Assembly (NCBI GenBank): GCA_964625225.1
Contig: CAZVAR010000004.1
Location: 353-64,352 of the forward strand
DNA: 64,000 nucleotides
Source: an uncultured Alphaproteobacteria bacterium
GTDB taxonomy: Bacteria > Pseudomonadota > Alphaproteobacteria > JAJUGE01
Direction of reading: 5' to 3'
Made by a program: the position numbers and the translations under genes. Below, piece after piece: positions 1 through 64,000 of the stretch. Position 1 is the first letter of the stretch. The number at the start of each line of letters is the position of its first letter. The notes beneath the pieces were generated by a model. The model saw only the letters and a list, made by a program, of their open reading frames with translations. It did no database searches and had not been told where the DNA came from.

Positions 1-372
1 GGGCATGCGGCGGACCCAGATCGGCCCGAGGGTACAGTTCTCCAAGACAGTGAGATGCGGGAACAGGTTGAAGTGCTGAAACACCATGCCGACTTCGCGC
101 CGCACCTGCTCGATGTTCTTCAGGTCGTTGGTCAGCGTGACGCCGTCCACGATGATGGTGCCGCGCTGATGCTCCTCGAGCCGGTTGATACAGCGGATCA
201 GAGTCGACTTCCCGGACCCGGAGGGGCCGCAGATCACGATCCGCTCGCCAGCCGCTACGCTTAGGTTGATGTCCTTCAGGACATGGAACTGACCATACCA
301 TTTATGCATGCCGATGATCTGGATCATCGGCCGGTCCGACATTTCACGGCGTGGGGTTGCGGCCTCGGCCAT
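1..372 (-). CDS. aapP: General L-amino-acid ABC transporter ATP-binding protein; N-terminal part only, 3' end runs off the window
   Basis: My reverse-complement translation from the ATG at 372 gives MAEAATPRREMSDRPMIQIIGMHKWYGQFHVLKDINLSVAAGERIVICGPSGSGKSTLIRCINRLEEHQRG... It has a Walker A motif (GPSGSGKST) and is polar-amino-acid ABC ATPase-like. It lies directly downstream of the two permease genes. It is absent from the ORF track because there is no stop codon in the window. Confidence 0.85.
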   Translation of the reverse strand, partial: MAEAATPRREMSDRPMIQIIGMHKWYGQFHVLKDINLSVAAGERIVICGPSGSGKSTLIRCINRLEEHQRGTIIVDGVTLTNDLKNIEQVRREVGMVFQHFNLFPHLTVLENCTLGPIWVRRMP

Positions 373-433
373 TTCCCTTTCCCTTCCGGGGCGGAACACA
401 CGACGGTCGACTGGCAAGTCGGCGTTTCGTGCC

Positions 434-1564
434 TCAGCTTCGTTTGTGCCCGGTGTAGAATTCTCGTTCAAGATACTGGCTGTACTTCGACATGAAGAAG
501 CAGAAGCAGAAATAGATCAGAGCCACGAAAACGTAACCCTCGACGAAATACGCCCGCCATTCCGGATCCGCCAGCGCTTGACGCATCGCCAGCAGCAGAT
601 CGGTCAAGCTGACGATCGCCACCAGTGACGTGTCCTTGAACAGACCGATGAAAGTATTGACGATCGGTGGGATCACCAGCCGGATTGCTTGGGGCAGGAT
701 GATCAAGCGCTGCATCTGCCAGTAATGCAACCCGAGCGCCTCGGCGGCCTCGAATTGGCCGCGAGGGATCGCCTGAAGGCCACCGCGGATGACTTCGGCG
801 AGATAGGCGGCACTGAACATGATAATTGCGAGTTGCGCCCGCAACACCGCGTCGATCGTCACGCCGACCGGCATGAACAGCGGTAACATGAACGATGCCA
901 TGAACAGCAGGCTGACGAGGGGTACACCGCGGATCAGCTCGATGTAGCAGACGCAGATGGCCCGGATCACCGGCATATGCGACCGCCGCCCGAGGGCCAG
1001 AAGGATCGCCAACGGGAACGCCAGGGCGATGCCGATCAGCGCCAGCAGCAGCGTCAGCGGCAGACCGCCCCAAAGGTCGTTACGGACGAATGGCAGTCCG
1101 AGCACGCCGCCCCACATCAGCAGGAAGAACAGGCCGAACGCGCCGATCCAGGCGCCGAGAAGCCACGGCTTCCAGTTGCGGCGGTTGCAGCTCACCGCGA
1201 CCATGCCGATCAGCACGACCATCCCCAGCAGCGGCCGCCACTGCTCCTCGTAAGGATAGCGGCCGAAGAGGATCAGCCGATACTTCTGGTGGAGCATGGC
1301 CCAACAGGCACCCTTGGCCTCGCGACAGGCCTCCGGCGGTGCCTCGTGCCAGACGGCATCGGTGAAGAGCCACTCGATCAGCGGTGGAACCGCCCAAGCC
1401 AGCAGGGCGATCGCGAGAATCGTCAGAAGCGAGTTCCAGACGCCGTCGAACAGATTCTGCCGCAGCCAGCCGACCACGCCGACGGTCCTCGCCGGCGGGC
1501 GTTCGGAAGGGGGAAGCGTGTCGTCGATGCGTGGAGCGGCACCGACCTGCACGTCGTCGGGCAT
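434..1564 (-). CDS. aapM: General L-amino-acid ABC transporter permease
   Basis: The 376-aa polytopic membrane protein has a C-terminal HisM/GlnP-type permease core (EAAEALGL...QRLIILPQAIRLVIPP). It sits between the second permease and the ATPase gene. Confidence 0.85.
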   Translation of the reverse strand: MPDDVQVGAAPRIDDTLPPSERPPARTVGVVGWLRQNLFDGVWNSLLTILAIALLAWAVPPLIEWLFTDAVWHEAPPEACREAKGACWAMLHQKYRLILFGRYPYEEQWRPLLGMVVLIGMVAVSCNRRNWKPWLLGAWIGAFGLFFLLMWGGVLGLPFVRNDLWGGLPLTLLLALIGIALAFPLAILLALGRRSHMPVIRAICVCYIELIRGVPLVSLLFMASFMLPLFMPVGVTIDAVLRAQLAIIMFSAAYLAEVIRGGLQAIPRGQFEAAEALGLHYWQMQRLIILPQAIRLVIPPIVNTFIGLFKDTSLVAIVSLTDLLLAMRQALADPEWRAYFVEGYVFVALIYFCFCFFMSKYSQYLEREFYTGHKRS

Positions 1565-1567
1565 GGC

Positions 1568-2767
1568 TCAGCGCTCCACCAGGGCGACGCGGCGATTGTA
1601 CCAGTTCATGAACGCGGAGATCGACAGACTGATCGCCAGGTAGATCGCCATCATGATGCTGATGCACTCGATCGCCTGACCCGTCTGGTTCAAGCTCGTG
1701 TTGGCGATCGAGACCAGGTCCGGATAGCCGATCGCAACGGCGAGCGAGCTGTTTTTGGTCAGGTTGAGAAACTGGCTCGTCATTGGCGGTACGATCACCC
1801 GCAGCGCCTGCGGCAGCACAATGAGCCGCAGCACGAGGCCACGGCGTAGACCCAGTGCGACTGCGGCCTCGGTTTGACCCCAGGGCACGGCAAGAATGCC
1901 GCTACGGACGATCTCCGCGATGAAGCCAGCGGTGTAGATTGTCAGCCCCATCAGGAGAGCGAGAAACTCCGGGGTAATGCTGCTTCCGCCGGAGAAGGTG
2001 AACCGGCCGCGGGTTGGAACATCCACTGCGGTCGGCGCTCCGCCCGCAAGCCAGACCAGTAAGGGGAGTCCTACGATTGCGCCGAGACCGACCCAGAGCA
2101 CGGGAGCCCGCTCGCCGGTCAGTTCCTGTCGTCGCCGGGCCCAACGCGCGAAGAGCACTGTCGCCGCACAGCCGCAAACGAAGGCCAGGACCATGAACGC
2201 ATAAACCGGAGTGTAGACCGGCACGGGATACATGAGCCCGCTCGCGCTCAAATAGACCCCGGGCAGCAGGCCGATTGCCGCGGAGACCGGCGGCAGCAGG
2301 CCGGTAATGGCCGAGTACCAGAAAAAAAGCTGCAGCAGCAGCGGGATGTTGCGCACCGTCTCGACATAGACGGATGCAAGCCGGGCGATCAGCCAATTGC
2401 CCGACAGTCGTGCGATGCCGACGACCGTACCGATAGCCGTGGCGAGCACGATGCCGATCAGGGCGACGTGCAGCGTGTTGAGCACGCCGACCAGGAAGGC
2501 ACGGCCGTAGCTATCGGAGGGGCTATACGGGATAAGGTGCTCGCCGATCCGGAATCCGGCCTCGTTGTCGAGAAACCCGTAGCCGGACCGGATTCCACGC
2601 ACCTCAAGGTTATGAATGGTCGTCGAGACGAGATAGACCGCGACCAGGATCACCGCCACGATCGCGATGGCCTGAAAAGCGACTGCGCGTGCCGCAGGGT
2701 TGCGCCAAAGGGGTACCGAAGGCGCAGTTCCGCTTCGGCGTGTCGGCATGTCCGCGTGGTTCGCCAT
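1568..2767 (-). CDS. aapQ: General L-amino-acid ABC transporter permease
   Basis: The ORF is 1568..2800. I prefer the ATG at 2767 (MANHADMPTRR...). It is a membrane protein with the EAA-loop region TEAAVALGL...LRLIVLPQALRVIVPP. It is separated from aapM by 3 nt. Confidence 0.85.
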   Translation of the reverse strand: MANHADMPTRRSGTAPSVPLWRNPAARAVAFQAIAIVAVILVAVYLVSTTIHNLEVRGIRSGYGFLDNEAGFRIGEHLIPYSPSDSYGRAFLVGVLNTLHVALIGIVLATAIGTVVGIARLSGNWLIARLASVYVETVRNIPLLLQLFFWYSAITGLLPPVSAAIGLLPGVYLSASGLMYPVPVYTPVYAFMVLAFVCGCAATVLFARWARRRQELTGERAPVLWVGLGAIVGLPLLVWLAGGAPTAVDVPTRGRFTFSGGSSITPEFLALLMGLTIYTAGFIAEIVRSGILAVPWGQTEAAVALGLRRGLVLRLIVLPQALRVIVPPMTSQFLNLTKNSSLAVAIGYPDLVSIANTSLNQTGQAIECISIMMAIYLAISLSISAFMNWYNRRVALVER

Positions 2768-2831
2768 GGTGTACTCTCGCCGCCAAGGCGGAACCGCCAC
2801 CCGTGACGGCGGGTGGCGGTTGCGTGGCCGC

Positions 2832-3866
2832 TCAGCGAACCGGCATTGCGTACATCAGGCCGCCCTGGGTCCAGAGCGCATTCAACCCGCGCTCCAGCCC
2901 CAATTTGGTTTGCTGTCCGACATTGCGCTCGAAGATCTCACCGTAGTTGCCGACCTGTTTGATAATGCGGTAGGCCCAATCATTGTCGAGGCCAAGCAGT
3001 TTGCCCATGTCACCCGAGGTTCCCAGCAACCGCTGCACGGTCGGGTTCTTGCTCTCTGCCTTCATTTGGTCGACGTTCTGTGAGTTCACGCCCGCCTCTT
3101 CGGCTTCGAGTGTGGCATAGACAGCCCATTTCACGATCGTGAACCACTCATCGTCGCCGCGGCGTACCGCCGGACCCAGCGGCTCCTTAGAAATCAACTC
3201 CGGCAGGATCGCATAGTCGGCGGGGTTCGGTGCATCGACCGAGCGGATCGATGCCAAGCCCGAAGCATCAGTCGTATAAACCTGGCAGCGCCCGTTGAAG
3301 AACGCTACTTTGGACTCCTCCAGTGATTCGAACACGACCGGCTTGAATTCCATACCATTGGCACGGAAATAGTCCGCGAGGTTCAGTTCGGTCGTGGTGC
3401 CGGTCTGAACGCAGACTTCAGCGCCCGAAAGCTCCTTTGCGCTTTTCACGTCGAGGGCCTTCGGGACCATGAAGCCCTGGCCGTCGTAAAAGGTAACGCC
3501 CGCAAATACGAGGCCGAGCGACGCGTCACGCGTCAGCGTCCAGGTCGTGTTTCGCGACAGGACGTCGACCTCGCCGGACTGCAATGCGGTGAAGCGCTGC
3601 TGCGCGGAGAGGGGCACGAACTCCACTTTGTTGGCGTCCCCGAGAACCGCCGCTGCGAAGGTACGGCAGAAGTCGGCATCGAGGCCCGTCCACTTGCCCT
3701 GGCTGTCCGCGATCGAAAAGCCGGCAAGGCCGGTATTGACGCCGCAGCGCACGGCTCCTCGTTGCTTGATGGCGTCGAGTGTCGCGCCGGCCTGAGCGAC
3801 TCCGGACGTGAGTCCTATCATCGCTGTGGTCGCGGCGGCCGCCATTAACGTCACGAATTTCTGCAT
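2832..3866 (-). CDS. aapJ: Periplasmic general L-amino-acid-binding protein
   Basis: The ORF is 2832..3953. The internal ATG at 3866 gives MQKFVTLMAAAATTAMIGLTSGVAQA, a signal peptide, followed by an AapJ/BztA-like solute-binding domain (GATLDAIKQRGAVRCGVN..., ...LWTQGGLMYAMPVR). It is the first gene of the aapJQMP order. Confidence 0.85.
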   Translation of the reverse strand: MQKFVTLMAAAATTAMIGLTSGVAQAGATLDAIKQRGAVRCGVNTGLAGFSIADSQGKWTGLDADFCRTFAAAVLGDANKVEFVPLSAQQRFTALQSGEVDVLSRNTTWTLTRDASLGLVFAGVTFYDGQGFMVPKALDVKSAKELSGAEVCVQTGTTTELNLADYFRANGMEFKPVVFESLEESKVAFFNGRCQVYTTDASGLASIRSVDAPNPADYAILPELISKEPLGPAVRRGDDEWFTIVKWAVYATLEAEEAGVNSQNVDQMKAESKNPTVQRLLGTSGDMGKLLGLDNDWAYRIIKQVGNYGEIFERNVGQQTKLGLERGLNALWTQGGLMYAMPVR

Positions 3867-4466
3867 TGGCAGCACTCCCCTCTTGGTCCGATTACGTCCT
3901 GTCGGCCGTCGGCCAACAGCATTGAAGATTTCCCAAGAATGACTTGTGCACACATCGGTCGCAACCGTCTTTACCAGCTGCAGGGAGCGGCGCGACTAAA
4001 GGGTTACGCTACCATCGACGACGATGCACGCTCGAGGCGTAAGCCGATTCTTCCGTTTCGGTAGCCCTGATAACCCGCCGATCCGATGCCGCCCTGGACA
4101 CTCGACCGGGCAGTCCGGACAGAGCGACGTCCGTTACGGAGATGTTCGCGACCGATCCGTCGCCGGTACGACCGACGCGAAGGCATAAGCGACCGTTACA
4201 TGCCCCTTGCACTCAGGTCGAAGGACAGGTTCCGGTGACGTTCCCTGTCGCCAGAGATCGAGGCGTGACGGATAATGCCGGCGAACGGCGGTACCTGCCG
4301 GTTCCGTCGGCCTGACCTCTCCATCTCCGTAGCGATGACCTCCCGTTGCCGGCGGCCAGGACGACGCCGTCGAACAGCCTGTCTCCTGGGGCGCGACAGG
4401 GACGGAGGTGCGTTTCCGGCGGGCCGGCGACGGGGCCCCCATTCGGGCCGTGGCCCTGTTCGACCT

Positions 4467-6248
4467 TCAGTGTGAGTGCCGCGGCACCGCTTCGCGCACG
4501 CGCCGGTATTTCGCTGCGAGCTCGAGACAGCCACCGGTGGCGAGTTGCCCGACTGTGTCGCGATAGAGCTCCTGCCACGGTGTCTGGTGTTCGAGTTCCG
4601 GAGGGCGGTACTCGCGTCGCCGCTGAGCGATCTCCTCGTCCGAAGCCAGCAGGTCCACCCGGCCAGCATTGAGGTCGATGCGTACCCGGTCGCCCGTACG
4701 CAGGATGGCGAGGCCGCCGCCGATCGCCGCCTCCGGTGAGGCATTGAGGATCGACGGACTGGCCGAGGTGCCGCTCTGCCGACCGTCCCCGATGCACGGC
4801 AGAGCGGCGATGCCACGCTTCACCAGCGCATCGGGAGGCAGCATGTTCACCACCTCTGCCGAACCGGGATAGCCGATCGGCCCACAGCCGCGGATGAACA
4901 GGATGCAATCTTCGTCGATCTCGAGCGCGGGATCATTGATCCGCGCGTGATAGTCTTCGGGTCCATCGAACACCACGGCGCGCCCTTCGAATACGCCCTC
5001 TCGACCGGGTTGCAAGAGGTAGCGGCGGCGGAACTCCGCGCCGATGACCGACGTCTTCATCACCGCGGCATCGAAAAGGTTGCCGGTCATTACCATGAAC
5101 CCCGCGCTCTTCATCAGCGGGCGATCGTATGGGCGAATCACCTCCGGATCGGCCGGTTGCGCATCCCGATTGTTCTCACCGATGGTACGGCCGGTGACGG
5201 TGAGGGCATGTTCACGGATCCGGCCGCCGCGCATCAGCTCCCAGATAACGCCCGGTACGCCTCCTGCGCGAAAGAAGGCCTCGCCGAGAAACCGCCCCGC
5301 CGGCTGACAATCCACAAGAAGCGGAACGTCGAAGCCGATGTCCTGCCAGGCCTCGATCGGCAGTTCGACTCCTGCATGACGGGCGACAGCATTGACGTGG
5401 ATCGGGCAGTTGCTGGAACCGCCGATCGCCGAACAGACCGCAATGGCGTTGTCGAACGCATCCCGCGTCAGGATCCGCGACGGCGTGAGGTCTTCCCACA
5501 CCATCTCGACGATACGTCGCCCGGTCGCGTAAGCCATCTGGGTACGCTCGCGATAAGGGGCAGGAATCGCGGCACAGCCCGGCAATGCCATGCCGAGCGC
5601 CTCCGCGAGGCAGTTCATCGAAAGCGCCGTACCCATCGTGTTGCAGTGTCCGATGCTCGGTGCAGACGCCGTTACGATCTCCATGAAACGCTCGTAGTCG
5701 ATCTCACCCGCGGCGAGCATCCGTCGCGCTTCCCATACCGCGGTGCCGGAGCCGGCAAGGCGGCCGCGCCAATGCCCGTCCAGCATCGGTCCCCCGGACA
5801 GAACGATGGCGGGGAGGTCCACCGTAGCCGCCGCGGTCAGGCAGGCGGGGACGGTCTTGTCGCAGCCGGTCGTCAGCACGACACCGTCCAGCGGATAGCC
5901 GTGCAGAATCTCCACCAGGCCCAGATAGGCGAGATTGCGGTCGAGCGCCGCCGTCGGACGCTTGCCGGTCTCCTGAAGCGGATGGACCGGGAACTCTATG
6001 GGGATGCCGCCGGCGTCACGGATGCCCGCACGGACCCGCTCGGCGAGCTGGAGATGGTGGCGGTTGCAGGGGGCAAGGTCGCTGCCGGTCTGGGCGATGC
6101 CGATAATCGGACGCCCCGATTGAAGTTCGTCGCGGGTCAACCCGAAATTCAGGTAGCGCTCGATATAGAGCGCCGTCATGCCCGGGTCGCGCGGGTCGTC
6201 GAACCAGAGGCGGCTACGCAGTTCGGTGCCCTTGTGTGGGTCGCGCAT
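4467..6248 (-). CDS. IlvD/Edd-family dehydratase (sugar-acid dehydratase-like)
   Basis: The 593-aa protein shows IlvD/Edd signatures: CNRHH, TTGCDKTVPACL, GHCNTMGTALSMN, and CIGDGRQSGTS near the C-terminus. Its length and N-terminus resemble xylonate/arabinonate-type members rather than the IlvD of branched-chain amino-acid synthesis (inference). Confidence 0.8.
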   Translation of the reverse strand: MRDPHKGTELRSRLWFDDPRDPGMTALYIERYLNFGLTRDELQSGRPIIGIAQTGSDLAPCNRHHLQLAERVRAGIRDAGGIPIEFPVHPLQETGKRPTAALDRNLAYLGLVEILHGYPLDGVVLTTGCDKTVPACLTAAATVDLPAIVLSGGPMLDGHWRGRLAGSGTAVWEARRMLAAGEIDYERFMEIVTASAPSIGHCNTMGTALSMNCLAEALGMALPGCAAIPAPYRERTQMAYATGRRIVEMVWEDLTPSRILTRDAFDNAIAVCSAIGGSSNCPIHVNAVARHAGVELPIEAWQDIGFDVPLLVDCQPAGRFLGEAFFRAGGVPGVIWELMRGGRIREHALTVTGRTIGENNRDAQPADPEVIRPYDRPLMKSAGFMVMTGNLFDAAVMKTSVIGAEFRRRYLLQPGREGVFEGRAVVFDGPEDYHARINDPALEIDEDCILFIRGCGPIGYPGSAEVVNMLPPDALVKRGIAALPCIGDGRQSGTSASPSILNASPEAAIGGGLAILRTGDRVRIDLNAGRVDLLASDEEIAQRRREYRPPELEHQTPWQELYRDTVGQLATGGCLELAAKYRRVREAVPRHSH

Positions 6249-6264
6249 CGCGCCTCTCCCTTTT

Positions 6265-7350
6265 TTACCCCAGGATGGTTTTGATCCTCCCGTCGTCCAG
6301 GCCCACCGCGCGGGCGGTCGCCAGGATCGACGCCCAGGCGTCGTCGGGAAGCGGGATGCCCTCGGCCAGGCGCTTCGCCCGGCTCCGCTGTTCGGGTTCT
6401 CCAGGTACCAGCACTTCGCCGCCCGGCTCCGCCGGCCGCGCCGACTTCACGAAGGCGATATAGTTCCGCATCTCTTCGGGGAAGAAGCCGGCCGGATCGA
6501 ACAGATCGGGCGCGATATAGATGGACAGCATGCCGTTGGCGAAAGGCCGCGGCGGCGGGCCCGCCGTACCGTTGCCGGTGAAGGCGCCGCCGAGCAGTTC
6601 ACACATCAGCGCAAGCCCGGATCCTTTGTGTTCGCCCATGGCGCGGATGGCGCCACGGTTCTCCCGCTTATCGGGCGGCACGTCGGGGCCGGTATCGCCA
6701 TAGAGGGTGGCCGGGTCATTGGTCATGCGGCCGTCAGGCTCGATCAAGCTGTGCGGCGGAATCGGCTTGCCGCCCTTGGCCGCCACGAGCACCTTCCCCT
6801 CCGCAACCACGGCCGTCGCGAAATCGAGGATCAGCGGCGCTTCTTCCGATCGCGGCAGGCCGACGCAGAACGGCGCAGTGGAGAATCGCTTTTCCGTTCC
6901 GCCGAACGGTGCGACCAGGATGCTACCGGCCGCATTGACGAAATGGATCGAAACGAGTCCGGCCTCGGCCGCCATTTCGGCCCAGTCACCCACCCGGCCG
7001 ACATGCCCGGCATTGCGCAACGTGATCACCGCCACGCCGTTTGCGGCCGCCTTGTCGATACCGAGTTGCACCGCCTGCGGAGCGACCGTCTGGCCGAACC
7101 CGAACCTGCCGTCGACAACTGCCATGACGGGCGTTTCGGTGATGATCTCGATCGTGCGATCGGCCAAGACGTGACCGTCGCGCATCATTTGGATGTAGCG
7201 TGGGACACGTACCACGCCGTGGCTGTCGTGACCCACGAGATTAGCCGAAACGAGATATCGGCCGATCCGTTCCGCTTCCGCCTCGGAACAACCGGCATGG
7301 CGAAAGATCGCGGTCACGAGATCGCGCAGGGCGTCCGCCCGGATCAGCAT
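6265..7350 (-). CDS. Ldh2-family (malate/L-lactate dehydrogenase 2-type) NAD(P)H oxidoreductase
   Basis: The 361-aa protein has N-terminal ...LVSANLVGHDSHGVVRVPRYI... and a mid-region GEHKGSGLALMCELL, both typical of the Ldh_2 family. It begins 16 nt downstream of the dehydratase stop, so the two are probably one operon. Confidence 0.8.
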   Translation of the reverse strand: MLIRADALRDLVTAIFRHAGCSEAEAERIGRYLVSANLVGHDSHGVVRVPRYIQMMRDGHVLADRTIEIITETPVMAVVDGRFGFGQTVAPQAVQLGIDKAAANGVAVITLRNAGHVGRVGDWAEMAAEAGLVSIHFVNAAGSILVAPFGGTEKRFSTAPFCVGLPRSEEAPLILDFATAVVAEGKVLVAAKGGKPIPPHSLIEPDGRMTNDPATLYGDTGPDVPPDKRENRGAIRAMGEHKGSGLALMCELLGGAFTGNGTAGPPPRPFANGMLSIYIAPDLFDPAGFFPEEMRNYIAFVKSARPAEPGGEVLVPGEPEQRSRAKRLAEGIPLPDDAWASILATARAVGLDDGRIKTILG

Positions 7351-7502
7351 GATGTCGGTCCTCCGCCGATCCGCGCCGTGATTCGCACGCTCAACGCTTC
7401 CCTCCCGAGTCCTTCCTGCGACCTGTACTTCGTCGCGGACGCGTGTCGGCGAGATGATAGGCGGACACCGTGGTAATGAACAGCGATCTTGCGCAGCTCG
7501 AA

Positions 7503-7760
7503 TTACCAGAGAGTCTCGGCGTAGTGACGTTCACCGCTCACCATTGCCCGGAACAGACGGGCGGCGTCGTCGCGCGAGCGCCATCCACGAGGGCCGATCA
7601 CGGCCGCTATGCCCGCTGGGGAATCCTCTGCCTCCGCGCTGTGCTGCGGGTCAAGCGAATAGACCCGTCCAGCGCGCGCCTCGATCACGGCGAAGCGGCC
7701 TCTACCGTTGCCGATCAGCCTGTAGGATTCCTTCTCGGCGATCACCTGAATGCCGGCCAT
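7503..7760 (-). CDS. Hypothetical small protein (85 aa)
   Basis: This is the internal ATG of ORF 7503..7964: MAGIQVIAEKESYRLIGNGRGRFAVIEARAGRVYSLDPQHSAE... The composition is non-repetitive, unlike the Arg/Cys/Gly-rich upstream extension. It lies downstream of, and codirectional with, the methyltransferase. I recognised no family. Confidence 0.4.
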   Translation of the reverse strand: MAGIQVIAEKESYRLIGNGRGRFAVIEARAGRVYSLDPQHSAEAEDSPAGIAAVIGPRGWRSRDDAARLFRAMVSGERHYAETLW

Positions 7761-7864
7761 GATGTGCTCCCGAAGGCGACACGGTGCGAGCGTACAGCAC
7801 GACTTTGAACGAGCGTCTCCCTTCGCCAGTTCCTCTGGGCAGCCAGGATCCGGTCGCGGTCCGG

Positions 7865-8872
7865 TCAGGCGGGCTTGCGGCCAGCCACTCGCACCAGAAC
7901 ACCCGGCACAAAGTCGGTCGTCGTCACATCCCGGAAGCCCGCATCGGTCATGTATTCCACGCACTCGGTGACCGAATGGGCCAGCCCCGTAGAGGCATTT
8001 AAGGTTTGCGCCAGCCCCCAGAGCGCAGCATCCGCCGGCCCGCTCCGTGTGGAATCGAGAGCCTCCCCGATCAAGTGCATCTCGCCGCCGGGCAGGAGTG
8101 CCTCGAACGCCTTCCGCACCACGGCCCGGATCTGTTCCCGGCCATACATCGGCAGGTTACTGGCCATCAGTATTACATCGGCGCCGACCGGCAAGGGATC
8201 CTTGTTGAAATCGCCCGGCACTGCCTCGATACGGTCGGAGAGATCGTTCTCCTTGATGAACTCGCGAGCCACATCGGCAACGGCCGGAAGATCGAACACG
8301 GTCGCCCGCAACTGCGGGTGATGTTGGCACGCGACGATACAGTAGGCGCCGGATCCGCCGCCGACATCCAGTAAGCTCCGTCGGTTGGACAGGTCGACCT
8401 GCCGGACGAACCTGCGTCCGGCGCCGAGCCCGATGCTGTAGGTCGCCCGGTGATAACGCTGCGCCTCCGCGGCGGTGATGTTTGCGACTGACTTGTTGTC
8501 GGCGAGTGGCGGTCCCGGCCGGCGCAGGTGCTCGACGAGCCGGCCCCACTCGTTCCAGTCGGGCTTGGTGAACAGCAACCAGGGGCCCGCATAATTGGGT
8601 TCGCCTTCGATCAGGAAGCGCGCGACGTCGGGCGCCGGCCGCAGGCGTTCGCCATCGCGCTCGATCAGCCCCAGGCCAATACAGGCGATCACGATCCGCT
8701 CGCCGTTCGGCGGCGCGAGGCCAAGGGCATCGATCAGCTTCGCCTCGGTGTCGGCGCCACGGGCGAGCTTGGTAAAAAGTCCGAGTTCGACCGCAGCCAT
8801 TAACGTCGCCGACTCGCGATAGGCGCGAGCCATCCGTTGCAGCCGGAACGTGGTGGGGCGATGTTCGGTCAT
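7865..8872 (-). CDS. Class I SAM-dependent O-methyltransferase (Methyltransf_2-like, with N-terminal dimerisation/winged-helix region)
   Basis: The 335-aa protein has the SAM-binding motif LLDVGGGSGAYCI and a later acidic loop TVFDLP. The overall layout resembles CrtF/BchU/plant-type O-methyltransferases. Confidence 0.75.
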   Translation of the reverse strand: MTEHRPTTFRLQRMARAYRESATLMAAVELGLFTKLARGADTEAKLIDALGLAPPNGERIVIACIGLGLIERDGERLRPAPDVARFLIEGEPNYAGPWLLFTKPDWNEWGRLVEHLRRPGPPLADNKSVANITAAEAQRYHRATYSIGLGAGRRFVRQVDLSNRRSLLDVGGGSGAYCIVACQHHPQLRATVFDLPAVADVAREFIKENDLSDRIEAVPGDFNKDPLPVGADVILMASNLPMYGREQIRAVVRKAFEALLPGGEMHLIGEALDSTRSGPADAALWGLAQTLNASTGLAHSVTECVEYMTDAGFRDVTTTDFVPGVLVRVAGRKPA

Positions 8873-8884
8873 TGCGGTAGACTT

Positions 8885-9673
8885 TCAGCCGTAGCTTCGC
8901 GACATGCCTTCGGCCGGATCCATGTGGGCGCCGTAGGGCGGGATTGGATAGCGAAGGCCGACCCGGGCCAAACCTTCCAGCCCCTGGATCCCGCGGGCGA
9001 ACTCCTCCGGTGGCAGCGCGATCAGCATCTCGTCGTCGGCAACGCCGCCATAGCGGCGCTCGGCATAACAGGGGATGGAGATCGAAGTTTCCCGCGTTAG
9101 CAACGCCTTGCCCCAGGAATCTGCACAGGCGCTCTCGCCGGTGATCGACATGTCATAGCGCTTGTAGCGTTTCCATTGCAGGCCGTTTACGAACAGAATG
9201 ATCTGCCCCGGCGTGCCGTAGAACAGCACGATGTCCGGTGGGTCCAGCCGGCCCGAGCGGAGCGGCGACACTACGGTTGCTACGTACTTGCCGTAAGTCT
9301 GGCGCGGCATCTGCTGCTGATGCGCGTGTGCGGCCTCTTGGTTCTCGAACCAGACGCCGTTCATCCGCTCGCCCGACAACGTCGGTTCGTCCGGCAAGTC
9401 GATCCCCAGAACGCCGCCGCAATTGGAGTTCGGGCGCACGTTCTCGGTGGTAATTCCGAGCGTGAAGCCGGCCATGCGCGCCTGTGTCACCAATTGGCAG
9501 GTTGTATGGAACCGTCCCGGCTTGGGTCGGCGCAGCCCGGGCACCCTTTCCATCTCCTCGACGGTCTCGAACTGCTTCATGCCGATCGGCAGCGTCCGGA
9601 TCTTCAGAAGATCGTGCAGCTTCGCCGCCAATTCCTTGAGCTCGGTCGCGCTTACGGTCTTCCCGTCGTTCAT
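8885..9673 (-). CDS. DUF169-domain protein (COG2043-like, function unknown)
   Basis: The 262-aa protein begins ...LKIRTLPIGMKQFETVEEMERVPGLRRPK....FHTTCQLVTQARMAGFTLGIT..., a pattern I associate with DUF169. It ends 12 nt upstream of the methyltransferase start. Confidence 0.6.
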   Translation of the reverse strand: MNDGKTVSATELKELAAKLHDLLKIRTLPIGMKQFETVEEMERVPGLRRPKPGRFHTTCQLVTQARMAGFTLGITTENVRPNSNCGGVLGIDLPDEPTLSGERMNGVWFENQEAAHAHQQQMPRQTYGKYVATVVSPLRSGRLDPPDIVLFYGTPGQIILFVNGLQWKRYKRYDMSITGESACADSWGKALLTRETSISIPCYAERRYGGVADDEMLIALPPEEFARGIQGLEGLARVGLRYPIPPYGAHMDPAEGMSRSYG

Positions 9674-9854
9674 TTCTTGCTCCTCGGGCGGATCTCCAGC
9701 GCCAACTATAGCGGCAATCCGGAAGCAGCGCCCATCGTTCCGTCAGCTTTCACTGACCCGCGCGACCTGCGGTGCGGTAGGTGCTGCAACCCGGTTGCGA
9801 TGTAGCTCGGCCTCGCATAGGTTCTGACCGTAGCACCGGAGCGGAATGCACCAT

Positions 9855-10163
9855 GCGGACGTGGCGAAACCGGTAGACGCAGCAGACTTCATTGGAGTGC
9901 CCGCGGGGAAACCCACGGCGTAGAACCGCTCAAACTCGGGGAAAGCTACCGGCATGGCCCAAGCCAATCCCGAGCCAAGCCCCGTTCGGGGAAGGTGTAG
10001 AGACTAGACGGGCGGCGCCTAAGGCTCCCGGGCTATGGCGAAGGGATAGTCCAGACCACGAACGTCACGGGCGGAAGGGCCCGGGGCGGCGGCGAAAGCC
10101 GAAGTGGTACGAAAATCTGCTTCCCCTCGGGGAGTGCGGGTTCGAGTCCCGCCGTCCGCACCA
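9855..10163 (+). tRNA. trnL-UAA: tRNA-Leu(UAA), split gene with exons 9855..9889 and 10112..10163 (CCA encoded)
   Basis: Joined exons fold as a class II tRNA. The acceptor stem is GCGGACG/CGTCCGC. The D-arm is GCGAAACCGGTAGACGC. The anticodon stem is GCAGA/TCTGC with loop C-U-U-A-A-A-A (anticodon UAA). The long variable arm is TTCCCCTCGGGGAGT. The T-arm is GCGGG-TTCGAGT-CCCGC, followed by discriminator A and CCA. The gene is interrupted between U34 and A35. Confidence 0.93.
9890..10111 (+). ncRNA. Group I self-splicing intron (cyanobacterial/plastid trnL-type, IC3-like), 222 nt, with no internal ORF
   Basis: It is inserted after U34 of the anticodon. P1 can form between the exon end ACUU|C (9886-9890) and GGAGU (9894-9898), giving the canonical U.G pair at the 5' splice site. 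The intron ends in G (10111). The core strings GCTCAAACTCGGGGAAA, CAATCCCGAGCCAAGCC, GGAAGGTGTAGAGACTAGACGGG and GATAGTCCA closely parallel what I recall of the Anabaena trnL intron core (CUCAAACUCAGGGAAAC, CAAUCCUGAGCCAAGCC, GGAAGGUGCAGAGACUCGACGGG, AGAGUCCA). Confidence 0.88.
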
Positions 10164-10573
10164 AAATCCCGATCTTCTAGACACTACAAGCCTTGCGAAT
10201 CTCGCGGGCGAAGCGAAATCGGCTGCGCGCACCGACGGCGCGTCCTGCCTTGTCAGAGCGGTTGCCGCCGGATGCCGTCGTTCGCCGACTGAAGCCCGGT
10301 CTCATGTCCGATGCCAGATCCGTCCGACATCAGCCGAGCAGAAGACATCGATAGTCCGGCCGCGGCGGTAATACACCATAGATCACATATCTAAAGGTAA
10401 TTCCGGTTGTATCGAAAGTGCGTGTGCGCAAAGTTGCATAAATATATATCAATTTGAAGAAAGTTTGTAAGAAATGATCGATAAAAGGTCTGCAGCTCGG
10501 CTTGAATACTGTACGGCGCCGCACTAAGGTCATAGCGACCCTCGTGTAACATTAGCGGTATTGCAATCAAACA

Positions 10574-10855
10574 ATGCAAATATCCGGACGAAAGCTCCTG
10601 GAAGCTGCAAAACGTGTTGGACGGCAGCAGGCCAAAGGTGAAGGTGGCACCGGAGAGGGCCTCCGCGGGTTAACCGATGCGCAGATCCTCGAACTGATCG
10701 CGGCCGATGCCGAGAGCCGAAAGCAGGCTCATCGCGAGCGGATGCGCCGCTACTATCAAGAGCGTGTCGCCCGTATGGCCCAGGGCAAGGTCGTGGCCAG
10801 TCCGCCAAAGAGCCGACCCCGTAAGGCGAGCCGGCGGACACCGGGCTCCACTTGA
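10574..10855 (+). CDS. Orphan small basic protein (93 aa), doubtful
   Basis: The ORF starts at the edge of an AT-rich patch: MQISGRKLLEAAKRVGRQQAKGEGG...RMRRYYQERVARMAQGK... It has noticeably more A/T-ending codons than neighbouring genes and no obvious Shine-Dalgarno sequence upstream. I recognised no family. Confidence 0.3.
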   Translation: MQISGRKLLEAAKRVGRQQAKGEGGTGEGLRGLTDAQILELIAADAESRKQAHRERMRRYYQERVARMAQGKVVASPPKSRPRKASRRTPGST

Positions 10856-11156
10856 GCGGTCTGTAACGTCCCAACGCGGGTGGCTGTGACCGCAGTCGCC
10901 ATTCTGCCGCGCCCGATCCGATAGCTGGCGTAGAGCGCTGCTGTCGGACGGGCGATCAAGGAAGGTACTGTTGTCGCGACGCCGGGCGGCCGTGGCCGGC
11001 GTTCGCGGCAGCGGCCTTGCCGGCCGTCCGTGGATTGCGGGAGGACGGACGTTCAGGGAGCGTTGGCGTCCCCGGGCGCTGCCGGCGCGACGGTGCGCAT
11101 CGACCGTATCGCGGTCATGCCGGCGGTCGATGGTCCGCCACTATCGGGCGGCGGCC

Positions 11157-12317
11157 CTAATTGACGTTGGTGGGTGCCGCCGGCACACCCGCAGCCGGCT
11201 TCTCCTGGGAGTTGGTCTCGACGGGCTGGGTTAGGTCTTCAATACGGCTGCGGAGCTTCCCCGTCTTGAAGTCCGTAAGGCGATAGGCCCAGCCTGACGT
11301 CCGGGCATTGATGGTCTCGGCTTCGGCAGCGACCTCTTCGACCGTCTTGAACAGGTCGGCCGTCCGGCCCTCGGCCGAATCCTTGCCCGCATTGGCGGAA
11401 ACGAAGCTGGCCGCCTCCGGGTGCGGCTCGACCGTGTCTGCCTTCACCCGGACCCACATTGTGCCCTCGTCCTCGGTCGCGTCCATTATCAGGCGGAGCC
11501 CGTCATAGCTGACAAACTCACCGGTGACCGCAGGTGTCGCGAAATCCAGTTCGGAAGCGGGACGGACATCTTCCAGGATCAGGAAATCGGTGATGCTCGG
11601 CAAGGCAGAAAGGTCGTAGGCCGGCTTCGGTTGACGCTCCTCCGGGATCGGCGACCGCAGGCTGTAGTCGCCGGGCGCCGGTTGGTCCTTCGCCACCACG
11701 ACGCGCTCGCCATCGGCATGGGTGATCGTGACCGTCCAGATGCGTCGCTGGTCTACATTGACGATGTTGCGGTCGAGCCAAGAGACGAGCTGTCTGTCCG
11801 GCCGCAGCTCCCCTTCGGCAAGCCAAGCTTGTTCCTCGCCGACGCGCCGCACGAACAGACCGCCACCTTCGCCGGTCGGACGTGCGCGACCGATGATCAC
11901 ATCGGCCAGTAACTCGTCGCCGGCATGCACGGTTACCTGTACCGACTTCGCGTCGGGCGCATCGACATCCTCGACCTGTAACTTGCTGTAAAGTTCCGGT
12001 TTCGTCGTGCGCCGTTCGACCGTTTCGATTCGGGCGAGGTTGAGCAACATCCGGCGGAGCTTTTCGAAATCGACCGGGTAGCCGGCCTTGTCCGGCATCA
12101 CCCACCGATCGTCGGTGCGCTCCAAATTCACCGAGCTTTCGGCGCTGCGAATGGTCACCCGCGTCACCGCATTCACGCGGTCGAGCAGGCCCGGAACGAA
12201 GACCTGCCGGGCCGGGCCCGCCTGGCCGGCCTCCTGCCGCTGCTGGATGGCGATGCCGGCACCGGCAATGGCTAGGACCGCAACTCCGACCAGGGCGATG
12301 AAGGTGTTTCTGCGCAT
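11157..12317 (-). CDS. DUF4340-domain protein (last gene of the GldG-type ABC operon)
   Basis: The 386-aa protein has an N-terminal membrane anchor (MRRNTFIALVGVAVLAIAGAGIAI) and then a soluble domain. Its position directly after a GldG-like gene is the usual DUF4340 context. Confidence 0.65.
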   Translation of the reverse strand: MRRNTFIALVGVAVLAIAGAGIAIQQRQEAGQAGPARQVFVPGLLDRVNAVTRVTIRSAESSVNLERTDDRWVMPDKAGYPVDFEKLRRMLLNLARIETVERRTTKPELYSKLQVEDVDAPDAKSVQVTVHAGDELLADVIIGRARPTGEGGGLFVRRVGEEQAWLAEGELRPDRQLVSWLDRNIVNVDQRRIWTVTITHADGERVVVAKDQPAPGDYSLRSPIPEERQPKPAYDLSALPSITDFLILEDVRPASELDFATPAVTGEFVSYDGLRLIMDATEDEGTMWVRVKADTVEPHPEAASFVSANAGKDSAEGRTADLFKTVEEVAAEAETINARTSGWAYRLTDFKTGKLRSRIEDLTQPVETNSQEKPAAGVPAAPTNVN

Positions 12318-12346
12318 TTCCGCTCCTTTGCGGCCATCCGCTTCGC

Positions 12347-14323
12347 TCAGGCCGCCCGCGGCCGGCGACGATATCCGCGGCGAATCATGGCGAGCACAAC
12401 CGCGACGACCGCCACCAGCAACGGAATCAGGCCGATATTGATCGCCTCGATCCAGTTGGAGAGATTCTCGACGTCCTGGCGCAGCGCGTGCTGCACATCG
12501 CGGAGTTCGCGCCGGATGCGGACCGTCTCCGCCCGAAAGTTCTCGATCGCCTCCCTCTGCTCGTCCGTCAGCACGACACCTTCGGCGCCTTCGCTCGGAC
12601 CCTGCAGCTCGGCGAGCTTCTGTTCGGTGGATCGGAGCGCTGCCAGCAGTTCCTGCTCCTTGGCACGGAAACGCTGTTCCGCCTCACGCTGAATCGCCTG
12701 CACCTTCGTGAACGGACGCTGGTAGACGCCGCGGCTGCGCAGCCCGATCAATTCGTTGCTGCCGGTCAGGTTCTCGACTGCGTTGATCAAGAAGGCGCCA
12801 TTATGGGCATAGGGCATCGCGATGCGTTGTCCGAAGAAGTCTTGGACACGCACCCAGAGCCCGTCGGCCAGCATGTCGACGTCGGCGACGACGATCATGT
12901 TGACCGGTGCCGTGGATTCGGCCAGATGCTCCGGCCCGGCCGCCTCGGTCGGCGTGTCTGCAGGAGTGGCCGCATCCTGCCTGTCCTGCGTCTCACCCCC
13001 GCCCTCGTCATCGGCCTTCGGCGGGCCGTCGGGGAAGGCACTCTGGACGGTCCCGTGCAGGCGTGCCGCCAGCACCAGGGGTTCGCCGGTGTTCTTGAAG
13101 CTGGTGAGGGCCTTGACGGGATTCGCCGTCCCCTGGACCAGAGCCACGTCAACCGTACCCGCGCCCCGGTCACTGGTCACCAGAAGCGGATTCATCTCGA
13201 TCGTCGCGCCCTCCTTTTTCCGGAGGAAGCCGGGCGAGGCAAGATTGACCTGACCGAGCTGGCTGACGACCGGATCGTCCTGATCGAAATGGTCGCGAGT
13301 GAGCGCGAGCCAGAGCGGGTAGTCGACCGCGGCGACGCGCGTGCCGTCTTGGCCCTCAGTCGGCACCTGCACGCGGCGTGCCGCCGTAAGGTCGCCCGCG
13401 ACCTTGTCGGCCGGCATCTCGACACCCCAGGCGCCGAGCAGCTTCTCGAGGTTGGAACCGTAATCGCCCATGCCGAGGGGCATGCCCGGCTGCGGCATTG
13501 CCGCATCCGCTTCGGAGTGCGGGTCGATAAAGACCAAAAGCTGCCCGCCACGCATCACGAACTGGTCGATCGCGTAGAGCATGCTGTCGGCGAGGTTTTT
13601 CGGATGGACCAGGACCAGCAGCTTCACCGATTCCGGGATGCTGTCGCCCGAGGCCGAGATCGTCTCTACCTCGAAGGACTGCCGGAGCTGGTTGTAGACG
13701 ATCCATGAATCGTCGGTGCCGGCGCGGCGGGCGTAGGGTGTGCCGGCCATCGGTAGCGAGGTGATGAGGCCGACGACCGGCTTCTCCAGGGTGGCGAGGT
13801 CGTGAATGATCCGCGTCAGGTCGTACTCCAGCAGGTTCTCCCGCGACTGGTCGAAGAAGGGGATCACCTCGCGCTCGTCGACGCTGTTGGTGGCGGCGAG
13901 CCCGAAATAGACCAGCTCACCGCCCTGATCGACCGGTACGCCCTGCAAGCCGTAGGCGACGGCGCGGTCTTCCGCCTCCGAGAATGGTTCGGGGTCATAG
14001 ACTTCGAGGCGCACCTTGCCGTTGGAGCGATTGGCATACTCCTCGAGCAGGTCACGGACCCGCTGGGCATAGAGGCCCACCGACGGGATTTCGCGCCCGA
14101 GCCGCTCGGAGAAGTAGAAGCGCAGCGTGATCGGCTCGTCGAGCTGGTTCAGGACGGAGAGCGAGCCTTCCGAAAGCGTGAACAGCTTCTCCTCGGTCAG
14201 ATCGACCCGAGCCGTCTTGAGGAACGTGTTCGAGACGATCAGCACTGCCGCGAAGAGCACGGCAATGAGAACGAGGCTCAGCCCCGAATAGATCCTGCGT
14301 TGCCGGATGCGCGAGGCGTCCAT
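12347..14323 (-). CDS. GldG-family ABC-transporter auxiliary protein (ABC_transp_aux)
   Basis: The 658-aa protein has N- and C-terminal TM segments (…LSLVLIAVLFAAVLIV…, …GLIPLLVAVVAVVLAMI…). It shows the start typical of GldG-like proteins, DLTEEKLFTLSEGSLSVLNQLDEPITLRFYFS. It follows the ABC-2 permease by 4 nt. Confidence 0.75.
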   Translation of the reverse strand: MDASRIRQRRIYSGLSLVLIAVLFAAVLIVSNTFLKTARVDLTEEKLFTLSEGSLSVLNQLDEPITLRFYFSERLGREIPSVGLYAQRVRDLLEEYANRSNGKVRLEVYDPEPFSEAEDRAVAYGLQGVPVDQGGELVYFGLAATNSVDEREVIPFFDQSRENLLEYDLTRIIHDLATLEKPVVGLITSLPMAGTPYARRAGTDDSWIVYNQLRQSFEVETISASGDSIPESVKLLVLVHPKNLADSMLYAIDQFVMRGGQLLVFIDPHSEADAAMPQPGMPLGMGDYGSNLEKLLGAWGVEMPADKVAGDLTAARRVQVPTEGQDGTRVAAVDYPLWLALTRDHFDQDDPVVSQLGQVNLASPGFLRKKEGATIEMNPLLVTSDRGAGTVDVALVQGTANPVKALTSFKNTGEPLVLAARLHGTVQSAFPDGPPKADDEGGGETQDRQDAATPADTPTEAAGPEHLAESTAPVNMIVVADVDMLADGLWVRVQDFFGQRIAMPYAHNGAFLINAVENLTGSNELIGLRSRGVYQRPFTKVQAIQREAEQRFRAKEQELLAALRSTEQKLAELQGPSEGAEGVVLTDEQREAIENFRAETVRIRRELRDVQHALRQDVENLSNWIEAINIGLIPLLVAVVAVVLAMIRRGYRRRPRAA

Positions 14324-14327
14324 GCGC

Positions 14328-15062
14328 TCAGTCCGCTTTCTTGAGGTCGACGACGATCACCGTGGCGGCAAGCCAGGCCGCGATCAGCGCCGCATAGAAG
14401 ACGATGTCCCGGGCGTCGATCACGCCCTTGATGATCGCATTGAAGTGGGTGAGGAAGCTGAAGGAGGCGATGGTCTCGATCAGCGCTCGCGGTGCCCAGT
14501 CCCCGAAGAAGGACAGCAGAGCGGCCGAACCGCTGACGGTGAACAGGAAGCAGACCGCGACCGTCAGCACGAAGGCGATCACCTGGTTGCGGGTCAGCGC
14601 CGACAAGCAGCAGCCGATCGCAAGATAACCGCCCGCCATCAGGAAGCTGCCGACATAGCCCGCCAGGATGACGCCGTTATCCGGGTCGCCGAGCCAATTG
14701 ACGGTTAGCCAGAGCGGAAAGGTCAGCAGCAGTGCGATACCAGCAAAGGCCCAGGCGGCCAGGAACTTACCGAGTACGGCCTGCGTCAGGGTGATCGGCA
14801 GGGTCAGGAACAGTTCGATGGTACCGGTCTTCCGCTCCTCGGCCCAGAGCCGCATGGCGATGGCGGGCATCAGAAAGAGGTAAAGCCAGGGATGGAAGCC
14901 GAAGAAGACCTGCAGGTCCGCTTGACCACGTTCGAAGAAGTAGCCGACGTAGAAGGTGAGCGCGTTCGCCAGTACCAGGAAGATCACGATGAAGATGTAG
15001 GCGACCGGTGTGGCGAAGTATCCGGCCAGCTCCCGCCGGAACACGGTGAGCAGGTTATGCAT
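14328..15062 (-). CDS. ABC-2 type transporter permease
   Basis: The 244-aa, roughly six-TM protein begins MHNLLTVFRRELAGYFATPVAYIFIVIFL..., which is GldF/ABC-2-like. It overlaps the upstream ATPase gene by 8 nt. Confidence 0.8.
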   Translation of the reverse strand: MHNLLTVFRRELAGYFATPVAYIFIVIFLVLANALTFYVGYFFERGQADLQVFFGFHPWLYLFLMPAIAMRLWAEERKTGTIELFLTLPITLTQAVLGKFLAAWAFAGIALLLTFPLWLTVNWLGDPDNGVILAGYVGSFLMAGGYLAIGCCLSALTRNQVIAFVLTVAVCFLFTVSGSAALLSFFGDWAPRALIETIASFSFLTHFNAIIKGVIDARDIVFYAALIAAWLAATVIVVDLKKAD

Positions 15063-16086
15063 GGCCGCGCGCCTCCTCCGTGGCCGTCTCCCGCGGCGGC
15101 GGCAGCATCGGCGGCGCGCCGCCCGCGGGCGGCGCCGCCGCGATGCCGCCGCCGGTGATGGTGCGGAACACGTCCTCGAGGTCGCCCCGTTCGGCGGTCA
15201 CTTCCAGGGCCGGCCAGCCATGCGCCTGAACCAGCTGGTTGACGTTCCCGAAGATGGGTTGGCCGTCGCGAGGCAAGGCGACCAGCTTGACGGTGCCGCC
15301 GCGTGGCGCCTGACGCTCCACCTCCGACACCACGTCCAGGCTCTCCAGTGCATGTCCGGCCGCGTCTGCCAGTTCGCCCGGAACCGTGATCGAGACCGCG
15401 TTGTGGTAGCGGGAGCGAGCCGCCAGTTCGGCGGGCGTGCCGTCGGCGACGATGCGGCCGCCGGCGATGATGACGGCCCGCGTGCACACGGCGCTTACCT
15501 CCTCGAGGATGTGAGTCGAGATGACGATCGCCTTTTGGGGCGCCATCTGCTGAATAAGCAGTCGGACCTCGTGCTTCTGGTTCGGGTCAAGGCCATCGGT
15601 CGGCTCGTCGAGGATCAGCACTTCGGGATCGTGCAGCAGGGCCTGAGCAAGGCCGACGCGGCGTTTGAAGCCCTTGGACAGGGTGTCGATCGGCTGGTCG
15701 AGAACGTCGCGCAGATTGGTCATGTCCACCACGCGGGAAATCGCCCTGCGCCGGGCACCTCCGGAGAGGCCGCGTGCCGACGCCACGAAGCCGAGAAAGG
15801 CGTAGGGCGTCATATCGCCGTAGAGCGGCGCGCCCTCGGGGAGATAGCCGAGGCGCCGGCGCGCCTGGATCGGTTGGTCAAACACGTCGAAGCCGGCGAT
15901 GCTGGCACTGCCGGAACTCGGCCGCAGGAAGCCGGTGATCATCTTCATCGTGGTCGATTTCCCGGCACCATTGGGGCCGAGAAAGCCCAGCACTTCGCCC
16001 CGGGGGACGGTCAACGACACGCGATCGACCGCGGTAATCGATCCGAATCGCTTCGTCAGGTCCCTGGTCGCGATCATCTCGACCAT
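15055..16086 (-). CDS. ABC transporter ATP-binding protein (ABC-2/GldA-like)
   Basis: The protein has Walker A GPNGAGKST, an ABC signature LSKGFKRRV, and Walker B ILILDEPTDGLD. It also has a C-terminal extension, giving 343 aa in total. Confidence 0.85.
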   Translation of the reverse strand: MVEMIATRDLTKRFGSITAVDRVSLTVPRGEVLGFLGPNGAGKSTTMKMITGFLRPSSGSASIAGFDVFDQPIQARRRLGYLPEGAPLYGDMTPYAFLGFVASARGLSGGARRRAISRVVDMTNLRDVLDQPIDTLSKGFKRRVGLAQALLHDPEVLILDEPTDGLDPNQKHEVRLLIQQMAPQKAIVISTHILEEVSAVCTRAVIIAGGRIVADGTPAELAARSRYHNAVSITVPGELADAAGHALESLDVVSEVERQAPRGGTVKLVALPRDGQPIFGNVNQLVQAHGWPALEVTAERGDLEDVFRTITGGGIAAAPPAGGAPPMLPPPRETATEEARGHA

Positions 16087-16616
16087 CGAGCGATGCTCCC
16101 TTCACGAATGGCATCCGGCCATGCCGGGAGCCGCTGTTTACGGCGGCGAGGCCACCTTGCAAAGTTACGGATTGTTAAGGCTCCTCCCGGCCGGCCGCGT
16201 CTTCTACCGGAGCCGCCGCGCCGGGGCAACCCGGCGGCTCGGCCGCCGTCATGGCGCTCGCCTCGGACGCCCAGCCGGCCGGGCTCCCGCTCTCGCCGGC
16301 GGGCCGCGGCGGAGTCGCCATTCGTCGTCAAACGTCAACATTCGCCAACAAACGTCGCCATTCTCGGGGGCGCGATGCCGACGCGGCGCCGGCGTCGGGC
16401 GGCGGACCGCAACTGCCGTCGGCCGCGACTTGTCGCCACCGTGGCACAAAGTAGGAAAAAATGCAAGGCGTGCGACACTGTCCCGGTCCGACGCATTTCC
16501 GGATACCTTGGTACAGTCTCGAATGTGTTGGGCCTGTGGGCGCCGTGAGCGGCGCTTGACCGCGCGGAAGGGGGCTGGTTGAGTCGTGGTCCGCGCCGGC
16601 GGGGAAAGGGGCAATA

Positions 16617-18086
16617 ATGTCGAAATCGGATGAATTGATCCGTCTGTCGGCCTGTGAGGCGGTCGCACTTCTCGCCAAGGGGGAGGTGACTCCGCTCGAG
16701 CTGATCGATGCGGCCGCCGAGAGGATCGCTGCCGTGGAGCCGGCAGTCAACGCGCTGCCGACGCTGTGCATCGAGCGGGCGCGGGATCACGCCAAGCGGC
16801 TGATGGCGAGCAAGGATCCGCTCCAAGGAGGGGCACCGGGCTGGCTCGGCGGATTGCCGATCGCGATCAAAGACCTGATCGACGTTGCCGGGGTACGGAC
16901 CACCTACGGCTCCCCGATTTTCGCCGACCATGTCCCCGAGGTCTCGCACCCGCTGGTGCAGCGGTTGGAGCAGCGCGGCGGTATCGTCGTCGCCAAATCC
17001 AACACCCCGGAGTTCGGTGCGGGCGGCAATACATTCAACGAGGTGTTCGGGCGCACGCTCAATCCCTGGAACACCTCTTTGACCTGCGGTGGGTCCTCGG
17101 GCGGGGCGGCGGTGGCGCTGGCGACCGGCGAAGTGTGGCTGGCACATGGCTCGGATCATGGCGGGTCGCTGCGGAAGCCGGCCGCCTTCTGCTCGGTCGT
17201 GGGCCTACGACCCAGCCCGGGCATTGTGCCGCGCGGTACGGTCAACAACCTGTTCAGCCCCAGTTCGGTGCAGGGGCCGATGGCCCGCAACGTGCCGGAT
17301 CTCGCGCTGTTCTTGGACGCGATGGCCGGCCGGCATTCGAGCGACCCGCTGTCGCAGCCGGCGCCCGAACGCAGCTATCTCGACGCGGTCAGGGCTGCAT
17401 TGGGCGGGGAGAGCGGCGCGGCGCCGAAGCGCGTGGCCTGGACGCCGGATCTCGGCGGATTGGTGCCGGTGGCCGCGGAGACGAAGGCGATCTGCGCGGC
17501 GGCCGCCCGCCGCTTCGAGGAGTTGGGGGCGGTGGTCGAGGAGGCCAGTCCGGACTGCGGCCAGATCGGCGAGGCCTTCCAGATCTTGCGGGCGATGATC
17601 TTCGTCGTGGATCGGGCACCGCTGCTGGAGCGGCATCGCGACAAGATCAAGCCGGACATCATCTGGAACACGGAGAAGGGGCTGAAGCTGACGCCGGCCG
17701 AGATCGGCTGGGCGGAGCGCGAACGGGCGGCGTTCTATCGTCGGATCCTCACCTTCTTCGAAAGCTACGACCTGCTGCTCTGCCCCGTCGCCGTAACTCC
17801 GGCCTTCGACGTCAATCTGCGCTTCGTCGAGAGTGTCGACGGCAAGAAGTTCGACAATTATATCGCGCCGTCGCTACCGACCTCGGCGATCACCATGAGC
17901 GCCTGTCCGGCGATCAGCGTGCCGGCCGGTTTCGACCGGTTCGGCCGGCCCGTGGGCCTGCAGATCGTCGGGAAGCCCCGGGGGGAGGCTGGCCTGCTTC
18001 AGGCGGCCGCCCTGTTCGAGCGTCTGACCGGGCTCGATCGACTGCTGCCGATCGACCCGCGGCCGGGAACCGTTCCGGAGGAGTGA
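16617..18086 (+). CDS. Amidase-signature (AS) family amidase, copy 1
   Basis: The 489-aa protein has the AS motif GGSSGGAAVALATGE...GSDHGGSLRKPAAFC. A good SD (GGGGAAAGGGG) lies upstream of the ATG. Confidence 0.85.
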   Translation: MSKSDELIRLSACEAVALLAKGEVTPLELIDAAAERIAAVEPAVNALPTLCIERARDHAKRLMASKDPLQGGAPGWLGGLPIAIKDLIDVAGVRTTYGSPIFADHVPEVSHPLVQRLEQRGGIVVAKSNTPEFGAGGNTFNEVFGRTLNPWNTSLTCGGSSGGAAVALATGEVWLAHGSDHGGSLRKPAAFCSVVGLRPSPGIVPRGTVNNLFSPSSVQGPMARNVPDLALFLDAMAGRHSSDPLSQPAPERSYLDAVRAALGGESGAAPKRVAWTPDLGGLVPVAAETKAICAAAARRFEELGAVVEEASPDCGQIGEAFQILRAMIFVVDRAPLLERHRDKIKPDIIWNTEKGLKLTPAEIGWAERERAAFYRRILTFFESYDLLLCPVAVTPAFDVNLRFVESVDGKKFDNYIAPSLPTSAITMSACPAISVPAGFDRFGRPVGLQIVGKPRGEAGLLQAAALFERLTGLDRLLPIDPRPGTVPEE

Positions 18087-18125
18087 GCCGGCGGGGTACG
18101 AAAAATTGCACAGGGAGGGGCAGGG

Positions 18126-19568
18126 ATGGCGGACAATTCCGAACTGATTCGCCTGACCGCGCGCGCCGCGGTCGATCTGCTGAAGCGAAGAGAAGTGACG
18201 CCGACCGATCTGATCGACGCGGCGGTGGCGCGCATCGAGGCGGTCGACGGGCAGGTGAACGCTCTTCCGATCCGCTGCTACGAGCGGGCGCGCGAGCGCG
18301 CGCTGCGGCTGATGGGCGATAGCTCCGACGAAGTGGAGCGGGCGCATCCCGGCTGGCTGGCCGGGCTGCCGATCGCGATCAAGGATCTCATGGACGTGGC
18401 CGGTGTGCCGACGACCTACGGCTCGCCGGTCTATGCCGACAACGTCGCGAAACGGTCCGACGTGCTGGTGGAGCGATTGGAGCGACGGGGCGGGGTGGTG
18501 CTCGCCAAATCGAGCACGCCGGAATTCGGTTCGCTGCCGGTGACCTGGAACCCGCTGCATGGCCATACGCGTACGCCTTGGGACACGCGCCTGTCGGCCG
18601 GCGGCTCGTCGGGCGGTGCGGCGGCGGCCCTCGCCGCAGGCGAGGTGTGGCTTGCGCACGGTTCGGACATCGGCGGGTCCCTGCGGATTCCGGCAGCGTT
18701 CTGCGGCGTAGTCGGGTTGCGGCCGAGCTTCGGGCGGGTACCGCGAATGCCGTCCGGCCGCGCCTTCAACCCGATGGCGGTGCAGGGGCCGATGGCGCGC
18801 AACGTTGCCGACTGCGCCCTGTTTCTCGATGCGATGGCCGGCTATTGGGCCGGTGACCCGCTGACCCTGCCGGCACCGGAGCGGACTTACCTGGAGGCGG
18901 CGCTGCATCCGCGCCCGCCGAGGCGAGTCGGCTTCAGCCCGGACCTGGGCTGTGCGCGGGTCGATGCCGATGTGCAGGCGATCTGCGCCGCGGCAGCGCA
19001 GCGATTCGCCGAGGCGGGTGCCGTGGTCGAGGAGGCCGGACCGAACCTTTCGGGGTTCGAGCGCGCCTATGCGGTCTTGTTCCAGATGAGCTTGCTGCCC
19101 GATCGCGAGACCCTGGTGCGCGACCATCGCGATCGTACGTTCCCCGGGATCGTAGATGCGGTGGAGAGGGCGAAGCGGCTGACGGGCGACGACATCGCCC
19201 AGGCCGAGCGTGACCGGGCTGCGTTGTTCGCGCAGATGGCCACCTTCTTCGAGACTTACGACGTGCTGGTCACCCCGACGGTGACGACCCCGCCGTTCCC
19301 GGTCGAGCAGCGCGGGCCGGGGCCGCAGGAGCGGGTATCGCTGGAGTACGATTTCGATTGGATCGCGCCGTGCACGGCAACGGTGCTGACCGGCTGCCCG
19401 GCAATTGCGATCCCGGCCGGATTGACGCGCGACGGCCGGCCGGTCGGCCTTCAGATCATCGGCCGCCCCCGCGACGAAGCCGGCATCATCGAGGCGGCGG
19501 CGGTGCTCGAGCCGTTGCTGGGACTCTCCCAGCGCCTGCCCATCGAGCCGCAGATGGGGGCGGCCTGA
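18126..19568 (+). CDS. Amidase-signature family amidase, copy 2 (tandem paralog)
   Basis: The 480-aa protein carries GGSSGGAAAALAAGE...GSDIGGSLRIPAAFC. It is colinear with copy 1 from the N-terminus (SELIRLTARAAVDLLKRREVTP versus SELIRLSACEAVALLAKGEVTP). Confidence 0.85.
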   Translation: MADNSELIRLTARAAVDLLKRREVTPTDLIDAAVARIEAVDGQVNALPIRCYERARERALRLMGDSSDEVERAHPGWLAGLPIAIKDLMDVAGVPTTYGSPVYADNVAKRSDVLVERLERRGGVVLAKSSTPEFGSLPVTWNPLHGHTRTPWDTRLSAGGSSGGAAAALAAGEVWLAHGSDIGGSLRIPAAFCGVVGLRPSFGRVPRMPSGRAFNPMAVQGPMARNVADCALFLDAMAGYWAGDPLTLPAPERTYLEAALHPRPPRRVGFSPDLGCARVDADVQAICAAAAQRFAEAGAVVEEAGPNLSGFERAYAVLFQMSLLPDRETLVRDHRDRTFPGIVDAVERAKRLTGDDIAQAERDRAALFAQMATFFETYDVLVTPTVTTPPFPVEQRGPGPQERVSLEYDFDWIAPCTATVLTGCPAIAIPAGLTRDGRPVGLQIIGRPRDEAGIIEAAAVLEPLLGLSQRLPIEPQMGAA

Positions 19569-19610
19569 GAATCGGGGTGTGTTCCGTCTCCAGGCTCGGG
19601 CCGCGGAGTG

Positions 19611-19961
19611 CTACACTCGCGGACCCGAGGCGGTGTCGGGCAACATCTCCCAACTATCGCCGACCAAGGTCAGGCAGCTCACGCCGGTCGGCAACGTGAC
19701 CAGGATGGTCCAGGTCCCCGTTTCGCGCGAGGCGAACACCTCCAGAAGCGTGCCATTGCCCTGCAGGCCTTGTGCGACCGGTCTCTCGTGGAAGTTCTGG
19801 GTCAATTCGCCGACCACCGCAGCCCGATCGTCGCACAGGAACTCCTCGGTCGCCATGCCCGGCCCGGTCTCCGCGGCAGCGGGCGTGTCGGCCGCCGGCA
19901 AGGCGGCGTAGGCGGCGAGCGCGGCAACAAAGCCGACGAGGCCAGCATAGATTGGCTTCAT
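19611..19961 (-). CDS. Small secreted hypothetical protein (116 aa)
   Basis: The internal ATG of ORF 19611..20213 gives MKPIYAGLVGFVAALAAYAALPAA, which is signal-peptide-like. This is followed by a compact domain (…TGTWTILVTLPTGVSCLTLVGDSWE…). The upstream extension looks like non-coding read-through. Confidence 0.5.
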   Translation of the reverse strand: MKPIYAGLVGFVAALAAYAALPAADTPAAAETGPGMATEEFLCDDRAAVVGELTQNFHERPVAQGLQGNGTLLEVFASRETGTWTILVTLPTGVSCLTLVGDSWEMLPDTASGPRV

Positions 19962-20211
19962 GCGGTGTCTCCATCTACCGAGGGAAGAGGGCCGGGCCGC
20001 CCCCCGTTCGGCCGGCAAAACCTCACCCGGTGTCGTTATCAACGATTCCCACAGGCTTTCGATCCAAAGGAGCGGTCCGCCTCCCCAAATTTCCTTGACA
20101 GTGGCGGACGGAACGCGCCGCGGCGCCCGAGCCGGGCGCAACTTGCTGCGGGACGGACCGTTCGTTAGAGTGCGCCGCCCTGGCGAGACACCCTGACGAG
20201 CGAGACCGGAC

Positions 20212-20658
20212 ATGGCGGACGCGGCGACTGCAGCGGAGCGGCGCGGTTATTTCCTCGAGGACCTCTCTGTCGGGATGGCAGCGAGCTTCGCGAAGACCGT
20301 GACCGATGCCGACATCGTGCTCTATGCGGGTATCTCGGGGGATACGAACCCCGTCCATATCGACGACGAGTATGCCGCCGGCACCCCGTTCAAGGGGCGC
20401 ATCGCCCACGGCATGTTGACGGCTGCCTTCATCTCAGCGGTGCTCGGCGCGATCTTGCCGGGGCCGGGCGCGATCTATCTCAGTCAGACGTTGCGCTTCA
20501 AGGCGCCGGTCCGGCCGGGCGATACGGTTCGCGCAACGGTGCGGGTCACGGCCATCGACCCGCCGCGTCGGCGGGTGACGCTGGATACGGTGTGTGCCGT
20601 CGGCGGCAAGGTCGTCGTCGAGGGCGAGGCGCTCGTCATGGTGCCGTCGCGCGCCTGA
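20212..20658 (+). CDS. MaoC-like (R)-specific enoyl-CoA hydratase / hot-dog fold dehydratase
   Basis: The 148-aa protein contains ...YAGISGDTNPVHIDDEYAAGTPFKGRIAHGML..., the hallmark MaoC dehydratase motif. Confidence 0.85.
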   Translation: MADAATAAERRGYFLEDLSVGMAASFAKTVTDADIVLYAGISGDTNPVHIDDEYAAGTPFKGRIAHGMLTAAFISAVLGAILPGPGAIYLSQTLRFKAPVRPGDTVRATVRVTAIDPPRRRVTLDTVCAVGGKVVVEGEALVMVPSRA

Positions 20659-20692
20659 GCGCGGCGGTCGGCCGGGAGTCAGGACCGCGCCC

Positions 20693-21649
20693 ATGCGGAT
20701 CTTCCGTCATTACACCGGCCTGCCCGAGGATGCCCGGGGCGCGGTCGTTGCACTGGGGAACTTCGACGGTGTCCATCGCGGACATCAGGCGGTGATCGCC
20801 GAGGCCGGCCGGATCGCGCGCGAACGGGGCGCGCCGCACGGCGTCGTTACTTTCGAGCCGCATCCACGCACGGTTTTCCGGCCAGACGATCCGCCCTTTC
20901 GCCTCTCCTCCTTTCGCAGCAAGAGCCGGTGGATCGAGCCGCTCGGGGTCGATCTTCTGTTCATGCTGCATTTCGACCTCGCCTTCGCCAGCCAGACGGC
21001 GGAGGACTTCGCGCAGCAGGTACTGGGAGCCGCGCTGGGGGTGCGGCACGTGGTCGTCGGCGAAGACTTCCGGTTCGGGCATCACCGCATCGGCTCTGCC
21101 GAGACCCTGTCGGCACTCGGCCGGGCCGCTGGCTTCGGCGTCACCGCGGTTCCGCCGGTCCGGGCCGAGGGTGTCGAGATCTCCTCCACCCGCATCCGTG
21201 ACCATTTGCGCGCCGGCCGTCCGGAAGCCGCCGCCGCGCTGCTCGGCCGCTGGTGGGAGATCGAAGGCCGGGTCGAGCGGGGTGATCAGCGCGGCCGGAC
21301 AATCGGCTTTCCGACCGCCAATGTCCGGCTCGGAGACTTTCTGGCGCCCGCGACCGGCGTCTATGCGGTGCGCGCGGGCATCGACGAGGGCGAGGCGACC
21401 GAATGGTTCGGAGGTGTCGCGAATTTCGGCCGCCGGCCGACGGTGGACGGCCGCAAGCTGTTGCTCGAAGTCCATCTGTTCGATTTCGCGGGCGACCTCT
21501 ACGGCCGGCATCTCCGGGTGCAGTTCCTGTCCTTCCTGCGGCCGGAACGCAAGTATGAGAGCTTCGAGGCCCTCAAGGCGCAGATCGTCCGCGATGCCGA
21601 AGCGGCGCGGCACCTTCTCGCGTCGGCCCCGTCGGCCCCGCCGACCTGA
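20693..21649 (+). CDS. ribF: Bifunctional riboflavin kinase / FMN adenylyltransferase
   Basis: The ATG at 20693 inside ORF 20594..21649 gives MRIFRHYTGLP...ALGNFDGVHRGHQAVI... and a C-terminal kinase part ...GFPTANV...LEVHLFDF.GDLYG..L.V.F..FLRPE.KY.S..AL..QI. It sits upstream of ileS, as is common. Confidence 0.9.
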   Translation: MRIFRHYTGLPEDARGAVVALGNFDGVHRGHQAVIAEAGRIARERGAPHGVVTFEPHPRTVFRPDDPPFRLSSFRSKSRWIEPLGVDLLFMLHFDLAFASQTAEDFAQQVLGAALGVRHVVVGEDFRFGHHRIGSAETLSALGRAAGFGVTAVPPVRAEGVEISSTRIRDHLRAGRPEAAAALLGRWWEIEGRVERGDQRGRTIGFPTANVRLGDFLAPATGVYAVRAGIDEGEATEWFGGVANFGRRPTVDGRKLLLEVHLFDFAGDLYGRHLRVQFLSFLRPERKYESFEALKAQIVRDAEAARHLLASAPSAPPT

Positions 21650-21854
21650 CCGGCGCACCGGCACGAGCGGCCTGCTCCATCTCTTTTCTTTGCTTGTCGG
21701 AACCTCGCGGCTTGCCCGACGATCCCGACCATTCTCTTTGCGGCAAAGGATTTCGCACGACGCTGCGGGGCGAAGTCGTGCCCCCGCCGGCCCCCTTTTC
21801 TTGACGCTGCACGGTCCCGCGCCTAGGTTGCCCCGCCTGGGCCAAGAGCGAACC

Positions 21855-24707
21855 ATGACCGAAGACTATCGATCGACCGTGTTCCTGCCGCGGACCGAAT
21901 TTCCGATGCGCGGGAACCTGCCTCGGCGCGAGCCGGATCTGCTGCGGCGCTGGGAGGAGATGGACCTCTATCGCCGCCAGCGCGAAGCGTCGGCCGGGCG
22001 CGAGAAGTTCATCCTGCACGACGGCCCTCCTTACGCCAACGGCCATATCCACATGGGCACCGGCCTCAACAAGGTGCTCAAGGACGTGATCAACCGTGCC
22101 CAGCAGATGCTGGGCAAGGACGCCAACTACGTTCCCGGCTGGGATTGCCACGGGCTTCCGATCGAGTGGAAGGTCGAGGAGAGCTACCGTGCCGCGGGCA
22201 AGAACAAGGACGAGGTTCCGATCGTCGAGTTCCGGCGCGAATGCCGCGAGTTCGCCGAGAAATGGATCGCCATCCAGCGCGAGGAATTCCAGCGCCTGGG
22301 CGTGATCGGCGATTGGCAGAATCCCTACACGACCATGGCCTTCGCCGCCGAGGCGCAGATCGCGCGCGAGATCGCGAAGTTCGCCATGAACGGGGGTCTC
22401 TATCGGGGCTCCCGACCGGTGCTGTGGTCGGTGCCGGAGCGAACAGCCCTGGCGGACGCCGAGGTCGAATATCACGACCACGTCTCGCCGACCATCCACG
22501 TCGCCTTCCCGATCCTGCGTCCGGCTCCGGCCAGCGGCCTGCACGAGGGGGCTGCCATCGTCATCTGGACGACGACACCCTGGACCATCCCGGGCAACCG
22601 GGCGATCGCGGTCGCGGCCGAAGCCGAATACCTGCAGATCCGCGTGACCGGCGTGGGCGAGGGGGCTCGGGTGGCGCCGGGGCGCGAGATCGTGGTCGCG
22701 GCGCCGCTGCTCGAGAGCGTGTGCCGCGAATGCCGGATCGCCGGGCACGAGGTGGTCGGCCGCACGAAGGGGGTCGCGCTGGTCGGGACGGTCTGTGCCC
22801 ACCCGCTGCGCGGCCAGGGCTACGACTTCGACGTGCCGGTTCTCGCGGCGGACTTCGTGACCATGGACCAGGGCTCGGGCTTCGTGCACATCGCGCCGGG
22901 CCACGGTGCGGACGATTTCGAGCTCGGCTCGGCTAACGGAATCGAAGTTCCGAACACGGTCGGTGAGGACGGCGGCTTCTATCCGCATGTGCCGCTCTTT
23001 GCAGGACGGCGCGTGTTGACCGACGACGGGAAGGAAGGGGACGCGAACGGCGCCGTCATGGGGGCGCTGGAGGAGGCCGGGGCACTGCTGTCGCGGGGCC
23101 GGTTGCGCCACAGCTACCCGCATTCCTGGCGGTCGAAAGCGCCGCTGATCTTCCGCAACACGGCGCAGTGGTTCATCTCGATGGAGACGAACGACCTCCG
23201 CGCCAAAGCGCTCGCGGCGATCGAGGCGACCCGGTTCGTGCCCGCCAGCGGACGCAACCGGCTCTACAGCATGGTCGAGAGCCGGCCGGACTGGTGCATT
23301 TCCCGCCAACGCGCCTGGGGCGTGCCGATCCCGGTCTTCGTGCATCGGCCGACCGGCGAGATCCTGCGCGATCCCGCGGTGTTCGAGCGCATCGCACAGG
23401 CCTTCGAGCGGGAAGGGGGCGACGCCTGGTTCACCTCCGATCCCGCGCGCTTCCTGGGTGCCGATTACGACCCCGCGGAGTACGAGCAGGTTCGGGACAT
23501 CGTCGAGGTCTGGTTCGAGTCCGGCTCGACCCATGCCTTCGTATTGGAGCAGCGACCGGATCTGCAATGGCCGGCTTCGCTCTATCTCGAAGGCTCGGAC
23601 CAGCATCGCGGCTGGTTCCATTCCTCACTGCTGGAGTCGTGCGGCACGCGCGGCCGGGCGCCCTACGATGCGGTCCTCACTCACGGTTTCGTGCTCGACG
23701 AGCAGGGCCGTAAGATGTCGAAGTCGCTCGGCAACGTGACCGCCCCGCAGCAGGTCGTCGGGCAGTACGGTGCCGACATCCTGCGCATCTGGGTCGTGAG
23801 CTCGGATTATTCCGAGGACATCCGGATCGGGCCGGAGATCCTGAAGCACCAAGCCGATCTGTACCGCCGCGTCCGCAATACGTTCCGCTACCTGCTCGGC
23901 AGTCTGGACGGTTTCTCGGAGCGCGAGCTTGTCCCTTGCGAGACGATGCCGGAGCTCGAACGATTCGTGCTGCACCGGCTGTGGGAACTCGACCGGCTGA
24001 TCCGACGCTGCGTCGACGATTTCGAATTCCATACCATGTGGACGGCGCTGCACAATTTCTGTGCGGTCGACCTGTCGGCCTTCTATTTCGATATCCGCAA
24101 GGATTCGCTTTATTGCGACCGGCCGGACGCGCTGCGGCGGCGCGCCTGCAGGACGGTCCTGGATCAGCTGTTCCGGTGCCTGACCGCTTGGCTGGCGCCG
24201 ATCATTTGCTTTACCGCGGAGGAGGCGTGGCTGGCCCGGACTGGGTCCGGGCCGGGCAACAGCGTGCATCTGCAGACCTTCCCGCGCATTCCGGACGCAT
24301 GGCGGGACGACGCGCTTGCCGCGCAGTGGCACACGGTACGGGCCTTGCGCCGCGTCGTGACCGGCGCGCTCGAGCTGGAGCGGGCCGAAAAGCGGATCGG
24401 CTCCAGCCTCGACGCGGCCCCGATCGTCTACATCGGCGCCGAATACAGGGCGGCGCTGCAGGGGCTCGACCTCGCCGAGATCGCGATCACGTCGGGTGCG
24501 ACGTTGAGCGATGCTGCGGCCCCCGAAGGCGCGTTTACGCTGCCCGACGTACCGGGGGTCGCGGTCGTGTCGCGCCCGGCGGAGGCGGCGCGATGCGAGC
24601 GGTGCTGGCAGCGCCTGCCGGACGTCGGCAGCGATCCGGTGCACCCGACGCTGTGCGGTCGCTGCGCCGATGCGGTAACCCACCTGCGCGCTGCCGCGGC
24701 CGAGTAG
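21855..24707 (+). CDS. ileS: Isoleucine--tRNA ligase
   Basis: The ATG at 21855 gives MTEDYRSTVFLPRTEFPMRGNLPRREPDLLRRWEE... It has a HIGH motif (PYANGHIHMGT) and KMSKS (RKMSKSLGN), and is about 950 aa. The first ~228 codons of the track ORF (from 21171) overlap ribF out of frame and are Arg-rich read-through. Confidence 0.95.
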   Translation: MTEDYRSTVFLPRTEFPMRGNLPRREPDLLRRWEEMDLYRRQREASAGREKFILHDGPPYANGHIHMGTGLNKVLKDVINRAQQMLGKDANYVPGWDCHGLPIEWKVEESYRAAGKNKDEVPIVEFRRECREFAEKWIAIQREEFQRLGVIGDWQNPYTTMAFAAEAQIAREIAKFAMNGGLYRGSRPVLWSVPERTALADAEVEYHDHVSPTIHVAFPILRPAPASGLHEGAAIVIWTTTPWTIPGNRAIAVAAEAEYLQIRVTGVGEGARVAPGREIVVAAPLLESVCRECRIAGHEVVGRTKGVALVGTVCAHPLRGQGYDFDVPVLAADFVTMDQGSGFVHIAPGHGADDFELGSANGIEVPNTVGEDGGFYPHVPLFAGRRVLTDDGKEGDANGAVMGALEEAGALLSRGRLRHSYPHSWRSKAPLIFRNTAQWFISMETNDLRAKALAAIEATRFVPASGRNRLYSMVESRPDWCISRQRAWGVPIPVFVHRPTGEILRDPAVFERIAQAFEREGGDAWFTSDPARFLGADYDPAEYEQVRDIVEVWFESGSTHAFVLEQRPDLQWPASLYLEGSDQHRGWFHSSLLESCGTRGRAPYDAVLTHGFVLDEQGRKMSKSLGNVTAPQQVVGQYGADILRIWVVSSDYSEDIRIGPEILKHQADLYRRVRNTFRYLLGSLDGFSERELVPCETMPELERFVLHRLWELDRLIRRCVDDFEFHTMWTALHNFCAVDLSAFYFDIRKDSLYCDRPDALRRRACRTVLDQLFRCLTAWLAPIICFTAEEAWLARTGSGPGNSVHLQTFPRIPDAWRDDALAAQWHTVRALRRVVTGALELERAEKRIGSSLDAAPIVYIGAEYRAALQGLDLAEIAITSGATLSDAAAPEGAFTLPDVPGVAVVSRPAEAARCERCWQRLPDVGSDPVHPTLCGRCADAVTHLRAAAAE

Positions 24708-24717
24708 GCTGTGGCCG

Positions 24718-25182
24718 ATGCGGTTGGGGCTCGCGGTCGCCACCCTGGTGGTGGTGCTCGACCAGGTCAGCAAGTGGGTGATCCTCGTCTGGGTCATGGA
24801 CCCGCCGCGATCGATTCCGGTCCTCCCGGTCTTCAACCTCGTCCTGGTGTGGAATCGCGGCGTCAGTTTCGGGGTGTTCGGCGGCGGCCTCGTGCCGCCC
24901 TGGGTGCTGGTCGTGCTTGCGGCAGCGATCGTGGTGTTGCTGCTGATTTGGCTGCACCGGGCGGAGACCCGGCTGACGGCGCTGGCGATCGGGATGGTGA
25001 TCGGCGGGGCGGTCGGCAACGTCATCGACCGGCTTACCCATGGCGCGGTCGTCGATTTCCTGGACTTCCACCTGGCCGGCTATCATTGGCCTGCCTTCAA
25101 TTTGGCGGATTCGGCCATCACGATCGGAGTCGGCCTGTTACTCGCGGAATCCTTGTTTCCGGGTCGGCAGGCCGTTAAGTAG
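24718..25182 (+). CDS. lspA: Lipoprotein signal peptidase (signal peptidase II)
   Basis: The 154-aa membrane protein contains ...VLDQVSKW..., NRGVSFG, and ...GGAVGNVIDR...GAVVDFLDFH...WPAFNLADSAI. It is in the canonical position after ileS. Confidence 0.9.
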   Translation: MRLGLAVATLVVVLDQVSKWVILVWVMDPPRSIPVLPVFNLVLVWNRGVSFGVFGGGLVPPWVLVVLAAAIVVLLLIWLHRAETRLTALAIGMVIGGAVGNVIDRLTHGAVVDFLDFHLAGYHWPAFNLADSAITIGVGLLLAESLFPGRQAVK

Positions 25183-25217
25183 GCGCAAAAACTTCGAAGG
25201 GGCCGCAGGGAGTGTCA

Positions 25218-25790
25218 ATGTTCCGTCCGAGTCCGAGCGCCGCGTTGCTGGGTGCTTCGCTGCTGGTCCTGACCGGCTGCGGAAGCTCCGTCAAGGAGAC
25301 GTTGGGAATCGAACGTCGCCCGCCCGACGAGTTCACGGTGGTCACGCGGGCGCCGCTCAGTCTGCCACCCGACTATACGCTGCGTCCGCCGCAGCCGGGA
25401 GAGCGCCGGCCGCAGGACCCGATGATCCGCGAACAGGCCCGGGAGGTGCTGTTGACGCAGGCCGGAAGCGGCGGGACGGCCGGAGGCGGGATGGAGGGCC
25501 TAACGGCCGGCGAGGTTGCGCTGTTGGCCCATGCACGCACGGACACCGCCGATCCGGAAATCCGTCGTCTCGTGGATCGAGAGAGCCAGCTCGAGGCGCG
25601 CGACGACCGGAACTTCGTCGAGCGGCTGATGTTCTGGATCGATTATCCGACCCCGGGCACCGTGGTCGACGCGGCCAAGGAAGCACAGCGGCTGCAGGAA
25701 AATGCGGCGGCCGGGCGGCCGGTGACGGCGGGTGAGACGCCGATCATCGAGCGCAAGCGGCCGCGCCGGGACGCCAACAGCGTCTTCTAG
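25218..25790 (+). CDS. DUF3035-family lipoprotein
   Basis: The ATG at 25218 gives MFRPSPSAALLGASLLVLTGC, which contains a lipobox (LTGC). It is followed by PDEFTVVTRAPLSLPPDYTLRPPQPG, which I recall as the DUF3035 core. This family commonly follows lspA in alphaproteobacteria. Confidence 0.7.
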   Translation: MFRPSPSAALLGASLLVLTGCGSSVKETLGIERRPPDEFTVVTRAPLSLPPDYTLRPPQPGERRPQDPMIREQAREVLLTQAGSGGTAGGGMEGLTAGEVALLAHARTDTADPEIRRLVDRESQLEARDDRNFVERLMFWIDYPTPGTVVDAAKEAQRLQENAAAGRPVTAGETPIIERKRPRRDANSVF

Positions 25791-25840
25791 ACCGTCCGGC
25801 GCGGCGGCTTCGGCCGGCTTTCGGGAGAGACGGAATTCGG

Positions 25841-27271
25841 ATGCGGACGCATCGGGGCGCAGCCCTTGTTGTCGCGCTGTTGTGGTCGATCGCGGTTTGC
25901 GGCGGTCCGGCCTTCGGGGCGATGTTCAACCCGAAGAGCTTCACGCTGAACAACGGCATGCAGGTCGTGCTGGTGGAGAACCACCGCGTGCCGGCCGTGG
26001 TGCAAATGGTGTGGTACCGGGTCGGCGCCGCCGACGAGCCGCATGGCAAGTCGGGTATCGCGCACTTCCTCGAACATCTAATGTTCAAGGGTACGCCCGA
26101 TATCCCGCCGGGACAATTCTCGCGCATCGTCGCCCGGCACGGCGGTCGCGACAACGCCTTCACCACACAGGACTATACGGCCTATTACCAGGTCGTCTCT
26201 GCGGATCAGCTCGAACTGGTCATGCGGATGGAGGCGGATCGTATGGCCAATCTCGTCCTTACCGACGAGGTTGTGGCGCCCGAGCGGGACGTGGTGCTGG
26301 AAGAACGCCGCGCCCGTGTCGACAACTCGCCTGCGGCCCAGCTCGCGGAGGCGATGGGCGCCACCATGTACTTCCATCACCCCTACGGCACGCCGGTCAT
26401 CGGCTGGGAGTCCGAGATCCGGGGCCTCAATACGGAGGATGCGCTCGCCTTCTACCGGCGGCACTATGCACCCAACAATGCGGTGCTGGTGGTTGCGGGT
26501 GATATCGGCCTCGAAGAGCTGAAGCCGCTCGCGGAGAAATACTACGGGGCCATTCCCCGGCGCCCGGTTCCGCCGCGCGAACGTGTCAGCGAGCCGCCGC
26601 ACCAAACTGCGCGGCGCGTCGTGCTGACCAGCGAGCAGGTGCGGGAACCATCCTGGCGGAGAAGCTACCAGGCCCCGACCTATCGCACCGCCGAGGCAGG
26701 TCGGGCCTATGCCCTCGAGGTCCTGAGCGAGATCTTGGGCGGTGGGGCCATCAGCCGGCTCTACCGATCCCTGGTGGTGGAGCAGGAGCTCGCCGCTGCA
26801 GCCGGTTCCTGGTACGACGGTAATGCGTTGGATTTCTCCACGTTCGGCGTTTATGCGACGCCGCGTCCGGCCGGAAGCGTCACGGCCGTCGAGGCGGCCG
26901 TCGTCGCCGAGATCGAGAAGCTGCTCGAGCATGGAGTGACCGAGGCCGAGGTTCACGATGCGAAGCAGCGCCTCAAGGCGGCCGCGGTCTACGCTCGGGA
27001 CGATCTGGAGACAGCGGCCCAAATTCTGGGCACCGCGCTGATGACCGGCCGCACCATCGACGAAGTCGAGGCCTGGCCCGAGCGGATCGGGGCCGTCACC
27101 GTGGCCGACGTCGATGCGGCGGCGAAGGCGGTGCTTCAGGAGAGGCTCTCGGTGACCGGCATTCTGCTTCCGGCCGGCCGTGCGGCGACCCCGGCAGCCG
27201 CGGTGGCTCCGGTCCCGGTCCCGCCCGCGCGCGACGGTGACGCACCCGCCCAGGCGGGAGGGAGGTCGTGA
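25841..27271 (+). CDS. M16-family zinc peptidase (pitrilysin-like, active-site subunit)
   Basis: The protein has a signal peptide, an inverted zinc motif HFLEHLMFKG (HxxEH), and a downstream Glu region. It is 476 aa. Confidence 0.85.
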   Translation: MRTHRGAALVVALLWSIAVCGGPAFGAMFNPKSFTLNNGMQVVLVENHRVPAVVQMVWYRVGAADEPHGKSGIAHFLEHLMFKGTPDIPPGQFSRIVARHGGRDNAFTTQDYTAYYQVVSADQLELVMRMEADRMANLVLTDEVVAPERDVVLEERRARVDNSPAAQLAEAMGATMYFHHPYGTPVIGWESEIRGLNTEDALAFYRRHYAPNNAVLVVAGDIGLEELKPLAEKYYGAIPRRPVPPRERVSEPPHQTARRVVLTSEQVREPSWRRSYQAPTYRTAEAGRAYALEVLSEILGGGAISRLYRSLVVEQELAAAAGSWYDGNALDFSTFGVYATPRPAGSVTAVEAAVVAEIEKLLEHGVTEAEVHDAKQRLKAAAVYARDDLETAAQILGTALMTGRTIDEVEAWPERIGAVTVADVDAAAKAVLQERLSVTGILLPAGRAATPAAAVAPVPVPPARDGDAPAQAGGRS

Positions 27272-28620
27272 TCTCCGCCATCGCGCGCCGCGTGGCTTCG
27301 GTTCTTCTCCTCATCCTGGTCGCCTTGCCCTGGCCCGCGGCGGCGGTCGAGGTGCAGCGGGTCGTGAGCCCGGGCGGCATCGAGGCGTGGCTGGTCGAGG
27401 ACCACAACGTCCCGGTGCTGGCGGTGAGCTTCGCATTCCGGGACGCCGGCGCCGCGTACGATCCGGAGGCGCGGCGGGGGCTTGCCAACATGGTGTCCGG
27501 CCTGCTCGACGAGGGCGCGGGCGATCTCGATTCGCAGAGCTTTCAGAAGCGCCTCGCCGACCTGTCGATTTCACTCGGCTTCAACGCCGGCCGGGACGAT
27601 TTCACCGGCAGCCTCGCTACGCTGACCGAGAACCGCGAGGAGGCGGTGCGACTCCTCGCCCTGGCGCTGACCGAGCCGCGCTTCGATCCCGAGCCGGTGG
27701 CGCGCGTCCGTGACCAGATCCTGATCGCTCTCGCGCGCAGGAGCGTCGATCCGTCCAGCCTTGCCTACCGGACTTGGTTCCGGCTGATGTTCGGTGCCCA
27801 TCCCTATGGCCGCCCGACGGACGGCGAGACGGAAACCGTGGCGGCGATCCAGTCCGAGGATCTGCACCGCTTCGTCGCGGAACGGTTCGCCCGTGACAAT
27901 CTGATCGTCGGCGTCGCAGGCGACGTTACGGCGGCGGAGTTGGCAGTACTGCTGGACCGCGCCTTCGGCGGGCTGCCCCCAGCGCCGACGCCGCGCAGGC
28001 TGCCGGAGGTGGAGCGCCTCGGCACCGGTGAACTGGTGGTGGTCGAGCGACCGGTTCCGCAGAGCATCGCGGTGTTCGGCCATGGCGGGCTCCGCCGCGA
28101 GGATCCGGATTGGTATGCGGCGCTGATCCTCAATTACGTGTTGGGTGGCGGCGGGTTCAGTTCGAGGCTGACCGAGGAGGTGCGGGAGAAGCGGGGTCTG
28201 GCCTACGGCGTCTCGACCTCGCTTTATCCCCTCGACCGGGGCGGCCTCGTCCTGGGGCAGGTCGCGACCCAGAACGACAGGGTTGCCCAGTCGATCGAAA
28301 TCATCCGGGCCGAGTGGCGGCGGTTCGCGGAGGATGGCCCGACGCCTGAGGAGGTCGCGGCCGCAAAGGCCTATCTGATCGGTTCCTTCCCGATCAGCCT
28401 GGACAGCACGCGGCGCATCGCGGCGACGCTGGTTTCCATTCAGGAGAATGCGCTAGGTATCGACTATCTCGACCGGCGCAAGGCGTTGATCGAGGGCGTG
28501 ACGCCAGAGGATCTGAAGCGCGTCGCAGGCAGGTTGTTCCGGGCGGAGGATCTCACCTTCGTCGTCGTCGGCAGTCCGACGGAACTGCGCCCGACGCGGG
28601 AACCGCCGCACCCCGGTTGA
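27268..28620 (+). CDS. M16-family peptidase-like protein (no HxxEH motif found, probable non-catalytic partner)
   Basis: A GTG start overlaps the upstream stop by 4 nt. There is a signal peptide (VISAIARRVASVLLLILVALPWPAAA). The fold is M16-like, but I found no HxxEH motif. Confidence 0.8.
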   Translation: MISAIARRVASVLLLILVALPWPAAAVEVQRVVSPGGIEAWLVEDHNVPVLAVSFAFRDAGAAYDPEARRGLANMVSGLLDEGAGDLDSQSFQKRLADLSISLGFNAGRDDFTGSLATLTENREEAVRLLALALTEPRFDPEPVARVRDQILIALARRSVDPSSLAYRTWFRLMFGAHPYGRPTDGETETVAAIQSEDLHRFVAERFARDNLIVGVAGDVTAAELAVLLDRAFGGLPPAPTPRRLPEVERLGTGELVVVERPVPQSIAVFGHGGLRREDPDWYAALILNYVLGGGGFSSRLTEEVREKRGLAYGVSTSLYPLDRGGLVLGQVATQNDRVAQSIEIIRAEWRRFAEDGPTPEEVAAAKAYLIGSFPISLDSTRRIAATLVSIQENALGIDYLDRRKALIEGVTPEDLKRVAGRLFRAEDLTFVVVGSPTELRPTREPPHPG

Positions 28621-28678
28621 TGCGTTCGGCACGCGGTGCCAAGGTCCGGTGCAGATTGCCGGTACGTGGAGACGATGC

Positions 28679-30010
28679 ATGGCCGACGACTTTCCTTACG
28701 AGCAGGTGATCGAGGGCTGCCTCGTGGAGCGGATCGGCGACGGCGGTCTCGGCCGGGAGGCCTTCGACCACCGTCTCGCGGCAACCGCCGGTGCGCTCGA
28801 GGCGCTGCGCCGGCACTATGACGGAGGCACCCTGCCGCTGCTGCGCCTTCCCGGGACGCGCGACGATCTGCCGGGAATCGAGGCGCGTGCGGAGTATCAC
28901 CGCGAACGGGCCGACGACGTGGTGGTCCTGGGGACCGGCGGATCGAGTCTCGGCGGCCAATCGCTCTACGCCTTGGCCGACGCGGGCTTCGGTCCCGGCG
29001 GGCACGCACCCCGGCTCCACTTTCTCGACAATGTCGACCCGCACACCTTCGATCATCTGTTCCGGGCCGTCGACCTCGCCAAAACCGACTTCATCGTCAT
29101 CTCGAAATCGGGAAGTACGGCGGAAACCCTGACGCAGTTCCTGATCTGCCTCGAAGCGTTGGTCGACGCGGTCGGCCGTGGTCGCGCCGCGGATCATGTA
29201 ACGGCGATCACCGAGCCGAAAGACAACGTTCTCCGACGGCTGGCCGAGGCCTGGGGCATGACCGTCCTCGACCATGATCCCGGAATCGGCGGGCGCTACT
29301 CGGCATTGTCGCTGGTGGGCCTGTTGCCGGCCGCGATCGCGGGGCTCGACGTGGCGGCGGTGCGCGAGGGCGCGCATGCGGTGCTGCACGCGACGCTGAC
29401 GGCGGAGACTCCGGCGGCCTCCGACCCGGCGGTCGGCGCCGCCCTGAACGTCGGCTTGGCCGAGGAGCGGGGGGTGAGCGCCACGGTGCTGATGCCCTAC
29501 AGCGACCGGCTGGCCTGGTTCGCGATGTGGTTCCGCCAACTTTGGGCGGAGAGCCTGGGCAAGGCCGGCAAGGGAACGTTACCGGTGCGTGCGGTCGGCA
29601 CGGTGGACCAGCACAGCCAGCTCCAGCTCTACTTGGCCGGGCCGCCCGACAAGATGTTCACCATCGTCCTGACCGAGGCGGCCGGGACCGGGCACGTCGT
29701 TTCCCCCGAGTTCGCCTCTGATCCGGCGCTTGCCTACCTCGCCGGCCGGAAGATGGGCGACCTGCTGGACGCGGAGCAGCGTGCGACGGCCGAGACGCTG
29801 ATCCGCAACGGCCGGCCGACCCGCCTGCTGAAGGTGGGTCGGGTGGACGAGGCAACCATGGGCGCGCTGATGATGCATTACTTCCTCGAGACCATTATCG
29901 CCGCGCATCTCTGGGCAGTGGACCCGTTCGACCAACCGGCGGTCGAGGAGGGCAAAATCCTGACTCGGCAATATCTTGGAGAGATGCAGGTACCGGGCCC
30001 CCGGGGATGA
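28679..30010 (+). CDS. pgi: Glucose-6-phosphate isomerase (short bacterial type)
   Basis: The ATG at 28679 gives [10 protein letters not shown]... The protein contains motifs ...[14 protein letters not shown]..., [11 protein letters not shown] and ...DQPAVEEGK..., which match the PGI/SIS family. The N-terminal boundary is uncertain, because a GTG at 28649 is also possible. Confidence 0.8.
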
Positions 30011-31785
30011 GCCTCCGTGTTCTGCCGCCGGGGCTGGTGAACCGCATCGCCGCTGGCGAGGTGGTGGAGCGACCGGCCTCGGTGGTCAAGGAACTGGTGG
30101 AGAACGCACTCGACGCCGGGGCGCGGCGGATCGAGGTGAGCCTGCGCGACGGCGGCCGTTCGCTGATCGCCGTTGTCGACGACGGTGCCGGAATGGCGCC
30201 GGCGGAGCTGGATCTGGCAGTCGAACGGCACGCGACGTCGAAGCTGCCGGATGACGATCTGGTGCGCATCGCCACGCTCGGCTTCCGTGGCGAAGCGCTG
30301 CCCTCGATCGGTGCCGTCGCGCGCCTGGCGATTACCAGCCGCCCGCCCGGCGCCGACAGCGCCTGGACGATCCTGGTCGAGGGAGGCACCAAGCGGGCCC
30401 CGGCACCGGCCGCGCATCCGCCGGGCACCCGTGTCGAGGTGCGTGACCTGTTCTATGCGACTCCGGCCAGGCTCAAGTTTCTCAAAGCGCCGCGCACGGA
30501 GGCACTTGCCGCTTTGGATTGTTTGAAGCGGCTGGCGATGGCCTGGCCGGAGGTCGCCTTCACGCTGCTCGATGACGGCCGGGCATCGTTGCGGCTGGCA
30601 CCGGCGCAGGGTGAGCTGTTCGCCGCGAGGCTCGACCGCTTGGGCGCCGTGCTCGGGCGCGAGTTCGCCGACAATGCGGTGCCCGTCGACGCCGAGCGGG
30701 AGGGCATCCGCCTCACGGGCCACGCCGGACTGCCGACCTATTCGCGCGCCAATACCCTTTCGCAGTTCCTGTTCGTCAATGGCCGGCCGGTGCGCGACCG
30801 GCTCCTCCAGGGGGCCGTGCGGGGCGCGTATGACGATCTCGTTCCCAACGGCCGCTACCCTGCGGTGGCACTGTTCCTGGAGGTGCCGCCGGAACTGGTC
30901 GACGTCAACGTGCATCCGGCCAAGGCCGAGGTTCGCTTCCGCGAGGCCGCGTTGGTGCGCGGCCTGCTGGTGTCGGCGTTGCGCCATGCGCTGGCCGGGG
31001 CCGGACATCGCGCCGCGACGACGGTCTCGGCTGCGGCGCTTGCCGCATTCCGCCACGGTCCCGTATCGTCGCCGAGCTATCCGCCTCGCGGGATGCCGCA
31101 GGCGGGCCTCGCGGAGGCGACGGTCGCCTATCAAGCACCGCTGACCGGGACCGTGGTGACCTCGGCGCCACCGCCGGCGGACGAACCGGCCGGAGCGGCC
31201 GAGCATCCCCTGGGGGCCGCACGGGCGCAGCTTCACGGCACCTACATCGTCGCGCAGACCGCGGACGGCATCGTGATCGTGGATCAGCATGCGGCGCACG
31301 AGCGGCTGGTCTATGAGCGGATCAAGGCGGCACTGGCGGAGGGCGGAGTGAAACGGCAGCTCCTGCTGCTGCCGGAAGTGGTCGAGCTGGACGATGCCGC
31401 GGCGGCGGAGCGGCTGGCGGCGCGCGCCGGAGAGCTGGCCGAGCTCGGTCTCGTGCTTGAGGCTTTCGGCACCGGGGCCGTGCTGGTCCGCGAGGTGCCG
31501 GCATTGCTGGGGGAGACGGCGGTGCAGGGTCTGGTACGTGATCTTGCCGACGAACTCGCCGCTTTCGACACCGCCGAGAGCCTCCGCGACCGGCTCGATG
31601 CCGTCTGTTCGCGGATGGCCTGCCACGGCAGCGTCCGCGCCGGCCGGCGGCTGAACGAGGCCGAGATGAACGCGCTGCTGCGGGAGATGGAGCGCACGCC
31701 CTTCGCCGGACAGTGCAACCATGGCCGCCCGACCTACGTTGAACTGAAGCTCGGCGATATCGAGCGGCTGTTCGGACGTCGATAA
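30007..31785 (+). CDS. mutL: DNA mismatch repair protein MutL
   Basis: The protein begins [38 protein letters not shown]..., the GHKL ATPase N-terminus. Its C-terminal dimerisation region contains ...CNHGRPT... It is 592 aa. Confidence 0.95.
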
Positions 31786-31838
31786 GGAGATACCGTCGGC
31801 CCGATCCTTCTCCCCTCAGTGAAGAGAGGACGAACGGA

Positions 31839-32345
31839 ATGAAACGCTTCAACGGCCCAAGCCTTCCCGCCCTGATCTTCGCGGCACTGATGCCCGTCCT
31901 GCCGGCGGCTGCGGCGGTGGCGCAGACCGGGCCGCCAGCAGCGGTTCAACAGCGGCAGCCGACGCCTCGCATCGACGCTGATCGTGACGGCGGCATCGAT
32001 AGGAAGGAGCTGATCGCCGAGCGCGAGCGGATCTTCGCGCGCTTCGACGCCGACGGCGACGATCGGCTGACCCGGCTCGAGGTGGAGACGGTACGCGACA
32101 AGCTGCGTCAAGCCTGGATGATGCGGCACTGGAACTCGCAAACAATGGAAGCGCGCCGGCCGCCGGACCTCGATGTCGACCGGTTCTTCAGCCGCAACGA
32201 CCGCAATCTCGACGGTACGGTAACCAAACAGGAGTTCCTGGCGGAGGTGGAGGACCGCTTCAAGCGGTTCGATCGCGACGGCGACGGCCGGATCACCGAG
32301 GAAGAGGTCCATTCGCCGCCGCAGCCTGCTCCGCAGCAGCGCTAA
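31839..32345 (+). CDS. Secreted EF-hand calcium-binding protein (four EF-hand loops)
   Basis: The signal peptide is MKRFNGPSLPALIFAALMPVLPAAAAVAQ. There are four 12-residue loops: DADRDGGIDRKE, DADGDDRLTRLE, DRNLDGTVTKQE and DRDGDGRITEEE. Confidence 0.75.
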   Translation: MKRFNGPSLPALIFAALMPVLPAAAAVAQTGPPAAVQQRQPTPRIDADRDGGIDRKELIAERERIFARFDADGDDRLTRLEVETVRDKLRQAWMMRHWNSQTMEARRPPDLDVDRFFSRNDRNLDGTVTKQEFLAEVEDRFKRFDRDGDGRITEEEVHSPPQPAPQQR

Positions 32346-32432
32346 GAAGCGGCCGAGGTTGCGGGTCCGGTCGGTGACCGGAACGGGCAATCGGGCGGCG
32401 CTCGAGGGACCACGGGCACGGCCCCTGCCGCC

Positions 32433-33014
32433 TCAGGGGTCAGGGGCGTCTCCGAACCGCAGAACCAGGACACGCGCGGCGCCGTAGCGGCGTTCGCGCA
32501 GAATTCGAAACCCCGATGGCGGATCAGGTGGCGCGTCGCGCGCTGCCAGTTCGACGGTCGCGAGCCCCGTAGCGGCGAGCCAGCCATTGGCTTGCAGCGC
32601 GGTCAGCGCCGGCCAGGCGAGACCGCTGCGATAGGGCGGGTCCAAGAAGACGAGGTCATGGACAGCAACCGCCGGGCCGGGGGCGGTCGCGTCCCGCCGC
32701 AGGACTGTGACCCGACCGGTTTCGCCGAGCATTCGCGCCGTTTCCCGGGCCGCTGCGAGCGCGCTCTCGGTCGTGTCGAGCAGCGTGGCATAGGCGGCGC
32801 CTCGGGAGATCGCCTCGAACGCGAGCGCACCGGTCCCGCAGAAGGCATCCAACACGCGTGCGCCGGGTAGGGCCGACCCCCCGCCCCGGCCGTAACCGCC
32901 ATGCTCCAGCATGTTGAACAGTGCCTCGCGAACACGGTCTGCGGTCGGCCGTATCTCCAGGCCGGGCGGCGTGATGATCCTGCGACCTCGGTGCCTGCCA
33001 CCGACGATGCGCAT
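32433..33014 (-). CDS. rsmD: 16S rRNA (guanine966-N2)-methyltransferase
   Basis: The internal ATG at 33014 gives MRIVGGRHRGRRIITPPGLEIRPTADRVREALFNML... It contains FCGTGALAFEAISRG and the FLDPPY motif. The upstream extension of the track ORF overlaps the rluB-like gene. Confidence 0.85.
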   Translation of the reverse strand: MRIVGGRHRGRRIITPPGLEIRPTADRVREALFNMLEHGGYGRGGGSALPGARVLDAFCGTGALAFEAISRGAAYATLLDTTESALAAARETARMLGETGRVTVLRRDATAPGPAVAVHDLVFLDPPYRSGLAWPALTALQANGWLAATGLATVELAARDAPPDPPSGFRILRERRYGAARVLVLRFGDAPDP

Positions 33015-33022
33015 GGGAAGGA

Positions 33023-33805
33023 TCAGGCGCTCGACGCCGCAGCGCCGCGGCGATCGCGAGCGTTGGTGTCCGGACGTCGGCCGAGCTGCTCGCGCAGGAC
33101 CCGCGGCGAGACCTCTTCGACGGCGCCTCGCGCGAGATTGCCGAGCTGGAACGGGCCGTAGGCGATCCGGATCAGACGATTGACCGGATAGCCGAGATGC
33201 TCCATGACGCGGCGAATCTCGCGATTGCGGCCCTCCTGGAGCGAGACGGTAACCCAACTGTTGTCGCCGCGCTGTGAGTCGACGGTGGCGCGGATCGGGC
33301 CGTAGCGGACGCCCTCGATCGTGATGCCCTCGGCGAGGAGGGACAGGTGCGCCGGATCGACCTTGCCGAACACCCGCGCGCGATAGCGGCGCGTCCAGCC
33401 GCGCGACGGCAGCTCCAGGTCGCGGGCGAGGGCGCCGTCATTGGTCAGCAAGAGCAGGCCCTCGGAGTTGAGGTCGAGACGGCCGACCGTGACCACCCGT
33501 GGCAGCTCGGGCGGCAGCCGGTCGAAGATCGTGGGCCGGCCCTGCGGGTCGCGATTGCTGGTCAGCAGGCCGCGCGGCTTGTGATAGCGCCAGAGCCGCG
33601 TCCGCTCGGCGGTGGGCAGCGGCTTGCCGTCCACCGTGATCCGGCTTTCCGGCGTCACGACGACGCCCGGGCCGGTCAGGATCGTACCGTCGACGGCGAC
33701 CCGCCTTTCGGCGATCCAGCGCTCCGCCTCGCGCCTGGAACATAGGCCGGCGCGCGCGAGGCGCTTGGCGATGCGCTCGCCACGCTCCGGGCGCTCTTGG
33801 CTCAT
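33023..33805 (-). CDS. rluB: Pseudouridine synthase, RsuA/RluB family (S4 domain plus catalytic domain)
   Basis: The ATG at 33805 gives MSQERPERGERIAKRLARAGLCSRREAERWI..., the S4 domain. The catalytic motif is GRLDLNSEGLLLLTNDG. The specific rluB assignment is tentative. Confidence 0.8.
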   Translation of the reverse strand: MSQERPERGERIAKRLARAGLCSRREAERWIAERRVAVDGTILTGPGVVVTPESRITVDGKPLPTAERTRLWRYHKPRGLLTSNRDPQGRPTIFDRLPPELPRVVTVGRLDLNSEGLLLLTNDGALARDLELPSRGWTRRYRARVFGKVDPAHLSLLAEGITIEGVRYGPIRATVDSQRGDNSWVTVSLQEGRNREIRRVMEHLGYPVNRLIRIAYGPFQLGNLARGAVEEVSPRVLREQLGRRPDTNARDRRGAAASSA

Positions 33806-34518
33806 CGTGTCGCCTCGACCAGAGCGGCGAAGATCTTCGGGTCGGCCGGGTTGATCGCGTATTCGGGGTGCCACTGAACCCCCAGGCAGAAGCGGTAGCG
33901 CGGCGCTTCGATCGCCTCGATCACCCCGTCGGGAGCTGTCGCGGAGATCACGATGTCGTCCGTCGCATCCTTGGCTGCCTGATGATGGGCGCTGTTGACC
34001 GGCAGTGCCTCGGCGTCTCCGGTGATGCGGTGCAGCAGGGTACCGGGCGCGACGCGCACCGTGTGTCCGGGCTCGGTGCGAGGATTGGGCTGCTCGTGCT
34101 GTAGCGCGCCCGGTACCTCGTCGGGGATGTGCTGGATCAGCGTGCCGCCGAGGACGACATGCAGGAGCTGCTGGCCGCCGCAGATGCCGAGCACCGGCAT
34201 GTCCCGCTCGAGCGCGCCGCGCGTGACGGCCAGTTCGAAGGCGGTCCGTTCGGCTTTGAGTGTGACACTCGGATGGCGCGTGGTGGCGCCGAATAGGGCC
34301 GGGTCGATGTCGAAGGCGCCGCCGGTGACGACGAGGGCATCGATCCGGTCCAGATAGGACTCCGCGAGCATGGTCTCGTGCGGCAACATGACTGGCAGGC
34401 CGCCGGCCGAGACGACGCTCGCGGCGTAGTTGCGGCGAAGTGCGTACCAGGGCAGCTTCGAATAGCCGCCCGGTTCCTCCGCGTCGAGAGTGATGCCGAT
34501 GACAGGACGTCGGGTCAT
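33802..34518 (-). CDS. Class I glutamine amidotransferase-like / peptidase C26 (gamma-glutamyl-GABA hydrolase family)
   Basis: The ATG at 34518 gives MTRRPVIGITLD... The nucleophile region is GICGGQQLL and the C-terminal region is ...NSAHHQA...GVQWHPE. Its stop overlaps the rluB-like start by 4 nt. Confidence 0.8.
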   Translation of the reverse strand: MTRRPVIGITLDAEEPGGYSKLPWYALRRNYAASVVSAGGLPVMLPHETMLAESYLDRIDALVVTGGAFDIDPALFGATTRHPSVTLKAERTAFELAVTRGALERDMPVLGICGGQQLLHVVLGGTLIQHIPDEVPGALQHEQPNPRTEPGHTVRVAPGTLLHRITGDAEALPVNSAHHQAAKDATDDIVISATAPDGVIEAIEAPRYRFCLGVQWHPEYAINPADPKIFAALVEATR

Positions 34519-34605
34519 GGCGGCAATGTAAGGACCGATCCGGAGCGGGGCAATTGCGGAGGCCGGGGATTGACGCCGGCCGACGTCTTCTGTCGACATG
34601 TGCGC

Positions 34606-35169
34606 ATGACGGTGAAGGAGCGGCCGACCCCGATGGACCTGGCCCTCGCCGAGGCGGAACGGGCCGCGGCGGCCGGCGAGGTGCCGGTCGGGGCGGTACT
34701 GGTGGACGGGCGCAGCGGTGCCGTCCTGGCCCGGGCCCACAACCGCGTCGAGACCGACAACGATCCGACTGCGCATGCCGAGCTGTTGGCGATCCGGGCG
34801 GCGGCTACAGCGCTCGGCACGCCGCGCCTGGCGGGCTGTGACCTCTATGTGACGCTGGAGCCCTGTCCCATGTGCGCGCAGGCGATCGCCTTTGCCCGCA
34901 TCCGCAGGCTCTATTTCGGCGCCGGCGATCCGAAGGGGGGCGGGGTCGAACATGGGCCGCGGATATTCGACCAGCCGAGCTGCCACCATCGACCGGAAGT
35001 CTATGGCGGCATCCGGGAGCGGCGTGCAGCGGAGTTGCTACGGGGCTTCTTCCGGGTCAGGCGCGGGGAAGCGGCGGCGCAACGGACGGGCGAGGCGGGC
35101 GGCGGCGAGCGCCGCGATCAGCCCGGTCACGATCCCGGCCACTCCCGCGGCGAGCGGTGGGACCTCTGA
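34606..35169 (+). CDS. tadA: tRNA-specific adenosine deaminase
   Basis: The ATG at 34606 gives MTVKERPTPMDLALAEAERAAAAGEVPVGAVLV... The protein has the zinc motifs HAE and PCPMC and ends the core with ...LLRGFFRVRR. A 36-aa Arg/Gly-rich tail runs antisense into the next gene. Confidence 0.85.
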   Translation: MTVKERPTPMDLALAEAERAAAAGEVPVGAVLVDGRSGAVLARAHNRVETDNDPTAHAELLAIRAAATALGTPRLAGCDLYVTLEPCPMCAQAIAFARIRRLYFGAGDPKGGGVEHGPRIFDQPSCHHRPEVYGGIRERRAAELLRGFFRVRRGEAAAQRTGEAGGGERRDQPGHDPGHSRGERWDL

Positions 35170-35568
35170 GGCCAGGGTGACCACGGCGACCGGCGTGTCG
35201 GCTGGATCGGCTTCCTGCGAAGCCGGGAGCTCGGGCATTGCCGTCTCCGGGGCGACAGGAGCGTCCGTCGGCGCCATCGCCGGTTCGCCGGTCGGGCAGA
35301 GCCGGGCGGCGGCGTAAAGGAACCAGGGTGCCACCTCGAGCGCGAGAATGTTCGGATCCTGATGCACCATGCCGGTCAGTACCGCGTGCATCTTCTCGAT
35401 GCCCTGATCGTGGACGCACCGGACGAACTCGGATTCCCGCTGCGGGTCGGCTCGTAGCAGGTCCATCAGGCCGCTGAGATAGGCGCCGCGGTCGCGATCC
35501 GAGAGCTCTCCGAAATACTGGCGCAAGGTCAGTGCTTCCCCGGTCCCGGGGAGCAGGACGGTAAGCAT
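35038..35568 (-). CDS. Hypothetical membrane-anchored protein (two-Cys domain, Pro/Ala linker, C-terminal TM helix)
   Basis: The frame has good G/C-ending codon usage from the ATG at 35568 (MLTVLLPGTGEALTLRQYFGELSDRDRGAYLSGLMDLL...FVRCVHDQGIEKMHAVLTGMVHQDPNILALEVAPWFLYAAARLCP...). It ends with AGVAGIVTGLIAALAAARLARPLRRR. The start codon is uncertain, because an upstream CTG would give a better signal peptide. Any resemblance to Rap1a/Tai4-type immunity folds is only impressionistic. Confidence 0.45.
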   Translation of the reverse strand: MLTVLLPGTGEALTLRQYFGELSDRDRGAYLSGLMDLLRADPQRESEFVRCVHDQGIEKMHAVLTGMVHQDPNILALEVAPWFLYAAARLCPTGEPAMAPTDAPVAPETAMPELPASQEADPADTPVAVVTLASEVPPLAAGVAGIVTGLIAALAAARLARPLRRRFPAPDPEEAP

Positions 35569-35632
35569 GACCGTTGCCAGCGCCGCCCGTTGCAGCCGGC
35601 CGCGAGCTCTGATGAGATATCGGCCGGGACCG

Positions 35633-36514
35633 ATGCTCCCGGGGAAGACCAAGTTCGTGCCCATCAACGTTTCGCCATTGACGCCGGTGTTCGGTGCCGA
35701 GATCGAGGGGGTCGACCTGACCCGCGCCGTCGACCGGGCCACTTTCGCCGAGATCCGGGCAGCCTTCGAGGAATATTCGGTCCTGATCTTTCGTGGCCAG
35801 CCTCTCGACGATGCACAGCAGATCGCCTTCAGCGAGTGCTTCGGGCCGCTCGAGGTCACGGTCAAGGCCAACCCGGCAGGCGGTACGACTTTCGCGCGGC
35901 AGTCGAACCTCGATATCCGTACCGGGGAGATCATTCCGCCGAACGACCGGCGCATGATCTATCAGCGCGCCAACATGCTCTGGCACAGCGACAGCTCGTT
36001 CAAGCCGGTACCGTCGCTCTGCTCGCTGCTCTCCGCCCGCGAGGTCCCGCCCGAGGGCGGCGATACCGAGTTCGCGAGCATGCGCGCTGCCTACGATGCC
36101 TTGCCGGTCGAGACGAAGCGGCGGATCGAGGGGCTGGCCGCGGAACACAGCCTCGCCTACTCGCGCAGCCAAGTCGACCCGACCGTCATGACCGAGGAAC
36201 AGAAGGCGGAGGTTCCTCCGGTGCGCCAGCCGCTGGTCCGGGTCAATCCGGTCAACGGGCGCAAGGCGCTCTTCATCGGAGCCCACGCTTCGCACATCGT
36301 CGGCTGGCCGTTGGACGAGGGGCGGACATTGCTGCAAGATCTGCTGGCCCATGCGACGCAGCCGCCGTTCTGCTATGGCCACCGCTGGCGCGAGGGCGAC
36401 CTCGTCGTCTGGGATAACCGGGCCGTGCTGCATCGTGCAACGCCCTACGACACCGTGAAATACCGCCGGCTGATGCAGCGGACAACGGTGGCAGGTGACG
36501 CGCAGACCGGCTGA
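35633..36514 (+). CDS. TauD/TfdA-family Fe(II)/2-oxoglutarate-dependent dioxygenase
   Basis: The protein begins ...VSPLTPVFGAEIEGVDLTRAVDRATFAEIRAAFEEYSVLIFRGQPLDD... It has the HxD motif WHSDSSF and, near the C-terminus, WDNRAVLHRA. The start is chosen at the ATG at 35633; 35567 and 35612 are alternatives. Confidence 0.8.
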   Translation: MLPGKTKFVPINVSPLTPVFGAEIEGVDLTRAVDRATFAEIRAAFEEYSVLIFRGQPLDDAQQIAFSECFGPLEVTVKANPAGGTTFARQSNLDIRTGEIIPPNDRRMIYQRANMLWHSDSSFKPVPSLCSLLSAREVPPEGGDTEFASMRAAYDALPVETKRRIEGLAAEHSLAYSRSQVDPTVMTEEQKAEVPPVRQPLVRVNPVNGRKALFIGAHASHIVGWPLDEGRTLLQDLLAHATQPPFCYGHRWREGDLVVWDNRAVLHRATPYDTVKYRRLMQRTTVAGDAQTG

Positions 36515-36549
36515 CCCGGGCGGATAAGGACAGCGGGGGAGGGATCATC

Positions 36550-37554
36550 GTGCGGATTCTGGTGACCGATCGGAACTTCGTGGGAGAGCCTGCGCTCGAG
36601 CGAGCGGCGGCCGGGCCGGGTATCGATCTCACCGTCTTCGAGAGCGCGGCCTCGGTTCCGGACTCGGCATGGCGCGAAGCGGACGGGATCATCACCTATC
36701 GCGGCACCGCACAGGTGATGGCCGCCATGCCGCTATTGGAGTGCTGCCGCGTCATCGTGCGCGGCGGGGTCGGGTATGACGGTCTCGACCTCGCCGGACT
36801 CGGAGCGCGGGGGATCGCCGTCTGCACGGTGCCGGACTACGGCACGACGGAAGTCGCCGACCATGCGATCGGGCTGATGCTCGCCCTGCGGCGCGGCATC
36901 GGCTGGTACCACGACCGACTGCGCGCCGATGCGGCCGGCAATTGGGGCTGGGCCGGTCCCCCTTGCCTCGACCGTCTTCGCGGACGGACCGTCGGCATCG
37001 TCGGCCTCGGCCGAATCGGCCTCGCGGCGGCGCGGCGGGCCGCGGCCTTCGATATGCAGGTCCAATTCTACGACCCGCACCTTCCCGACGGGGCGGACCT
37101 TGCCACCGGCTATCGCCGCTTGCGCTCGCCGGAAGCGCTGTTCGAAACATCCGACGTTGTCAGCATCCACACGCCGCTGACCGACGATACGCGCGGCTTC
37201 GTGAATGCCGACCGGCTGCGCCGCATGCCGGAAGGCGCGGTGCTGATCAACACGGCACGCGGTCCGATCGTCGACCTCGACGCCCTGGAAGCCGGTCTCC
37301 GCGAGGGAAGGCCGGCGGGGGCGGCGCTGGATGTGTTGCCGGTCGAGCCGCCGAAACAGCCGCACCCGCTGATCCGAGCCTATATGGACCGCGAGCCCTG
37401 GCTCGAGGGCAGGCTGATCCTGACTCCGCATGCGGCTTTCTATAGCCCACCGGGTCACGAGGACCTGCGGCGGAAAGCGATCGAGACAGCGGCGCTCTTC
37501 CTGCGTGAGGGACAACTGCGCAACTGCGTGAACGCGGCGCTGCTGCAGCGCTGA
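36550..37554 (+). CDS. D-isomer-specific 2-hydroxyacid dehydrogenase family protein (NAD-binding)
   Basis: The start is GTG. The Rossmann motif is GIVGLGRIGLAAARRAAAF and the catalytic region is ...INTARGPIVD...LDV...EP...TPHAAF. It is 334 aa. Confidence 0.8.
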   Translation: MRILVTDRNFVGEPALERAAAGPGIDLTVFESAASVPDSAWREADGIITYRGTAQVMAAMPLLECCRVIVRGGVGYDGLDLAGLGARGIAVCTVPDYGTTEVADHAIGLMLALRRGIGWYHDRLRADAAGNWGWAGPPCLDRLRGRTVGIVGLGRIGLAAARRAAAFDMQVQFYDPHLPDGADLATGYRRLRSPEALFETSDVVSIHTPLTDDTRGFVNADRLRRMPEGAVLINTARGPIVDLDALEAGLREGRPAGAALDVLPVEPPKQPHPLIRAYMDREPWLEGRLILTPHAAFYSPPGHEDLRRKAIETAALFLREGQLRNCVNAALLQR

Positions 37555-37850
37555 CGCTGCTGTCGGCGGCTTAGAACCGCGGCATGCCGCGGGCTGGCCG
37601 TCGCGGTCGGCCCTGACCTCATGCCGGCGGTATATCCGACCGGTCCGCAAGAGCTGCCTCGGTGCGTTGCCGGTCGCTCGCGATCGGACGGGACCGGCCA
37701 AACCCTCGGCCGGATTTTCCCCTTACGGGGTTGACGTGAGGCGGCTGCCGGCACTGTGTCGCCTTGACTCACTGTGCCCGGGATTCTACGTGCTGGCCGG
37801 CCCCGATGGCCCGCCCGGCACAGCCGACCGCATCCAAAGGCTGCCTGCAG

Positions 37851-38474
37851 ATGATGTTCGGACGCCGCGCCCCACTCGGATGGTGGGACCGCTTCCGCCG
37901 CAATATATGGCCACCCGGAGGCTGGCGCCGCACGATCTCCTATCATGGCCACCGTCTTGCGCGTATGCGGGCGTCGCCGCATGCTGTCGCGGCCGGACTC
38001 GCCTGCGGCGTGGCAATCGGGGTGACACCTTTGCTGGGTCTGCAGCTCCTGCTGGCCGCGGCGTTGGCGCTGATCATGCGCGGCAGTGTGCTCGCCTCGG
38101 TGGCAGGTACATTCGTTGCCAATCCCTGGACGGTGCCGATCATCTGGCTGGCGACCTTCCGTCTCGGGAGTTGGATGCTGTTCGGCGACGCCACTGCCGT
38201 TGCGGAAAACGGGATCAGTGACGCCCTCGTCGATATCGGCGAGGCGGTTCGTGCCCGCGACTATGACCGGCTCGAGGCGGAGCTTTGGCCCATTCTGTTC
38301 TGCATGCTGGTCGGGAGCCTGCCGCTCGGCGCGGCGGCATGGTGCCTCACCTATTGGCCCGCGCGCAGGCTGGTACGCCGCTACCGGGCGCGCCGGCGCT
38401 GGGGGCGGCGGCAGGTAGGTGTATTCGCGGCTAACCGTGCAGCCCGCGCCGACAGCGGTCCGGGCAACTCGTGA
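37851..38474 (+). CDS. DUF2062-domain membrane protein
   Basis: The ATG at 37851 gives MMFGRRAPLGWWDRFRRNIWPPGGWRRTISYHGHRLARMRASPHAVAAGLACGVAIGVTPLLGLQ..., the typical DUF2062 N-terminus. An ATG at 37806 is an alternative start. Confidence 0.7.
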   Translation: MMFGRRAPLGWWDRFRRNIWPPGGWRRTISYHGHRLARMRASPHAVAAGLACGVAIGVTPLLGLQLLLAAALALIMRGSVLASVAGTFVANPWTVPIIWLATFRLGSWMLFGDATAVAENGISDALVDIGEAVRARDYDRLEAELWPILFCMLVGSLPLGAAAWCLTYWPARRLVRRYRARRRWGRRQVGVFAANRAARADSGPGNS

Positions 38475-38627
38475 ACGGCCGGCCGCCGGGTGAGCATCGT
38501 TACGCGACGATGCGGTCCGCTGGCAGCAGGATCTCCACATCGGTGCCCCGGCCGACCGTGCTGCGGATCGACAGGCAGCCCGCGTGCATCTCCGAAGGGA
38601 CCAAGGGTGGCAAGCGCTCCTGTCGGC

Positions 38628-40034
38628 CTAGCCGGCGGACTGCGGTGCGGTGGCGCGGGGAATGAGGCGCATTCTTGTCCCTTCCTGCGGCCGCAACGTG
38701 ATCATCGGCTCCGGCTTCGGTTCGATGCCGTCCGGAAGGGTGAGGCGCCAGCGCTGCGCCACCATGGCTAGCATGATCTGCGCCTCCATCAGCGCAAACC
38801 GGTTACCGAGGCAGATCCGGGGGCCGCCACCGAACGGGAAATAGGCGTAGCGCGGCCGTTCGGCCTGCATTTCGGGCCGGAAGCGGTCCGGGTCGAACCG
38901 GTCCGGTTCGTGCCAGAAGCGGGGGTGGCGGTGCACGGCGTAGGGACAGAGCATGACCGTAGTGCCACGCGGGATCCGTGTGCCCGCAATCGTGTCTTCG
39001 GCGACGGCGGCCCGGGAGATGGTCCAGACGGGCGGGTAGATCCGCATGGCCTCTTCGAACACCATCCGTGTGTAGGGGAGCCGGCCGAGATCGGCGAAGT
39101 TTGGCGTGCGACCGCCGAGCACCTTGTCTACCTCACGATGCAGGCGTGCCTCCACCTCGGGATTGCGGGCCAGCAGGCAGAAGGTCCAGGCGAGGGCGCA
39201 GGCCGTGCTCTCGTGGCCGGCGGCGATCATCGATACCACCTGGTCGCGCAGGACCGCCTGGGCCCGCGGACCCTCCCGATCGGCCGCGGCAATCAGCGCG
39301 GACAGCAGATCCTCAGGCGGCCGGGCTTCCGCGCGGCGATCCCGGATCAGTCGTTCCACGATCGTGTCCACGGTCGCGAGCGCTTGCCGATATGAAGGGT
39401 CGAGCCGGCGCAGAAGCGGATCGGGGACGGGCATGAACGACCAGACCTGACGTTCGATCCGCCTGAGAATCTCGGTCAGCGCCGAATGCAGCGCGTCGTA
39501 TTCGCCGCTCAGGCGCACGCGGAACAGTGCGCGGGTCAGGGCATCGAGCGTGAGCCGCATCATCTCGGGCATCAATACGATGGTACCGTCCGTCGCTTTT
39601 CCGGAGCCTTGCCAGCGGTCGAGCATGTCGGAGGCGGCCCCGGCGATGTCCCGTGCCATGGCTTCGAAACGCAAGCCGCCGAAAAACGGATTGGCGGTTC
39701 GCCGTTGTGCCAGCCAGGTATTGCCCTCGCTGAGGAAGATGCCGCCGCCGAGGAGTGGCCTGAAGGCCCGGTAGAACCGGCTCTTCCGATAGTTCCGGTG
39801 ATTGTCCTGCAGCACATGCTTCACCGCGGCGGGATGGTTGATCATTACCACGGGTGCGGTGCCGATGGCGAACCGGACAACGTCGCCGTAGCGGAGCATC
39901 AGGTCGACGAAATACTGCAACGGGTCGCGTCGCAGCTCGAGCGCCACGCCGAGCAGCGGCAGACCGCGTGGCCCTCGCCGCGATGGCGCGCCCCGTGGCG
40001 CGCCCGCGGCGAGGGATGTTGAAGGGTCGGTCAT
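38628..40034 (-). CDS. Cytochrome P450 monooxygenase (CYP4/CYP102-like sequence style)
   Basis: The heme-thiolate loop is FPFGGGPRICLGNRFALMEAQ. The ExxR motif is EEAMRIYPP and the I-helix is ...MIAAGHESTA... The preferred start is the ATG at 40034, 10 nt after the stop of orf76. An ATG at 40058, overlapping orf76 by 14 nt, is also possible. No ferredoxin or reductase gene is adjacent. Confidence 0.88.
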   Translation of the reverse strand: MTDPSTSLAAGAPRGAPSRRGPRGLPLLGVALELRRDPLQYFVDLMLRYGDVVRFAIGTAPVVMINHPAAVKHVLQDNHRNYRKSRFYRAFRPLLGGGIFLSEGNTWLAQRRTANPFFGGLRFEAMARDIAGAASDMLDRWQGSGKATDGTIVLMPEMMRLTLDALTRALFRVRLSGEYDALHSALTEILRRIERQVWSFMPVPDPLLRRLDPSYRQALATVDTIVERLIRDRRAEARPPEDLLSALIAAADREGPRAQAVLRDQVVSMIAAGHESTACALAWTFCLLARNPEVEARLHREVDKVLGGRTPNFADLGRLPYTRMVFEEAMRIYPPVWTISRAAVAEDTIAGTRIPRGTTVMLCPYAVHRHPRFWHEPDRFDPDRFRPEMQAERPRYAYFPFGGGPRICLGNRFALMEAQIMLAMVAQRWRLTLPDGIEPKPEPMITLRPQEGTRMRLIPRATAPQSAG

Positions 40035-40044
40035 ACGGCCGGGT

Positions 40045-40275
40045 TCAGCGACTCCCATTGGCGCGCAGTGGCTCGCCGGCGTCGTATGTCGGACGGGCGT
40101 CCCTCGCGGCGCCGTCGCGCTCGATGATCTCGGAGGTCGCCGCGGCGGCCGCACCGATGAAGTGGGCCGGCAGCCGGAGGCCGGCGATCATCGCCTGCCG
40201 GTACAAATAGTCGAGACAGCCTTTCAGGGCCTGCGGCGTGCACACGATTTCGTCGAAACCGAACTGGTTGTTCAT
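40045..40275 (-). CDS. Small protein of unknown function (76 aa) between luxI and the P450
   Basis: The sequence is MNNQFGFDEIVCTPQALKGCLDYLYRQAMIAGLRLPAHFIGAAAAATSEIIERDGAARDARPTYDAGEPLRANGSR. A strong SD lies upstream (minus strand TTAGGAGATAC then ATG). Codons are G/C-ending like the neighbours. It starts 20 nt after the luxI stop. I recognised no family. Confidence 0.6.
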   Translation of the reverse strand: MNNQFGFDEIVCTPQALKGCLDYLYRQAMIAGLRLPAHFIGAAAAATSEIIERDGAARDARPTYDAGEPLRANGSR

Positions 40276-40295
40276 GAGTATCTCCTAAGGTTCTC

Positions 40296-40997
40296 TCAAG
40301 CCGCCTGTAGCTGCCGAGCGTGCACCTGCGGCGGCGGCGCGGTACGAAGCGGGGATCGACGGAGGGCCGGCGGTGGCTGGCGCAGCACCGGGCCTTCGAT
40401 GCCCCCTCGTTCCCGGATGCGCGCCAGCACCCGGTCGTCGATGTCGAAGCGGCCCGCCATGGCAATGGTGTTGCCGATCCGACGCGGCGCGCTGCGCCAG
40501 CGCGGCTCGCAGCCGATTCTCGGCAGCAGCCGCGCGATGCGGGCGTCGTAAACGGTGACGACCTCGTCGACGCCGTAGGCCATGCACAGCTCGACGACGG
40601 CACAGAAGATTTCGCTGGTGATCCGACTGAGGGCGGCGAGGCCGCTGCCGCCGATGTCGCCGTTGCGCCGGCCGGCATCCACCGCGAAGCGGCTGCCCTC
40701 CCAGATGCGGGGATGGCGTGGCGGAGGAGCGCCGTCCAGAAGTTCCGGGAAGACGTCTCGGAGCATGTACGGCCCGGTGGTGGGGAGCATCCGCCAGGTC
40801 CCGACCAGATGCTCATCGTCATCGAATGCCAGCAGGTAGATGGGATCCAGGCTATCGAAGCGGTCCCACTCGAATCCCTCCTCGACGTCGACGTCCCAGT
40901 CGAGACGGCCCTTGAACACGCGGCAGCGCAGCCGGTGCATCTCGAGGATATCGCGGCGCCGTGTCGCCCAGTCCGAATTGGTCAGACAATCGATCAT
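40296..40997 (-). CDS. luxI: LuxI-family acyl-homoserine-lactone synthase
   Basis: The ATG at 40997 gives MIDCLTNSDWATRRRDILEMHRLRCRVFKGRLDWDVDVEEGFEWDRFD...EGSRFAVD...IGNTIAMAGRF. These blocks align with my recollection of TraI/LuxI blocks (MHRLR..VF.GRL.WDV, E.D.YD, ESSRF.VD, IGNTIAIAG). The track ORF starts at a TTG at 41030. Confidence 0.9.
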   Translation of the reverse strand: MIDCLTNSDWATRRRDILEMHRLRCRVFKGRLDWDVDVEEGFEWDRFDSLDPIYLLAFDDDEHLVGTWRMLPTTGPYMLRDVFPELLDGAPPPRHPRIWEGSRFAVDAGRRNGDIGGSGLAALSRITSEIFCAVVELCMAYGVDEVVTVYDARIARLLPRIGCEPRWRSAPRRIGNTIAMAGRFDIDDRVLARIRERGGIEGPVLRQPPPALRRSPLRTAPPPQVHARQLQAA

Positions 40998-41001
40998 GGC
41001 C

Positions 41002-41048
41002 CCCTTCCCGATGCTTGCCTTCAGGGGCAATTTGCCGATCGGAAGGGG
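41002..41048. promoter_or_regulatory. Nested dyad symmetry immediately upstream of the luxI start; candidate LuxR box or SD-sequestering hairpin
   Basis: CCCTTCCCGAT (41002-41012) and ATCGGAAGGGG (41038-41048) are imperfect inverted repeats, matching 9 of 11 positions. They flank the perfect palindrome GGCAATTTGCC (41026-41036). On the luxI mRNA strand the 3' arm contains the GGGAAGGGGG Shine-Dalgarno region. Confidence 0.3.
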
Positions 41049-41114
41049 AATGGACAGCCCGCCAGAATTGGGGGTTGCCGGGTCGCCCGGCGGTAGCGCC
41101 CGGGCAGCGGGCCA

Positions 41115-41843
41115 TCAGGGCACGATGAGGCCGAGCAGGATCGCTTTCACCACCGCGTGTGTCTTGTTGTGAACACCCAGCTTGGAAGCCGCCGATTTGA
41201 GATAGTGTACGACCGTTTCCTGAGAGAGATTGAGAATCGTTGCGACTTCCCAGGCGGTCTTGCCGCGGGCCGACCACAGCAGGCACTCGCGCTCGCGCGG
41301 CGCGAGCTGGGGCAGCTTCCGTCCAGCACTCGCCAGCGTCCGCTCGAGCACGGCCTCGTGGCTGTAGATCGCGATGAGATGGAGGGCGTGTCGAAATTCG
41401 GGCCACCGTGCGCGGAAGCCGTCGGGTGGTACGCGGGCGGCGACGTTCAGCGTGGCGAGGCCACGCCCTGGCCCATGCACCGGGACCGTGATGCCGCATC
41501 GGAGCCCGAACTCGCTTGCCTCCGCGATCATCCGGCGCTGCGGTCCATTGGCCGGTAGGGTCCGCTGCAGGCTCTCCCAGGTGAAAGGGGTGAGCGTGCG
41601 CGAGGCAGCCGGCATTACAGGATCGATGTTGACATAGTCGTTGGCGACATAGTGCTCGGTCCAGCCTTCGGGATAACTGCCGAAATAGATGGGCTCGTGC
41701 GGGCTGTCCGGAGCGTGCAGGACGAGATACGCGAAGCGGTCGAATCCCAAGCCGGTAATCTCGCGCTCGATCAGTGCGGACACGGACGGGGCATCGGGCG
41801 CCGCCTGCAAGTCGCGGATGAAGTCTTCCAGCCGATCGAGCAT
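41115..41843 (-). CDS. luxR: LuxR-family AHL-responsive transcriptional regulator
   Basis: The N-terminal autoinducer-binding domain carries the conserved W..Y...DP and W positions (GWTEHYVANDYVNIDPV, TPFTWESL). The C-terminal HTH is LAPRERECLLWSARGKTAWEVATILNLSQETVVHYLKSAASKLGVHNKTHAV. Confidence 0.9.
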   Translation of the reverse strand: MLDRLEDFIRDLQAAPDAPSVSALIEREITGLGFDRFAYLVLHAPDSPHEPIYFGSYPEGWTEHYVANDYVNIDPVMPAASRTLTPFTWESLQRTLPANGPQRRMIAEASEFGLRCGITVPVHGPGRGLATLNVAARVPPDGFRARWPEFRHALHLIAIYSHEAVLERTLASAGRKLPQLAPRERECLLWSARGKTAWEVATILNLSQETVVHYLKSAASKLGVHNKTHAVVKAILLGLIVP

Positions 41844-42182
41844 TACCGCCTTCCCCGATGCGCCAGCATCAGCATGCGGGCTTGGCGACCCGGCTATGCG
41901 AGTGAGCGGGCCTACTTGCAGGCGCAGTGTAATCCATGCGGCAACCGTTTGTCCTCAGATGATGAGGCCTTCGCCTGCGCGTCTTCGGCGCATTCGTTCT
42001 CGTGCCATGCGGTCGGCCGCCGCCAGGATATCGCGCGGATGGTAGAGCGGCGCGTGTGAAGTGAAATCCTATCTCTTACGGTTGTAAATCGTTGACAAAT
42101 TCCTGCGGTCCGGTAAAGTCGATCGTCCGGACCCGGATGCAACACCAAGGCGTGCGGGTCATCATCGCGAAAGGGCAAGGGC

Positions 42183-42686
42183 ATGTACCGAAGGCTCGCG
42201 CTGATGTTGCTCATGGTCGGCGCGGGCCTTGCGGGACCGCTGCCGGCTGCCGCGACCATTCTCATTAAGGTCCAGCCGGATGGCGGTGTCTTGGTGCTGG
42301 CTGGTGACGGGTCGGAACGTGTCATTCCTGCCGACGCCGTCTCGGCACTCGAGCTGGGTCTGCTCGGACAGGAGGATCCCGCGGCCGTGGAAGCGACGGT
42401 TGCCGAGGTCGTCCAGGCCTGGACGGAAAGCGACCCGGTCCTTGCGACCGCGATCGCCGCGTACGCGCTGACACTGGTGCCGGAGGGGCTCGGAACTGCG
42501 GTCATCGCCGGCGCGCAGGCGGGGAATCCGGAGGCCGCCGGGGCGATCGCGGTTGCGGTGGGGCCGGCGCGGAGCGGTAGCTCTAGCGGGGTTTGGGGCG
42601 GCGCGGCCGGCAGCATCCATCTCGGGATCGGCGGGATCGGTGGGAATACCGCCGAGGTTCAGAACGCCAGCCCGACGACGCTCTGA
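42183..42686 (+). CDS. Secreted Ala/Gly-rich hypothetical protein
   Basis: The signal peptide is MYRRLALMLLMVGAGLAGPLPAAAT. There is an SD-like AAGGG upstream, and coding-like codon usage. It is the first gene on the plus strand after the luxR divergent region. I recognised no family. Confidence 0.55.
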   Translation: MYRRLALMLLMVGAGLAGPLPAAATILIKVQPDGGVLVLAGDGSERVIPADAVSALELGLLGQEDPAAVEATVAEVVQAWTESDPVLATAIAAYALTLVPEGLGTAVIAGAQAGNPEAAGAIAVAVGPARSGSSSGVWGGAAGSIHLGIGGIGGNTAEVQNASPTTL

Positions 42687-42757
42687 GCCGGCAGCGGGGC
42701 GCCCGCTCCGGAGGATGGGGCATCGGCCCAGGCAACAGCGACGTTTTCGGGGGGCCA

Positions 42758-44017
42758 ATGCAACAGTCGACAGTGAGCTTCGCTGCAGCGCTCGCCGCAG
42801 GGGCGGCCGTCTTCACTTGGCCTCAAGCCGTCGGGGCCCGGGAGGAGGACCGCAAGGAAACGGTGATGAGCCGCCCGCGGCCCGAGGTCGATCCGCTGGG
42901 TATCCGTCTCGGGTCGTTCTTGCTCTACCCGGCACTGACCCTCGGGATCGAGTTTGACGACAACATCTATCGGAACGACGAGGACCGTGATGCCGACCTG
43001 ATCGGCCGTATCGTCCCGCGCGCCCGGCTTGTCTCGGACTGGAACGACCACGCGCTGGAACTGGCCGGGTATCTGGACGTCGGCGAGTATTTCTGGAACC
43101 CGAGCGAGAATTTCGTCGATGGGGCGATCGGCGCCGCCGGGCGCATCGACCTGACCGGGGCGACCGGGATTCTTGCCGGCGCCCAGTACGAGGCTCTGCA
43201 CGAGGACCGCGGCAGCCCCGATGCCCGCGCCGGCACGGAGCCGACCGAGTTTCAGCGCATAAGCGCCAATCTCGGTGTCTCACACCGCTTCAGCCGCCTT
43301 TCGGTACTGGCAGAGGCGCGCTATGTCGGCCTCGACTTCAACGATACCGAGACCGCAGCGGGCGTCATCAACAATGACGACCGTGATCGCGACATCTATC
43401 TCTTCGCTGCCCGTGCCGGGTTCGAGTTCCTACCCCAGAACGAGGCCTTTGCCCGGATCGTCTACAACGTCCGCGACTATGACGCGTCGCTCGACGATTT
43501 CGGCCTGGACCGGGACTCGGAAGGCTACGAGATCGTCGTCGGCACTCAGTTCGATCTCACCGGCATTACTTACGGGGAAGTCTTCGTCGGCTATCGCGAG
43601 CAGCGCTATGACGATCGGGCGCTCGGGACGATCGACGGGCTTACCTTCGGTGCGAGGTTAACCTCCAACGTTACCCAACTGACCACGGTGCAGCTCCTTG
43701 TTGATCGCGAGATCGAGGAGACCAGCATCGCCGCCGCCGAGGGCTATTGGACAACCGCGGTTCGCGCGACGGTCGACCATGAACTGCTGCGGAACCTCAT
43801 CCTGTCGGGCAGCGTGGGATACACATGGAACGAATACAAAGGAATCGGCCGCGACGACGGCACCTTCCGCGTCACCGTGGGGGCTGACTGCCTGGTGAAC
43901 CGCCTGATTACGGTGGGAGGCTCGTACGACTTCGAGCGCCGCAAGTCGAACGGTGCTGCCGCGGGGGTCGATTATACGTCCAACCGGGTGTTGCTGAAGA
44001 TCACCGGCCATTTTTGA
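42758..44017 (+). CDS. Outer-membrane beta-barrel protein of polysaccharide loci (putative beta-barrel porin-2-like)
   Basis: The ATG at 42758 gives MQQSTVSFAAALAAGAAVFTWPQAVGA, a signal peptide. It is followed by LGIRLGSFLLYPALTLGIEFDDNIYRN...LVSDWNDHALEL..., with alternating-hydrophobic strands and a C-terminal aromatic residue (…LLKITGHF). Confidence 0.65.
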   Translation: MQQSTVSFAAALAAGAAVFTWPQAVGAREEDRKETVMSRPRPEVDPLGIRLGSFLLYPALTLGIEFDDNIYRNDEDRDADLIGRIVPRARLVSDWNDHALELAGYLDVGEYFWNPSENFVDGAIGAAGRIDLTGATGILAGAQYEALHEDRGSPDARAGTEPTEFQRISANLGVSHRFSRLSVLAEARYVGLDFNDTETAAGVINNDDRDRDIYLFAARAGFEFLPQNEAFARIVYNVRDYDASLDDFGLDRDSEGYEIVVGTQFDLTGITYGEVFVGYREQRYDDRALGTIDGLTFGARLTSNVTQLTTVQLLVDREIEETSIAAAEGYWTTAVRATVDHELLRNLILSGSVGYTWNEYKGIGRDDGTFRVTVGADCLVNRLITVGGSYDFERRKSNGAAAGVDYTSNRVLLKITGHF

Positions 44018-44049
44018 GCGGCGGGCGAACCGCGGAAGGAGGGGTCCGA

Positions 44050-44577
44050 ATGTCCAAGCTCTTGTCGCTGTTCGTCGTCCTGACGCTGTCTGCGTTCTCC
44101 TGGGTACCATATTCGGAATCGGCCGGTCGTGTGGAGTACAGGCTCGGGCCACAGGACAAGATCCAGGTCACGGTGTTCAACGAGCCCGATCTCTCGGGCG
44201 AATTCGAACTGGACGGCGAGGGGCGTGTCGCCCTGCCGCTGATCGGCGATGTCACTGTAGGCGGGATGACCGTTCGCAATGCCGAACAGACCATCGCCGC
44301 GGAGCTGTATCCCGATTATCTGCAGAACCCGAAAGTCAGCATCCAGGTCACGAACTACCGGCCGTTCTACATTCTTGGCGAAGTCAAGGAACCGGGCGGC
44401 TACCCTTATGCCAACGACATGACGGTTATACAGGCGGTGGCGCTTGCCGGCGGGTTTACCTATCGCGCTCGTCAAAGCCGGATGGTGATCGTCCGGGCCG
44501 GTACGCGTACGCAGGCGAAGCCCGACACCGCAGTGCTCCCAGGCGACATTATCGAGGTTCCGGAACGCTTTTTCTGA
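44050..44577 (+). CDS. Polysaccharide export protein (Wza/ExoF-like periplasmic Poly_export plus SLBB)
   Basis: The sequence is MSKLLSLFVVLTLSAFS...YRLGPQDKIQVTVFNEPDLSGEFELDGEGRVALPLIGDVTVGGMTVRNAEQTIA...V.V.NYRPFYILGEVKEPGGYPY....TVIQAVALAGGFT.... Confidence 0.85.
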   Translation: MSKLLSLFVVLTLSAFSWVPYSESAGRVEYRLGPQDKIQVTVFNEPDLSGEFELDGEGRVALPLIGDVTVGGMTVRNAEQTIAAELYPDYLQNPKVSIQVTNYRPFYILGEVKEPGGYPYANDMTVIQAVALAGGFTYRARQSRMVIVRAGTRTQAKPDTAVLPGDIIEVPERFF

Positions 44578-44634
44578 GCAAGGGGTCGGCGGTGGTGCGG
44601 CAGCGGTACGCCGGCGCGAGCGGAAGGTGATGAC

Positions 44635-46845
44635 TTGAAGGACGCCAGCATCACAGAGCCGCCCCGGGTCTCCGGCCACACGGGGCTCCGGCCGCCGTCG
44701 GGCATTTCCGGCGAGGTCGATCTGCGTGAGGCATTGGCCGTGCTGTGGCGACGCAGGGGAACGGTCGCCGGGGTCACCGTGCTGATCACGTTGCTCGCCG
44801 CCGTGATCGTGTTCCAGATAACGCCGCTCTATCGGGCCGAGACCCAGATCATGATCGAGGCGCGGCAGAACCGGGTCGTGGATGTCGAGGAAGTTCTGTC
44901 CGGTTTGAGCAGCGAGCGCGAGACGATCGAGAGCGAGCGCCGCGTGATCGCCTCGCGCGCGCTTGCCGAGAAGGTGATCGCTGCTTTGGAGTTGAACCGC
45001 GACCCCGAGTTCAATCCGGCCCTGCGTGAGACGGATCGGTTACGAGCGCTGCTGCGAACGGAGGCGCCGAAGACACCCGAACAAGCGCTCGAGACCGAGC
45101 GTGCGCGGACCGTCGACACCTTCCTCGACCGGCTCGACGTGACACCGGAGGGTCGCTCCCGCGTGATTACGATCGCCTTCGCTTCCGAACGGCCGGGGAT
45201 GGCGGCACGGATCGCGAATACGGTGGCGGAACTGTACCTCTTACAGCAGCGCGAGGCCAAGTTTGAGGCGACCCGACGCGCCACGGAATGGCTGTACGAG
45301 CGGACCGCGGATCTGCGCGAGACAGTCAAGGCCTCGGAGGATGCCGTCGAGGCGTTCCGACGCGAGGCGGGGCTGATCGAGGGCAAAGGCTTTACCCTCG
45401 CGTCGCAGCAGGTTTCCGAGCTGAACACTCAGCTCATCCTGGCTCGCACCACGCGCGCCGAAGCGGAAGCACGGCTCCATCAGGTTCGGGCGCTCCTCGC
45501 CGGCGAGGGCGGCATCGACTCGGCTGCTGAAGTGATCGCATCGCCGCTGATCCAGCGCCTGAAGGAGCAGGAAGCGGAGGTGATGCGACGGGCGGCGGAA
45601 CTGGCCACCCAGTACGGCCCGAAGCATCCCCGCATGATCAATGTCCAGGCGGAGCTGGAGGACATCGAGGCGAAGATCGGGGCAGAGGTCCAGAAGATCG
45701 TCCAGAGCCTGCGCAATGAGGCGGCCGTGGCCCGGGCACGCGAGGCGTCGCTGAACGCCAGCCTCGGCGCGCTCGAGCGGAACGTCGGGCGCGCGAACAG
45801 CGACGAGGTGCGGTTGCGCGCCCTGGAGCGGGAGGCCAGCGCCAACCGCCGACTCTTCGAGACCTTCCTCTCGCGGCTGAAAGAGACCACGGCGCAGGAG
45901 GATCTGCACCTGCCTGATGCACGGATCATCTCGCGCGCCGACATTCCCGACACCCCGGCCTTTCCCCGCACCAAGCTGATGCTGGCCGGTGCCATGTTCA
46001 GCGCTCTCATTGCCGGAATCGCCGCGGCCTTTCTCCTGGAGCGGCTCGACCCGGGTTTCCGGAGTTCCGACCAGATCGAACGGCAGCTCGGTGTCGCCGG
46101 ACTCGGGCTGATCCCTCTGATGAGCGGGGGCCGATCCGACGATCGCACGCCGCAAAGCTACGTACTCCAACGTCCCGCCTCCGCCTTCGCGGAATCGTTA
46201 CGGACGCTTCATACGGCCCTGCTGCTGTCGAATGTCGATCGCCCGCCGAGGAGCGTGCTGGTGACGTCTTCGGTGCCGCAGGAAGGAAAGAGCACGGTCG
46301 CTCTGTCCCTGGCCCGCCTCATGGCGAAATCCGGGCGCAAGGTCCTGTTGATCGATGCCGATTTGCGGCGACCGCGGATCGCCGAGGTCCTGCGAATACC
46401 GGAAAGACCCGGCCTGGTCGACGTGCTGGCGCGATCCGTGTCCTGGTTAGAGGCGGTTCAGCATGATGCCGCCGCCGGACTCGATGTCCTGACCACCGGG
46501 GAATCGGCGGTCAGCCCGCCCGATCTGTTCGGCTCGGCGCAAATGCGGGTGCTGATGGCGGAGCTCGCCGCTTACTACGACCTGGTGGTGGTGGATTCCC
46601 CGCCGGTGCTGGCGGTCTCGGAGCCGCGCATCCTCGCGTGCCTCGTCGACACGACCGTGTTCGTGATCCGCTGGGCGAAGACGCCGCGCGAGGTTGCCGG
46701 CCTCGGACTGAAGCAGATCCGGGAATCGGGCGGCAGCCTCGCGGGCGCAGTGCTCTCGATGGTCAACGTTCGTGAGCACGCCCGCTACGGCTACGGCGAC
46801 TCGGGGCGCTATTACGGTCCGGCCTGTCGCTACTATACCGATTAG
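44635..46845 (+). CDS. Polysaccharide co-polymerase / chain-length determinant with C-terminal BY-kinase-like ATPase (ExoP/GumC/Wzc family)
   Basis: The start is TTG. It has a Wzz-type N-terminus with a TM segment (VTVLITLLAAVIVF) and then a long coiled-coil periplasmic region. A second TM segment follows, then a Walker A-like VTSSVPQEGKSTVALSLA and ...VVVDSPPVL... It ends in a Tyr-containing tail (RYGYGDSGRYYGPACRYYTD). Confidence 0.85.
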   Translation: MKDASITEPPRVSGHTGLRPPSGISGEVDLREALAVLWRRRGTVAGVTVLITLLAAVIVFQITPLYRAETQIMIEARQNRVVDVEEVLSGLSSERETIESERRVIASRALAEKVIAALELNRDPEFNPALRETDRLRALLRTEAPKTPEQALETERARTVDTFLDRLDVTPEGRSRVITIAFASERPGMAARIANTVAELYLLQQREAKFEATRRATEWLYERTADLRETVKASEDAVEAFRREAGLIEGKGFTLASQQVSELNTQLILARTTRAEAEARLHQVRALLAGEGGIDSAAEVIASPLIQRLKEQEAEVMRRAAELATQYGPKHPRMINVQAELEDIEAKIGAEVQKIVQSLRNEAAVARAREASLNASLGALERNVGRANSDEVRLRALEREASANRRLFETFLSRLKETTAQEDLHLPDARIISRADIPDTPAFPRTKLMLAGAMFSALIAGIAAAFLLERLDPGFRSSDQIERQLGVAGLGLIPLMSGGRSDDRTPQSYVLQRPASAFAESLRTLHTALLLSNVDRPPRSVLVTSSVPQEGKSTVALSLARLMAKSGRKVLLIDADLRRPRIAEVLRIPERPGLVDVLARSVSWLEAVQHDAAAGLDVLTTGESAVSPPDLFGSAQMRVLMAELAAYYDLVVVDSPPVLAVSEPRILACLVDTTVFVIRWAKTPREVAGLGLKQIRESGGSLAGAVLSMVNVREHARYGYGDSGRYYGPACRYYTD

Positions 46846-46851
46846 CCCCTC

Positions 46852-47544
46852 GTGAACCGGAGACCGGATCAGGGGCTCGGCGCCACCATCATCGCGGCGG
46901 TCCTGTTGGCCGCGCTGGGCGCGGGCCTGACCCTGGCGGCGGCGCCCCGGGTTGTCGGCTCGCTGGTCGCACTGCCCGGTGACGGGATACTCGCACGCAT
47001 CCGCGACCGCAAACCGGTCACGGTGGATGATCTCCGGCGACTGACGTCGTCCCGCGAGGCCGCGCTCGCCTGGCACGAAACCGGCCGGCGTCATGCGGAC
47101 TTGGCGCTGGCGCGGCTTATGCTCCTGGAACGGCGCCGGATCGTCCGGACCGACCGCGATCTGCCGGAGATCCGTGCCAGCCTGCGCCGCGGCCTCATGC
47201 TGACGCCCGCCGACGCCTATGGCTGGACGCGCCTTGCCGGAGTGGAGCGCCTGCTTGCGACCGGGGCGCAGGCCGGTCTCCGGGAGGTCGAAATGGCGAT
47301 TCTCACCGGCCCCTACGAGCGGCCGCTCGCCTTTCCGCGGCTCGCCATTGCGCTGTCGCTGCGGTCCGTGGCGCGTCCAGACACCCGCATCCTCATCGAT
47401 CGGCAGATCCGCTGGGCCTGGCGCGCCGACCGTTGGGCCACCGTTGCGGCAGCCCGGCATACGCAGGCATTCGATGCGGTGCGGGCCGCGCTTTACGGAG
47501 CACCCCGAGACCTGGCGACCTTCCGGGCGATGACAGCGGAATGA
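46852..47544 (+). CDS. Hypothetical single-pass membrane protein in the polysaccharide locus
   Basis: A GTG start lies 7 nt after the exoP-like stop. It has an N-terminal TM segment (GATIIAAVLLAALGAGLTLAAA) and then a helical soluble domain. I recognised no family. Confidence 0.5.
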   Translation: MNRRPDQGLGATIIAAVLLAALGAGLTLAAAPRVVGSLVALPGDGILARIRDRKPVTVDDLRRLTSSREAALAWHETGRRHADLALARLMLLERRRIVRTDRDLPEIRASLRRGLMLTPADAYGWTRLAGVERLLATGAQAGLREVEMAILTGPYERPLAFPRLAIALSLRSVARPDTRILIDRQIRWAWRADRWATVAAARHTQAFDAVRAALYGAPRDLATFRAMTAE

Positions 47545-47553
47545 GCAACCGCC

Positions 47554-49035
47554 TCACCGTGATGTGTCGTCGTTCTTGCTCCAGGACTGCGCGCAGGCGG
47601 CGCCCATGAGGAGCGCGTAGACCGCCGCCACGGCCGGGATCTGCAGGCTGAAGTCGACCAGCGCATGAAGCCCGACCAGCGTGGTCGCGGCGAGCCCGAG
47701 GCACGGGTAGGTGAGGTTCCGCCGCCGGCGCAGGATGCCCGCAGTGCAGATCGCGGCCGGTGCGGCCAGTGCGACGAACAGCAAGCCGGCCGCTGGCAGC
47801 CCGAGTTCGAGCACGTTCTCGAGATAGCTGTTATGGGCCTGCAGGAACGGCGCGTGCAGGTCGGGTGTGCGATAGAGCCTGAACGTGTCCGGGAAGCTGC
47901 CGAATCCGGTGCCGAGGAGCGGGGCGTCCCCGATCGCCGTCAGCACCCGCTCGAACAGCCGAAGGCGGACGGTCGCATCGTCGGCCGAGTGCAGCACGCG
48001 CAGTAGGACGTCCGGGCTCCCGGGAAGAGCAAGCCCCAGCAGCAGGACTACGATCAGCGCGACGATGCCGACGGCGCGCCGCGCGGACACGGCGCCGGCA
48101 CAGACATGCGACCCGACCAGGACGCAGAGGCCGACCAGCGTGCTGGCAATGCCGGCGCGGGAGTGCGATAGGATCAGTGCCGTTCCAATCACGAACAGCG
48201 CGGCGACATAGCCGAGTCCCCGGGTCGTGACATACTCACCGACGCGCCGGCAGCGGTCATGGAGCGGCAGGCGGCGGGGTGCGGCATGACGGATGCCGCG
48301 CCAAACTAGGGCGGCCGCGCAAAGCAGCCCGAGGCCTGCAAAGGTCGCGAAGGTGTTGCGGTTGACGAATGTACCCGTGAGGTCGCCGAGATAGGCGGTC
48401 TTGGGAGACCAGAGGATCATATCGGTCCCGCGCAGATAGGCGATGATCCCGTAGGCGGCGTATCCGGTCACCGCGAAGGCTGTGGCCTGTACGGCCCGGT
48501 AGGCCCGCCGCGGCTCCCGGCAGAGGTTGAGGGCCAGATAGAAGACCGCTGCATAGGTCGTTAGGCGGACCACGGCGTCGACGGTTTCGGTCGGGTTGAG
48601 CGAGATCGCACCCGGCAGCTCGACCCCGAGCGATCCGGCGGCCTTGCCCCAGATCGGGTGGTGCCATGCCGTCGGAGTGACCGGGAGGGCCTGGATCGCC
48701 GCCCATCCCATCGCCAGGGCGAGGCAGCCGAGCGGTAGCCGGATCCGCTCGAGCGCTACCGGGGCCCGATGTCCGCGGGCGAGCTGCCATGCCCAGGCCA
48801 CCAGCAGCATCCCGATGATCATCGCCATCGCGCCCCATGCCCAGGGCTGCACGGCGCCGAGCATCAGCGGTGCGAGCAGTACGGTGCCCAGGAGCAGGGT
48901 AAAGACGGGAGCAGCGTAAAAATCCGCGGCTGCGGCGGGCGTCGTGTCGACGATCGGCCGGCCGCCTCCGTCGCCTCCGGCACGGCCGTGCGGGCGGCGC
49001 CGCTCAATAGGCGTCACGTGCCGCGAGGACGACAC
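47554..49035 (-). CDS. O-antigen ligase / Wzy-type polymerase family membrane protein
   Basis: The 493-aa polytopic membrane protein has a Wzy_C-like central block (…ALILSHSRAGIASTLVGL…). The GTG start is uncertain. It overlaps the end of the upstream sugar-transferase gene by 32 nt. Confidence 0.7.
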   Translation of the reverse strand: MSSSRHVTPIERRRPHGRAGGDGGGRPIVDTTPAAAADFYAAPVFTLLLGTVLLAPLMLGAVQPWAWGAMAMIIGMLLVAWAWQLARGHRAPVALERIRLPLGCLALAMGWAAIQALPVTPTAWHHPIWGKAAGSLGVELPGAISLNPTETVDAVVRLTTYAAVFYLALNLCREPRRAYRAVQATAFAVTGYAAYGIIAYLRGTDMILWSPKTAYLGDLTGTFVNRNTFATFAGLGLLCAAALVWRGIRHAAPRRLPLHDRCRRVGEYVTTRGLGYVAALFVIGTALILSHSRAGIASTLVGLCVLVGSHVCAGAVSARRAVGIVALIVVLLLGLALPGSPDVLLRVLHSADDATVRLRLFERVLTAIGDAPLLGTGFGSFPDTFRLYRTPDLHAPFLQAHNSYLENVLELGLPAAGLLFVALAAPAAICTAGILRRRRNLTYPCLGLAATTLVGLHALVDFSLQIPAVAAVYALLMGAACAQSWSKNDDTSR

Positions 49036-50533
49036 GCGCGGTCTCGTACAGGATGTAGAGGTCGAAACTCACCGACCAGTTGCGGATGTAGTAGACGTCC
49101 ATTTCGAGGCGTTCGGCGAAGGTCGTGCGGTTCCGCCCCGACACCTGCCAGTAGCCGGTGATGCCCGGCTTCACGCTGTGGATGACCTGCTCGTTTCCGC
49201 CCATGTCGGCAATCTCCTGCGGCAGGTAGCACCGGGGGCCGACCAGGCTCATCTCGCCCTTGATGACGTTGAGGAGCTGCGGCAGCTCGTCCAGGCTGTA
49301 GCGGCGCAGGATGCGGCCGAGCGGCGTCACCCGCGGGTCGTGCCGGAGCTTCTTGTAGACCGCGTATTCGGTGCGCGCCGCAGGGTTGTCCCGCAGATAG
49401 GCGGCAAGCCGCGCCTCCGCGTCCACGACCATCGTCCGGAACTTGTAGGCACCATAGGTGCGCCCGTGCTGCCCCAAGCGCTGCTGCACGAAGAAGGCGG
49501 GACCGGGCGAGGTCAAACGGATGAGCAGCGCGATCGCGGCGAAAAGAGGCAGCAGGCTGAGCAGGAGCGGTACTGCGAGGCAGACATCCATTACCCGCTT
49601 GATCGCCAGTTTCCGACGATCGAGCAGATTGTCCGCCATGGAGAGCGCCAGGGTCCCCTGGAGATCACGGGTCTGCACCCAGAGCGTGCGGCGCCCGTTC
49701 ATTGCCGGCACCAGGAAGACGTGGGGAAATTTCAGCCGGTTGATCACCGCTTCCCACTGATCGGGGGGCAGGTGCGGAAGGTAGACGAAAACGTGCCGGG
49801 CGCCCCGGAGGCGGCCGGTGGTCCCCGCGGCCTGCATCACGACCGGGACGCCGGCTATCGTTTGGCCCTGTTCTTCCGGAGCGTCGCTGAGACAGGCGAC
49901 GGGTATGAAGCCCAGTTCCTGGCGTCGGCGGAGCAGTCTGATCAGTTGTTCCGCGGATTCGCCGATTCCGTGGACCGCGACCGGCACGCCCCAGCGTCCG
50001 TGCGCCTGCAATCGATGGCGGACGATATCGTTGAAGAAGACCGTCAGAACGAGGGCGAAGCCGCAGGACAGCACGGTCACGAGCCGCGACCATAGCCCGT
50101 GCTGGAGCAGATAGTCCCAGCCGGCGACCAGCGCGAATACGAGGACGACGCCGAGCAGGCGGCGCCGGAACCGGTCAGGCGCGCTCATCCCGTAGCCCGG
50201 ATATAGGCCGAGTGCGGCATTGATGCAGACGATTGCGGTGCCGGCGAAGATCAGCACCTCGTGCTCGAAACTGGCGGCCTTTTCGAAGAGGTCGCCGAAG
50301 ATCCAGCGAAGACAGGAGCTGGTGATGATCGCGATCGTGACGGCGAGCACGTCGGCAGCCGCCATCACCGCTCCGGCAACCCCGGGTCGTAGAAATCTCG
50401 GCGGTCTATCGGCGGGCGCCGATACCCTGGACGCGGTTGCGGTGTCAAACATCGACGGAAATTCTTCGGACAGAAGCGAACGCGCGTGCAGCAAGCCGCG
50501 ATCGGGAGCGTTAGGCGATCGGGCTGTAGCCAT
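49004..50533 (-). CDS. Polyprenyl-phosphate glycosyl-1-phosphate transferase (WbaP/exopolysaccharide priming enzyme, Bac_transf domain)
   Basis: The C-terminal domain is KRVMDVCLAVPLLLSLLPLFAAIALLIRLTSPGPAFFVQQRLG..G..Y.AYKFRTM...A......................DPRVTPLGR.LR..SLDELPQLLNV..GEMSLVGPR. The N-terminal region has multiple TM segments. An ATG at 50452 is an alternative start. Confidence 0.88.
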   Translation of the reverse strand: MATARSPNAPDRGLLHARSLLSEEFPSMFDTATASRVSAPADRPPRFLRPGVAGAVMAAADVLAVTIAIITSSCLRWIFGDLFEKAASFEHEVLIFAGTAIVCINAALGLYPGYGMSAPDRFRRRLLGVVLVFALVAGWDYLLQHGLWSRLVTVLSCGFALVLTVFFNDIVRHRLQAHGRWGVPVAVHGIGESAEQLIRLLRRRQELGFIPVACLSDAPEEQGQTIAGVPVVMQAAGTTGRLRGARHVFVYLPHLPPDQWEAVINRLKFPHVFLVPAMNGRRTLWVQTRDLQGTLALSMADNLLDRRKLAIKRVMDVCLAVPLLLSLLPLFAAIALLIRLTSPGPAFFVQQRLGQHGRTYGAYKFRTMVVDAEARLAAYLRDNPAARTEYAVYKKLRHDPRVTPLGRILRRYSLDELPQLLNVIKGEMSLVGPRCYLPQEIADMGGNEQVIHSVKPGITGYWQVSGRNRTTFAERLEMDVYYIRNWSVSFDLYILYETARVVLAARDAY

Positions 50534-50755
50534 GCGAACCGGTCAGTGGATCAGGAAAGGATTTTTTGCAACGCACCTAGAATTGTATGCCGCCGCATCC
50601 CGGTGATTGGGCTGTTTCCCAAGATCACGGCAGAGTATATTTATGGCATATCGGCGTTCTGTTTTGATTGATGGTTCATAATTATCTATCATGACCATAA
50701 AAATTCTCCGAATAAGTTTTGGCATATGACTTATCCGTCTCATATTATGTATTCC

Positions 50756-50775
50756 GAGAATCCTTATGGATTCTC
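50756..50775. promoter_or_regulatory. Perfect 8-bp inverted repeat GAGAATCC-TTAT-GGATTCTC in the AT-rich divergent promoter region
   Basis: I read this directly from the sequence. An additional ATTCTC half-site lies at 50703-50708. The repeat sits between the divergently transcribed priming transferase (start 50533) and flippase (start 51034). Confidence 0.35.
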
Positions 50776-51033
50776 TTCTAATTTATATAGAATTTGATAA
50801 ACCGCGGCTGCAAGAGGGAATCCATGCCGGGTCCAATGTAGCTAAGCCCTTCGGACCGTGGGTGTGCCGGAGCTGATGTCGGCTGTGTTCTTCAGTATGC
50901 GCTACAAAAGTAGTAAAACCTGTCAGACGGAGTGTCAACCGGGACTCTGAGCGTCGTTCGTCCCGCCGGTTGTAAGCGGGGCCGGTTTGGGTGGCCGGCC
51001 GTCCCGGCTGCGCGGCGGTGAGCGAGGGCGTCA

Positions 51034-52260
51034 ATGGGATCCGAAACCCCGTATCGCGGCATGGCACCGGCGGCCCTGTCCCACCTTTCGCGATTGGTCG
51101 GCGGGGCCTTCCTGTTCATTCTTCTTGCTCGGGCATGGTCACCGGAGCTGTTCGGCTATTTCGCACTCCACCATGCGCTTGCCGCGCTGCTGGGCCTGAT
51201 CGCCGGGTTCGGCTTTCCGACGATGCTATTGCGGGAGGTGGGGGCCAAGCCGACCGGCTCCCGGCTGCTGCTCGAGCAAGCGATGCGGGCACAGGCGGTC
51301 CCGGCAGCGGCAGCCGCTCTGATGGCCGCAGGCATCGCCGTCGTCGCTGCCGATGCCTGCCTGCTTGGCCTCCTGTTCGCGGCGTCGCTGGCGCTCAATC
51401 TCGCGGAGTGCGCTGGCGGCGCCCTGCGGGGTCTATGCCGTCACCGCCGGGAGGCCGCTGCGACCGGCCTGGGCAATGCGTTGGCACTTCTTCTTCCCTG
51501 CGCCGTCCTGCCGTTCTCATCCGCACCGGAAAGTGTCGCGGCGGCGCTGCTGGCGGCGCGTATAGTGCAGTGCACCGCCTTGCTTCTCGTGCTCCGCCCC
51601 ATCATCGGAGCAGCGCCGCCGGACTCCGAACGACCGACACTCGGCACAGCCCTCAGGTCGGCATCACCGTACGCCGCGGAGGCAATGGCCGTTGGCCTCC
51701 TGCTCCAGGTCGATACGCTCTTTGTCGGCTACGCCCTCGGCGAGCGTGCGGTCGGGATCTACCAGGCCGGCGTACGCTTCGTCGTTCTGGCGCTGATCAT
51801 CGCACAGGCCGCATCCGGCATATTCGTGCCACGGCTCGCTGCCAGGATGCAGATGCGCGAATCGTTCGGTCCGCTGTACCGACAGTTGCGGAACGCGCTC
51901 GTTCTCTACGGGATAGCGGTTGCCGTGCCGTTCCTGTTGGTCGGCGAGATCCTTGTGCAACTCGTCTATGCGCCCGATTACGCTCCCCTTGTGCAACTGA
52001 TGCCGCTGTTCGGCGTTCTCGTCCTGGTCCGCTGTATTGCCGCCATTCCGGGCATCGCCCTGCTGGCCGCGGGGGAGCAGTCGTTCCGCGCGCGGCTGAC
52101 GATCGGCACGGCGGCGCTCTATCTCCTGTTGGCGCTCATGGCGGTGCAACTGTTCGGCCTCTCCGGAGCCATTCTTGCGAACGCGGCTACCGTGGCTTTG
52201 CTCGGCACGATCTATCGCGGCAGAATGCGCGCCCGCTTCGGCGCACGACTGCAGGCGTAG
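51034..52260 (+). CDS. Oligosaccharide flippase (Wzx / polysaccharide biosynthesis protein family)
   Basis: The 408-aa protein has about 10-12 TM segments. Its N-terminus, ...LSRLVGGAFLFILLARAWSPELFGYFALHHALAALLGLIAGFGF..., resembles the Polysacc_synt family. Confidence 0.7.
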   Translation: MGSETPYRGMAPAALSHLSRLVGGAFLFILLARAWSPELFGYFALHHALAALLGLIAGFGFPTMLLREVGAKPTGSRLLLEQAMRAQAVPAAAAALMAAGIAVVAADACLLGLLFAASLALNLAECAGGALRGLCRHRREAAATGLGNALALLLPCAVLPFSSAPESVAAALLAARIVQCTALLLVLRPIIGAAPPDSERPTLGTALRSASPYAAEAMAVGLLLQVDTLFVGYALGERAVGIYQAGVRFVVLALIIAQAASGIFVPRLAARMQMRESFGPLYRQLRNALVLYGIAVAVPFLLVGEILVQLVYAPDYAPLVQLMPLFGVLVLVRCIAAIPGIALLAAGEQSFRARLTIGTAALYLLLALMAVQLFGLSGAILANAATVALLGTIYRGRMRARFGARLQA

Positions 52261-52296
52261 GGCCCGCTGGGCGCCGTGGCGGCACAAGGCGGCGAC

Positions 52297-52881
52297 ATGG
52301 ACCCTGAAGCGCTGTTCGCGGCGGAACTCGACGAGCATCGCACCGTGTTGGCGGCGGTGCGGGACGGCTTGGCGCAGCCGTTCGCAGCACTGGTCAAGCT
52401 GGCCGTTGCCACGGTACGCGGCGGCGGCAAGATCCTGCTCTTCGGTAACGGCGGGAGCGCGGCCGATGCCCAGCATCTCGCGACCGAGTTCACCGTCCGT
52501 TATGCCTCAGATCGCGAGCCGATCCCGGCGCTCGCGCTGACCACCGACAGCTCGGCTCTGACGGCCATCGGCAACGATTTCGGCCTCGATGCCCTGTTCG
52601 ACCGCCAACTGCGTGCAATCGGGCGACCGGGCGATCTGGCGATCGGGATCAGCACCTCCGGCCGGAGTTCCAACGTGGTCCGTGCGCTGACCTCGGCGCG
52701 CGCGCTCGGGCTGGGCGCGGCGGCTCTGACGGGCCATGACGGCGGGCTCCTGCGGGGCATCGCGGATCCGCTGCTCGTTGTGCCGTCTCGCACGACCGCG
52801 CGTATTCAGGAAATGCACATCCTGCTCGGACATCTGCTCTGCGCGGCGGTCGAGCGCGAGCTCGGACTCGCCGGCGAATGA
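52297..52881 (+). CDS. gmhA: D-sedoheptulose-7-phosphate isomerase
   Basis: It is a SIS-domain protein with KILLFGNGGSAADAQHLATEF...ALALTTDSSALTAIGNDFG....F..Q......GD..IGISTSG.S.NV. I prefer the ATG at 52297 to the GTG at 52276. Confidence 0.85.
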   Translation: MDPEALFAAELDEHRTVLAAVRDGLAQPFAALVKLAVATVRGGGKILLFGNGGSAADAQHLATEFTVRYASDREPIPALALTTDSSALTAIGNDFGLDALFDRQLRAIGRPGDLAIGISTSGRSSNVVRALTSARALGLGAAALTGHDGGLLRGIADPLLVVPSRTTARIQEMHILLGHLLCAAVERELGLAGE

Positions 52882-54338
52882 CCGAACCCGCGAATTTCAC
52901 AGGCCTGCTGCGACAGCTTCCGGGCATGCCGGTCCTGGTCGTCGGCGATGTCATGCTCGACCGTTACGTTCACGGCGAGGTCGAGCGCATTTCCCCAGAG
53001 GGGCCGGTCCCGGTGTTCCGCGTCCTGGCGGAGCGGATGATGCTCGGCGGCGCCGGGAACGTCGTCCGCAATCTGGCCGCGCTCGAGGCGGTGCCACGGT
53101 TCGTCAGTGTCGTCGGTGACGATGCGGCGGGCCGCGACCTGCTGGAGCTGATCGCTGCCGAATCGTCCGTCCTGCCGGACATCTTCATCGAAAGCGGGCG
53201 GCAGACCACCATCAAGACACGCTATGTCGCGGCTCATCAGCAGCTGCTCCGCGCCGACCGCGAGACGCTTGCCGCGCCGCCGGACGCGCTGGTCGTCGAG
53301 CTCCGTACAGCAGCAGCCAGGGCACTGCATCGAGCCGGCGCGCTGGTTCTGTCCGATTACGGAAAGGGGGTGCTGACGCCGCCGCTGCTGCAAGACCTGA
53401 TCGTTGCGGCCCGCGAGGCAAAGCGCCCGGTCATCGTCGATCCGAAGGGGCCCGATTACACGCGCTATCGCGGCGCCACGATCATCACCCCGAACCGCCG
53501 CGAGCTCGGAGAAGCCTCGGGGTTGCCCGTCGCGTCCGACGAGCAGATCGTCACGGCGGCCCGACACGTTCGTGAGGTTGCCGAGGTTGAGGCCGTGCTC
53601 GTCACCCGCAGCCAGGAAGGGATGACGCTGGTCACGGCCGACGGCACAATTCATATCCCGGTCGAGGCACGAGAGGTGTTCGATGTCTCGGGCGCGGGCG
53701 ATACGGTGACAGCGGTGCTGGCCCTCGCCCTTGCGGCCGGCGCCGATTTCGCGGCAGCGGCGCGACTGGCCAATCTGGCGGCGGGCATCGTCGTCGGCAA
53801 GGCCGGAACGGCCACCGTACGCCTTGCCGAGCTGGAGGAAGCGTTACGTCGGGTCGATCTGTCGGCCGGCGGCCACAAGCTTGTCGACGCCGACACCGCG
53901 GCGCGGCTTGCCGGGGCGTGGCGGGCCGAAGGGTTACGGGTCGGATTCACCAACGGGTGCTTCGACCTGCTCCATCCCGGTCACGTCTCGCTCCTGTCCC
54001 AGGCGCGCGCGGCCTGCGATCGCCTGATCGTCGGCTTGAACAGTGATGCCTCCACGCGGCGTATCAAAGGGGAGGGGCGCCCCGTACAGGGGGAGACGGC
54101 GCGGGCGGTGGTCCTGTCCTCCCTAGCCTCCGTCGACCTCGTTGTGATTTTCGAGGAGGATACGCCGCTGCGCCTGATCGAGGCTCTGCGGCCGGATGTC
54201 CTGGTCAAGGGGGCCGACTACAGTCTGGACCAGGTTGTGGGTGCCGACTTCGTCCAGGGTTACGGAGGCCGCGTGCTGCTTGCCGATCTCACGGCCGGCT
54301 TCAGCACCACGCGCACCATCCGGAGCATACGCCGATGA
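52878..54338 (+). CDS. hldE: Bifunctional D-glycero-beta-D-manno-heptose-7-phosphate kinase / heptose-1-phosphate adenylyltransferase
   Basis: The 486-aa protein has an N-terminal PfkB-type kinase domain (…VVGDVMLDRYV.G...RISPEGPVPV…, …DVSGAGDTV…). Its C-terminal cytidylyltransferase domain contains GFTNGCFDLLHPGHV. It overlaps the gmhA stop by 4 nt. Confidence 0.9.
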   Translation: MTEPANFTGLLRQLPGMPVLVVGDVMLDRYVHGEVERISPEGPVPVFRVLAERMMLGGAGNVVRNLAALEAVPRFVSVVGDDAAGRDLLELIAAESSVLPDIFIESGRQTTIKTRYVAAHQQLLRADRETLAAPPDALVVELRTAAARALHRAGALVLSDYGKGVLTPPLLQDLIVAAREAKRPVIVDPKGPDYTRYRGATIITPNRRELGEASGLPVASDEQIVTAARHVREVAEVEAVLVTRSQEGMTLVTADGTIHIPVEAREVFDVSGAGDTVTAVLALALAAGADFAAAARLANLAAGIVVGKAGTATVRLAELEEALRRVDLSAGGHKLVDADTAARLAGAWRAEGLRVGFTNGCFDLLHPGHVSLLSQARAACDRLIVGLNSDASTRRIKGEGRPVQGETARAVVLSSLASVDLVVIFEEDTPLRLIEALRPDVLVKGADYSLDQVVGADFVQGYGGRVLLADLTAGFSTTRTIRSIRR

Positions 54339-54560
54339 GCTCCGGAAAGCCCGGGACCGGCCAAGCTCCCGCGCTGGCCCGGGCGCTTCGCGCAGTTGCG
54401 CGGCATGGAGGCGGATGCTCTCGGGGTTACCGGGCGGATCGGCCGATGGGACCGCGATCCGGCCGGAAGGGGAGGCGCCGCCAAGGCGGTCCTGCCCATC
54501 TGCAGAGCACGAAAGTGGCCGCCCGGGGGGCGAGGCGGCTGAATGCGGCGTATTTCGGTC

Positions 54561-55295
54561 TCACGGGAGCGGGGCCGCCGATGGCCCGGAACTGCCCGGG
54601 GAGTCCGTCGGGCCGGCCGCCGGACCCCTCTCCGGATGGTCGAGGGCAGCACGCGCCGCTGCGAACACCGCCGTGAACATCGCCGGGGTGAGCCGGCCGG
54701 TGTTCGTGTTCTGGCGCGAGCAGTGGTAACTGTCGAAAACTGCGAGGCCGTTCGGTAAGGCATGCACGGCGCCATGTCGGAACGGTCGGCGCGACGACCG
54801 CTCGCCGAGGGCTGTGAGTACGCTGTCGTGCGCGATCCGACCGAGTGCCAGGATGACCCGAAGTCGGGGCATCGCCGCGATCTCGCCCGACAGAAATCGC
54901 CGGCAGTTCGCAATCTCGCTCGCGGACGGCTTATTTGCCGGCGGAACGCACCGGACGGCATTAACGATCCGGCAGTCGATCAGGGTCAGTGTATCGTCGG
55001 GACTCGCCCCGTATCGCCCGGTGGCGAATCCGGTCGCCGCCAGCGTCGCATAAAGCAGGTCGCCGGCGGCATCGCCGGTGAACGGCCGCCCGGTGCGGTT
55101 CGCCCCCCTGAGCCCGGGCGCGAGCCCGACGATCAGAAGGCGCGCGTCTGCGGACCCGAAGGAGGGCACCGGGGCATTGTGCCAAGCGGGGTGAAGCGCC
55201 CGTTGCCGCGTGCGGAACTCGACCAGGCGCGGGCAAAGCGGGCAATCCGGGCCGGGTTCGACCGGCCCGGGCACGAGAGAACGCTCGTCGATCAC
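54561..55295 (-). CDS. Uracil-DNA glycosylase superfamily protein (family 5 / UdgB-like motif)
   Basis: The start is GTG. Motif A is GLAPGLRGANRTGRPFTGD, where family 4 would have GEAPG. The Cys cluster CPLCPRL near the N-terminus and a later …HCSRQN… fit the Fe-S UDG families. Confidence 0.75.
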   Translation of the reverse strand: MIDERSLVPGPVEPGPDCPLCPRLVEFRTRQRALHPAWHNAPVPSFGSADARLLIVGLAPGLRGANRTGRPFTGDAAGDLLYATLAATGFATGRYGASPDDTLTLIDCRIVNAVRCVPPANKPSASEIANCRRFLSGEIAAMPRLRVILALGRIAHDSVLTALGERSSRRPFRHGAVHALPNGLAVFDSYHCSRQNTNTGRLTPAMFTAVFAAARAALDHPERGPAAGPTDSPGSSGPSAAPLP

Positions 55296-55909
55296 TCGAT
55301 CTCGGCGAAGTCGTCCTGCGGCTCGCCCTCATAGTGCTGCGGCGCGTAGTTCTGCTGCGGCGCGGCCGCGCGGTTCTGCCCGTGCTCGCGGATGATGATC
55401 GGCATCAGGTGCTGTAGCTCGATGAACTGGTCGGCCTGCCGGCGCAGCTCGTCGGCCACCATTGGTGGGGCGGTCCGGATCGTGCTGATGACGCTGACGC
55501 GGACTCCCTTGCGTTGCAGTGCTTCGACGAGGCGGCGGAAATCGCCGTCACCGGAGAACAAGTAGACATGATCGAGGTGATCGGCCATCTCCATCGCATC
55601 GACAGCGAGCTCGATGTCCATGTTGCCCTTGACCTTGCGTCGGCCGCTCGAGTCCGTGAACTCCTTCGTCGGCTTGGTCACCAGGGTGTAGCCATTGTAG
55701 TCGAGCCAGTCGACCAGCGGCCGTATGGGGGAATATTCCTGGTCTTCCACCAGGGCCGTATAGTAGAAGGCACGCACCAAGCGACCCTGGGTCGAGAAAT
55801 GTTCGAGCAGCCGCTTGTAGTCGATGTCGAACCCAAGCCCGCGTGCTGCAGCGTAAAGGTTGGCGCCGTCGATAAAGAGGGCAATGCGTTCGTACCGATA
55901 GGGGGTCAT
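55292..55909 (-). CDS. NYN-domain (LabA-like) protein, predicted RNase fold
   Basis: The ATG at 55909 gives MTPYRYERIALFIDGANLYAAARGLGFDIDYKRLLEHF....LVRAFYY...........IRPLVDWLDYNGYTLV.K........G..KGNMDIELAVDAMEMA..LDHVYLFSGDGDF..LV..LQ..G. Its stop overlaps the UDG GTG by 4 nt. Confidence 0.8.
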   Translation of the reverse strand: MTPYRYERIALFIDGANLYAAARGLGFDIDYKRLLEHFSTQGRLVRAFYYTALVEDQEYSPIRPLVDWLDYNGYTLVTKPTKEFTDSSGRRKVKGNMDIELAVDAMEMADHLDHVYLFSGDGDFRRLVEALQRKGVRVSVISTIRTAPPMVADELRRQADQFIELQHLMPIIIREHGQNRAAAPQQNYAPQHYEGEPQDDFAEIE

Positions 55910-56036
55910 GAAGCGTTTCCGATCAAATCGAACAAAGAATGGTGGGCGCGGCGTCGGATGGAATGCGAATGCCGGACCCGCAACGATTAGGTAGGTCCCT
56001 CGCCCGGACCCGGCAAGCGGTCGTCGGGGGCACAGG

Positions 56037-56540
56037 ATGATCCTGATCGGCCTGGGCGCCAATCTGCCGACCGCACGCTACGGCGCGCCCCGTGCCACCC
56101 TGTCGGCGGCGCTCGATCGCCTGAGAGATCTGGGCGTCGCGGTGGTACGAACCTCACCCTGGTACGACAGCGCGCCACAGCCGCCGTCCGGCCAGCCGCG
56201 CTACGTCAATGCCGTCGTAGTGGTCGAGACGCGTCTGCGGCCGAGTGCTCTGTTGCAGGTCCTCCATGAGGTCGAGGCGGAGTTCGGCCGCCACCGGACG
56301 GTCCGCAATGCTGCACGCGTGATCGATCTCGATCTGCTCGCGTATCGGGACTGCGTGATCGACACGCCCGGCCTGACCGTGCCTCATCCGCGACTGGCGC
56401 AGCGGGCATTCGTCTTGCTGCCTCTGGCCGATGTGGCGCCCGAATGGCGGCATCCGGTATCCGGCATGTCCGTGACCGACCTGCTGGCCGCGATGCCGCC
56501 GGGGCAGGATGTGCGCCGGATGAGCGATCGGCACGGCTAG
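56037..56540 (+). CDS. folK: 2-amino-4-hydroxy-6-hydroxymethyldihydropteridine diphosphokinase
   Basis: The 167-aa protein reads MILIGLGANL.......P...L..A...L......V...S.WY.S.P.....QP.Y.NAVV.V.T.L.P..LL..L...E..FGR.R.....AR..DLDLL...........L.VPHPRL..RAFVL.PL. Confidence 0.85.
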   Translation: MILIGLGANLPTARYGAPRATLSAALDRLRDLGVAVVRTSPWYDSAPQPPSGQPRYVNAVVVVETRLRPSALLQVLHEVEAEFGRHRTVRNAARVIDLDLLAYRDCVIDTPGLTVPHPRLAQRAFVLLPLADVAPEWRHPVSGMSVTDLLAAMPPGQDVRRMSDRHG

Positions 56541-56634
56541 TCCCGATCGCTCGGTTGCGGCCGCTTTCTTGCGGCACCGAATCGGGTCTTCTATATATGG
56601 TCGACCATAACGGCAATCCGGAGAGCGGCCGCTC

Positions 56635-57057
56635 ATGGCGCGAGTAACGGTAGAGGATTGTGTCCTCAGGGTCCCGAATCGGTTCGAACTCGTCGCGCTG
56701 GCAGCGCAGCGCGCGCGGGACATTTCGGCAGGCAGCCCACTGACGGTGGACCGCGATCGCGACAAGAACCCGGTCGTGGCCCTGCGCGAGATTGCCGAGG
56801 GGACGATCAGCGTCGACGAGCTTCGCGAGGCCCTGGTGCAAAGCCTGCAGAAGCATGTCGAGACCGAGCAGCCGGAAGAGGAAGGCGAGACGTTCGAACT
56901 CGAGACCTTCGTTCCCGAGCTGGTCGGCGTCGGCGAGACCGAAGCCAGTGCTTCGGACGAGGCGGAGGAAACCGGGGAGGATGATCTCGATCTCGAGTCG
57001 CTCGCCCGGGAACTCGCGGCCGAGGCAGACGAATTCAAGGGGCGCGACGACGAGTAA
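56635..57057 (+). CDS. rpoZ: DNA-directed RNA polymerase subunit omega (with acidic C-terminal extension)
   Basis: The protein begins [56 protein letters not shown]. It sits directly upstream of spoT, as in many proteobacteria. Confidence 0.92.
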
Positions 57058-57124
57058 TTTTCGGGCGAGGGGCGCAGCCACACCGCGTGAGCCGCTCGCC
57101 GGCGCGTGAGGATGTCGGGGCGGT

Positions 57125-59272
57125 ATGATCAGGCAGTTCGAGCTGGTCGAGCGAGTCAGGTCGTACGACCCGAATGCGGATGAGGATGCGCTGAACCGTG
57201 CCTACGTCTTCGCCATGAAGGCGCATGGAGCGCAGACGCGCGCGTCCGGTGACCCCTATTTCTCGCATCCGCTCGAGGTCGCGGGTCTGCTGACCGAGAT
57301 GCGGCTCGACAGTGCGTCGATCATCACCGCCCTGCTGCACGACACGGTCGAGGATACGCGCACCACACTGCCCGAAATCGAGCGGATGTTCGGAGGCGAG
57401 ATCGCACGGCTGGTCGACGGTGTGACCAAGCTGTCGCGCATCGAGCTGCAGTCGGACCGCACGAAGCAGGCGGAGAATTTCCGCAAACTCGTCCTCGCAA
57501 TGTCCGAGGACATTCGGGTCCTGCTGGTGAAGCTCGCGGACCGGCTGCACAACATGCGGACGCTTCACTTCATCAAGGATCCGTCGAAGCGGCGCCGCAT
57601 AGCGCTCGAAACGATGGAGATCTACGCGCCGCTCGCCGAGCGGATAGGGATGCAGGAGTGGAAGGACGAGCTCGAGGACCTCGCCTTCGCCGAATTGCAT
57701 CCCGACGCGCGGGACTCGATCCTGAAGCGTCTGGAGATGCTCCGTGAGCGGGGCCATGACATGGTTGACCGCATCATCGCGGAGCTCTCGGATAAGCTGA
57801 AGCAGGGCAGTGTCGTCGCTACGGTTTCCGGCCGCGAGAAGCGCCCGCGCTCCATCTGGCTCAAGATGCAGCGCAAGAACGTGGCGTTCGAGCAGCTTGC
57901 GGACATCATGGCGTTCCGCGTCATCGTCGACTCGGTCGAGCAGTGCTATCAGGCGCTTGGGGTGATCCACGGCGCCTATCCGGTCGTGCCCGGGCGGTTC
58001 AAGGACTATATCAGCACCCCCAAGCCGAACGGCTATCGCTCTCTCCACACGGGCGTGATCGGACCGGAGCGGCAGCGCATCGAGATTCAGATCCGCACGT
58101 GGGAGATGCACGAGTTGGCCGAACTCGGCGTCGCCGCGCACTGGAAATACAAGCAGAACGATCCCAAGGTCGACGGGCGGCAGTACCGCTGGCTCCGTGA
58201 GCTGCTCGACATTCTCGAGCACGCGGCGGGCCCGGAGGAGTTCCTCGAGCACACGAAGCTCGAGATGTTCCTCGACCAGGTCTTCTGCTTCACGCCGAAG
58301 GGCGACCTGATTGCGCTGCCGGCCGGTGCCACTCCGGTCGACTTCGCCTACGCCGTCCACTCGGAGATCGGGGATCACTGCGCGAGTGCCAAGATCAACG
58401 GCCGCTTGATGCCGCTGCGGACCCAGCTCCAGAACGGCGATCAGGTCGAGATCATCACGGCGCGTTCGAAAACGCCGTCCCCGGAATGGGAGCGGTTCGT
58501 CGTCACCGGCAAGGCGAAGGCGCGCATCCGGCGGATGATCCGCGCCCAGCAGCGCGACCAGTATATCGATTTGGGCAAGGCGATTCTGGCACGTGCCTTC
58601 CGGCAGGAAGGAGCGGAGCTGACGGAGAAGCTACTGGATCCGGTGCTCCGGCATTTCGGCCAGAAGAGCATCGAGGACCTTTATGCCGCCGTCGGTGAAG
58701 GCCAGCTAACCGGCCGCGAGGTCGCCGCCGTGGCGCTGCCGCAGCCTGCGCCGCCGACGGCCTCCGACGACAAGGTGGTGCCGATTTCCCGCGCCCGCAG
58801 CGGGCGGCGCGGCAGGGAAGCGCCGGTCCTGATCCGCGGGCTGATCCCCGGAATGGCGATCCACTTCGCGCGCTGCTGTCATCCGATACCGGGGGACCGT
58901 ATCGTCGGGATCGTCACGACCGGCAAGGGCGTCACTATCCATACGCAGGACTGCGATACCCTGGAGAGCTTTGCGCATACGCCGGAGCGGTGGCTCGACG
59001 TCGACTGGGACAATGTCGACTCACCCGATGCGGCGCAAGTCGGCCGTGTCCACCTGGTCGTGGCCAACGAGCCCGGGACCTTGGGCAGCCTGTCCACGGT
59101 GATCGCCCAGAATCAAGGCAACATCACGAATCTGAAGTTCACCAGCCGCAACCAGGATTTCTTCGAAATGCTGATCGACATCGAAGTCGGTAACGTGCGG
59201 CACCTGACCACCATCATCGCGGCCCTGCGGGCGCATCCCGCGATCACGTCCGTCGAGCGTGCCCGTGGTTGA
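57125..59272 (+). CDS. spoT: Bifunctional (p)ppGpp synthetase/hydrolase (RSH, SpoT/Rel type)
   Basis: The HD hydrolase motif is HPLEV...LLHDTVEDT. The synthetase block is ...RVKS..SI..KM......F..L.D..A.R.IV...CY..LG..H. and GYRSLHT. TGS and C-terminal ACT-like regions follow. The protein is 715 aa. Confidence 0.93.
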   Translation: MIRQFELVERVRSYDPNADEDALNRAYVFAMKAHGAQTRASGDPYFSHPLEVAGLLTEMRLDSASIITALLHDTVEDTRTTLPEIERMFGGEIARLVDGVTKLSRIELQSDRTKQAENFRKLVLAMSEDIRVLLVKLADRLHNMRTLHFIKDPSKRRRIALETMEIYAPLAERIGMQEWKDELEDLAFAELHPDARDSILKRLEMLRERGHDMVDRIIAELSDKLKQGSVVATVSGREKRPRSIWLKMQRKNVAFEQLADIMAFRVIVDSVEQCYQALGVIHGAYPVVPGRFKDYISTPKPNGYRSLHTGVIGPERQRIEIQIRTWEMHELAELGVAAHWKYKQNDPKVDGRQYRWLRELLDILEHAAGPEEFLEHTKLEMFLDQVFCFTPKGDLIALPAGATPVDFAYAVHSEIGDHCASAKINGRLMPLRTQLQNGDQVEIITARSKTPSPEWERFVVTGKAKARIRRMIRAQQRDQYIDLGKAILARAFRQEGAELTEKLLDPVLRHFGQKSIEDLYAAVGEGQLTGREVAAVALPQPAPPTASDDKVVPISRARSGRRGREAPVLIRGLIPGMAIHFARCCHPIPGDRIVGIVTTGKGVTIHTQDCDTLESFAHTPERWLDVDWDNVDSPDAAQVGRVHLVVANEPGTLGSLSTVIAQNQGNITNLKFTSRNQDFFEMLIDIEVGNVRHLTTIIAALRAHPAITSVERARG

Positions 59273-59356
59273 GTGTGCGAACCGGCGCGGTTGCGGCGCT
59301 GGTCGCTCGCGGCCTACAACAGCGGCGAGGAATGCCCCTGCGGGAGCGGCCGGTCC

Positions 59357-60100
59357 ATGAAGCATCTGCGTCTCGGCGTCAACATCGACCATGTGGCGAC
59401 CGTGCGAAACGCGCGCGGCGGTGAGCATCCCGACCCGGTGCGTGCCGCGCGCATTGCCGCGGAGGCTGGTGCCGACGGAATCACTGCGCATCTGCGCGAG
59501 GACCGGCGGCATATCCGCGACGCGGATATCGAGCGCCTCATGAACGAGATTGCGCTGCCGTTGAACCTGGAAATGGCGGCGACGGACGAGATGGTCGCGA
59601 TCGCACTCCGGCACCGGCCGCACGCCGCATGCATCGTTCCGGAGCGGCGGCAGGAGATTACGACCGAGGGCGGCCTCGATGTCGTGCGACACCGCGACAG
59701 CCTGGCGCCGATCGTGGCGCGGCTCCGGGACGCCGGCATCCGCGTCTCCATGTTCGTCGAGCCCGATCCGGCGCAACTCGAGGCCGCGAAGGCCATCGAC
59801 GCTCCGGTGGTCGAACTGCATACCGGCGCCTATTGCGAGGCGGCCGGTGAGGCACGTGCTCACCATCTGAAGCGCATCCGTGCGGCCGCGAAGCGGGCGG
59901 ATGAACTCGGGTTGGAATGTCATGCCGGTCACGGACTCTCCTTCGAGACCGTGGGACCGATCGCCGCGATCTCCAACCTCGTCGAGCTCAACATCGGCCA
60001 TTTCCTCATCGGCGAGGCGATTTTCACGGGCCTGAGTGCCGCGATCCGCCGGATGCGCACGGAGATCGACCGGGCTCGCTCCGAAGGAGCGCCCGCATGA
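59357..60100 (+). CDS. pdxJ: Pyridoxine 5'-phosphate synthase
   Basis: The ATG at 59357 gives [55 protein letters not shown]........LNLEMA........A....P...[14 protein letters not shown]. Confidence 0.92.
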
Positions 60101-60507
60101 TTCTGGGTATCGGCAGCGATCTGGTCGATATCCGCCGGATCGAGAACACCCTGCAACGCTTCGGCGAGCGCTTCCTGGACCGGTGCTTTACCGAGGTCGA
60201 GCGGCAGCGTTCGGAACGGCGCGCCGACCGCGTCGCAAGCTATGCCAAGCGGTTCGCGGCGAAGGAGGCATGTTCGAAGGCGCTCGGTACGGGCTTCCGC
60301 CGCGGCGTCTTCTGGCGCGACATGGGGGTCGTCAATCTGCGCGGCGGCAAGCCGACGATGTCGTTGACCGGCGGTGCGGCGTCCCGGCTCGCCGAGATCA
60401 CGCCGCCGGGGCTGACGGCCCGGATCGACGTCAGTCTTACCGACGAACACCCGATCGCGCAGGCGATCGTTATCATATCCGCAGTTCCGACCGCCGACAC
60501 GGGATGA
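60097..60507 (+). CDS. acpS: Holo-[acyl-carrier-protein] synthase
   Basis: The ATG at 60097 overlaps the pdxJ stop (ATGA). The protein reads [35 protein letters not shown]........R....[18 protein letters not shown]. Confidence 0.9.
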
Positions 60508-60616
60508 ACCGTCCGACTCCGCTCGGGCGTTCCACTCCCTGTCGGCGGGGCTGACGATCGTCAGGCATGCCGGCTTGGTTCGGCGCCTCATATCGATCGT
60601 GAAGCAAAATATCCCG

Positions 60617-61402
60617 ATGGCCTACAAGGATGCGCTGGTGAGCGACGACGGCAAAAGCGGTTGGTGGGAAAGCATCCGGACGATCGTCTACGCCGTCCTG
60701 ATCGCGCTCCTGGTTCGGACCTTCGCCTACGAGCCCTTCAATATTCCCTCGAAGTCGATGCTGCCGACCCTACTGGTCGGGGACTACCTGTTTGTCTCGA
60801 AGTTTTCCTACGGTTATAGCCGCTATTCCATGCCGCTGAGCTTGCCGCTGGTGCCGGGGCGGGTCCTGTTCACCCCGCCTGAGCGCGGCGACGTCGCGGT
60901 GTTCAAGCTGCCGTCCGACAATCGCACCGACTATATCAAGCGCATCATCGGGTTGCCCGGCGACGAAATCCAGATGCGGGAAGGCCGGCTCTACATCAAC
61001 GGCAACTTGGTAGAGCGGAAACGGGTAGCCGATTTCGTCGACAGCAGTGAGGCGGGCATTCCCGTCCGCTATTATCAGTACATCGAGACACTACCGAACG
61101 GACGGCAGCATTTCATTCTGGAACTCGGCGACGATGGCGGTCTCGACAATACGCCCGTCTATCGGGTCCCGCCGGGACATTATTTCGCCATGGGGGACAA
61201 CCGGGACAATTCGCTCGACAGCCGTGTCCTGAACAATCCTCGGACGGGATCGGCCGGGGTGGGCTATATCCCGGCTGAGAACCTGATCGGACGTGCGGAG
61301 TTCCTGTTCTTCTCAATCGAACCCAGCGCCGCCTTCTGGGAGGTGTGGGAATGGCCGACGGCGATCCGGTGGGGGCGGATCTTCAACTCGGTCTCACCAT
61401 GA
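60617..61402 (+). CDS. lepB: Signal peptidase I
   Basis: I prefer the ATG at 60617 to the TTG at 60575. The catalytic Ser box is FNIPSKSMLPTL and the Lys box is YIKRIIGLPGD. It also has GDNRDNSLDSR. There is an N-terminal TM segment. Confidence 0.9.
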   Translation: MAYKDALVSDDGKSGWWESIRTIVYAVLIALLVRTFAYEPFNIPSKSMLPTLLVGDYLFVSKFSYGYSRYSMPLSLPLVPGRVLFTPPERGDVAVFKLPSDNRTDYIKRIIGLPGDEIQMREGRLYINGNLVERKRVADFVDSSEAGIPVRYYQYIETLPNGRQHFILELGDDGGLDNTPVYRVPPGHYFAMGDNRDNSLDSRVLNNPRTGSAGVGYIPAENLIGRAEFLFFSIEPSAAFWEVWEWPTAIRWGRIFNSVSP

Positions 61403-62088
61403 CCGGTGACGAGTTGGAACGTGTCCTCGGGCATCGGTTCGAGGACAGGGCGCTGCTGGAGGCGGCGCTGACCCATCCGAGCGTCGGCCGGCAGAACTCC
61501 GGCCGATACCATTACGAGCGGCTGGAATTCCTGGGCGACCGGGTGCTCGGGCTGGTGATCGCGGAGCTGCTGCTGACCCGCTATCCGACGGAGAACGAAG
61601 GGGCGTTGACCCGCCGCCTGGTCGCGCTGGTACGCCGGGAGGCCGTTCTCGAAGTGGCGCATGCGATCGGTCTCGACCGCTTCCTGCGGGCTTCCGCGGC
61701 GGCATCGGGCGCGTCGCGGCGGGAACGGGAAACGGCGCTTGCCGATGGCTGCGAAGCTCTGATCGGTGCCCTATATCTCGATGGCGGCCTCGAAGCCGCG
61801 GCAAGCTTCATTCGGCGCGCCTGGACGCCACTCCTGGAAGCGGCCGCAGCGCCGGCCCAGGACGCCAAGACCGCGCTCCAGGAATGGGCTCAGGCGCGCG
61901 GCCTTCCGTTACCCGCCTATAAGGTGGTGGTGCGTGAGGGCCCCGCACACCGGCCGGCCTTTACGGTGGAGGCGCGCGTGGCGGGATCTGCGCCCGCGAT
62001 CGGAACGGGTGGATCGAAGCGGGCAGCCGAGCAGATAGCCGCGGCCGCCCTTTTGGAGCGATTGCGGGCCGAACATGATGGCGGCTGA
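61399..62088 (+). CDS. rnc: Ribonuclease III
   Basis: The ATG at 61399 overlaps the lepB stop by 4 nt. The protein reads ...LGHRFEDRALLEAALTHPS.......YERLEFLGDRVLGLVIAELL (RNase III signature ERLEFLGD). It has a C-terminal dsRBD (…DAKTALQEWAQARGLPLPAY…GSKRAAEQIAAAALL). Confidence 0.92.
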   Translation: MTGDELERVLGHRFEDRALLEAALTHPSVGRQNSGRYHYERLEFLGDRVLGLVIAELLLTRYPTENEGALTRRLVALVRREAVLEVAHAIGLDRFLRASAAASGASRRERETALADGCEALIGALYLDGGLEAAASFIRRAWTPLLEAAAAPAQDAKTALQEWAQARGLPLPAYKVVVREGPAHRPAFTVEARVAGSAPAIGTGGSKRAAEQIAAAALLERLRAEHDGG

Positions 62089-62998
62089 TCCGGATCCGAC
62101 CGGCCCGACCCGATGCGGCTTCGTCGCCATCATCGGTGCCCCGAACGCGGGCAAGTCTACATTGCTGAACCGCCTGGTCGGCAGCAAGGTCTCGATCGTC
62201 ACGCCGAAGGTGCAGACGACGCGCTCGCGGGTCCTGGGAATTCGCATCGTCGGGGCGGCCCAGGTGATCTTCGTGGATACGCCGGGGATCTTCACGCCGA
62301 AGCGGCGGCTCGAGCGGGCAATGGTGTCTGCCGCATGGCAGGGTGCCGGCGATGCGGACCTGGTGGTGCTGCTGGTCGATGCACGGGCCGGCTACGACAG
62401 GGATACGAGACGCATCGTCGACGGCTTACGCCGTTCGGGGCGACGGGCCATCCTTGCCCTTAACAAGATCGACTTGGGACCGCGCGCCAAACTGCTCGAG
62501 CTTGCCGCGGAGCTGAACGCTGATACCGACCTGTTCACCGATACCTTCATGATCTCCGCCTTGAACGGTGACGGGGTGGACGATCTGTTGAACCATGTCG
62601 CCGAGCGACTGCCGGAGGGACCATGGCTGTTCCCGGAGGACCAGATCTCCGACGTGCCGATGCGCCTGCTGGCAGCCGAGATCACACGGGAGAAGGCCTT
62701 TCTGCAGCTCCAGGAGGAGCTCCCCTATGCCATCGCCGTCGAGACCGAGAGCTGGGAGGAGTTCGAGAACGGCGATGTCCGTATCCGGCAGGTGATCTAC
62801 GTCCAGCGCGAGGGCCAGAAGGCCATCGTGCTTGGGAAGGGCGGGCGCCGGATCCGGGCGATCGGAGAGGCGGCCCGGACCGAGCTCGAGGAGATGCTGG
62901 GCCGCCGGGTGCACCTCTTCCTGCACGTCAAGGTGCAGGAGAACTGGGTCGACGATCCGGAGCGCTATCGCGAACTCGGCCTGAGCTTCCGGGTCTGA
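62075..62998 (+). CDS. era: GTPase Era
   Basis: G1 is GAPNAGKST, G3 is DTPG and G4 is NKID. The C-terminal KH domain is …VIYVQREGQKAIVLGKGGRRIRAIG… The gene overlaps the rnc end by 14 nt. Confidence 0.92.
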   Translation: MMAADPDPTGPTRCGFVAIIGAPNAGKSTLLNRLVGSKVSIVTPKVQTTRSRVLGIRIVGAAQVIFVDTPGIFTPKRRLERAMVSAAWQGAGDADLVVLLVDARAGYDRDTRRIVDGLRRSGRRAILALNKIDLGPRAKLLELAAELNADTDLFTDTFMISALNGDGVDDLLNHVAERLPEGPWLFPEDQISDVPMRLLAAEITREKAFLQLQEELPYAIAVETESWEEFENGDVRIRQVIYVQREGQKAIVLGKGGRRIRAIGEAARTELEEMLGRRVHLFLHVKVQENWVDDPERYRELGLSFRV

Positions 62999-63106
62999 TC
63001 GGCGCGGCGGGACGCTGGAATGCGTACCTGCCGGCCGTTATATGATACAAAACAAGAACGCAGCCGCTCCCGAGCCCTCTGTGGTCGAAGCCCCGGCATA
63101 CGCAGC

Positions 63107-63862
63107 ATGGAATGGTCCGACGACGCGATCGTGCTCTCCAGCCGCCGGCATGGCGAGGGGTCGATGATCGTGCAGCTTCTTGCGCGCGAGCATGGCCGTT
63201 CACCAGGGCTGGCGCGCGGTGGCGCCTCGGCGCGGATGCGCGGAGTGCTGCAGCCCGGTAACGAGGTCAGGGCCGTCTGGCGTGCGAGGCTGGCCGAGCA
63301 TCTCGGGAGCTATAGCTGCGAGCTGATCCGGAATCATACGGCGGCTTGGCTCGACGACGCACGGCGCCTGACGGCGATCAGTGCCGCCTGTGCGCTGACG
63401 GAGGTCGCGCTGCCGGAGCGGGAACCGCATCCCGCGCTGTACGAAGGGCTCCGTGCCCTGCTTCACGGGCTCGACGCCGAGGTTTGGCCGGCCGTCTTCG
63501 TGCGCTGGGAGTTGGAGCTGCTGCGCGAACTCGGCTACGGCCTCGACCTTGCGACATGCGCGGTCACGGGCAAGACTGCGTCCCTGACCTATGTTTCCCC
63601 GCGGACCGGGCGCGCCGTATCCGCGGCGGCAGGCGAGCCCTATCGCGACCGGTTGCTGCGCCTGCCCGGCTTCCTCTCGGGCGGCGGGCAGCTCACCGAT
63701 ACCGATGTCGCCGCCGGCCTCGATCTGACCGGGTATTTCCTGCGCCGTTATGTTCTCGAGCCCGCCAATCGCGCGATTCCGCCGGCTCGGATGCGCCTTG
63801 CAGAGGCGTTTCGCCAATCCGCCACCGCAGCGGCGGCGGCCACTGATTCCAGCTCTTTGTAG
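63107..63862 (+). CDS. recO: DNA repair protein RecO
   Basis: The ATG at 63107 gives MEWSDDAIVLSSRRHGEGSMIVQLLAREHGR..GL.RGG.S.R.......GN.V...WRAR....LG....E. A later …C.VTG…YVSPR.GRAVS motif is present. The gene follows era, as in many bacteria. Confidence 0.85.
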   Translation: MEWSDDAIVLSSRRHGEGSMIVQLLAREHGRSPGLARGGASARMRGVLQPGNEVRAVWRARLAEHLGSYSCELIRNHTAAWLDDARRLTAISAACALTEVALPEREPHPALYEGLRALLHGLDAEVWPAVFVRWELELLRELGYGLDLATCAVTGKTASLTYVSPRTGRAVSAAAGEPYRDRLLRLPGFLSGGGQLTDTDVAAGLDLTGYFLRRYVLEPANRAIPPARMRLAEAFRQSATAAAAATDSSSL

Positions 63863-63874
63863 ATTTGGACTGTC

Positions 63875-64000
63875 ATGAGCACTGAAGACAGCGCCGGTGA
63901 GATCCGCCCGGCCCGTTTCGTCGATCTCCTGGGGGAGCGCTATCTCTCCTACGCGCTCTCGACGATCATGTCGCGCTCGTTGCCCGATGTGCGCGACGGG
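63875..64000 (+). CDS. parC: DNA topoisomerase IV subunit A (type IIA topoisomerase A subunit), N-terminal 42 codons only
   Basis: My translation gives [42 protein letters not shown], which is the conserved GyrA/ParC N-terminal box (Y..YA...I..RALPDVRDG). I assign parC rather than gyrA from its position after recO, which is an inference. The gene is truncated by the window end. Confidence 0.75.

Follow-up and report, generated by a model that had tools for sequence, protein, structure and literature searches.

A tRNA-Leu(UAA) gene split by a small IC3-type group I intron of class Leu.3Ug in an alphaproteobacterial genome

The stretch of 64,000 nucleotides analysed here (the window), derived from an uncultured alphaproteobacterium, revealed a tRNA-Leu(UAA) gene in two exons separated by a group I intron. 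The exons, the intron and the helices of its fold are arranged as follows.

9855-9889, + strand: tRNA-Leu(UAA) 5' exon with acceptor stem, D arm, 5' half of the anticodon stem, C32, U33 and U34
9886-9898, + strand: P1 with A9886-U9898, C9887-G9897, U9888-A9896, U9889.G9895 and C9890-G9894; loop AUU (3 nt)
9890-10111, + strand: group I intron, IC3-like, 222 nt, without an ORF of its own
9901-9918, + strand: P2 hairpin, CCGCGGG / CCCACGG with one C.A mismatch; GAAA tetraloop at 9908-9911
9926-9931, + strand: P3 5' strand CCGCUC, partner 10010-10015
9935-9974, + strand: P4 (9935-9941 / 9968-9974), J4/5 AAA, and P5 (9945-9947 / 9962-9964) plus terminal extension
9980-9991, + strand: P6 hairpin CCCC GUUC GGGG
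10000-10006, + strand: P7 5' strand G(A)GACUA with bulged A10001, partner 10047-10052
10010-10015, + strand: P3 3' strand GGGCGG
10016-10040, + strand: P8 (10016-10019 / 10037-10040 and 10024-10026 / 10031-10033)
10018-10023 and 10034-10038, + strand: CCUAAG and UAUGG in P8, 11-nt GAAA-tetraloop receptor motif
10047-10052, + strand: P7 3' strand UAGUCC, preceded by J8/7 AAGGGA
10055-10108, + strand: P9 three-way domain, with P9 at 10055-10059 / 10104-10108
10064-10087, + strand: P9a, variable hairpin
10090-10093 / 10098-10101, + strand: P9b with GAAA cap at 10094-10097
10111, + strand: omega G (terminal G), directly 5' of the 3' splice site
10112-10163, + strand: tRNA-Leu(UAA) 3' exon with A35, A36, A37 and A38, 3' anticodon stem, long variable arm, T arm, acceptor stem, A73 and CCA

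Joining 9855-9889 and 10112-10163 resulted in a sequence of 87 nt that ARAGORN labelled tRNA-Leu(taa), a class II tRNA with a long variable arm, A73 as discriminator and an encoded CCA. The anticodon assigned to these joined exons, UAA, is that of the host gene of class Leu.3Ug (nomenclature of Williams 2020, bioRxiv 10.1101/2020.01.27.920355). The insert is preceded by CUU, ends in G and is followed by AAAA, which places it between U34 and A35; this position between nucleotides 3 and 4 of the anticodon loop is also the insertion site of Leu.3Ug. BLAST matches at 115 places in further genomes span 9854/9855-10163, which are the boundaries of the tRNA, so that the split arrangement is not due to chance. 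The same junction (CTT before the intron, G at its end, AAAA after it) was common to all 111 resolved genes including that of the window, and the terminal G stood before AAAATC in 111/111 resolved introns. An ORF overlapping the intron (9892-10371) had no Pfam match, and neither a sigma-70-type promoter nor an intrinsic terminator was found within 9500-10500. A first-pass annotation of the sequence had proposed that these two exons make up a class II tRNA-Leu(UAA) and that the 222-nt insert occupies the classical position between U34 and A35, is able to form P1 with U.G at the 5' splice site, and terminates in G; its exon coordinates were confirmed exactly by ARAGORN on the joined sequence, and the flanking CUU and AAAA, the pair U9889.G9895 and G10111 bear out the rest. 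Altogether, the locus is a genuine tRNA-Leu(UAA) gene split by a group I intron.

This gene escapes the standard tools. With default settings, ARAGORN found no tRNA over the whole 64-kb window, and a default Rfam scan of the window at the gathering threshold resulted in no matches. The intron mode of ARAGORN did find the split gene, with the intron one base off and the label tRNA-Phe(gaa); applied to homologues, it returned labels varying among Leu, Phe, Ser, and Cys. We therefore set the boundaries by the group I rule instead, under which a U precedes the intron and a G closes it, and submitted the exons joined in this way to ARAGORN again. For Rfam Intron_gpI (RF00028), a match at 9880-10071 scored 40.2 bits (E = 8e-9 in a search of 601 nt), the gathering score being 50. 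Only 4 of 18 clear homologues reached that score while 14 stayed below, so that a sub-threshold score is typical of the class. As described by Williams (2020), the Intron_gpI seed has no bacterial sequence among its members, and the paper on tRNAscan-SE 2.0 states that group I introns are not among the targets for which it was designed. The default ARAGORN and Rfam misses are false negatives for class Leu.3Ug. Because standard tools miss the gene, a genome of this kind seems to be without tRNA-Leu(UAA) until the split form is taken into account. In 14 Burkholderia species, tRNA-Leu(TAA) seemed absent until the intron-containing gene was found and reported (tRNADB-CE 2008, PMC2686568), suggesting that the split gene is the sole one for the UAA anticodon in those genomes. 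The value of the window locus is thus a corrective one.

The insert adopts a complete IC3-type group I intron fold. Covariation was analysed on an alignment of 57 sequences comprising 13 helices, 64 pairs, and 3,636 cells, of which 96.7% pair, compared to 84.1% in shuffles and 29-45% with slid partners. Changes on both sides were detected in 40 of the 64 pairs, and none of 500 shuffles reached any of these measures. The same count revealed the conserved core, i.e., the P4-P6 stack and the P3-P7-P8 domain with the P3/P7 pseudoknot. P1 was paired in 99.6%, with U.G at the 5' splice site in all 57 aligned homologues, P3 in 99.7%, and P4 and P5 in 100%. Compensatory changes occurred in 9/10 pairs of P2, 4/6 of P3 (e.g., U-A in 29 sequences and C-G in 28), 4/5 of P6, and every pair of P9a and P9b. 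The six pairs of P7 (G(A)GACUA / UAGUCC) are formed and invariant in 57/57 sequences, and G10002-C10051 presumably represents the guanosine-binding pair, as judged by analogy to group I introns of solved structure. From established knowledge of the Azoarcus intron, we take CCUAAG/UAUGG in P8 to be a tetraloop receptor. With 3 nt, the P1 loop of the window is the shortest of the family; CATTGGAGTG recurs identically in L208, and a P1 loop of equal length occurs in L205. Since an extra G9894 lies between UU and the GAGU guide, any P10 formed with the 3' exon would be a weak helix. The minimum-free-energy fold of the pre-tRNA was no more stable than that of shuffled sequence (z = -0.46), a comparison that is uninformative for a GC-rich RNA with the pseudoknot ignored. 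Thus, folding against the IC3 type, a check suggested with the first-pass annotation, led to P1-P9 in full, including the P3/P7 pseudoknot, with covariation across the homologues.

A scan of genomes was performed with a pattern of the IC3 core, using one fixed core variant plus the 3' exon AAAATC, which is blind to cyanobacterial introns of the GCAGAGACUC type and to P7 variants such as the plasmid copy described below. A broader IC3 core pattern was dropped as too unspecific, as its matches were saturated by viral contigs. Among 120 matches listed, at least 110 species genomes had the same split tRNA-Leu(UAA) gene, and these genomes comprised 72 Alphaproteobacteria, 22 Acidobacteriota, 5 Burkholderiales, 4 Gammaproteobacteria, and others. 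Introns of the family are 194-316 nt long (median 227 nt), in agreement with the earlier description of the 222-nt intron as compact. The trnL(UAA) intron is common in Alphaproteobacteria and Acidobacteriota, and the assumption that copies outside cyanobacteria are rare has to be given up, as has the notion that non-cyanobacterial tRNA introns are those of tRNA-Arg(CCU) and tRNA-Ile(CAU), since Leu cases were already contained in tRNADB-CE 2008 and Williams (2020). The latter catalogued 5,292 bacterial tRNA genes split by group I introns, class Leu.3Ug included. The arrangement is therefore one already known and catalogued before, and the window locus is an ordinary example of it.

The sequences closest to the intron are those of proteobacterial tRNA introns (77-83% identity). 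It shares 81-83% identity with the proteobacterial-type reference Ncf2.Leu.3Ug and 75-80% with the Thr.3Ug, Arg.5Ug, and Arg.3Ug references, while the sole cyanobacterial-type reference, Sel1.Leu.3Ug, gave the lowest value of 13 references (about 60%). Among the matches listed, the nearest relatives of the intron (82-85% identity) are all alphaproteobacterial, as are the closest tRNA exons (92-94%), and the nearest neighbour of the intron was alphaproteobacterial in 200 of 200 bootstrap resamples. Compared to the proteobacterial Leu.3Ug class, we detected no difference of substance: tRNA, insertion site (CUU before, G at the end, AAAA after), P1-P9, the GAAA loop of L2, and the three-way P9 are as in the window, which stands apart in its short P1 loop, found in few other genomes, and in its own P9a hairpin sequence. 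The alphaproteobacterial tRNA-Arg(CCU) introns of the Agrobacterium type (Rur1.Arg.5Ug and Bbo3.Arg.5Ug; 67-77% identity) share host class, architecture, and the three-way P9 but are inserted after position 36 of their tRNA, and the last P7 pair is G-C in Arg.5Ug introns (GACUG/CAGUC) instead of A-U. The Azoarcus tRNA-Ile(CAU) intron (Aol6.Ile2.5Ug), a structurally solved IC3 model ribozyme, has a J6/7-P7-J7/3 block (AAGGUGUAGAGACUAGACGG) identical to that of the window, the same CCUAAG/UAUGG receptor in P8, and the GAAA loop in L2. Its length is similar as well (about 205 nt versus 222 nt). It differs in its tRNA and site (after position 36 of tRNA-Ile2) and in a simple P9 hairpin in place of the three-way domain, with an identity of 62-67%.

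The designation as cyanobacterial/plastid type in the first-pass annotation thus holds for the insertion site and was not borne out for the sequence. The tRNA-Leu(UAA) intron of cyanobacteria and plastids (Anabaena/Nostoc; Sel1.Leu.3Ug in the seed of Williams) shares with the window the tRNA, the U34/A35 site, the U.G pair at the 5' splice site, and the final G. Both also have the IC3 core and AAGGGAUAGUCC as their J8/7-P7 sequence, and in both the P9 domain includes a hairpin capped by GAAA. However, Sel1.Leu.3Ug is AT-rich, whereas the window intron is GC-rich, its P8 reads CCCUAAC...GAGGGUA instead of carrying the CCUAAG/UAUGG receptor, and its J6/7 region reads GCAGAGAC, compared to GUAGAGAC in the window.

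These relationships bear on how the intron came to its site. A single insertion predating the phyla might be the source of Leu.3Ug in Proteobacteria, Acidobacteriota, and Cyanobacteria alike. Alternatively, proteobacterial Leu.3Ug may share only the site with the cyanobacterial intron, having arisen when a proteobacterial IC3 intron of tRNA-Arg, -Thr, or -Ile reverse-spliced after U, followed by vertical spread with some transfer. The Arg.5Ug, Arg.3Ug, and Thr.3Ug references are indeed close to the window intron, and in a neighbour-joining (NJ) tree two Arg.5Ug references and the Thr.3Ug reference fell among the alphaproteobacterial Leu.3Ug introns with Arg.3Ug just outside, while the cyanobacterial reference grouped with fMet/Met introns outside proteobacterial Leu.3Ug. 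A grouping with cyanobacterial/plastid trnL introns that leaves out those from other tRNAs was not found in this tree, which has a single cyanobacterial sequence and a strong GC bias. In addition, the 21 insertion settings listed by Williams (2020) imply frequent changes of site. However, the tree is based on 210 columns without bootstrap or other branch support, its groups differ strongly in GC content, a firm placement is hampered by a core that varies too little and peripheral stems that vary too much, and an independent arrival at the identical site of the identical tRNA would itself need explaining. We therefore consider such an origin by reverse splicing possible, though on balance rather unlikely.

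Regarding function, a tRNA-Leu(UAA) gene with a small IC3 tRNA-type intron of class Leu.3Ug at U34/A35 that still works is very probable. The pre-tRNA would be transcribed as a single RNA, in which the intron would fold into P1-P9 around the P3/P7 pseudoknot. This fold is probably braced by the GAAA loop of L2 docking in the 11-nt receptor of P8, with the GAAA loop of L9b docking elsewhere in the core, both contacts being proposed by homology. Free guanosine bound in P7 would then attack the phosphate that follows U9889, the wobble U9889.G9895 serving as the mark; subsequently, G10111 would move into the guanosine site and the 3'-OH released on U34 would attack after G10111, so that ligation of the exons would restore the anticodon loop CUUAAAA. 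Self-splicing of IC3 tRNA introns is experimentally established for Anabaena tRNA-Leu and Azoarcus tRNA-Ile, and by homology to such introns the one of the window is probably self-splicing, with both its chemistry and its self-sufficiency in vivo read from this likeness. A need for a host protein or RNA chaperone in vivo would fit the very short P1 loop and the weak P10 in the sub-clade of the window; nevertheless, all core elements and both peripheral contacts of the GAAA/receptor type are present, and the related Azoarcus and Anabaena introns splice in vitro without protein, making such a dependence improbable.

Purifying selection on the intron is apparent at the sequence level. At each of the 134 columns with a conservation of 90% or more, the window copy has the consensus nucleotide (median of the family 1 deviation, range 0-29), and it is therefore not decaying. 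Non-pairs amount to 2 of 64, namely C.A in P2 and A.G in P9a, which is the family median. These two non-pairs, the Rfam score below gathering, and a view limited to 64 kb of the genome, elsewhere in which a second, uninterrupted tRNA-Leu(UAA) gene is possible, could point to a pseudogene inactivated by an intron that no longer splices. Against this stand the unbroken match to the conserved columns, the 62 intact pairs, a mature tRNA forming a perfect cloverleaf with CCA, and the different appearance of a true relic, the second copy in L126, which ends after the P3 3' strand; decay of this kind is very unlikely.

The GC content of the intron (0.662) is nearly that of the window (0.667), and across 110 genomes intron GC tracks locus GC (r = 0.72), as expected from the first-pass view of a GC-rich, host-adapted intron. 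Identity of introns was also correlated with identity of exons (Mantel r = 0.57; 0 of 999 permutations as high). Lacking an ORF, the intron is not a mobile element driven by an endonuclease. No synteny was found between the flanks in the window and the 120 listed loci. In this analysis, the placement of the host in Alphaproteobacteria came solely from the relatives of its tRNA and of its intron: for the IlvD-family protein, the best plasmid-borne homologues were only 68-71% identical and came from a mixture of Burkholderiaceae, Acinetobacter, and Azospirillum, and the DUF169 and methyltransferase proteins had matches solely in Logan assemblies of sequencing runs. Most likely, the intron was inherited with its gene inside Alphaproteobacteria; its residence in the lineage has been long enough for it to adopt the host GC content, and it diverges together with the tRNA gene. 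A recent transfer from a cyanobacterium or plastid into a proteobacterial genome, though in line with host tRNA and insertion site, is scarcely credible given the equal GC content of intron (0.66) and host, the exclusively alphaproteobacterial nearest relatives among the matches listed, the most distant position of the cyanobacterial-type reference, and the different P8 receptor motif.

Beyond the listed matches, about 1,300 resistance plasmids have, beside aac(3)-IId/tmrB, an intact copy with about 84% identity to that of the window, flanked by DUF3883, hypothetical, and tmrB-like genes. This plasmid-type copy was detected in 636 of 5,426 complete E. coli genomes (about 12%) and carried no annotation in the records inspected. 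It revealed a compensatory change from A-U to G-C in the last P7 pair, and from its sequence the tRNA-Leu(UAA) gene is apparently intact and probably self-splicing. The sub-clade of the window, consisting of the window, L177, L230 (Aliidongia), L123 (Stellaceae), and L208, may perhaps mark the donor lineage of the segment mobilised with the aac(3)-IId/tmrB gentamicin-resistance module, an idea we put forward tentatively and with less than even confidence. No synteny was found between the proteins of the plasmid module and the 120 listed loci or the window. If expressed, the plasmid copy would provide many clinical Enterobacteriaceae with an active group I ribozyme as well as an additional tRNA-Leu(UAA). 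This copy is possibly of more interest than the window locus.

The window locus itself is one more member of a class with thousands catalogued. The review-level view of the trnL(UAA) intron as a feature of cyanobacteria and plastids is out of date, and arguments on the age or mobility of this intron must include Alphaproteobacteria and Acidobacteriota.

The split tRNA-Leu(UAA) gene consists of two exons (9855–9889 and 10112–10163, plus strand). ARAGORN folds the 87 nt that they form when joined as tRNA-Leu(taa): the acceptor stem has 7 bp, the variable arm is long, the discriminator is A73, and CCA is encoded. Since the 222-nt insert is preceded by CUU, ends in G, and is followed by AAAA, the intron lies between U34 and A35. 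The first-pass annotation had described 9855–10163 correctly. Default ARAGORN called no tRNA anywhere in the 64 kb of the window, while its intron mode detected the split gene, but with the intron shifted by one base and the label tRNA-Phe(gaa). Rfam at gathering thresholds likewise gave no match in the window; a permissive scan of 9700–10300 revealed an Intron_gpI (RF00028) match at 9880–10071 that spans the entire model (40.2 bits, E = 8e-9) and stays under the gathering score of 50. The annotated neighbors, all on the minus strand of window 4467–14323, were as follows:

4467–6248, minus strand, IlvD-family dehydratase
7865–8872, minus strand, BchU/CrtF-like O-methyltransferase
8885–9673, minus strand, DUF169 protein
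11157–12317, minus strand, DUF4340 protein
12347–14323, minus strand, GldG-like ABC-transport auxiliary protein

The O-methyltransferase and the DUF169 protein could be traced, exclusively to Logan assemblies of sequencing runs, and the contig index has no entry for the IlvD-family dehydratase; the source thus appears to be uncultured.

The insert is soundly identified as a group I intron of tRNA-Leu(UAA); its IC3-type fold was counted on an alignment of 57 diverse members, the window among them. RNAalifold recovered the tRNA anticodon stem, P1, P2, P3, P4, P5, P6, P8, P9, P9a, and P9b, while the P7 pairing G(A)GACUA/UAGUCC was entered as a pseudoknot with P3, replacing two spurious local RNAalifold hairpins. 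Standard pairs occupied 96.7% of cells versus 84.1% after shuffling and 29–45% with partners slid by 1–3 columns; both-side changes were seen at 40 of 64 pairs (23.9 expected), the covariation score was 0.357 (control 0.132), and none of 500 shuffles attained any of the observed pairing or covariation values. All 57 sequences have U.G as the pair that marks the 5' splice site, and P7 was without variation. In the window copy, the elements are located as follows:

9886–9890 / 9894–9898, plus strand, P1
9901–9907 / 9912–9918, plus strand, P2, with GAAA at 9908–9911
9926–9931 / 10010–10015, plus strand, P3
9935–9941 / 9968–9974, plus strand, P4
9945–9947 / 9962–9964, plus strand, P5
9980–9983 / 9988–9991, plus strand, P6
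10000–10006 / 10047–10052, plus strand, P7
10016–10040, plus strand, P8, holding CCUAAG and UAUGG
10055–10108, plus strand, P9 domain, with GAAA at 10094–10097
10111, plus strand, omega G

We take CCUAAG/UAUGG in P8 to be the 11-nt GAAA-tetraloop receptor, in which L2 would presumably dock by analogy with the Azoarcus structure; the Azoarcus-type reference (Aol6.Ile2.5Ug) has the same motif.

The window copy agrees with the family at all 134 columns that are at least 90% conserved in the other 56 sequences (deviations across the family: median 1, range 0–29), and its 2 non-standard pairs of 64 equal the family median, so the gene is as constrained as the related copies are; both values rule against a decaying copy. 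The one unusual trait is the P1 loop (AUU), which is very short; among homologous loci, L205 has a loop of the same small size and L208 shares the P1 sequence in full. The window copy is unlike the second copy of locus L126 (about 6120–6290, minus strand), which adjoins a full gene (5516–5826, plus strand) and comprises tRNA-Leu exon 1 and the 5' c. 60% of the intron, with a break after the P3 3' strand. This truncated copy is 88% identical to the window type versus 73% to the full gene beside it. It appears to be a remnant, left either when the locus was replaced or by a second acquisition.

A scan of 185,579 species-representative genomes with the pattern AGAGACTAGACGG N{20,50} AGTCC N{35,65} GAAAATC (P7 core, P7 3' strand, and first bases of the 3' exon) matched at least 120 loci. 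At least 91 joined into tRNA-Leu(taa) under a strict rule (exact anticodon-stem complement plus CTT / ... G / AAAATC), and a brute-force 5' splice-site search resolved 19 more among the matches listed; of the remainder of the 120 listed, 5 were cut by the locus edge and 5 were not resolved into a joined gene. The same split gene was found in at least 110 species genomes (110 of the 120 loci listed), those listed comprising 72 Alphaproteobacteria, 22 Acidobacteriota, 5 Burkholderiales, 4 Gammaproteobacteria, 6 unclassified Pseudomonadota, and 1 Binatia. Alphaproteobacterial carriers among them include Bradyrhizobium, Rhizobium, Sphingomonas, Caulobacter, Brevundimonas, Paracoccus, Azospirillum, Reyranella, Acidocella, and others. 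The earlier view of the intron as unusual for its lineage is therefore not supported, and the window gene is one unremarkable case of a class that is widespread and had been catalogued before. Intron length ranged from 194 to 316 nt (median 227) among the loci listed, which makes 222 nt typical. BLAST alignments of the window to these loci were confined to 9854/9855–10163, exactly the tRNA gene, the best match listed being L177 from an uncultured alphaproteobacterium (85%), followed by Caulobacteraceae, Phenylobacterium, Stellaceae, Aliidongia, and Azospirillum. In Carnimonas nigrificans (L159, a gammaproteobacterium), the intron-bearing tRNA-Leu gene has CRISPR direct repeats (RF01317) as well as several ordinary tRNA genes in its vicinity, within 1–2 kb (features at 3956–4104 and 5577–5752). 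The bare IC3 core pattern GGTGYAGAGACTNGACGG...AGTCC matched at least 120 IMG/VR viral contigs (L001–L120 being those listed), so closely related group I cores are common in phage genomes.

The initial surprise is explained by the older view, still given in a 2014 review, that bacterial tRNA introns are mostly cyanobacterial and few occur in alpha- and beta-proteobacteria (PMC4033280). tRNADB-CE had already in 2008 found intron-containing genes in 14 of 14 Burkholderia species that seemingly lacked tRNA-Leu(TAA) (PMC2686568). Williams 2020 reports 5,292 group-I-split tRNA genes from 80,413 bacterial genomes, with Leu.3Ug as one of four classical classes (together 3,453 introns), and gives 72 Leu.3Cg introns, from Proteobacteria only (bioRxiv 10.1101/2020.01.27.920355).

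Compared with references from the Williams 2020 seed alignment, the window intron revealed identities of 81–83% to Ncf2.Leu.3Ug, 79% to Mti5.Thr.3Ug, 77% to Rur1.Arg.5Ug, 74–75% to Rba190.Arg.3Ug, 69–72% to Bba346.Leu.3Cg, and 62–67% to Aol6.Ile2.5Ug. The designation as cyanobacterial type holds for the insertion site, but not for sequence affinity, with 60–61% identity to the single cyanobacterial reference (Sel1.Leu.3Ug). This reference fell outside the proteobacterial Leu.3Ug introns in a neighbor-joining (NJ) tree without branch support, a weak test given the one cyanobacterial sequence and the strong GC differences between groups. In the same unsupported branching order, the Arg.5Ug (tRNA-Arg(CCU)) and Thr.3Ug references were interspersed with alphaproteobacterial tRNA-Leu introns, with Arg.3Ug placed just outside, a placement that suggests that one intron lineage may have moved between tRNA genes.

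As the first-pass annotation had assumed, GC content appears host-adapted (intron 0.662, window 0.667), and across 110 genomes intron GC followed that of the surrounding 8 kb (r = 0.72, GC range 0.46–0.72). Pairwise intron and exon identities were correlated, with a Mantel r of 0.57 that none of 999 permutations reached. In the NJ tree of 111 introns and 13 references, Burkholderiales formed one group and Acidobacteriota a few, Sphingomonadales and Caulobacterales grouped mostly by order, and some genera, e.g., Bradyrhizobium, were split. The nearest neighbor of the window intron was alphaproteobacterial in 200 of 200 bootstrap resamples among the introns compared, as were the closest tRNA exons (92–94%) among the loci compared. 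GC tracking, intron/exon co-divergence, NJ grouping, and alphaproteobacterial neighbors fit an intron that has long resided in its lineage and has mostly been inherited vertically along with the tRNA gene, with exchange now and then.

A distant BLAST search with 9855–10163 revealed full-length matches of c. 84% identity in 1,293 PLSDB plasmid records, 944 of them conjugative plasmids, with hosts including E. coli (493), Klebsiella (365), Salmonella (117), and Acinetobacter (79). In pCTX-M3 (BLAST match at L241:6001–6299, i.e., NC_004464.2 61823–62121), the order is ISCfr1 - DUF3883 - two small ORFs - match - AAA ATPase - aac(3)-IId - IS26, the AAA ATPase being tmrB of the resistance literature. 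The chromosome of E. coli AR_0013 carries a copy in the same module order (L242:3501–3799), where no RNA feature is annotated. Of 5,426 complete RefSeq E. coli genomes, 636 carry such a copy, these copies sharing at least 99% identity with each other; no feature is annotated under the match among those listed. The plasmid copy holds a 213-nt intron in a tRNA-Leu(UAA) gene, forms 63 of 64 pairs as standard pairs with a compensatory A-U to G-C change in the last P7 pair, and looks intact by sequence. Its nearest genomic relatives among the loci compared are the alphaproteobacterial L177 and L230 (85–86%), in the same sub-clade as those of the window copy, which hints that this part of the gentamicin-resistance module may stem from Alphaproteobacteria. 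In the searchable library, we found no paper linking a group I intron or tRNA gene with the module, though such a report may exist elsewhere.

The Rfam gathering score for Intron_gpI was reached by only 4 of 18 homologous loci, the other 14 staying below (L177, L225, L208, L230, L205, L140, L157, L131, L133, L228, L176, L150, L135, and L210), so routine annotation under-detects the class. ARAGORN in intron mode frequently assigned Phe, Ser, or Cys labels to homologous loci via a shifted intron boundary, and tRNAscan-SE 2.0 is by its own paper not designed for detecting such introns (PMC8450103). The split tRNA-Leu(UAA) gene is a systematic miss for standard annotation.

Follow-up and report, generated by a model that had tools for sequence, protein, structure and literature searches.

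The question raised by this locus is what a cytochrome P450 does in the operon of an acyl-homoserine lactone (AHL) synthase. On the minus strand of the window, by which we mean the whole 64-kb stretch of DNA that was analysed, luxR is followed by a 117-nt spacer, luxI, a 20-nt gap, a small open reading frame (orf76), a 10-nt gap, and the P450 gene. A sequence-only reading of the window had described this layout, and its coordinates, strand, and gaps were recovered to the base. Its assignments of LuxR, LuxI, and the P450 to their families are correct by Pfam profile matches.

The LuxR/LuxI pair and its candidate operator

LuxR: The luxR gene (41115..41843, minus strand) encodes a LuxR-type AHL receptor and transcription factor of 242 amino acids, as assigned with Pfam and alignments. 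Both domains of such a receptor were found in the Pfam scan, the autoinducer-binding domain (Autoind_bind, PF03472, 2.1e-35) and the GerE helix-turn-helix (PF00196, 2.9e-15). Ligand contacts were judged by the positions equivalent to Y53, W57, Y61, D70, P71, W85, and G113 of TraR. The canonical residues are present as YPEGW..Y..DP, FTW, and GLRCG, and the segments YPEGWTEHYVANDYVNIDP, FTWES, and GLRCGITVP align with TraR, LasR, and RhlR.

LuxI: The first gene of the operon, luxI (40296..40997, minus strand), encodes a predicted AHL synthase of 233 amino acids (Pfam, NCBIfam). The Autoind_synth profile (PF00765) matches with 1.1e-45 and 155.9 bits against a cut-off of 24, and the NCBIfam model for TraI-type synthases matches with 2e-46, which is under its equivalog cut-off. 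The catalytic residues considered were the N-terminal Arg, Phe, and Trp, the acidic pair, Arg68, and Glu101-Ser-Arg104. They are all found in the segments RLRCRVF, LDW, EWDRFD, WRMLPTT, and WEGSRFAV, which align with LasI and TofI. LasI is the closest solved relative (2.6e-30), whereas the CoA-dependent synthases RpaI and BjaI, which are precedents for unusual acyl donors, are more distant (1e-16 to 1e-17). An alternative TTG start exists at 41030, but homologues favour the ATG at 40997, which is also the gene call on the identical contigs L034 and L035.

Candidate lux box: An imperfect palindrome, CCCCCAATTCTGGCGGG (41058..41074, minus strand), lies 61–77 nt upstream of the luxI ATG. It is the sole exact match to the degenerate search pattern within the 64-kb window; a search of the window with three mismatches allowed gave two matches, no more than chance. 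Exact matches upstream of luxI occur in three lineages, and palindromic variants lie 58–62 nt upstream of luxI in L057, L058, L060, L063, and L065. Eight lineages share a conserved 17-nt palindrome upstream of luxI, at a fixed distance of about 60 nt, and we infer that it is a lux-box-like operator. The sequence-only reading had overlooked both this palindrome and the conservation of orf76.

Operon: Neither promoter-like nor terminator-like sites were seen between luxI, orf76, and the P450 gene, and the gaps are too short for a promoter. As the spacing leaves no room for a promoter and the same order with tight gaps is conserved across 13 lineages, the earlier proposal of a single luxI-orf76-P450 operon is supported, and the three genes are predicted to share one transcript. 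The locus is best explained as an autoinduced LuxR/LuxI quorum-sensing cassette with this three-gene synthase operon.

The synthase and receptor have all the family hallmarks of the canonical circuits LasI/LasR, TraI/TraR, and RhlR, and the candidate palindrome lies, as an operator would, upstream of the synthase gene. The cassette differs from them in having its synthase gene in an operon with an oxygenase; to our knowledge, in none of these circuits does the synthase gene share an operon with one. The signal diversity of canonical LuxI/LuxR systems arises from the acyl donor picked by the synthase and not from a dedicated tailoring enzyme. The cassette would be a new variant of LuxI/LuxR signalling. 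The sequence-only reading knew of no characterised luxI-P450 operon, and we likewise found no description of a luxI-orf76-P450 operon in the searchable literature.

Recurrence of the cassette and the orf76 family

Whether the adjacency is unique to this strain can be answered from other genomes. The order luxR-luxI-small ORF-P450 recurs in at least 13 lineages of Alphaproteobacteria, one of them the cultured Pelagibius marinus (L063). The flanks differ among the 13 lineages and include norCBQD, malate synthase, F420 genes, OmpA/ABC, and a molybdopterin dehydrogenase. All luxI-linked P450s are monophyletic and form one clade that is found only beside luxI; no luxI was found within 5–6 kb of P450s outside the clade in about 30 loci. 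Pairwise identities co-vary between LuxI and the P450 (r = 0.71) and between LuxR and the P450 (r = 0.91; Mantel test, 0 of 5000 permutations). By these comparisons, the adjacency of luxI and the P450 gene is not accidental, and the refuting condition set by the sequence-only reading, an arrangement confined to one strain, clearly does not hold.

orf76: This gene (40045..40275, minus strand) encodes 76 amino acids and is preceded by a Shine-Dalgarno sequence, AGGAG (40282..40286, minus strand), 6 nt before its ATG, as read from the sequence. Its GC3 is 0.84, as in the adjoining genes. Homologues form 10 clusters with 63–81% identity, and a profile search of 1.84 billion representatives gave 48 clusters. 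Because of the coding-like GC3, the Shine-Dalgarno sequence, and the conserved homologue clusters, we regard orf76 as a real gene. The notion of a chance adjacency in this genome, with a small ORF that is no gene, has practically no probability left: nothing was found in its favour, and the 13 lineages, the monophyly of the linked P450s, and the conserved, coding-like orf76 family rule it out.

No matches to orf76 were found in Pfam, NCBIfam, or PDB. The family alignment shows the core motif TP..L..CL.YLY..A..A.L.LPAHFIGAA.EA, and AlphaFold2 places helices at residues 14–31 and 37–60 (pLDDT 67), a predicted two-helix hairpin. orf76 founds a new family of small proteins predicted to be helical. 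The family occurs in 13 of 13 cassette lineages and in no unlinked P450 locus; on this distribution, it is an obligatory, conserved third component of the cassette.

The protein may serve the oxygenase as an accessory or adaptor, or it may modulate LuxR in the manner of TraM. TraM and its counterparts QslA and QteE are anti-activators, small all-helical proteins in quorum-sensing loci, and TraM is a helical-hairpin dimer. A further likeness is seen in L064, in which the orf76 homologue lies directly 3' of luxR. In contrast to TraM, orf76 is always upstream of an oxygenase, and there is no detectable match to TraM, QslA, or QteE in sequence or fold. As a candidate, homology to TraM or QslA was rejected: the best PDB profile hit has an E-value of 0.34 and is an unrelated protein, and the best Foldseek hit has E = 1.9. 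In the family members P0138 and P0174, the helical domain is duplicated, with hardly any tail after the second copy, which suggests self-pairing.

The duplication also bears on a different role for orf76, that of a precursor with a conserved leader and a variable C-terminal core which the P450 would cross-link or oxidize to a quorum-sensing-regulated peptide (RiPP). In P450-modified RiPPs, too, a small ORF immediately precedes the P450 gene, the RiPP P450 ApyO is the third NCBIfam match of our P450 (9e-47, far under cut-off), and the N-terminal and central parts of orf76 are conserved while the tail varies, with eight close homologues ending in RAVGDW. However, the protein of the window ends in RANGSR, and the tails of distant members are unrelated or very short and have no conserved aromatic residue. 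A domain duplicated with almost no tail is more in keeping with a folded unit than with a leader, and the core cassette has no conserved protease or exporter. With C-terminal tails unrelated or nearly absent across the family, a P450-modified core was rejected, and we consider a RiPP precursor highly improbable.

The P450 and its predicted substrate

The last gene of the operon (38628..40034, minus strand) encodes a P450 of 468 amino acids, characterized by its Pfam profile (PF00067, 1.7e-92, 311 bits), AlphaFold2 (pLDDT 90.6), and Foldseek. With the alternative start at ATG 40058, which is the one annotated on the identical contigs (476 amino acids), the gene shares 14 nt with the end of orf76; either start implies tight coupling of orf76 and the P450 gene. 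All catalytic motifs are intact. The haem-binding loop FPFGGGPRICLG (38805..38840, minus strand), read from the sequence, contains Cys408 as the thiolate ligand, and this loop, EEAMR, and AGHEST, which carries the acid-alcohol pair of the I-helix, are kept across 40 homologues. In the alignment of these 40 sequences, F401, G404, C408, G273-H274-E275 of the I-helix, and E328/R331 of the ExxR motif are invariant.

The sequence-only reading had called the enzyme CYP102A1-like in style. CYP102A1 (P450 BM3 of Priestia (Bacillus) megaterium) and the window P450 do share one broad, eukaryote-like class of P450s, but the window P450 is only 21–23% identical to BM3 in structural alignments and consists of the P450 domain alone, whereas BM3 is fused to its own diflavin reductase. 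Membership in CYP102 was rejected. The best Foldseek match is CYP184A1 of Streptomyces avermitilis, with and without oleic acid (PDB 7wzl, 7wzm; 35% identity, TM 0.85–0.89), and the fatty-acid hydroxylases CYP4B1 and BM3 are also high among the structural matches. E-values on sequence are 1.4e-78 for CYP184A1 and about 5e-40 for CYP102A1. By convention, more than 40% identity defines a shared CYP family, so the enzyme is not a CYP184 member either.

CYP184A1 is described as a fatty-acid epoxidase whose long, narrow pocket accommodates oleic acid (Kim et al. 2022, cited in PMC11214959). The prediction of a fatty-acyl substrate survives because of this nearest solved relative and not because of similarity to BM3. 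CYP184A1 is an actinomycete enzyme from outside any quorum-sensing context. We counted it against oxidation of the signal that the acyl substrate is deduced from a 35%-identical relative and that terpenoid oxidases fall in the same P450 group, which also holds carotenoid and sterol hydroxylases.

In an alternative reading, orf76 and the P450 would be no more than the first targets under quorum-sensing control and would act on another lipid, an oxylipin, or a terpenoid; the P450 product could then be a second diffusible molecule. The best NCBIfam matches, though far under cut-off, are the sesquiterpene oxidases CYP170A1 and PtlI, and the neighbours of sister-clade P450s are AMP-ligase, MarC, and SnoaL genes with no quorum-sensing genes. 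Against this, the linkage to luxI is kept across 40–89% P450 divergence and in at least 10 genomic settings while no other pathway gene accompanies it, which would not be expected of an output gene, and the conserved core has no terpene synthase or other substrate-supplying gene. We consider such an unrelated output unlikely.

L064 bears on this point as well. At this locus, luxR and half a lux box are accompanied by a Rieske oxygenase and a member of the orf76 family, luxI is missing from the space between luxR and the orf76 homologue, and the pairing of this homologue with a Rieske oxygenase suits an output. An orf76-family protein and an oxygenase can therefore exist without an adjacent synthase, which agrees as well with an enzyme that acts on a signal from outside, or with a simple output of quorum sensing, as with tailoring. 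This missing luxI was counted against signal oxidation, as was the lack of a redox partner in the window: no ferredoxin, flavodoxin, or Rieske motif was found in coding-like ORFs of the 64 kb by motif search and Pfam scans, which bears out the earlier remark that none is encoded nearby.

Proposed oxidation of the signal and its meaning

The sequence-only reading had put forward three possible roles for the P450, namely tailoring of the signal, supply of an unusual acyl precursor, and signal turnover. Taking these data together, the P450, as predicted from sequence, most likely oxidizes the acyl chain of either the LuxI product or the precursor of that product, and we put the chances of this reading, with the circuit that follows, at about even. 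LuxR, with its canonical binding residues, would bind an AHL and turn on the promoter at the palindrome upstream of luxI. A single transcript, as spacing and conservation suggest, would then provide the AHL synthase, the two-helix orf76 protein, and a soluble P450 of the fatty-acyl type, which may be supplied with electrons by housekeeping ferredoxin or flavodoxin systems whose genes lie elsewhere. The P450 would hydroxylate or epoxidize the long acyl chain, either in the finished AHL or in the acyl-thioester precursor. BioI is an example of a P450 that oxidizes a carrier-bound acyl chain (acyl-ACP). The least certain step is the last, in which the cell's own signal would be an oxidized AHL beyond the usual 3-oxo/3-hydroxy series. 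Poly-hydroxylated AHLs are known from a marine alphaproteobacterium, where a P450 has been suggested to produce them (PMC5479921).

As the unit recurs in at least 13 alphaproteobacterial lineages, the four genes probably make or process an oxidized signal of an undescribed kind. More specifically, and only tentatively, we propose that the P450 converts the LuxI product to a distally hydroxylated or epoxidized long-chain AHL, that this is the true LuxR ligand, and that orf76 is a new quorum-sensing adaptor for P450 and Rieske oxygenases.

The same reaction could instead serve as built-in turnover, with the P450 oxidizing self-made AHL to a product of lower activity. Switching on the luxI operon would at the same time switch on inactivation of the signal, which would provide negative feedback, set a threshold, or clear toxic long-chain AHLs. 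CYP102A1 oxidizes C12–C20 AHLs and fatty acids at sub-terminal carbons, and its omega-1 to omega-3 hydroxylation of AHLs lowers signal activity (PMC3355433). This is the sole established reaction of a P450 with AHLs. It was counted in favour of signal oxidation, as it shows that long-chain AHLs can be P450 substrates, and the loss of activity was counted against the proposed signal as a precedent for turnover; the host of BM3 has no AHL signalling, and BM3 is a quencher there, whereas the window P450 lies within the synthase operon of a predicted AHL producer. The linkage evidence fits turnover as well as tailoring, and the small protein and oxygenase that follow luxR in L064 fit an enzyme acting on finished or foreign signals. 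However, stoichiometric co-translation of a synthase and the destroyer of its product would be wasteful, and we know of no precedent for a signal destroyer inside a luxI operon.

Genes that accompany the cassette in relatives also speak against degradation. An MFS transporter and a long-chain acyl-CoA-ligase-like gene lie 3' of the P450 gene in L002 and Pelagibius marinus, and L003 and L061 have a PhyH dioxygenase and an MFP/MFS efflux pair. These extra genes look biosynthetic and export-related. The ligase-like gene recalls the CoA-dependent LuxI systems and is absent from the window and most lineages. Turnover appears improbable to us.

AHL diversity is currently explained by the choice of acyl-ACP or acyl-CoA by the synthase. 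If acyl-chain oxidation of the signal holds true, a tailoring oxygenase carried in the operon would diversify signals a second time, after their assembly, and AHL structures are predicted that standard biosensors and targeted LC–MS lists may miss. Should the oxidized AHL also be the LuxR ligand, it would be a new class of AHL signal with a dedicated tailoring oxygenase, spread across Kiloniellales-like Alphaproteobacteria. If the P450 inactivates the signal, synthase and quencher would form a feedback circuit complete in itself. In both cases, the analysis yields a luxI-specific P450 clade, a new small-protein family associated with quorum-sensing loci and oxygenases, and a candidate operator sequence. 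The question can be put to a direct test in Pelagibius marinus, a cultured species that has the cassette.

Gene organization and candidate promoter

The four genes of the cassette are located on the minus strand of the window at exactly the coordinates proposed by the sequence-only reading, and its gaps of 117, 20, and 10 nt were found again. luxR (41115-41843) encodes 242 aa and matches the Pfam profiles Autoind_bind (2.1e-35) and GerE, luxI (40296-40997) encodes 233 aa and matches Autoind_synth (1.1e-45), and the P450 gene (38628-40034) encodes 468 aa and matches p450 (1.7e-92). The families named before are thereby confirmed, and all three proteins are parts of known families. NCBIfam gave nothing above threshold; below it, LuxI resembled a TraI-type synthase, and the P450 resembled CYP170A1, PtlI, and ApyO. 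The 76-aa ORF between luxI and the P450 gene, orf76 (40045-40275), carries the predicted Shine-Dalgarno sequence, AGGAG, 6 nt before its ATG and has a GC3 of 0.84, as in real genes. The window is chromosomal, with IleRS, LspA, MutL, SpoT, PdxJ, and LepB present. On the plus strand, a pair of neighbouring amidase-family genes (489 and 480 aa; 16617-19568) precedes a MaoC dehydratase gene; the pair is unrelated to the cassette.

The luxI ORF may be extended upstream to a TTG at 41030. For the P450, translation may begin at the ATG at 40034, 10 nt past the orf76 stop, or at a second ATG at 40058, the start annotated on the identical public contigs; the latter would give 476 aa and an overlap of 14 nt with the end of orf76. 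As a good Shine-Dalgarno sequence is absent at both starts, translational coupling of the P450 to orf76 is suggested. Between luxI and the P450 gene, no sites resembling promoters or terminators turned up in a consensus scan, and an Rfam search of the entire 64-kb window gave no match. A GC-rich hairpin of 19 bp (39972-40015; z = -3.1, with -59.6 kcal/mol for the 111-nt segment) begins inside the P450 ORF, 18 nt after its start. Since four other cassette lineages do not share it, it was rejected as a component of the system. The hairpin is probably specific to the window genome, where it might damp P450 translation.

Ahead of luxI, 61-77 nt from its ATG, lies the palindrome CCCCCAATTCTGGCGGG (41058-41074), the sole exact match to the search pattern within the window; two matches with three mismatches are no more than chance. 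The pattern is matched upstream of luxI in three lineages, and palindromic variants occur 58-62 nt from luxI in the homologous loci L057, L058, L060, L063, and L065. Variants upstream of luxI include CCCCCAGTTCTGGGGG (Pelagibius), CCCCCCGATTTCGGGGG, and CCCGCAAGAANTGGNGGG. No second copy was found in the window ahead of orf76 or the P450 gene. CCCCCAATTCTGGCGGG is a candidate lux box, which would serve as operator of a single autoinduced promoter; the 5' end of the transcript is expected some 25-35 nt ahead of the luxI start codon.

Divergent from luxR lies an exopolysaccharide export/assembly cluster (42183-50533) coding for a 167-aa protein of unassigned function, a BBP2_2 outer-membrane protein, Poly_export, a Wzz/GNVR tyrosine-kinase-type protein, Wzy_C, and Bac_transf. 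These neighbours also occur in the L029 lineage. The cluster may be a quorum-sensing target; a second lux-box copy was not found.

Conservation and co-inheritance of the cassette

Four independent lines of evidence place the luxI-P450 adjacency beyond chance. It could have been unique to the window strain, but the cassette occurs in 13 lineages and the linked P450s are monophyletic; accidental adjacency is excluded. Homologues of orf76 from 10 clusters are located in luxR-luxI-orf-P450 cassettes with varied flanking genes, such as RF-1/DUF1045 and norCBQD (loci L021-L028) or polysaccharide export genes and a PAS histidine kinase (L029-L033). Even a distant family member, P0152 (profile E = 7e-7), belongs to the same four-gene cassette.

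Searches starting from the P450 gave the same picture. For each of the three closest homologues among GTDB species genomes (60, 53, and 51% identity), luxI and a small ORF lie directly upstream; this arrangement is found in none of 17 more distant homologues (37-47%), which include Stellaceae, Methylocapsa, Pyrinomonadaceae, and Dictyobacter. Further homologues of 46-58% identity were looked up individually, and all seven are in a cassette with new flanks, one of them in the cultured Pelagibius marinus (assembly GCA_014925385.1, L063). A pattern scan of metagenomes brought one lineage already known and, beyond it, only remote P450 homologues that are unlinked. In a neighbour-joining tree, the luxI-linked P450s form a single clade, and the orf76 HMM matches in 13 of 13 cassette lineages and in none of the unlinked P450 loci. 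Pairwise identities co-vary between LuxI and P450 (r = 0.71) and between LuxR and P450 (r = 0.91; Mantel test, 0 of 5000 permutations). Taken together, conservation, phylogeny, and co-variation indicate that the cassette was inherited, and apparently moved, as a block. It is very likely a functionally coupled, co-expressed unit.

In some genomes, the cassette seems mobile or decaying. DDE (IS) transposases lie between luxR and luxI in L002 (3529-4875) and L059 (3726-5033), and a phage integrase adjoins a truncated luxR in L062 (3190-4716). The sister-clade P450s of Stellaceae (44-46% identity; L007:3612-7860, L009:3525-7859, L041:1095-6860) are without luxI; they lie in a conserved gene group together with a short-chain-type AMP-ligase and a MarC-family membrane protein, to which an extra DsbA-like gene is added in L009 and probably also in L041.

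Predicted substrates and the orf76 family

LuxR: Aligned with RhlR, TraR, and LasR, the protein has the canonical AHL-contact residues. Therefore, its ligand should keep the homoserine-lactone amide head group.

LuxI: The catalytic residues of the family are present, and the enzyme resembles the acyl-ACP-using LasI (2.6e-30) more than RpaI and BjaI, which depend on CoA. Homologues with at least 50% identity to LuxI form more than 100 clusters. A prediction of 3-oxo substitution from the position of LasI Thr144 was dropped as unreliable: TofI also carries Thr at this position, but its AHL is unsubstituted.

P450: The haem-loop, ExxR, and I-helix motifs are intact and invariant across 40 homologues. 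The structure model is of high confidence (pLDDT 90.6) and has a fatty-acid-type fold. The closest solved structure is CYP184A1 from Streptomyces avermitilis (35% identity, TM 0.85-0.89), matched in its free form and with oleic acid bound. CYP184A1 is a reported fatty-acid epoxidase whose pocket is described as long and narrow (PMC11214959). CYP97, CYP3A4, CYP4B1 (an alkane/fatty-acid omega-hydroxylase), and CYP102A1 (BM3; 21-23% identity) follow. Thus, the earlier description of the enzyme as CYP102A1-like holds only loosely, but the long-chain acyl substrate proposed on that basis gains independent support by analogy with CYP184A1. No redox partner was found by Pfam scans of 30 window ORFs or by a scan of all coding-like ORFs of the window for ferredoxin, flavodoxin, and Rieske motifs (0 matches), as had been noted from the sequence. 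The P450 would likely draw its electrons from housekeeping electron carriers.

Orf76: The protein has no match in Pfam, NCBIfam, Foldseek, or a PDB profile search. A search of 1.84 billion representatives puts the size of its family at about 48 clusters (50% identity). All members have between 57 and 135 aa and share the core TP..L..CL.YLY.EA...G..LPAH(F/L)IG(A/V)AAEA; behind it, the tail varies. The AlphaFold2 prediction, of moderate confidence (pLDDT 67), is a hairpin of two helices. In two members, the helical unit is duplicated in tandem, which suggests self-pairing of the hairpin. Acyl carrier protein and ferredoxin were rejected because neither a conserved Ser nor a Cys-cluster motif is found in the family; in L002 and L063, the Cys residues are not kept. 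A RiPP precursor is highly improbable, given that tails are variable or missing across the family.

One locus, L064 (JGI Ga0070694_100034889; 302-2968), combines, in this order, a luxR homologue, the half lux box CCCCCCAATTCGGGTAGC, one of the two tandem-duplicated orf76-family proteins (131 aa), and a Rieske/LigXa_C oxygenase. luxI is absent between luxR and the oxygenase, and may lie elsewhere since the contig is only 3.3 kb. The family thus accompanies a quorum-sensing receptor plus an oxygenase and is not P450- or LuxI-specific; its partners are oxygenases of two unrelated superfamilies. Orf76 is either an oxygenase accessory or adaptor protein or a TraM-like modulator of LuxR.

Accessory genes and the proposed role in signalling

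Relatives carry extended cassettes. An MFS transporter gene and a long-chain acyl-CoA-ligase-like gene follow the P450 gene in L002 (7319-10156) and in P. marinus (L063, 7431-10202); the ligase-like genes of these two divergent lineages are orthologous (41% identical). A PhyH-family dioxygenase gene lies between luxR and luxI in L003 (3939-4826) and L061 (3967-4863). After the P450 gene, both loci encode efflux components: an HlyD-type MFP in L003 (7401-8480) and an HlyD-type MFP paired with an MFS transporter in L061 (7437-10091). All these accessory genes are absent from the window. The AMP-ligase beside the Stellaceae P450s was discarded as evidence because it belongs to a different subfamily (acetate/MbcS-like; 31% identity) than the L002/L063 ligase.

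In one way or another, the AHL or its acyl chain is probably the target of the P450. CYP102A1 oxidizes AHLs in quorum quenching (PMC3355433), and the P450 could likewise be a turnover enzyme. We consider this unlikely, as the accessory genes of relatives point to processing of the acyl chain and to export, not to breakdown. It is similarly doubtful that orf76 and the P450 form a quorum-sensing output unrelated to the signal. For a tailored signal or precursor as the outcome, we see about an even chance.

In the full-text-searchable literature, we found no description of a luxI-P450 operon and nothing on Pelagibius signalling; subscription-only papers may hold a prior description. Apparent matches were irrelevant (a primer named P450, an unlinked gene). 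For strain MOLA 401, an unlinked P450 was speculatively proposed to produce poly-hydroxylated AHLs (PMC5479921), and P450s within antiSMASH hserlactone (homoserine-lactone) regions have been published as untargeted lists. The cassette adds a new small-protein family, that of orf76, and a luxI-specific P450 clade.

In the tailoring model, which we consider the most likely mechanism, LuxR with bound AHL would activate the promoter at the palindrome upstream of luxI, and one mRNA would give LuxI, orf76, and the P450. The P450 would then oxidize the long acyl chain, either on the LuxI product or on its acyl-thioester precursor, and the system would signal with an oxidized AHL.
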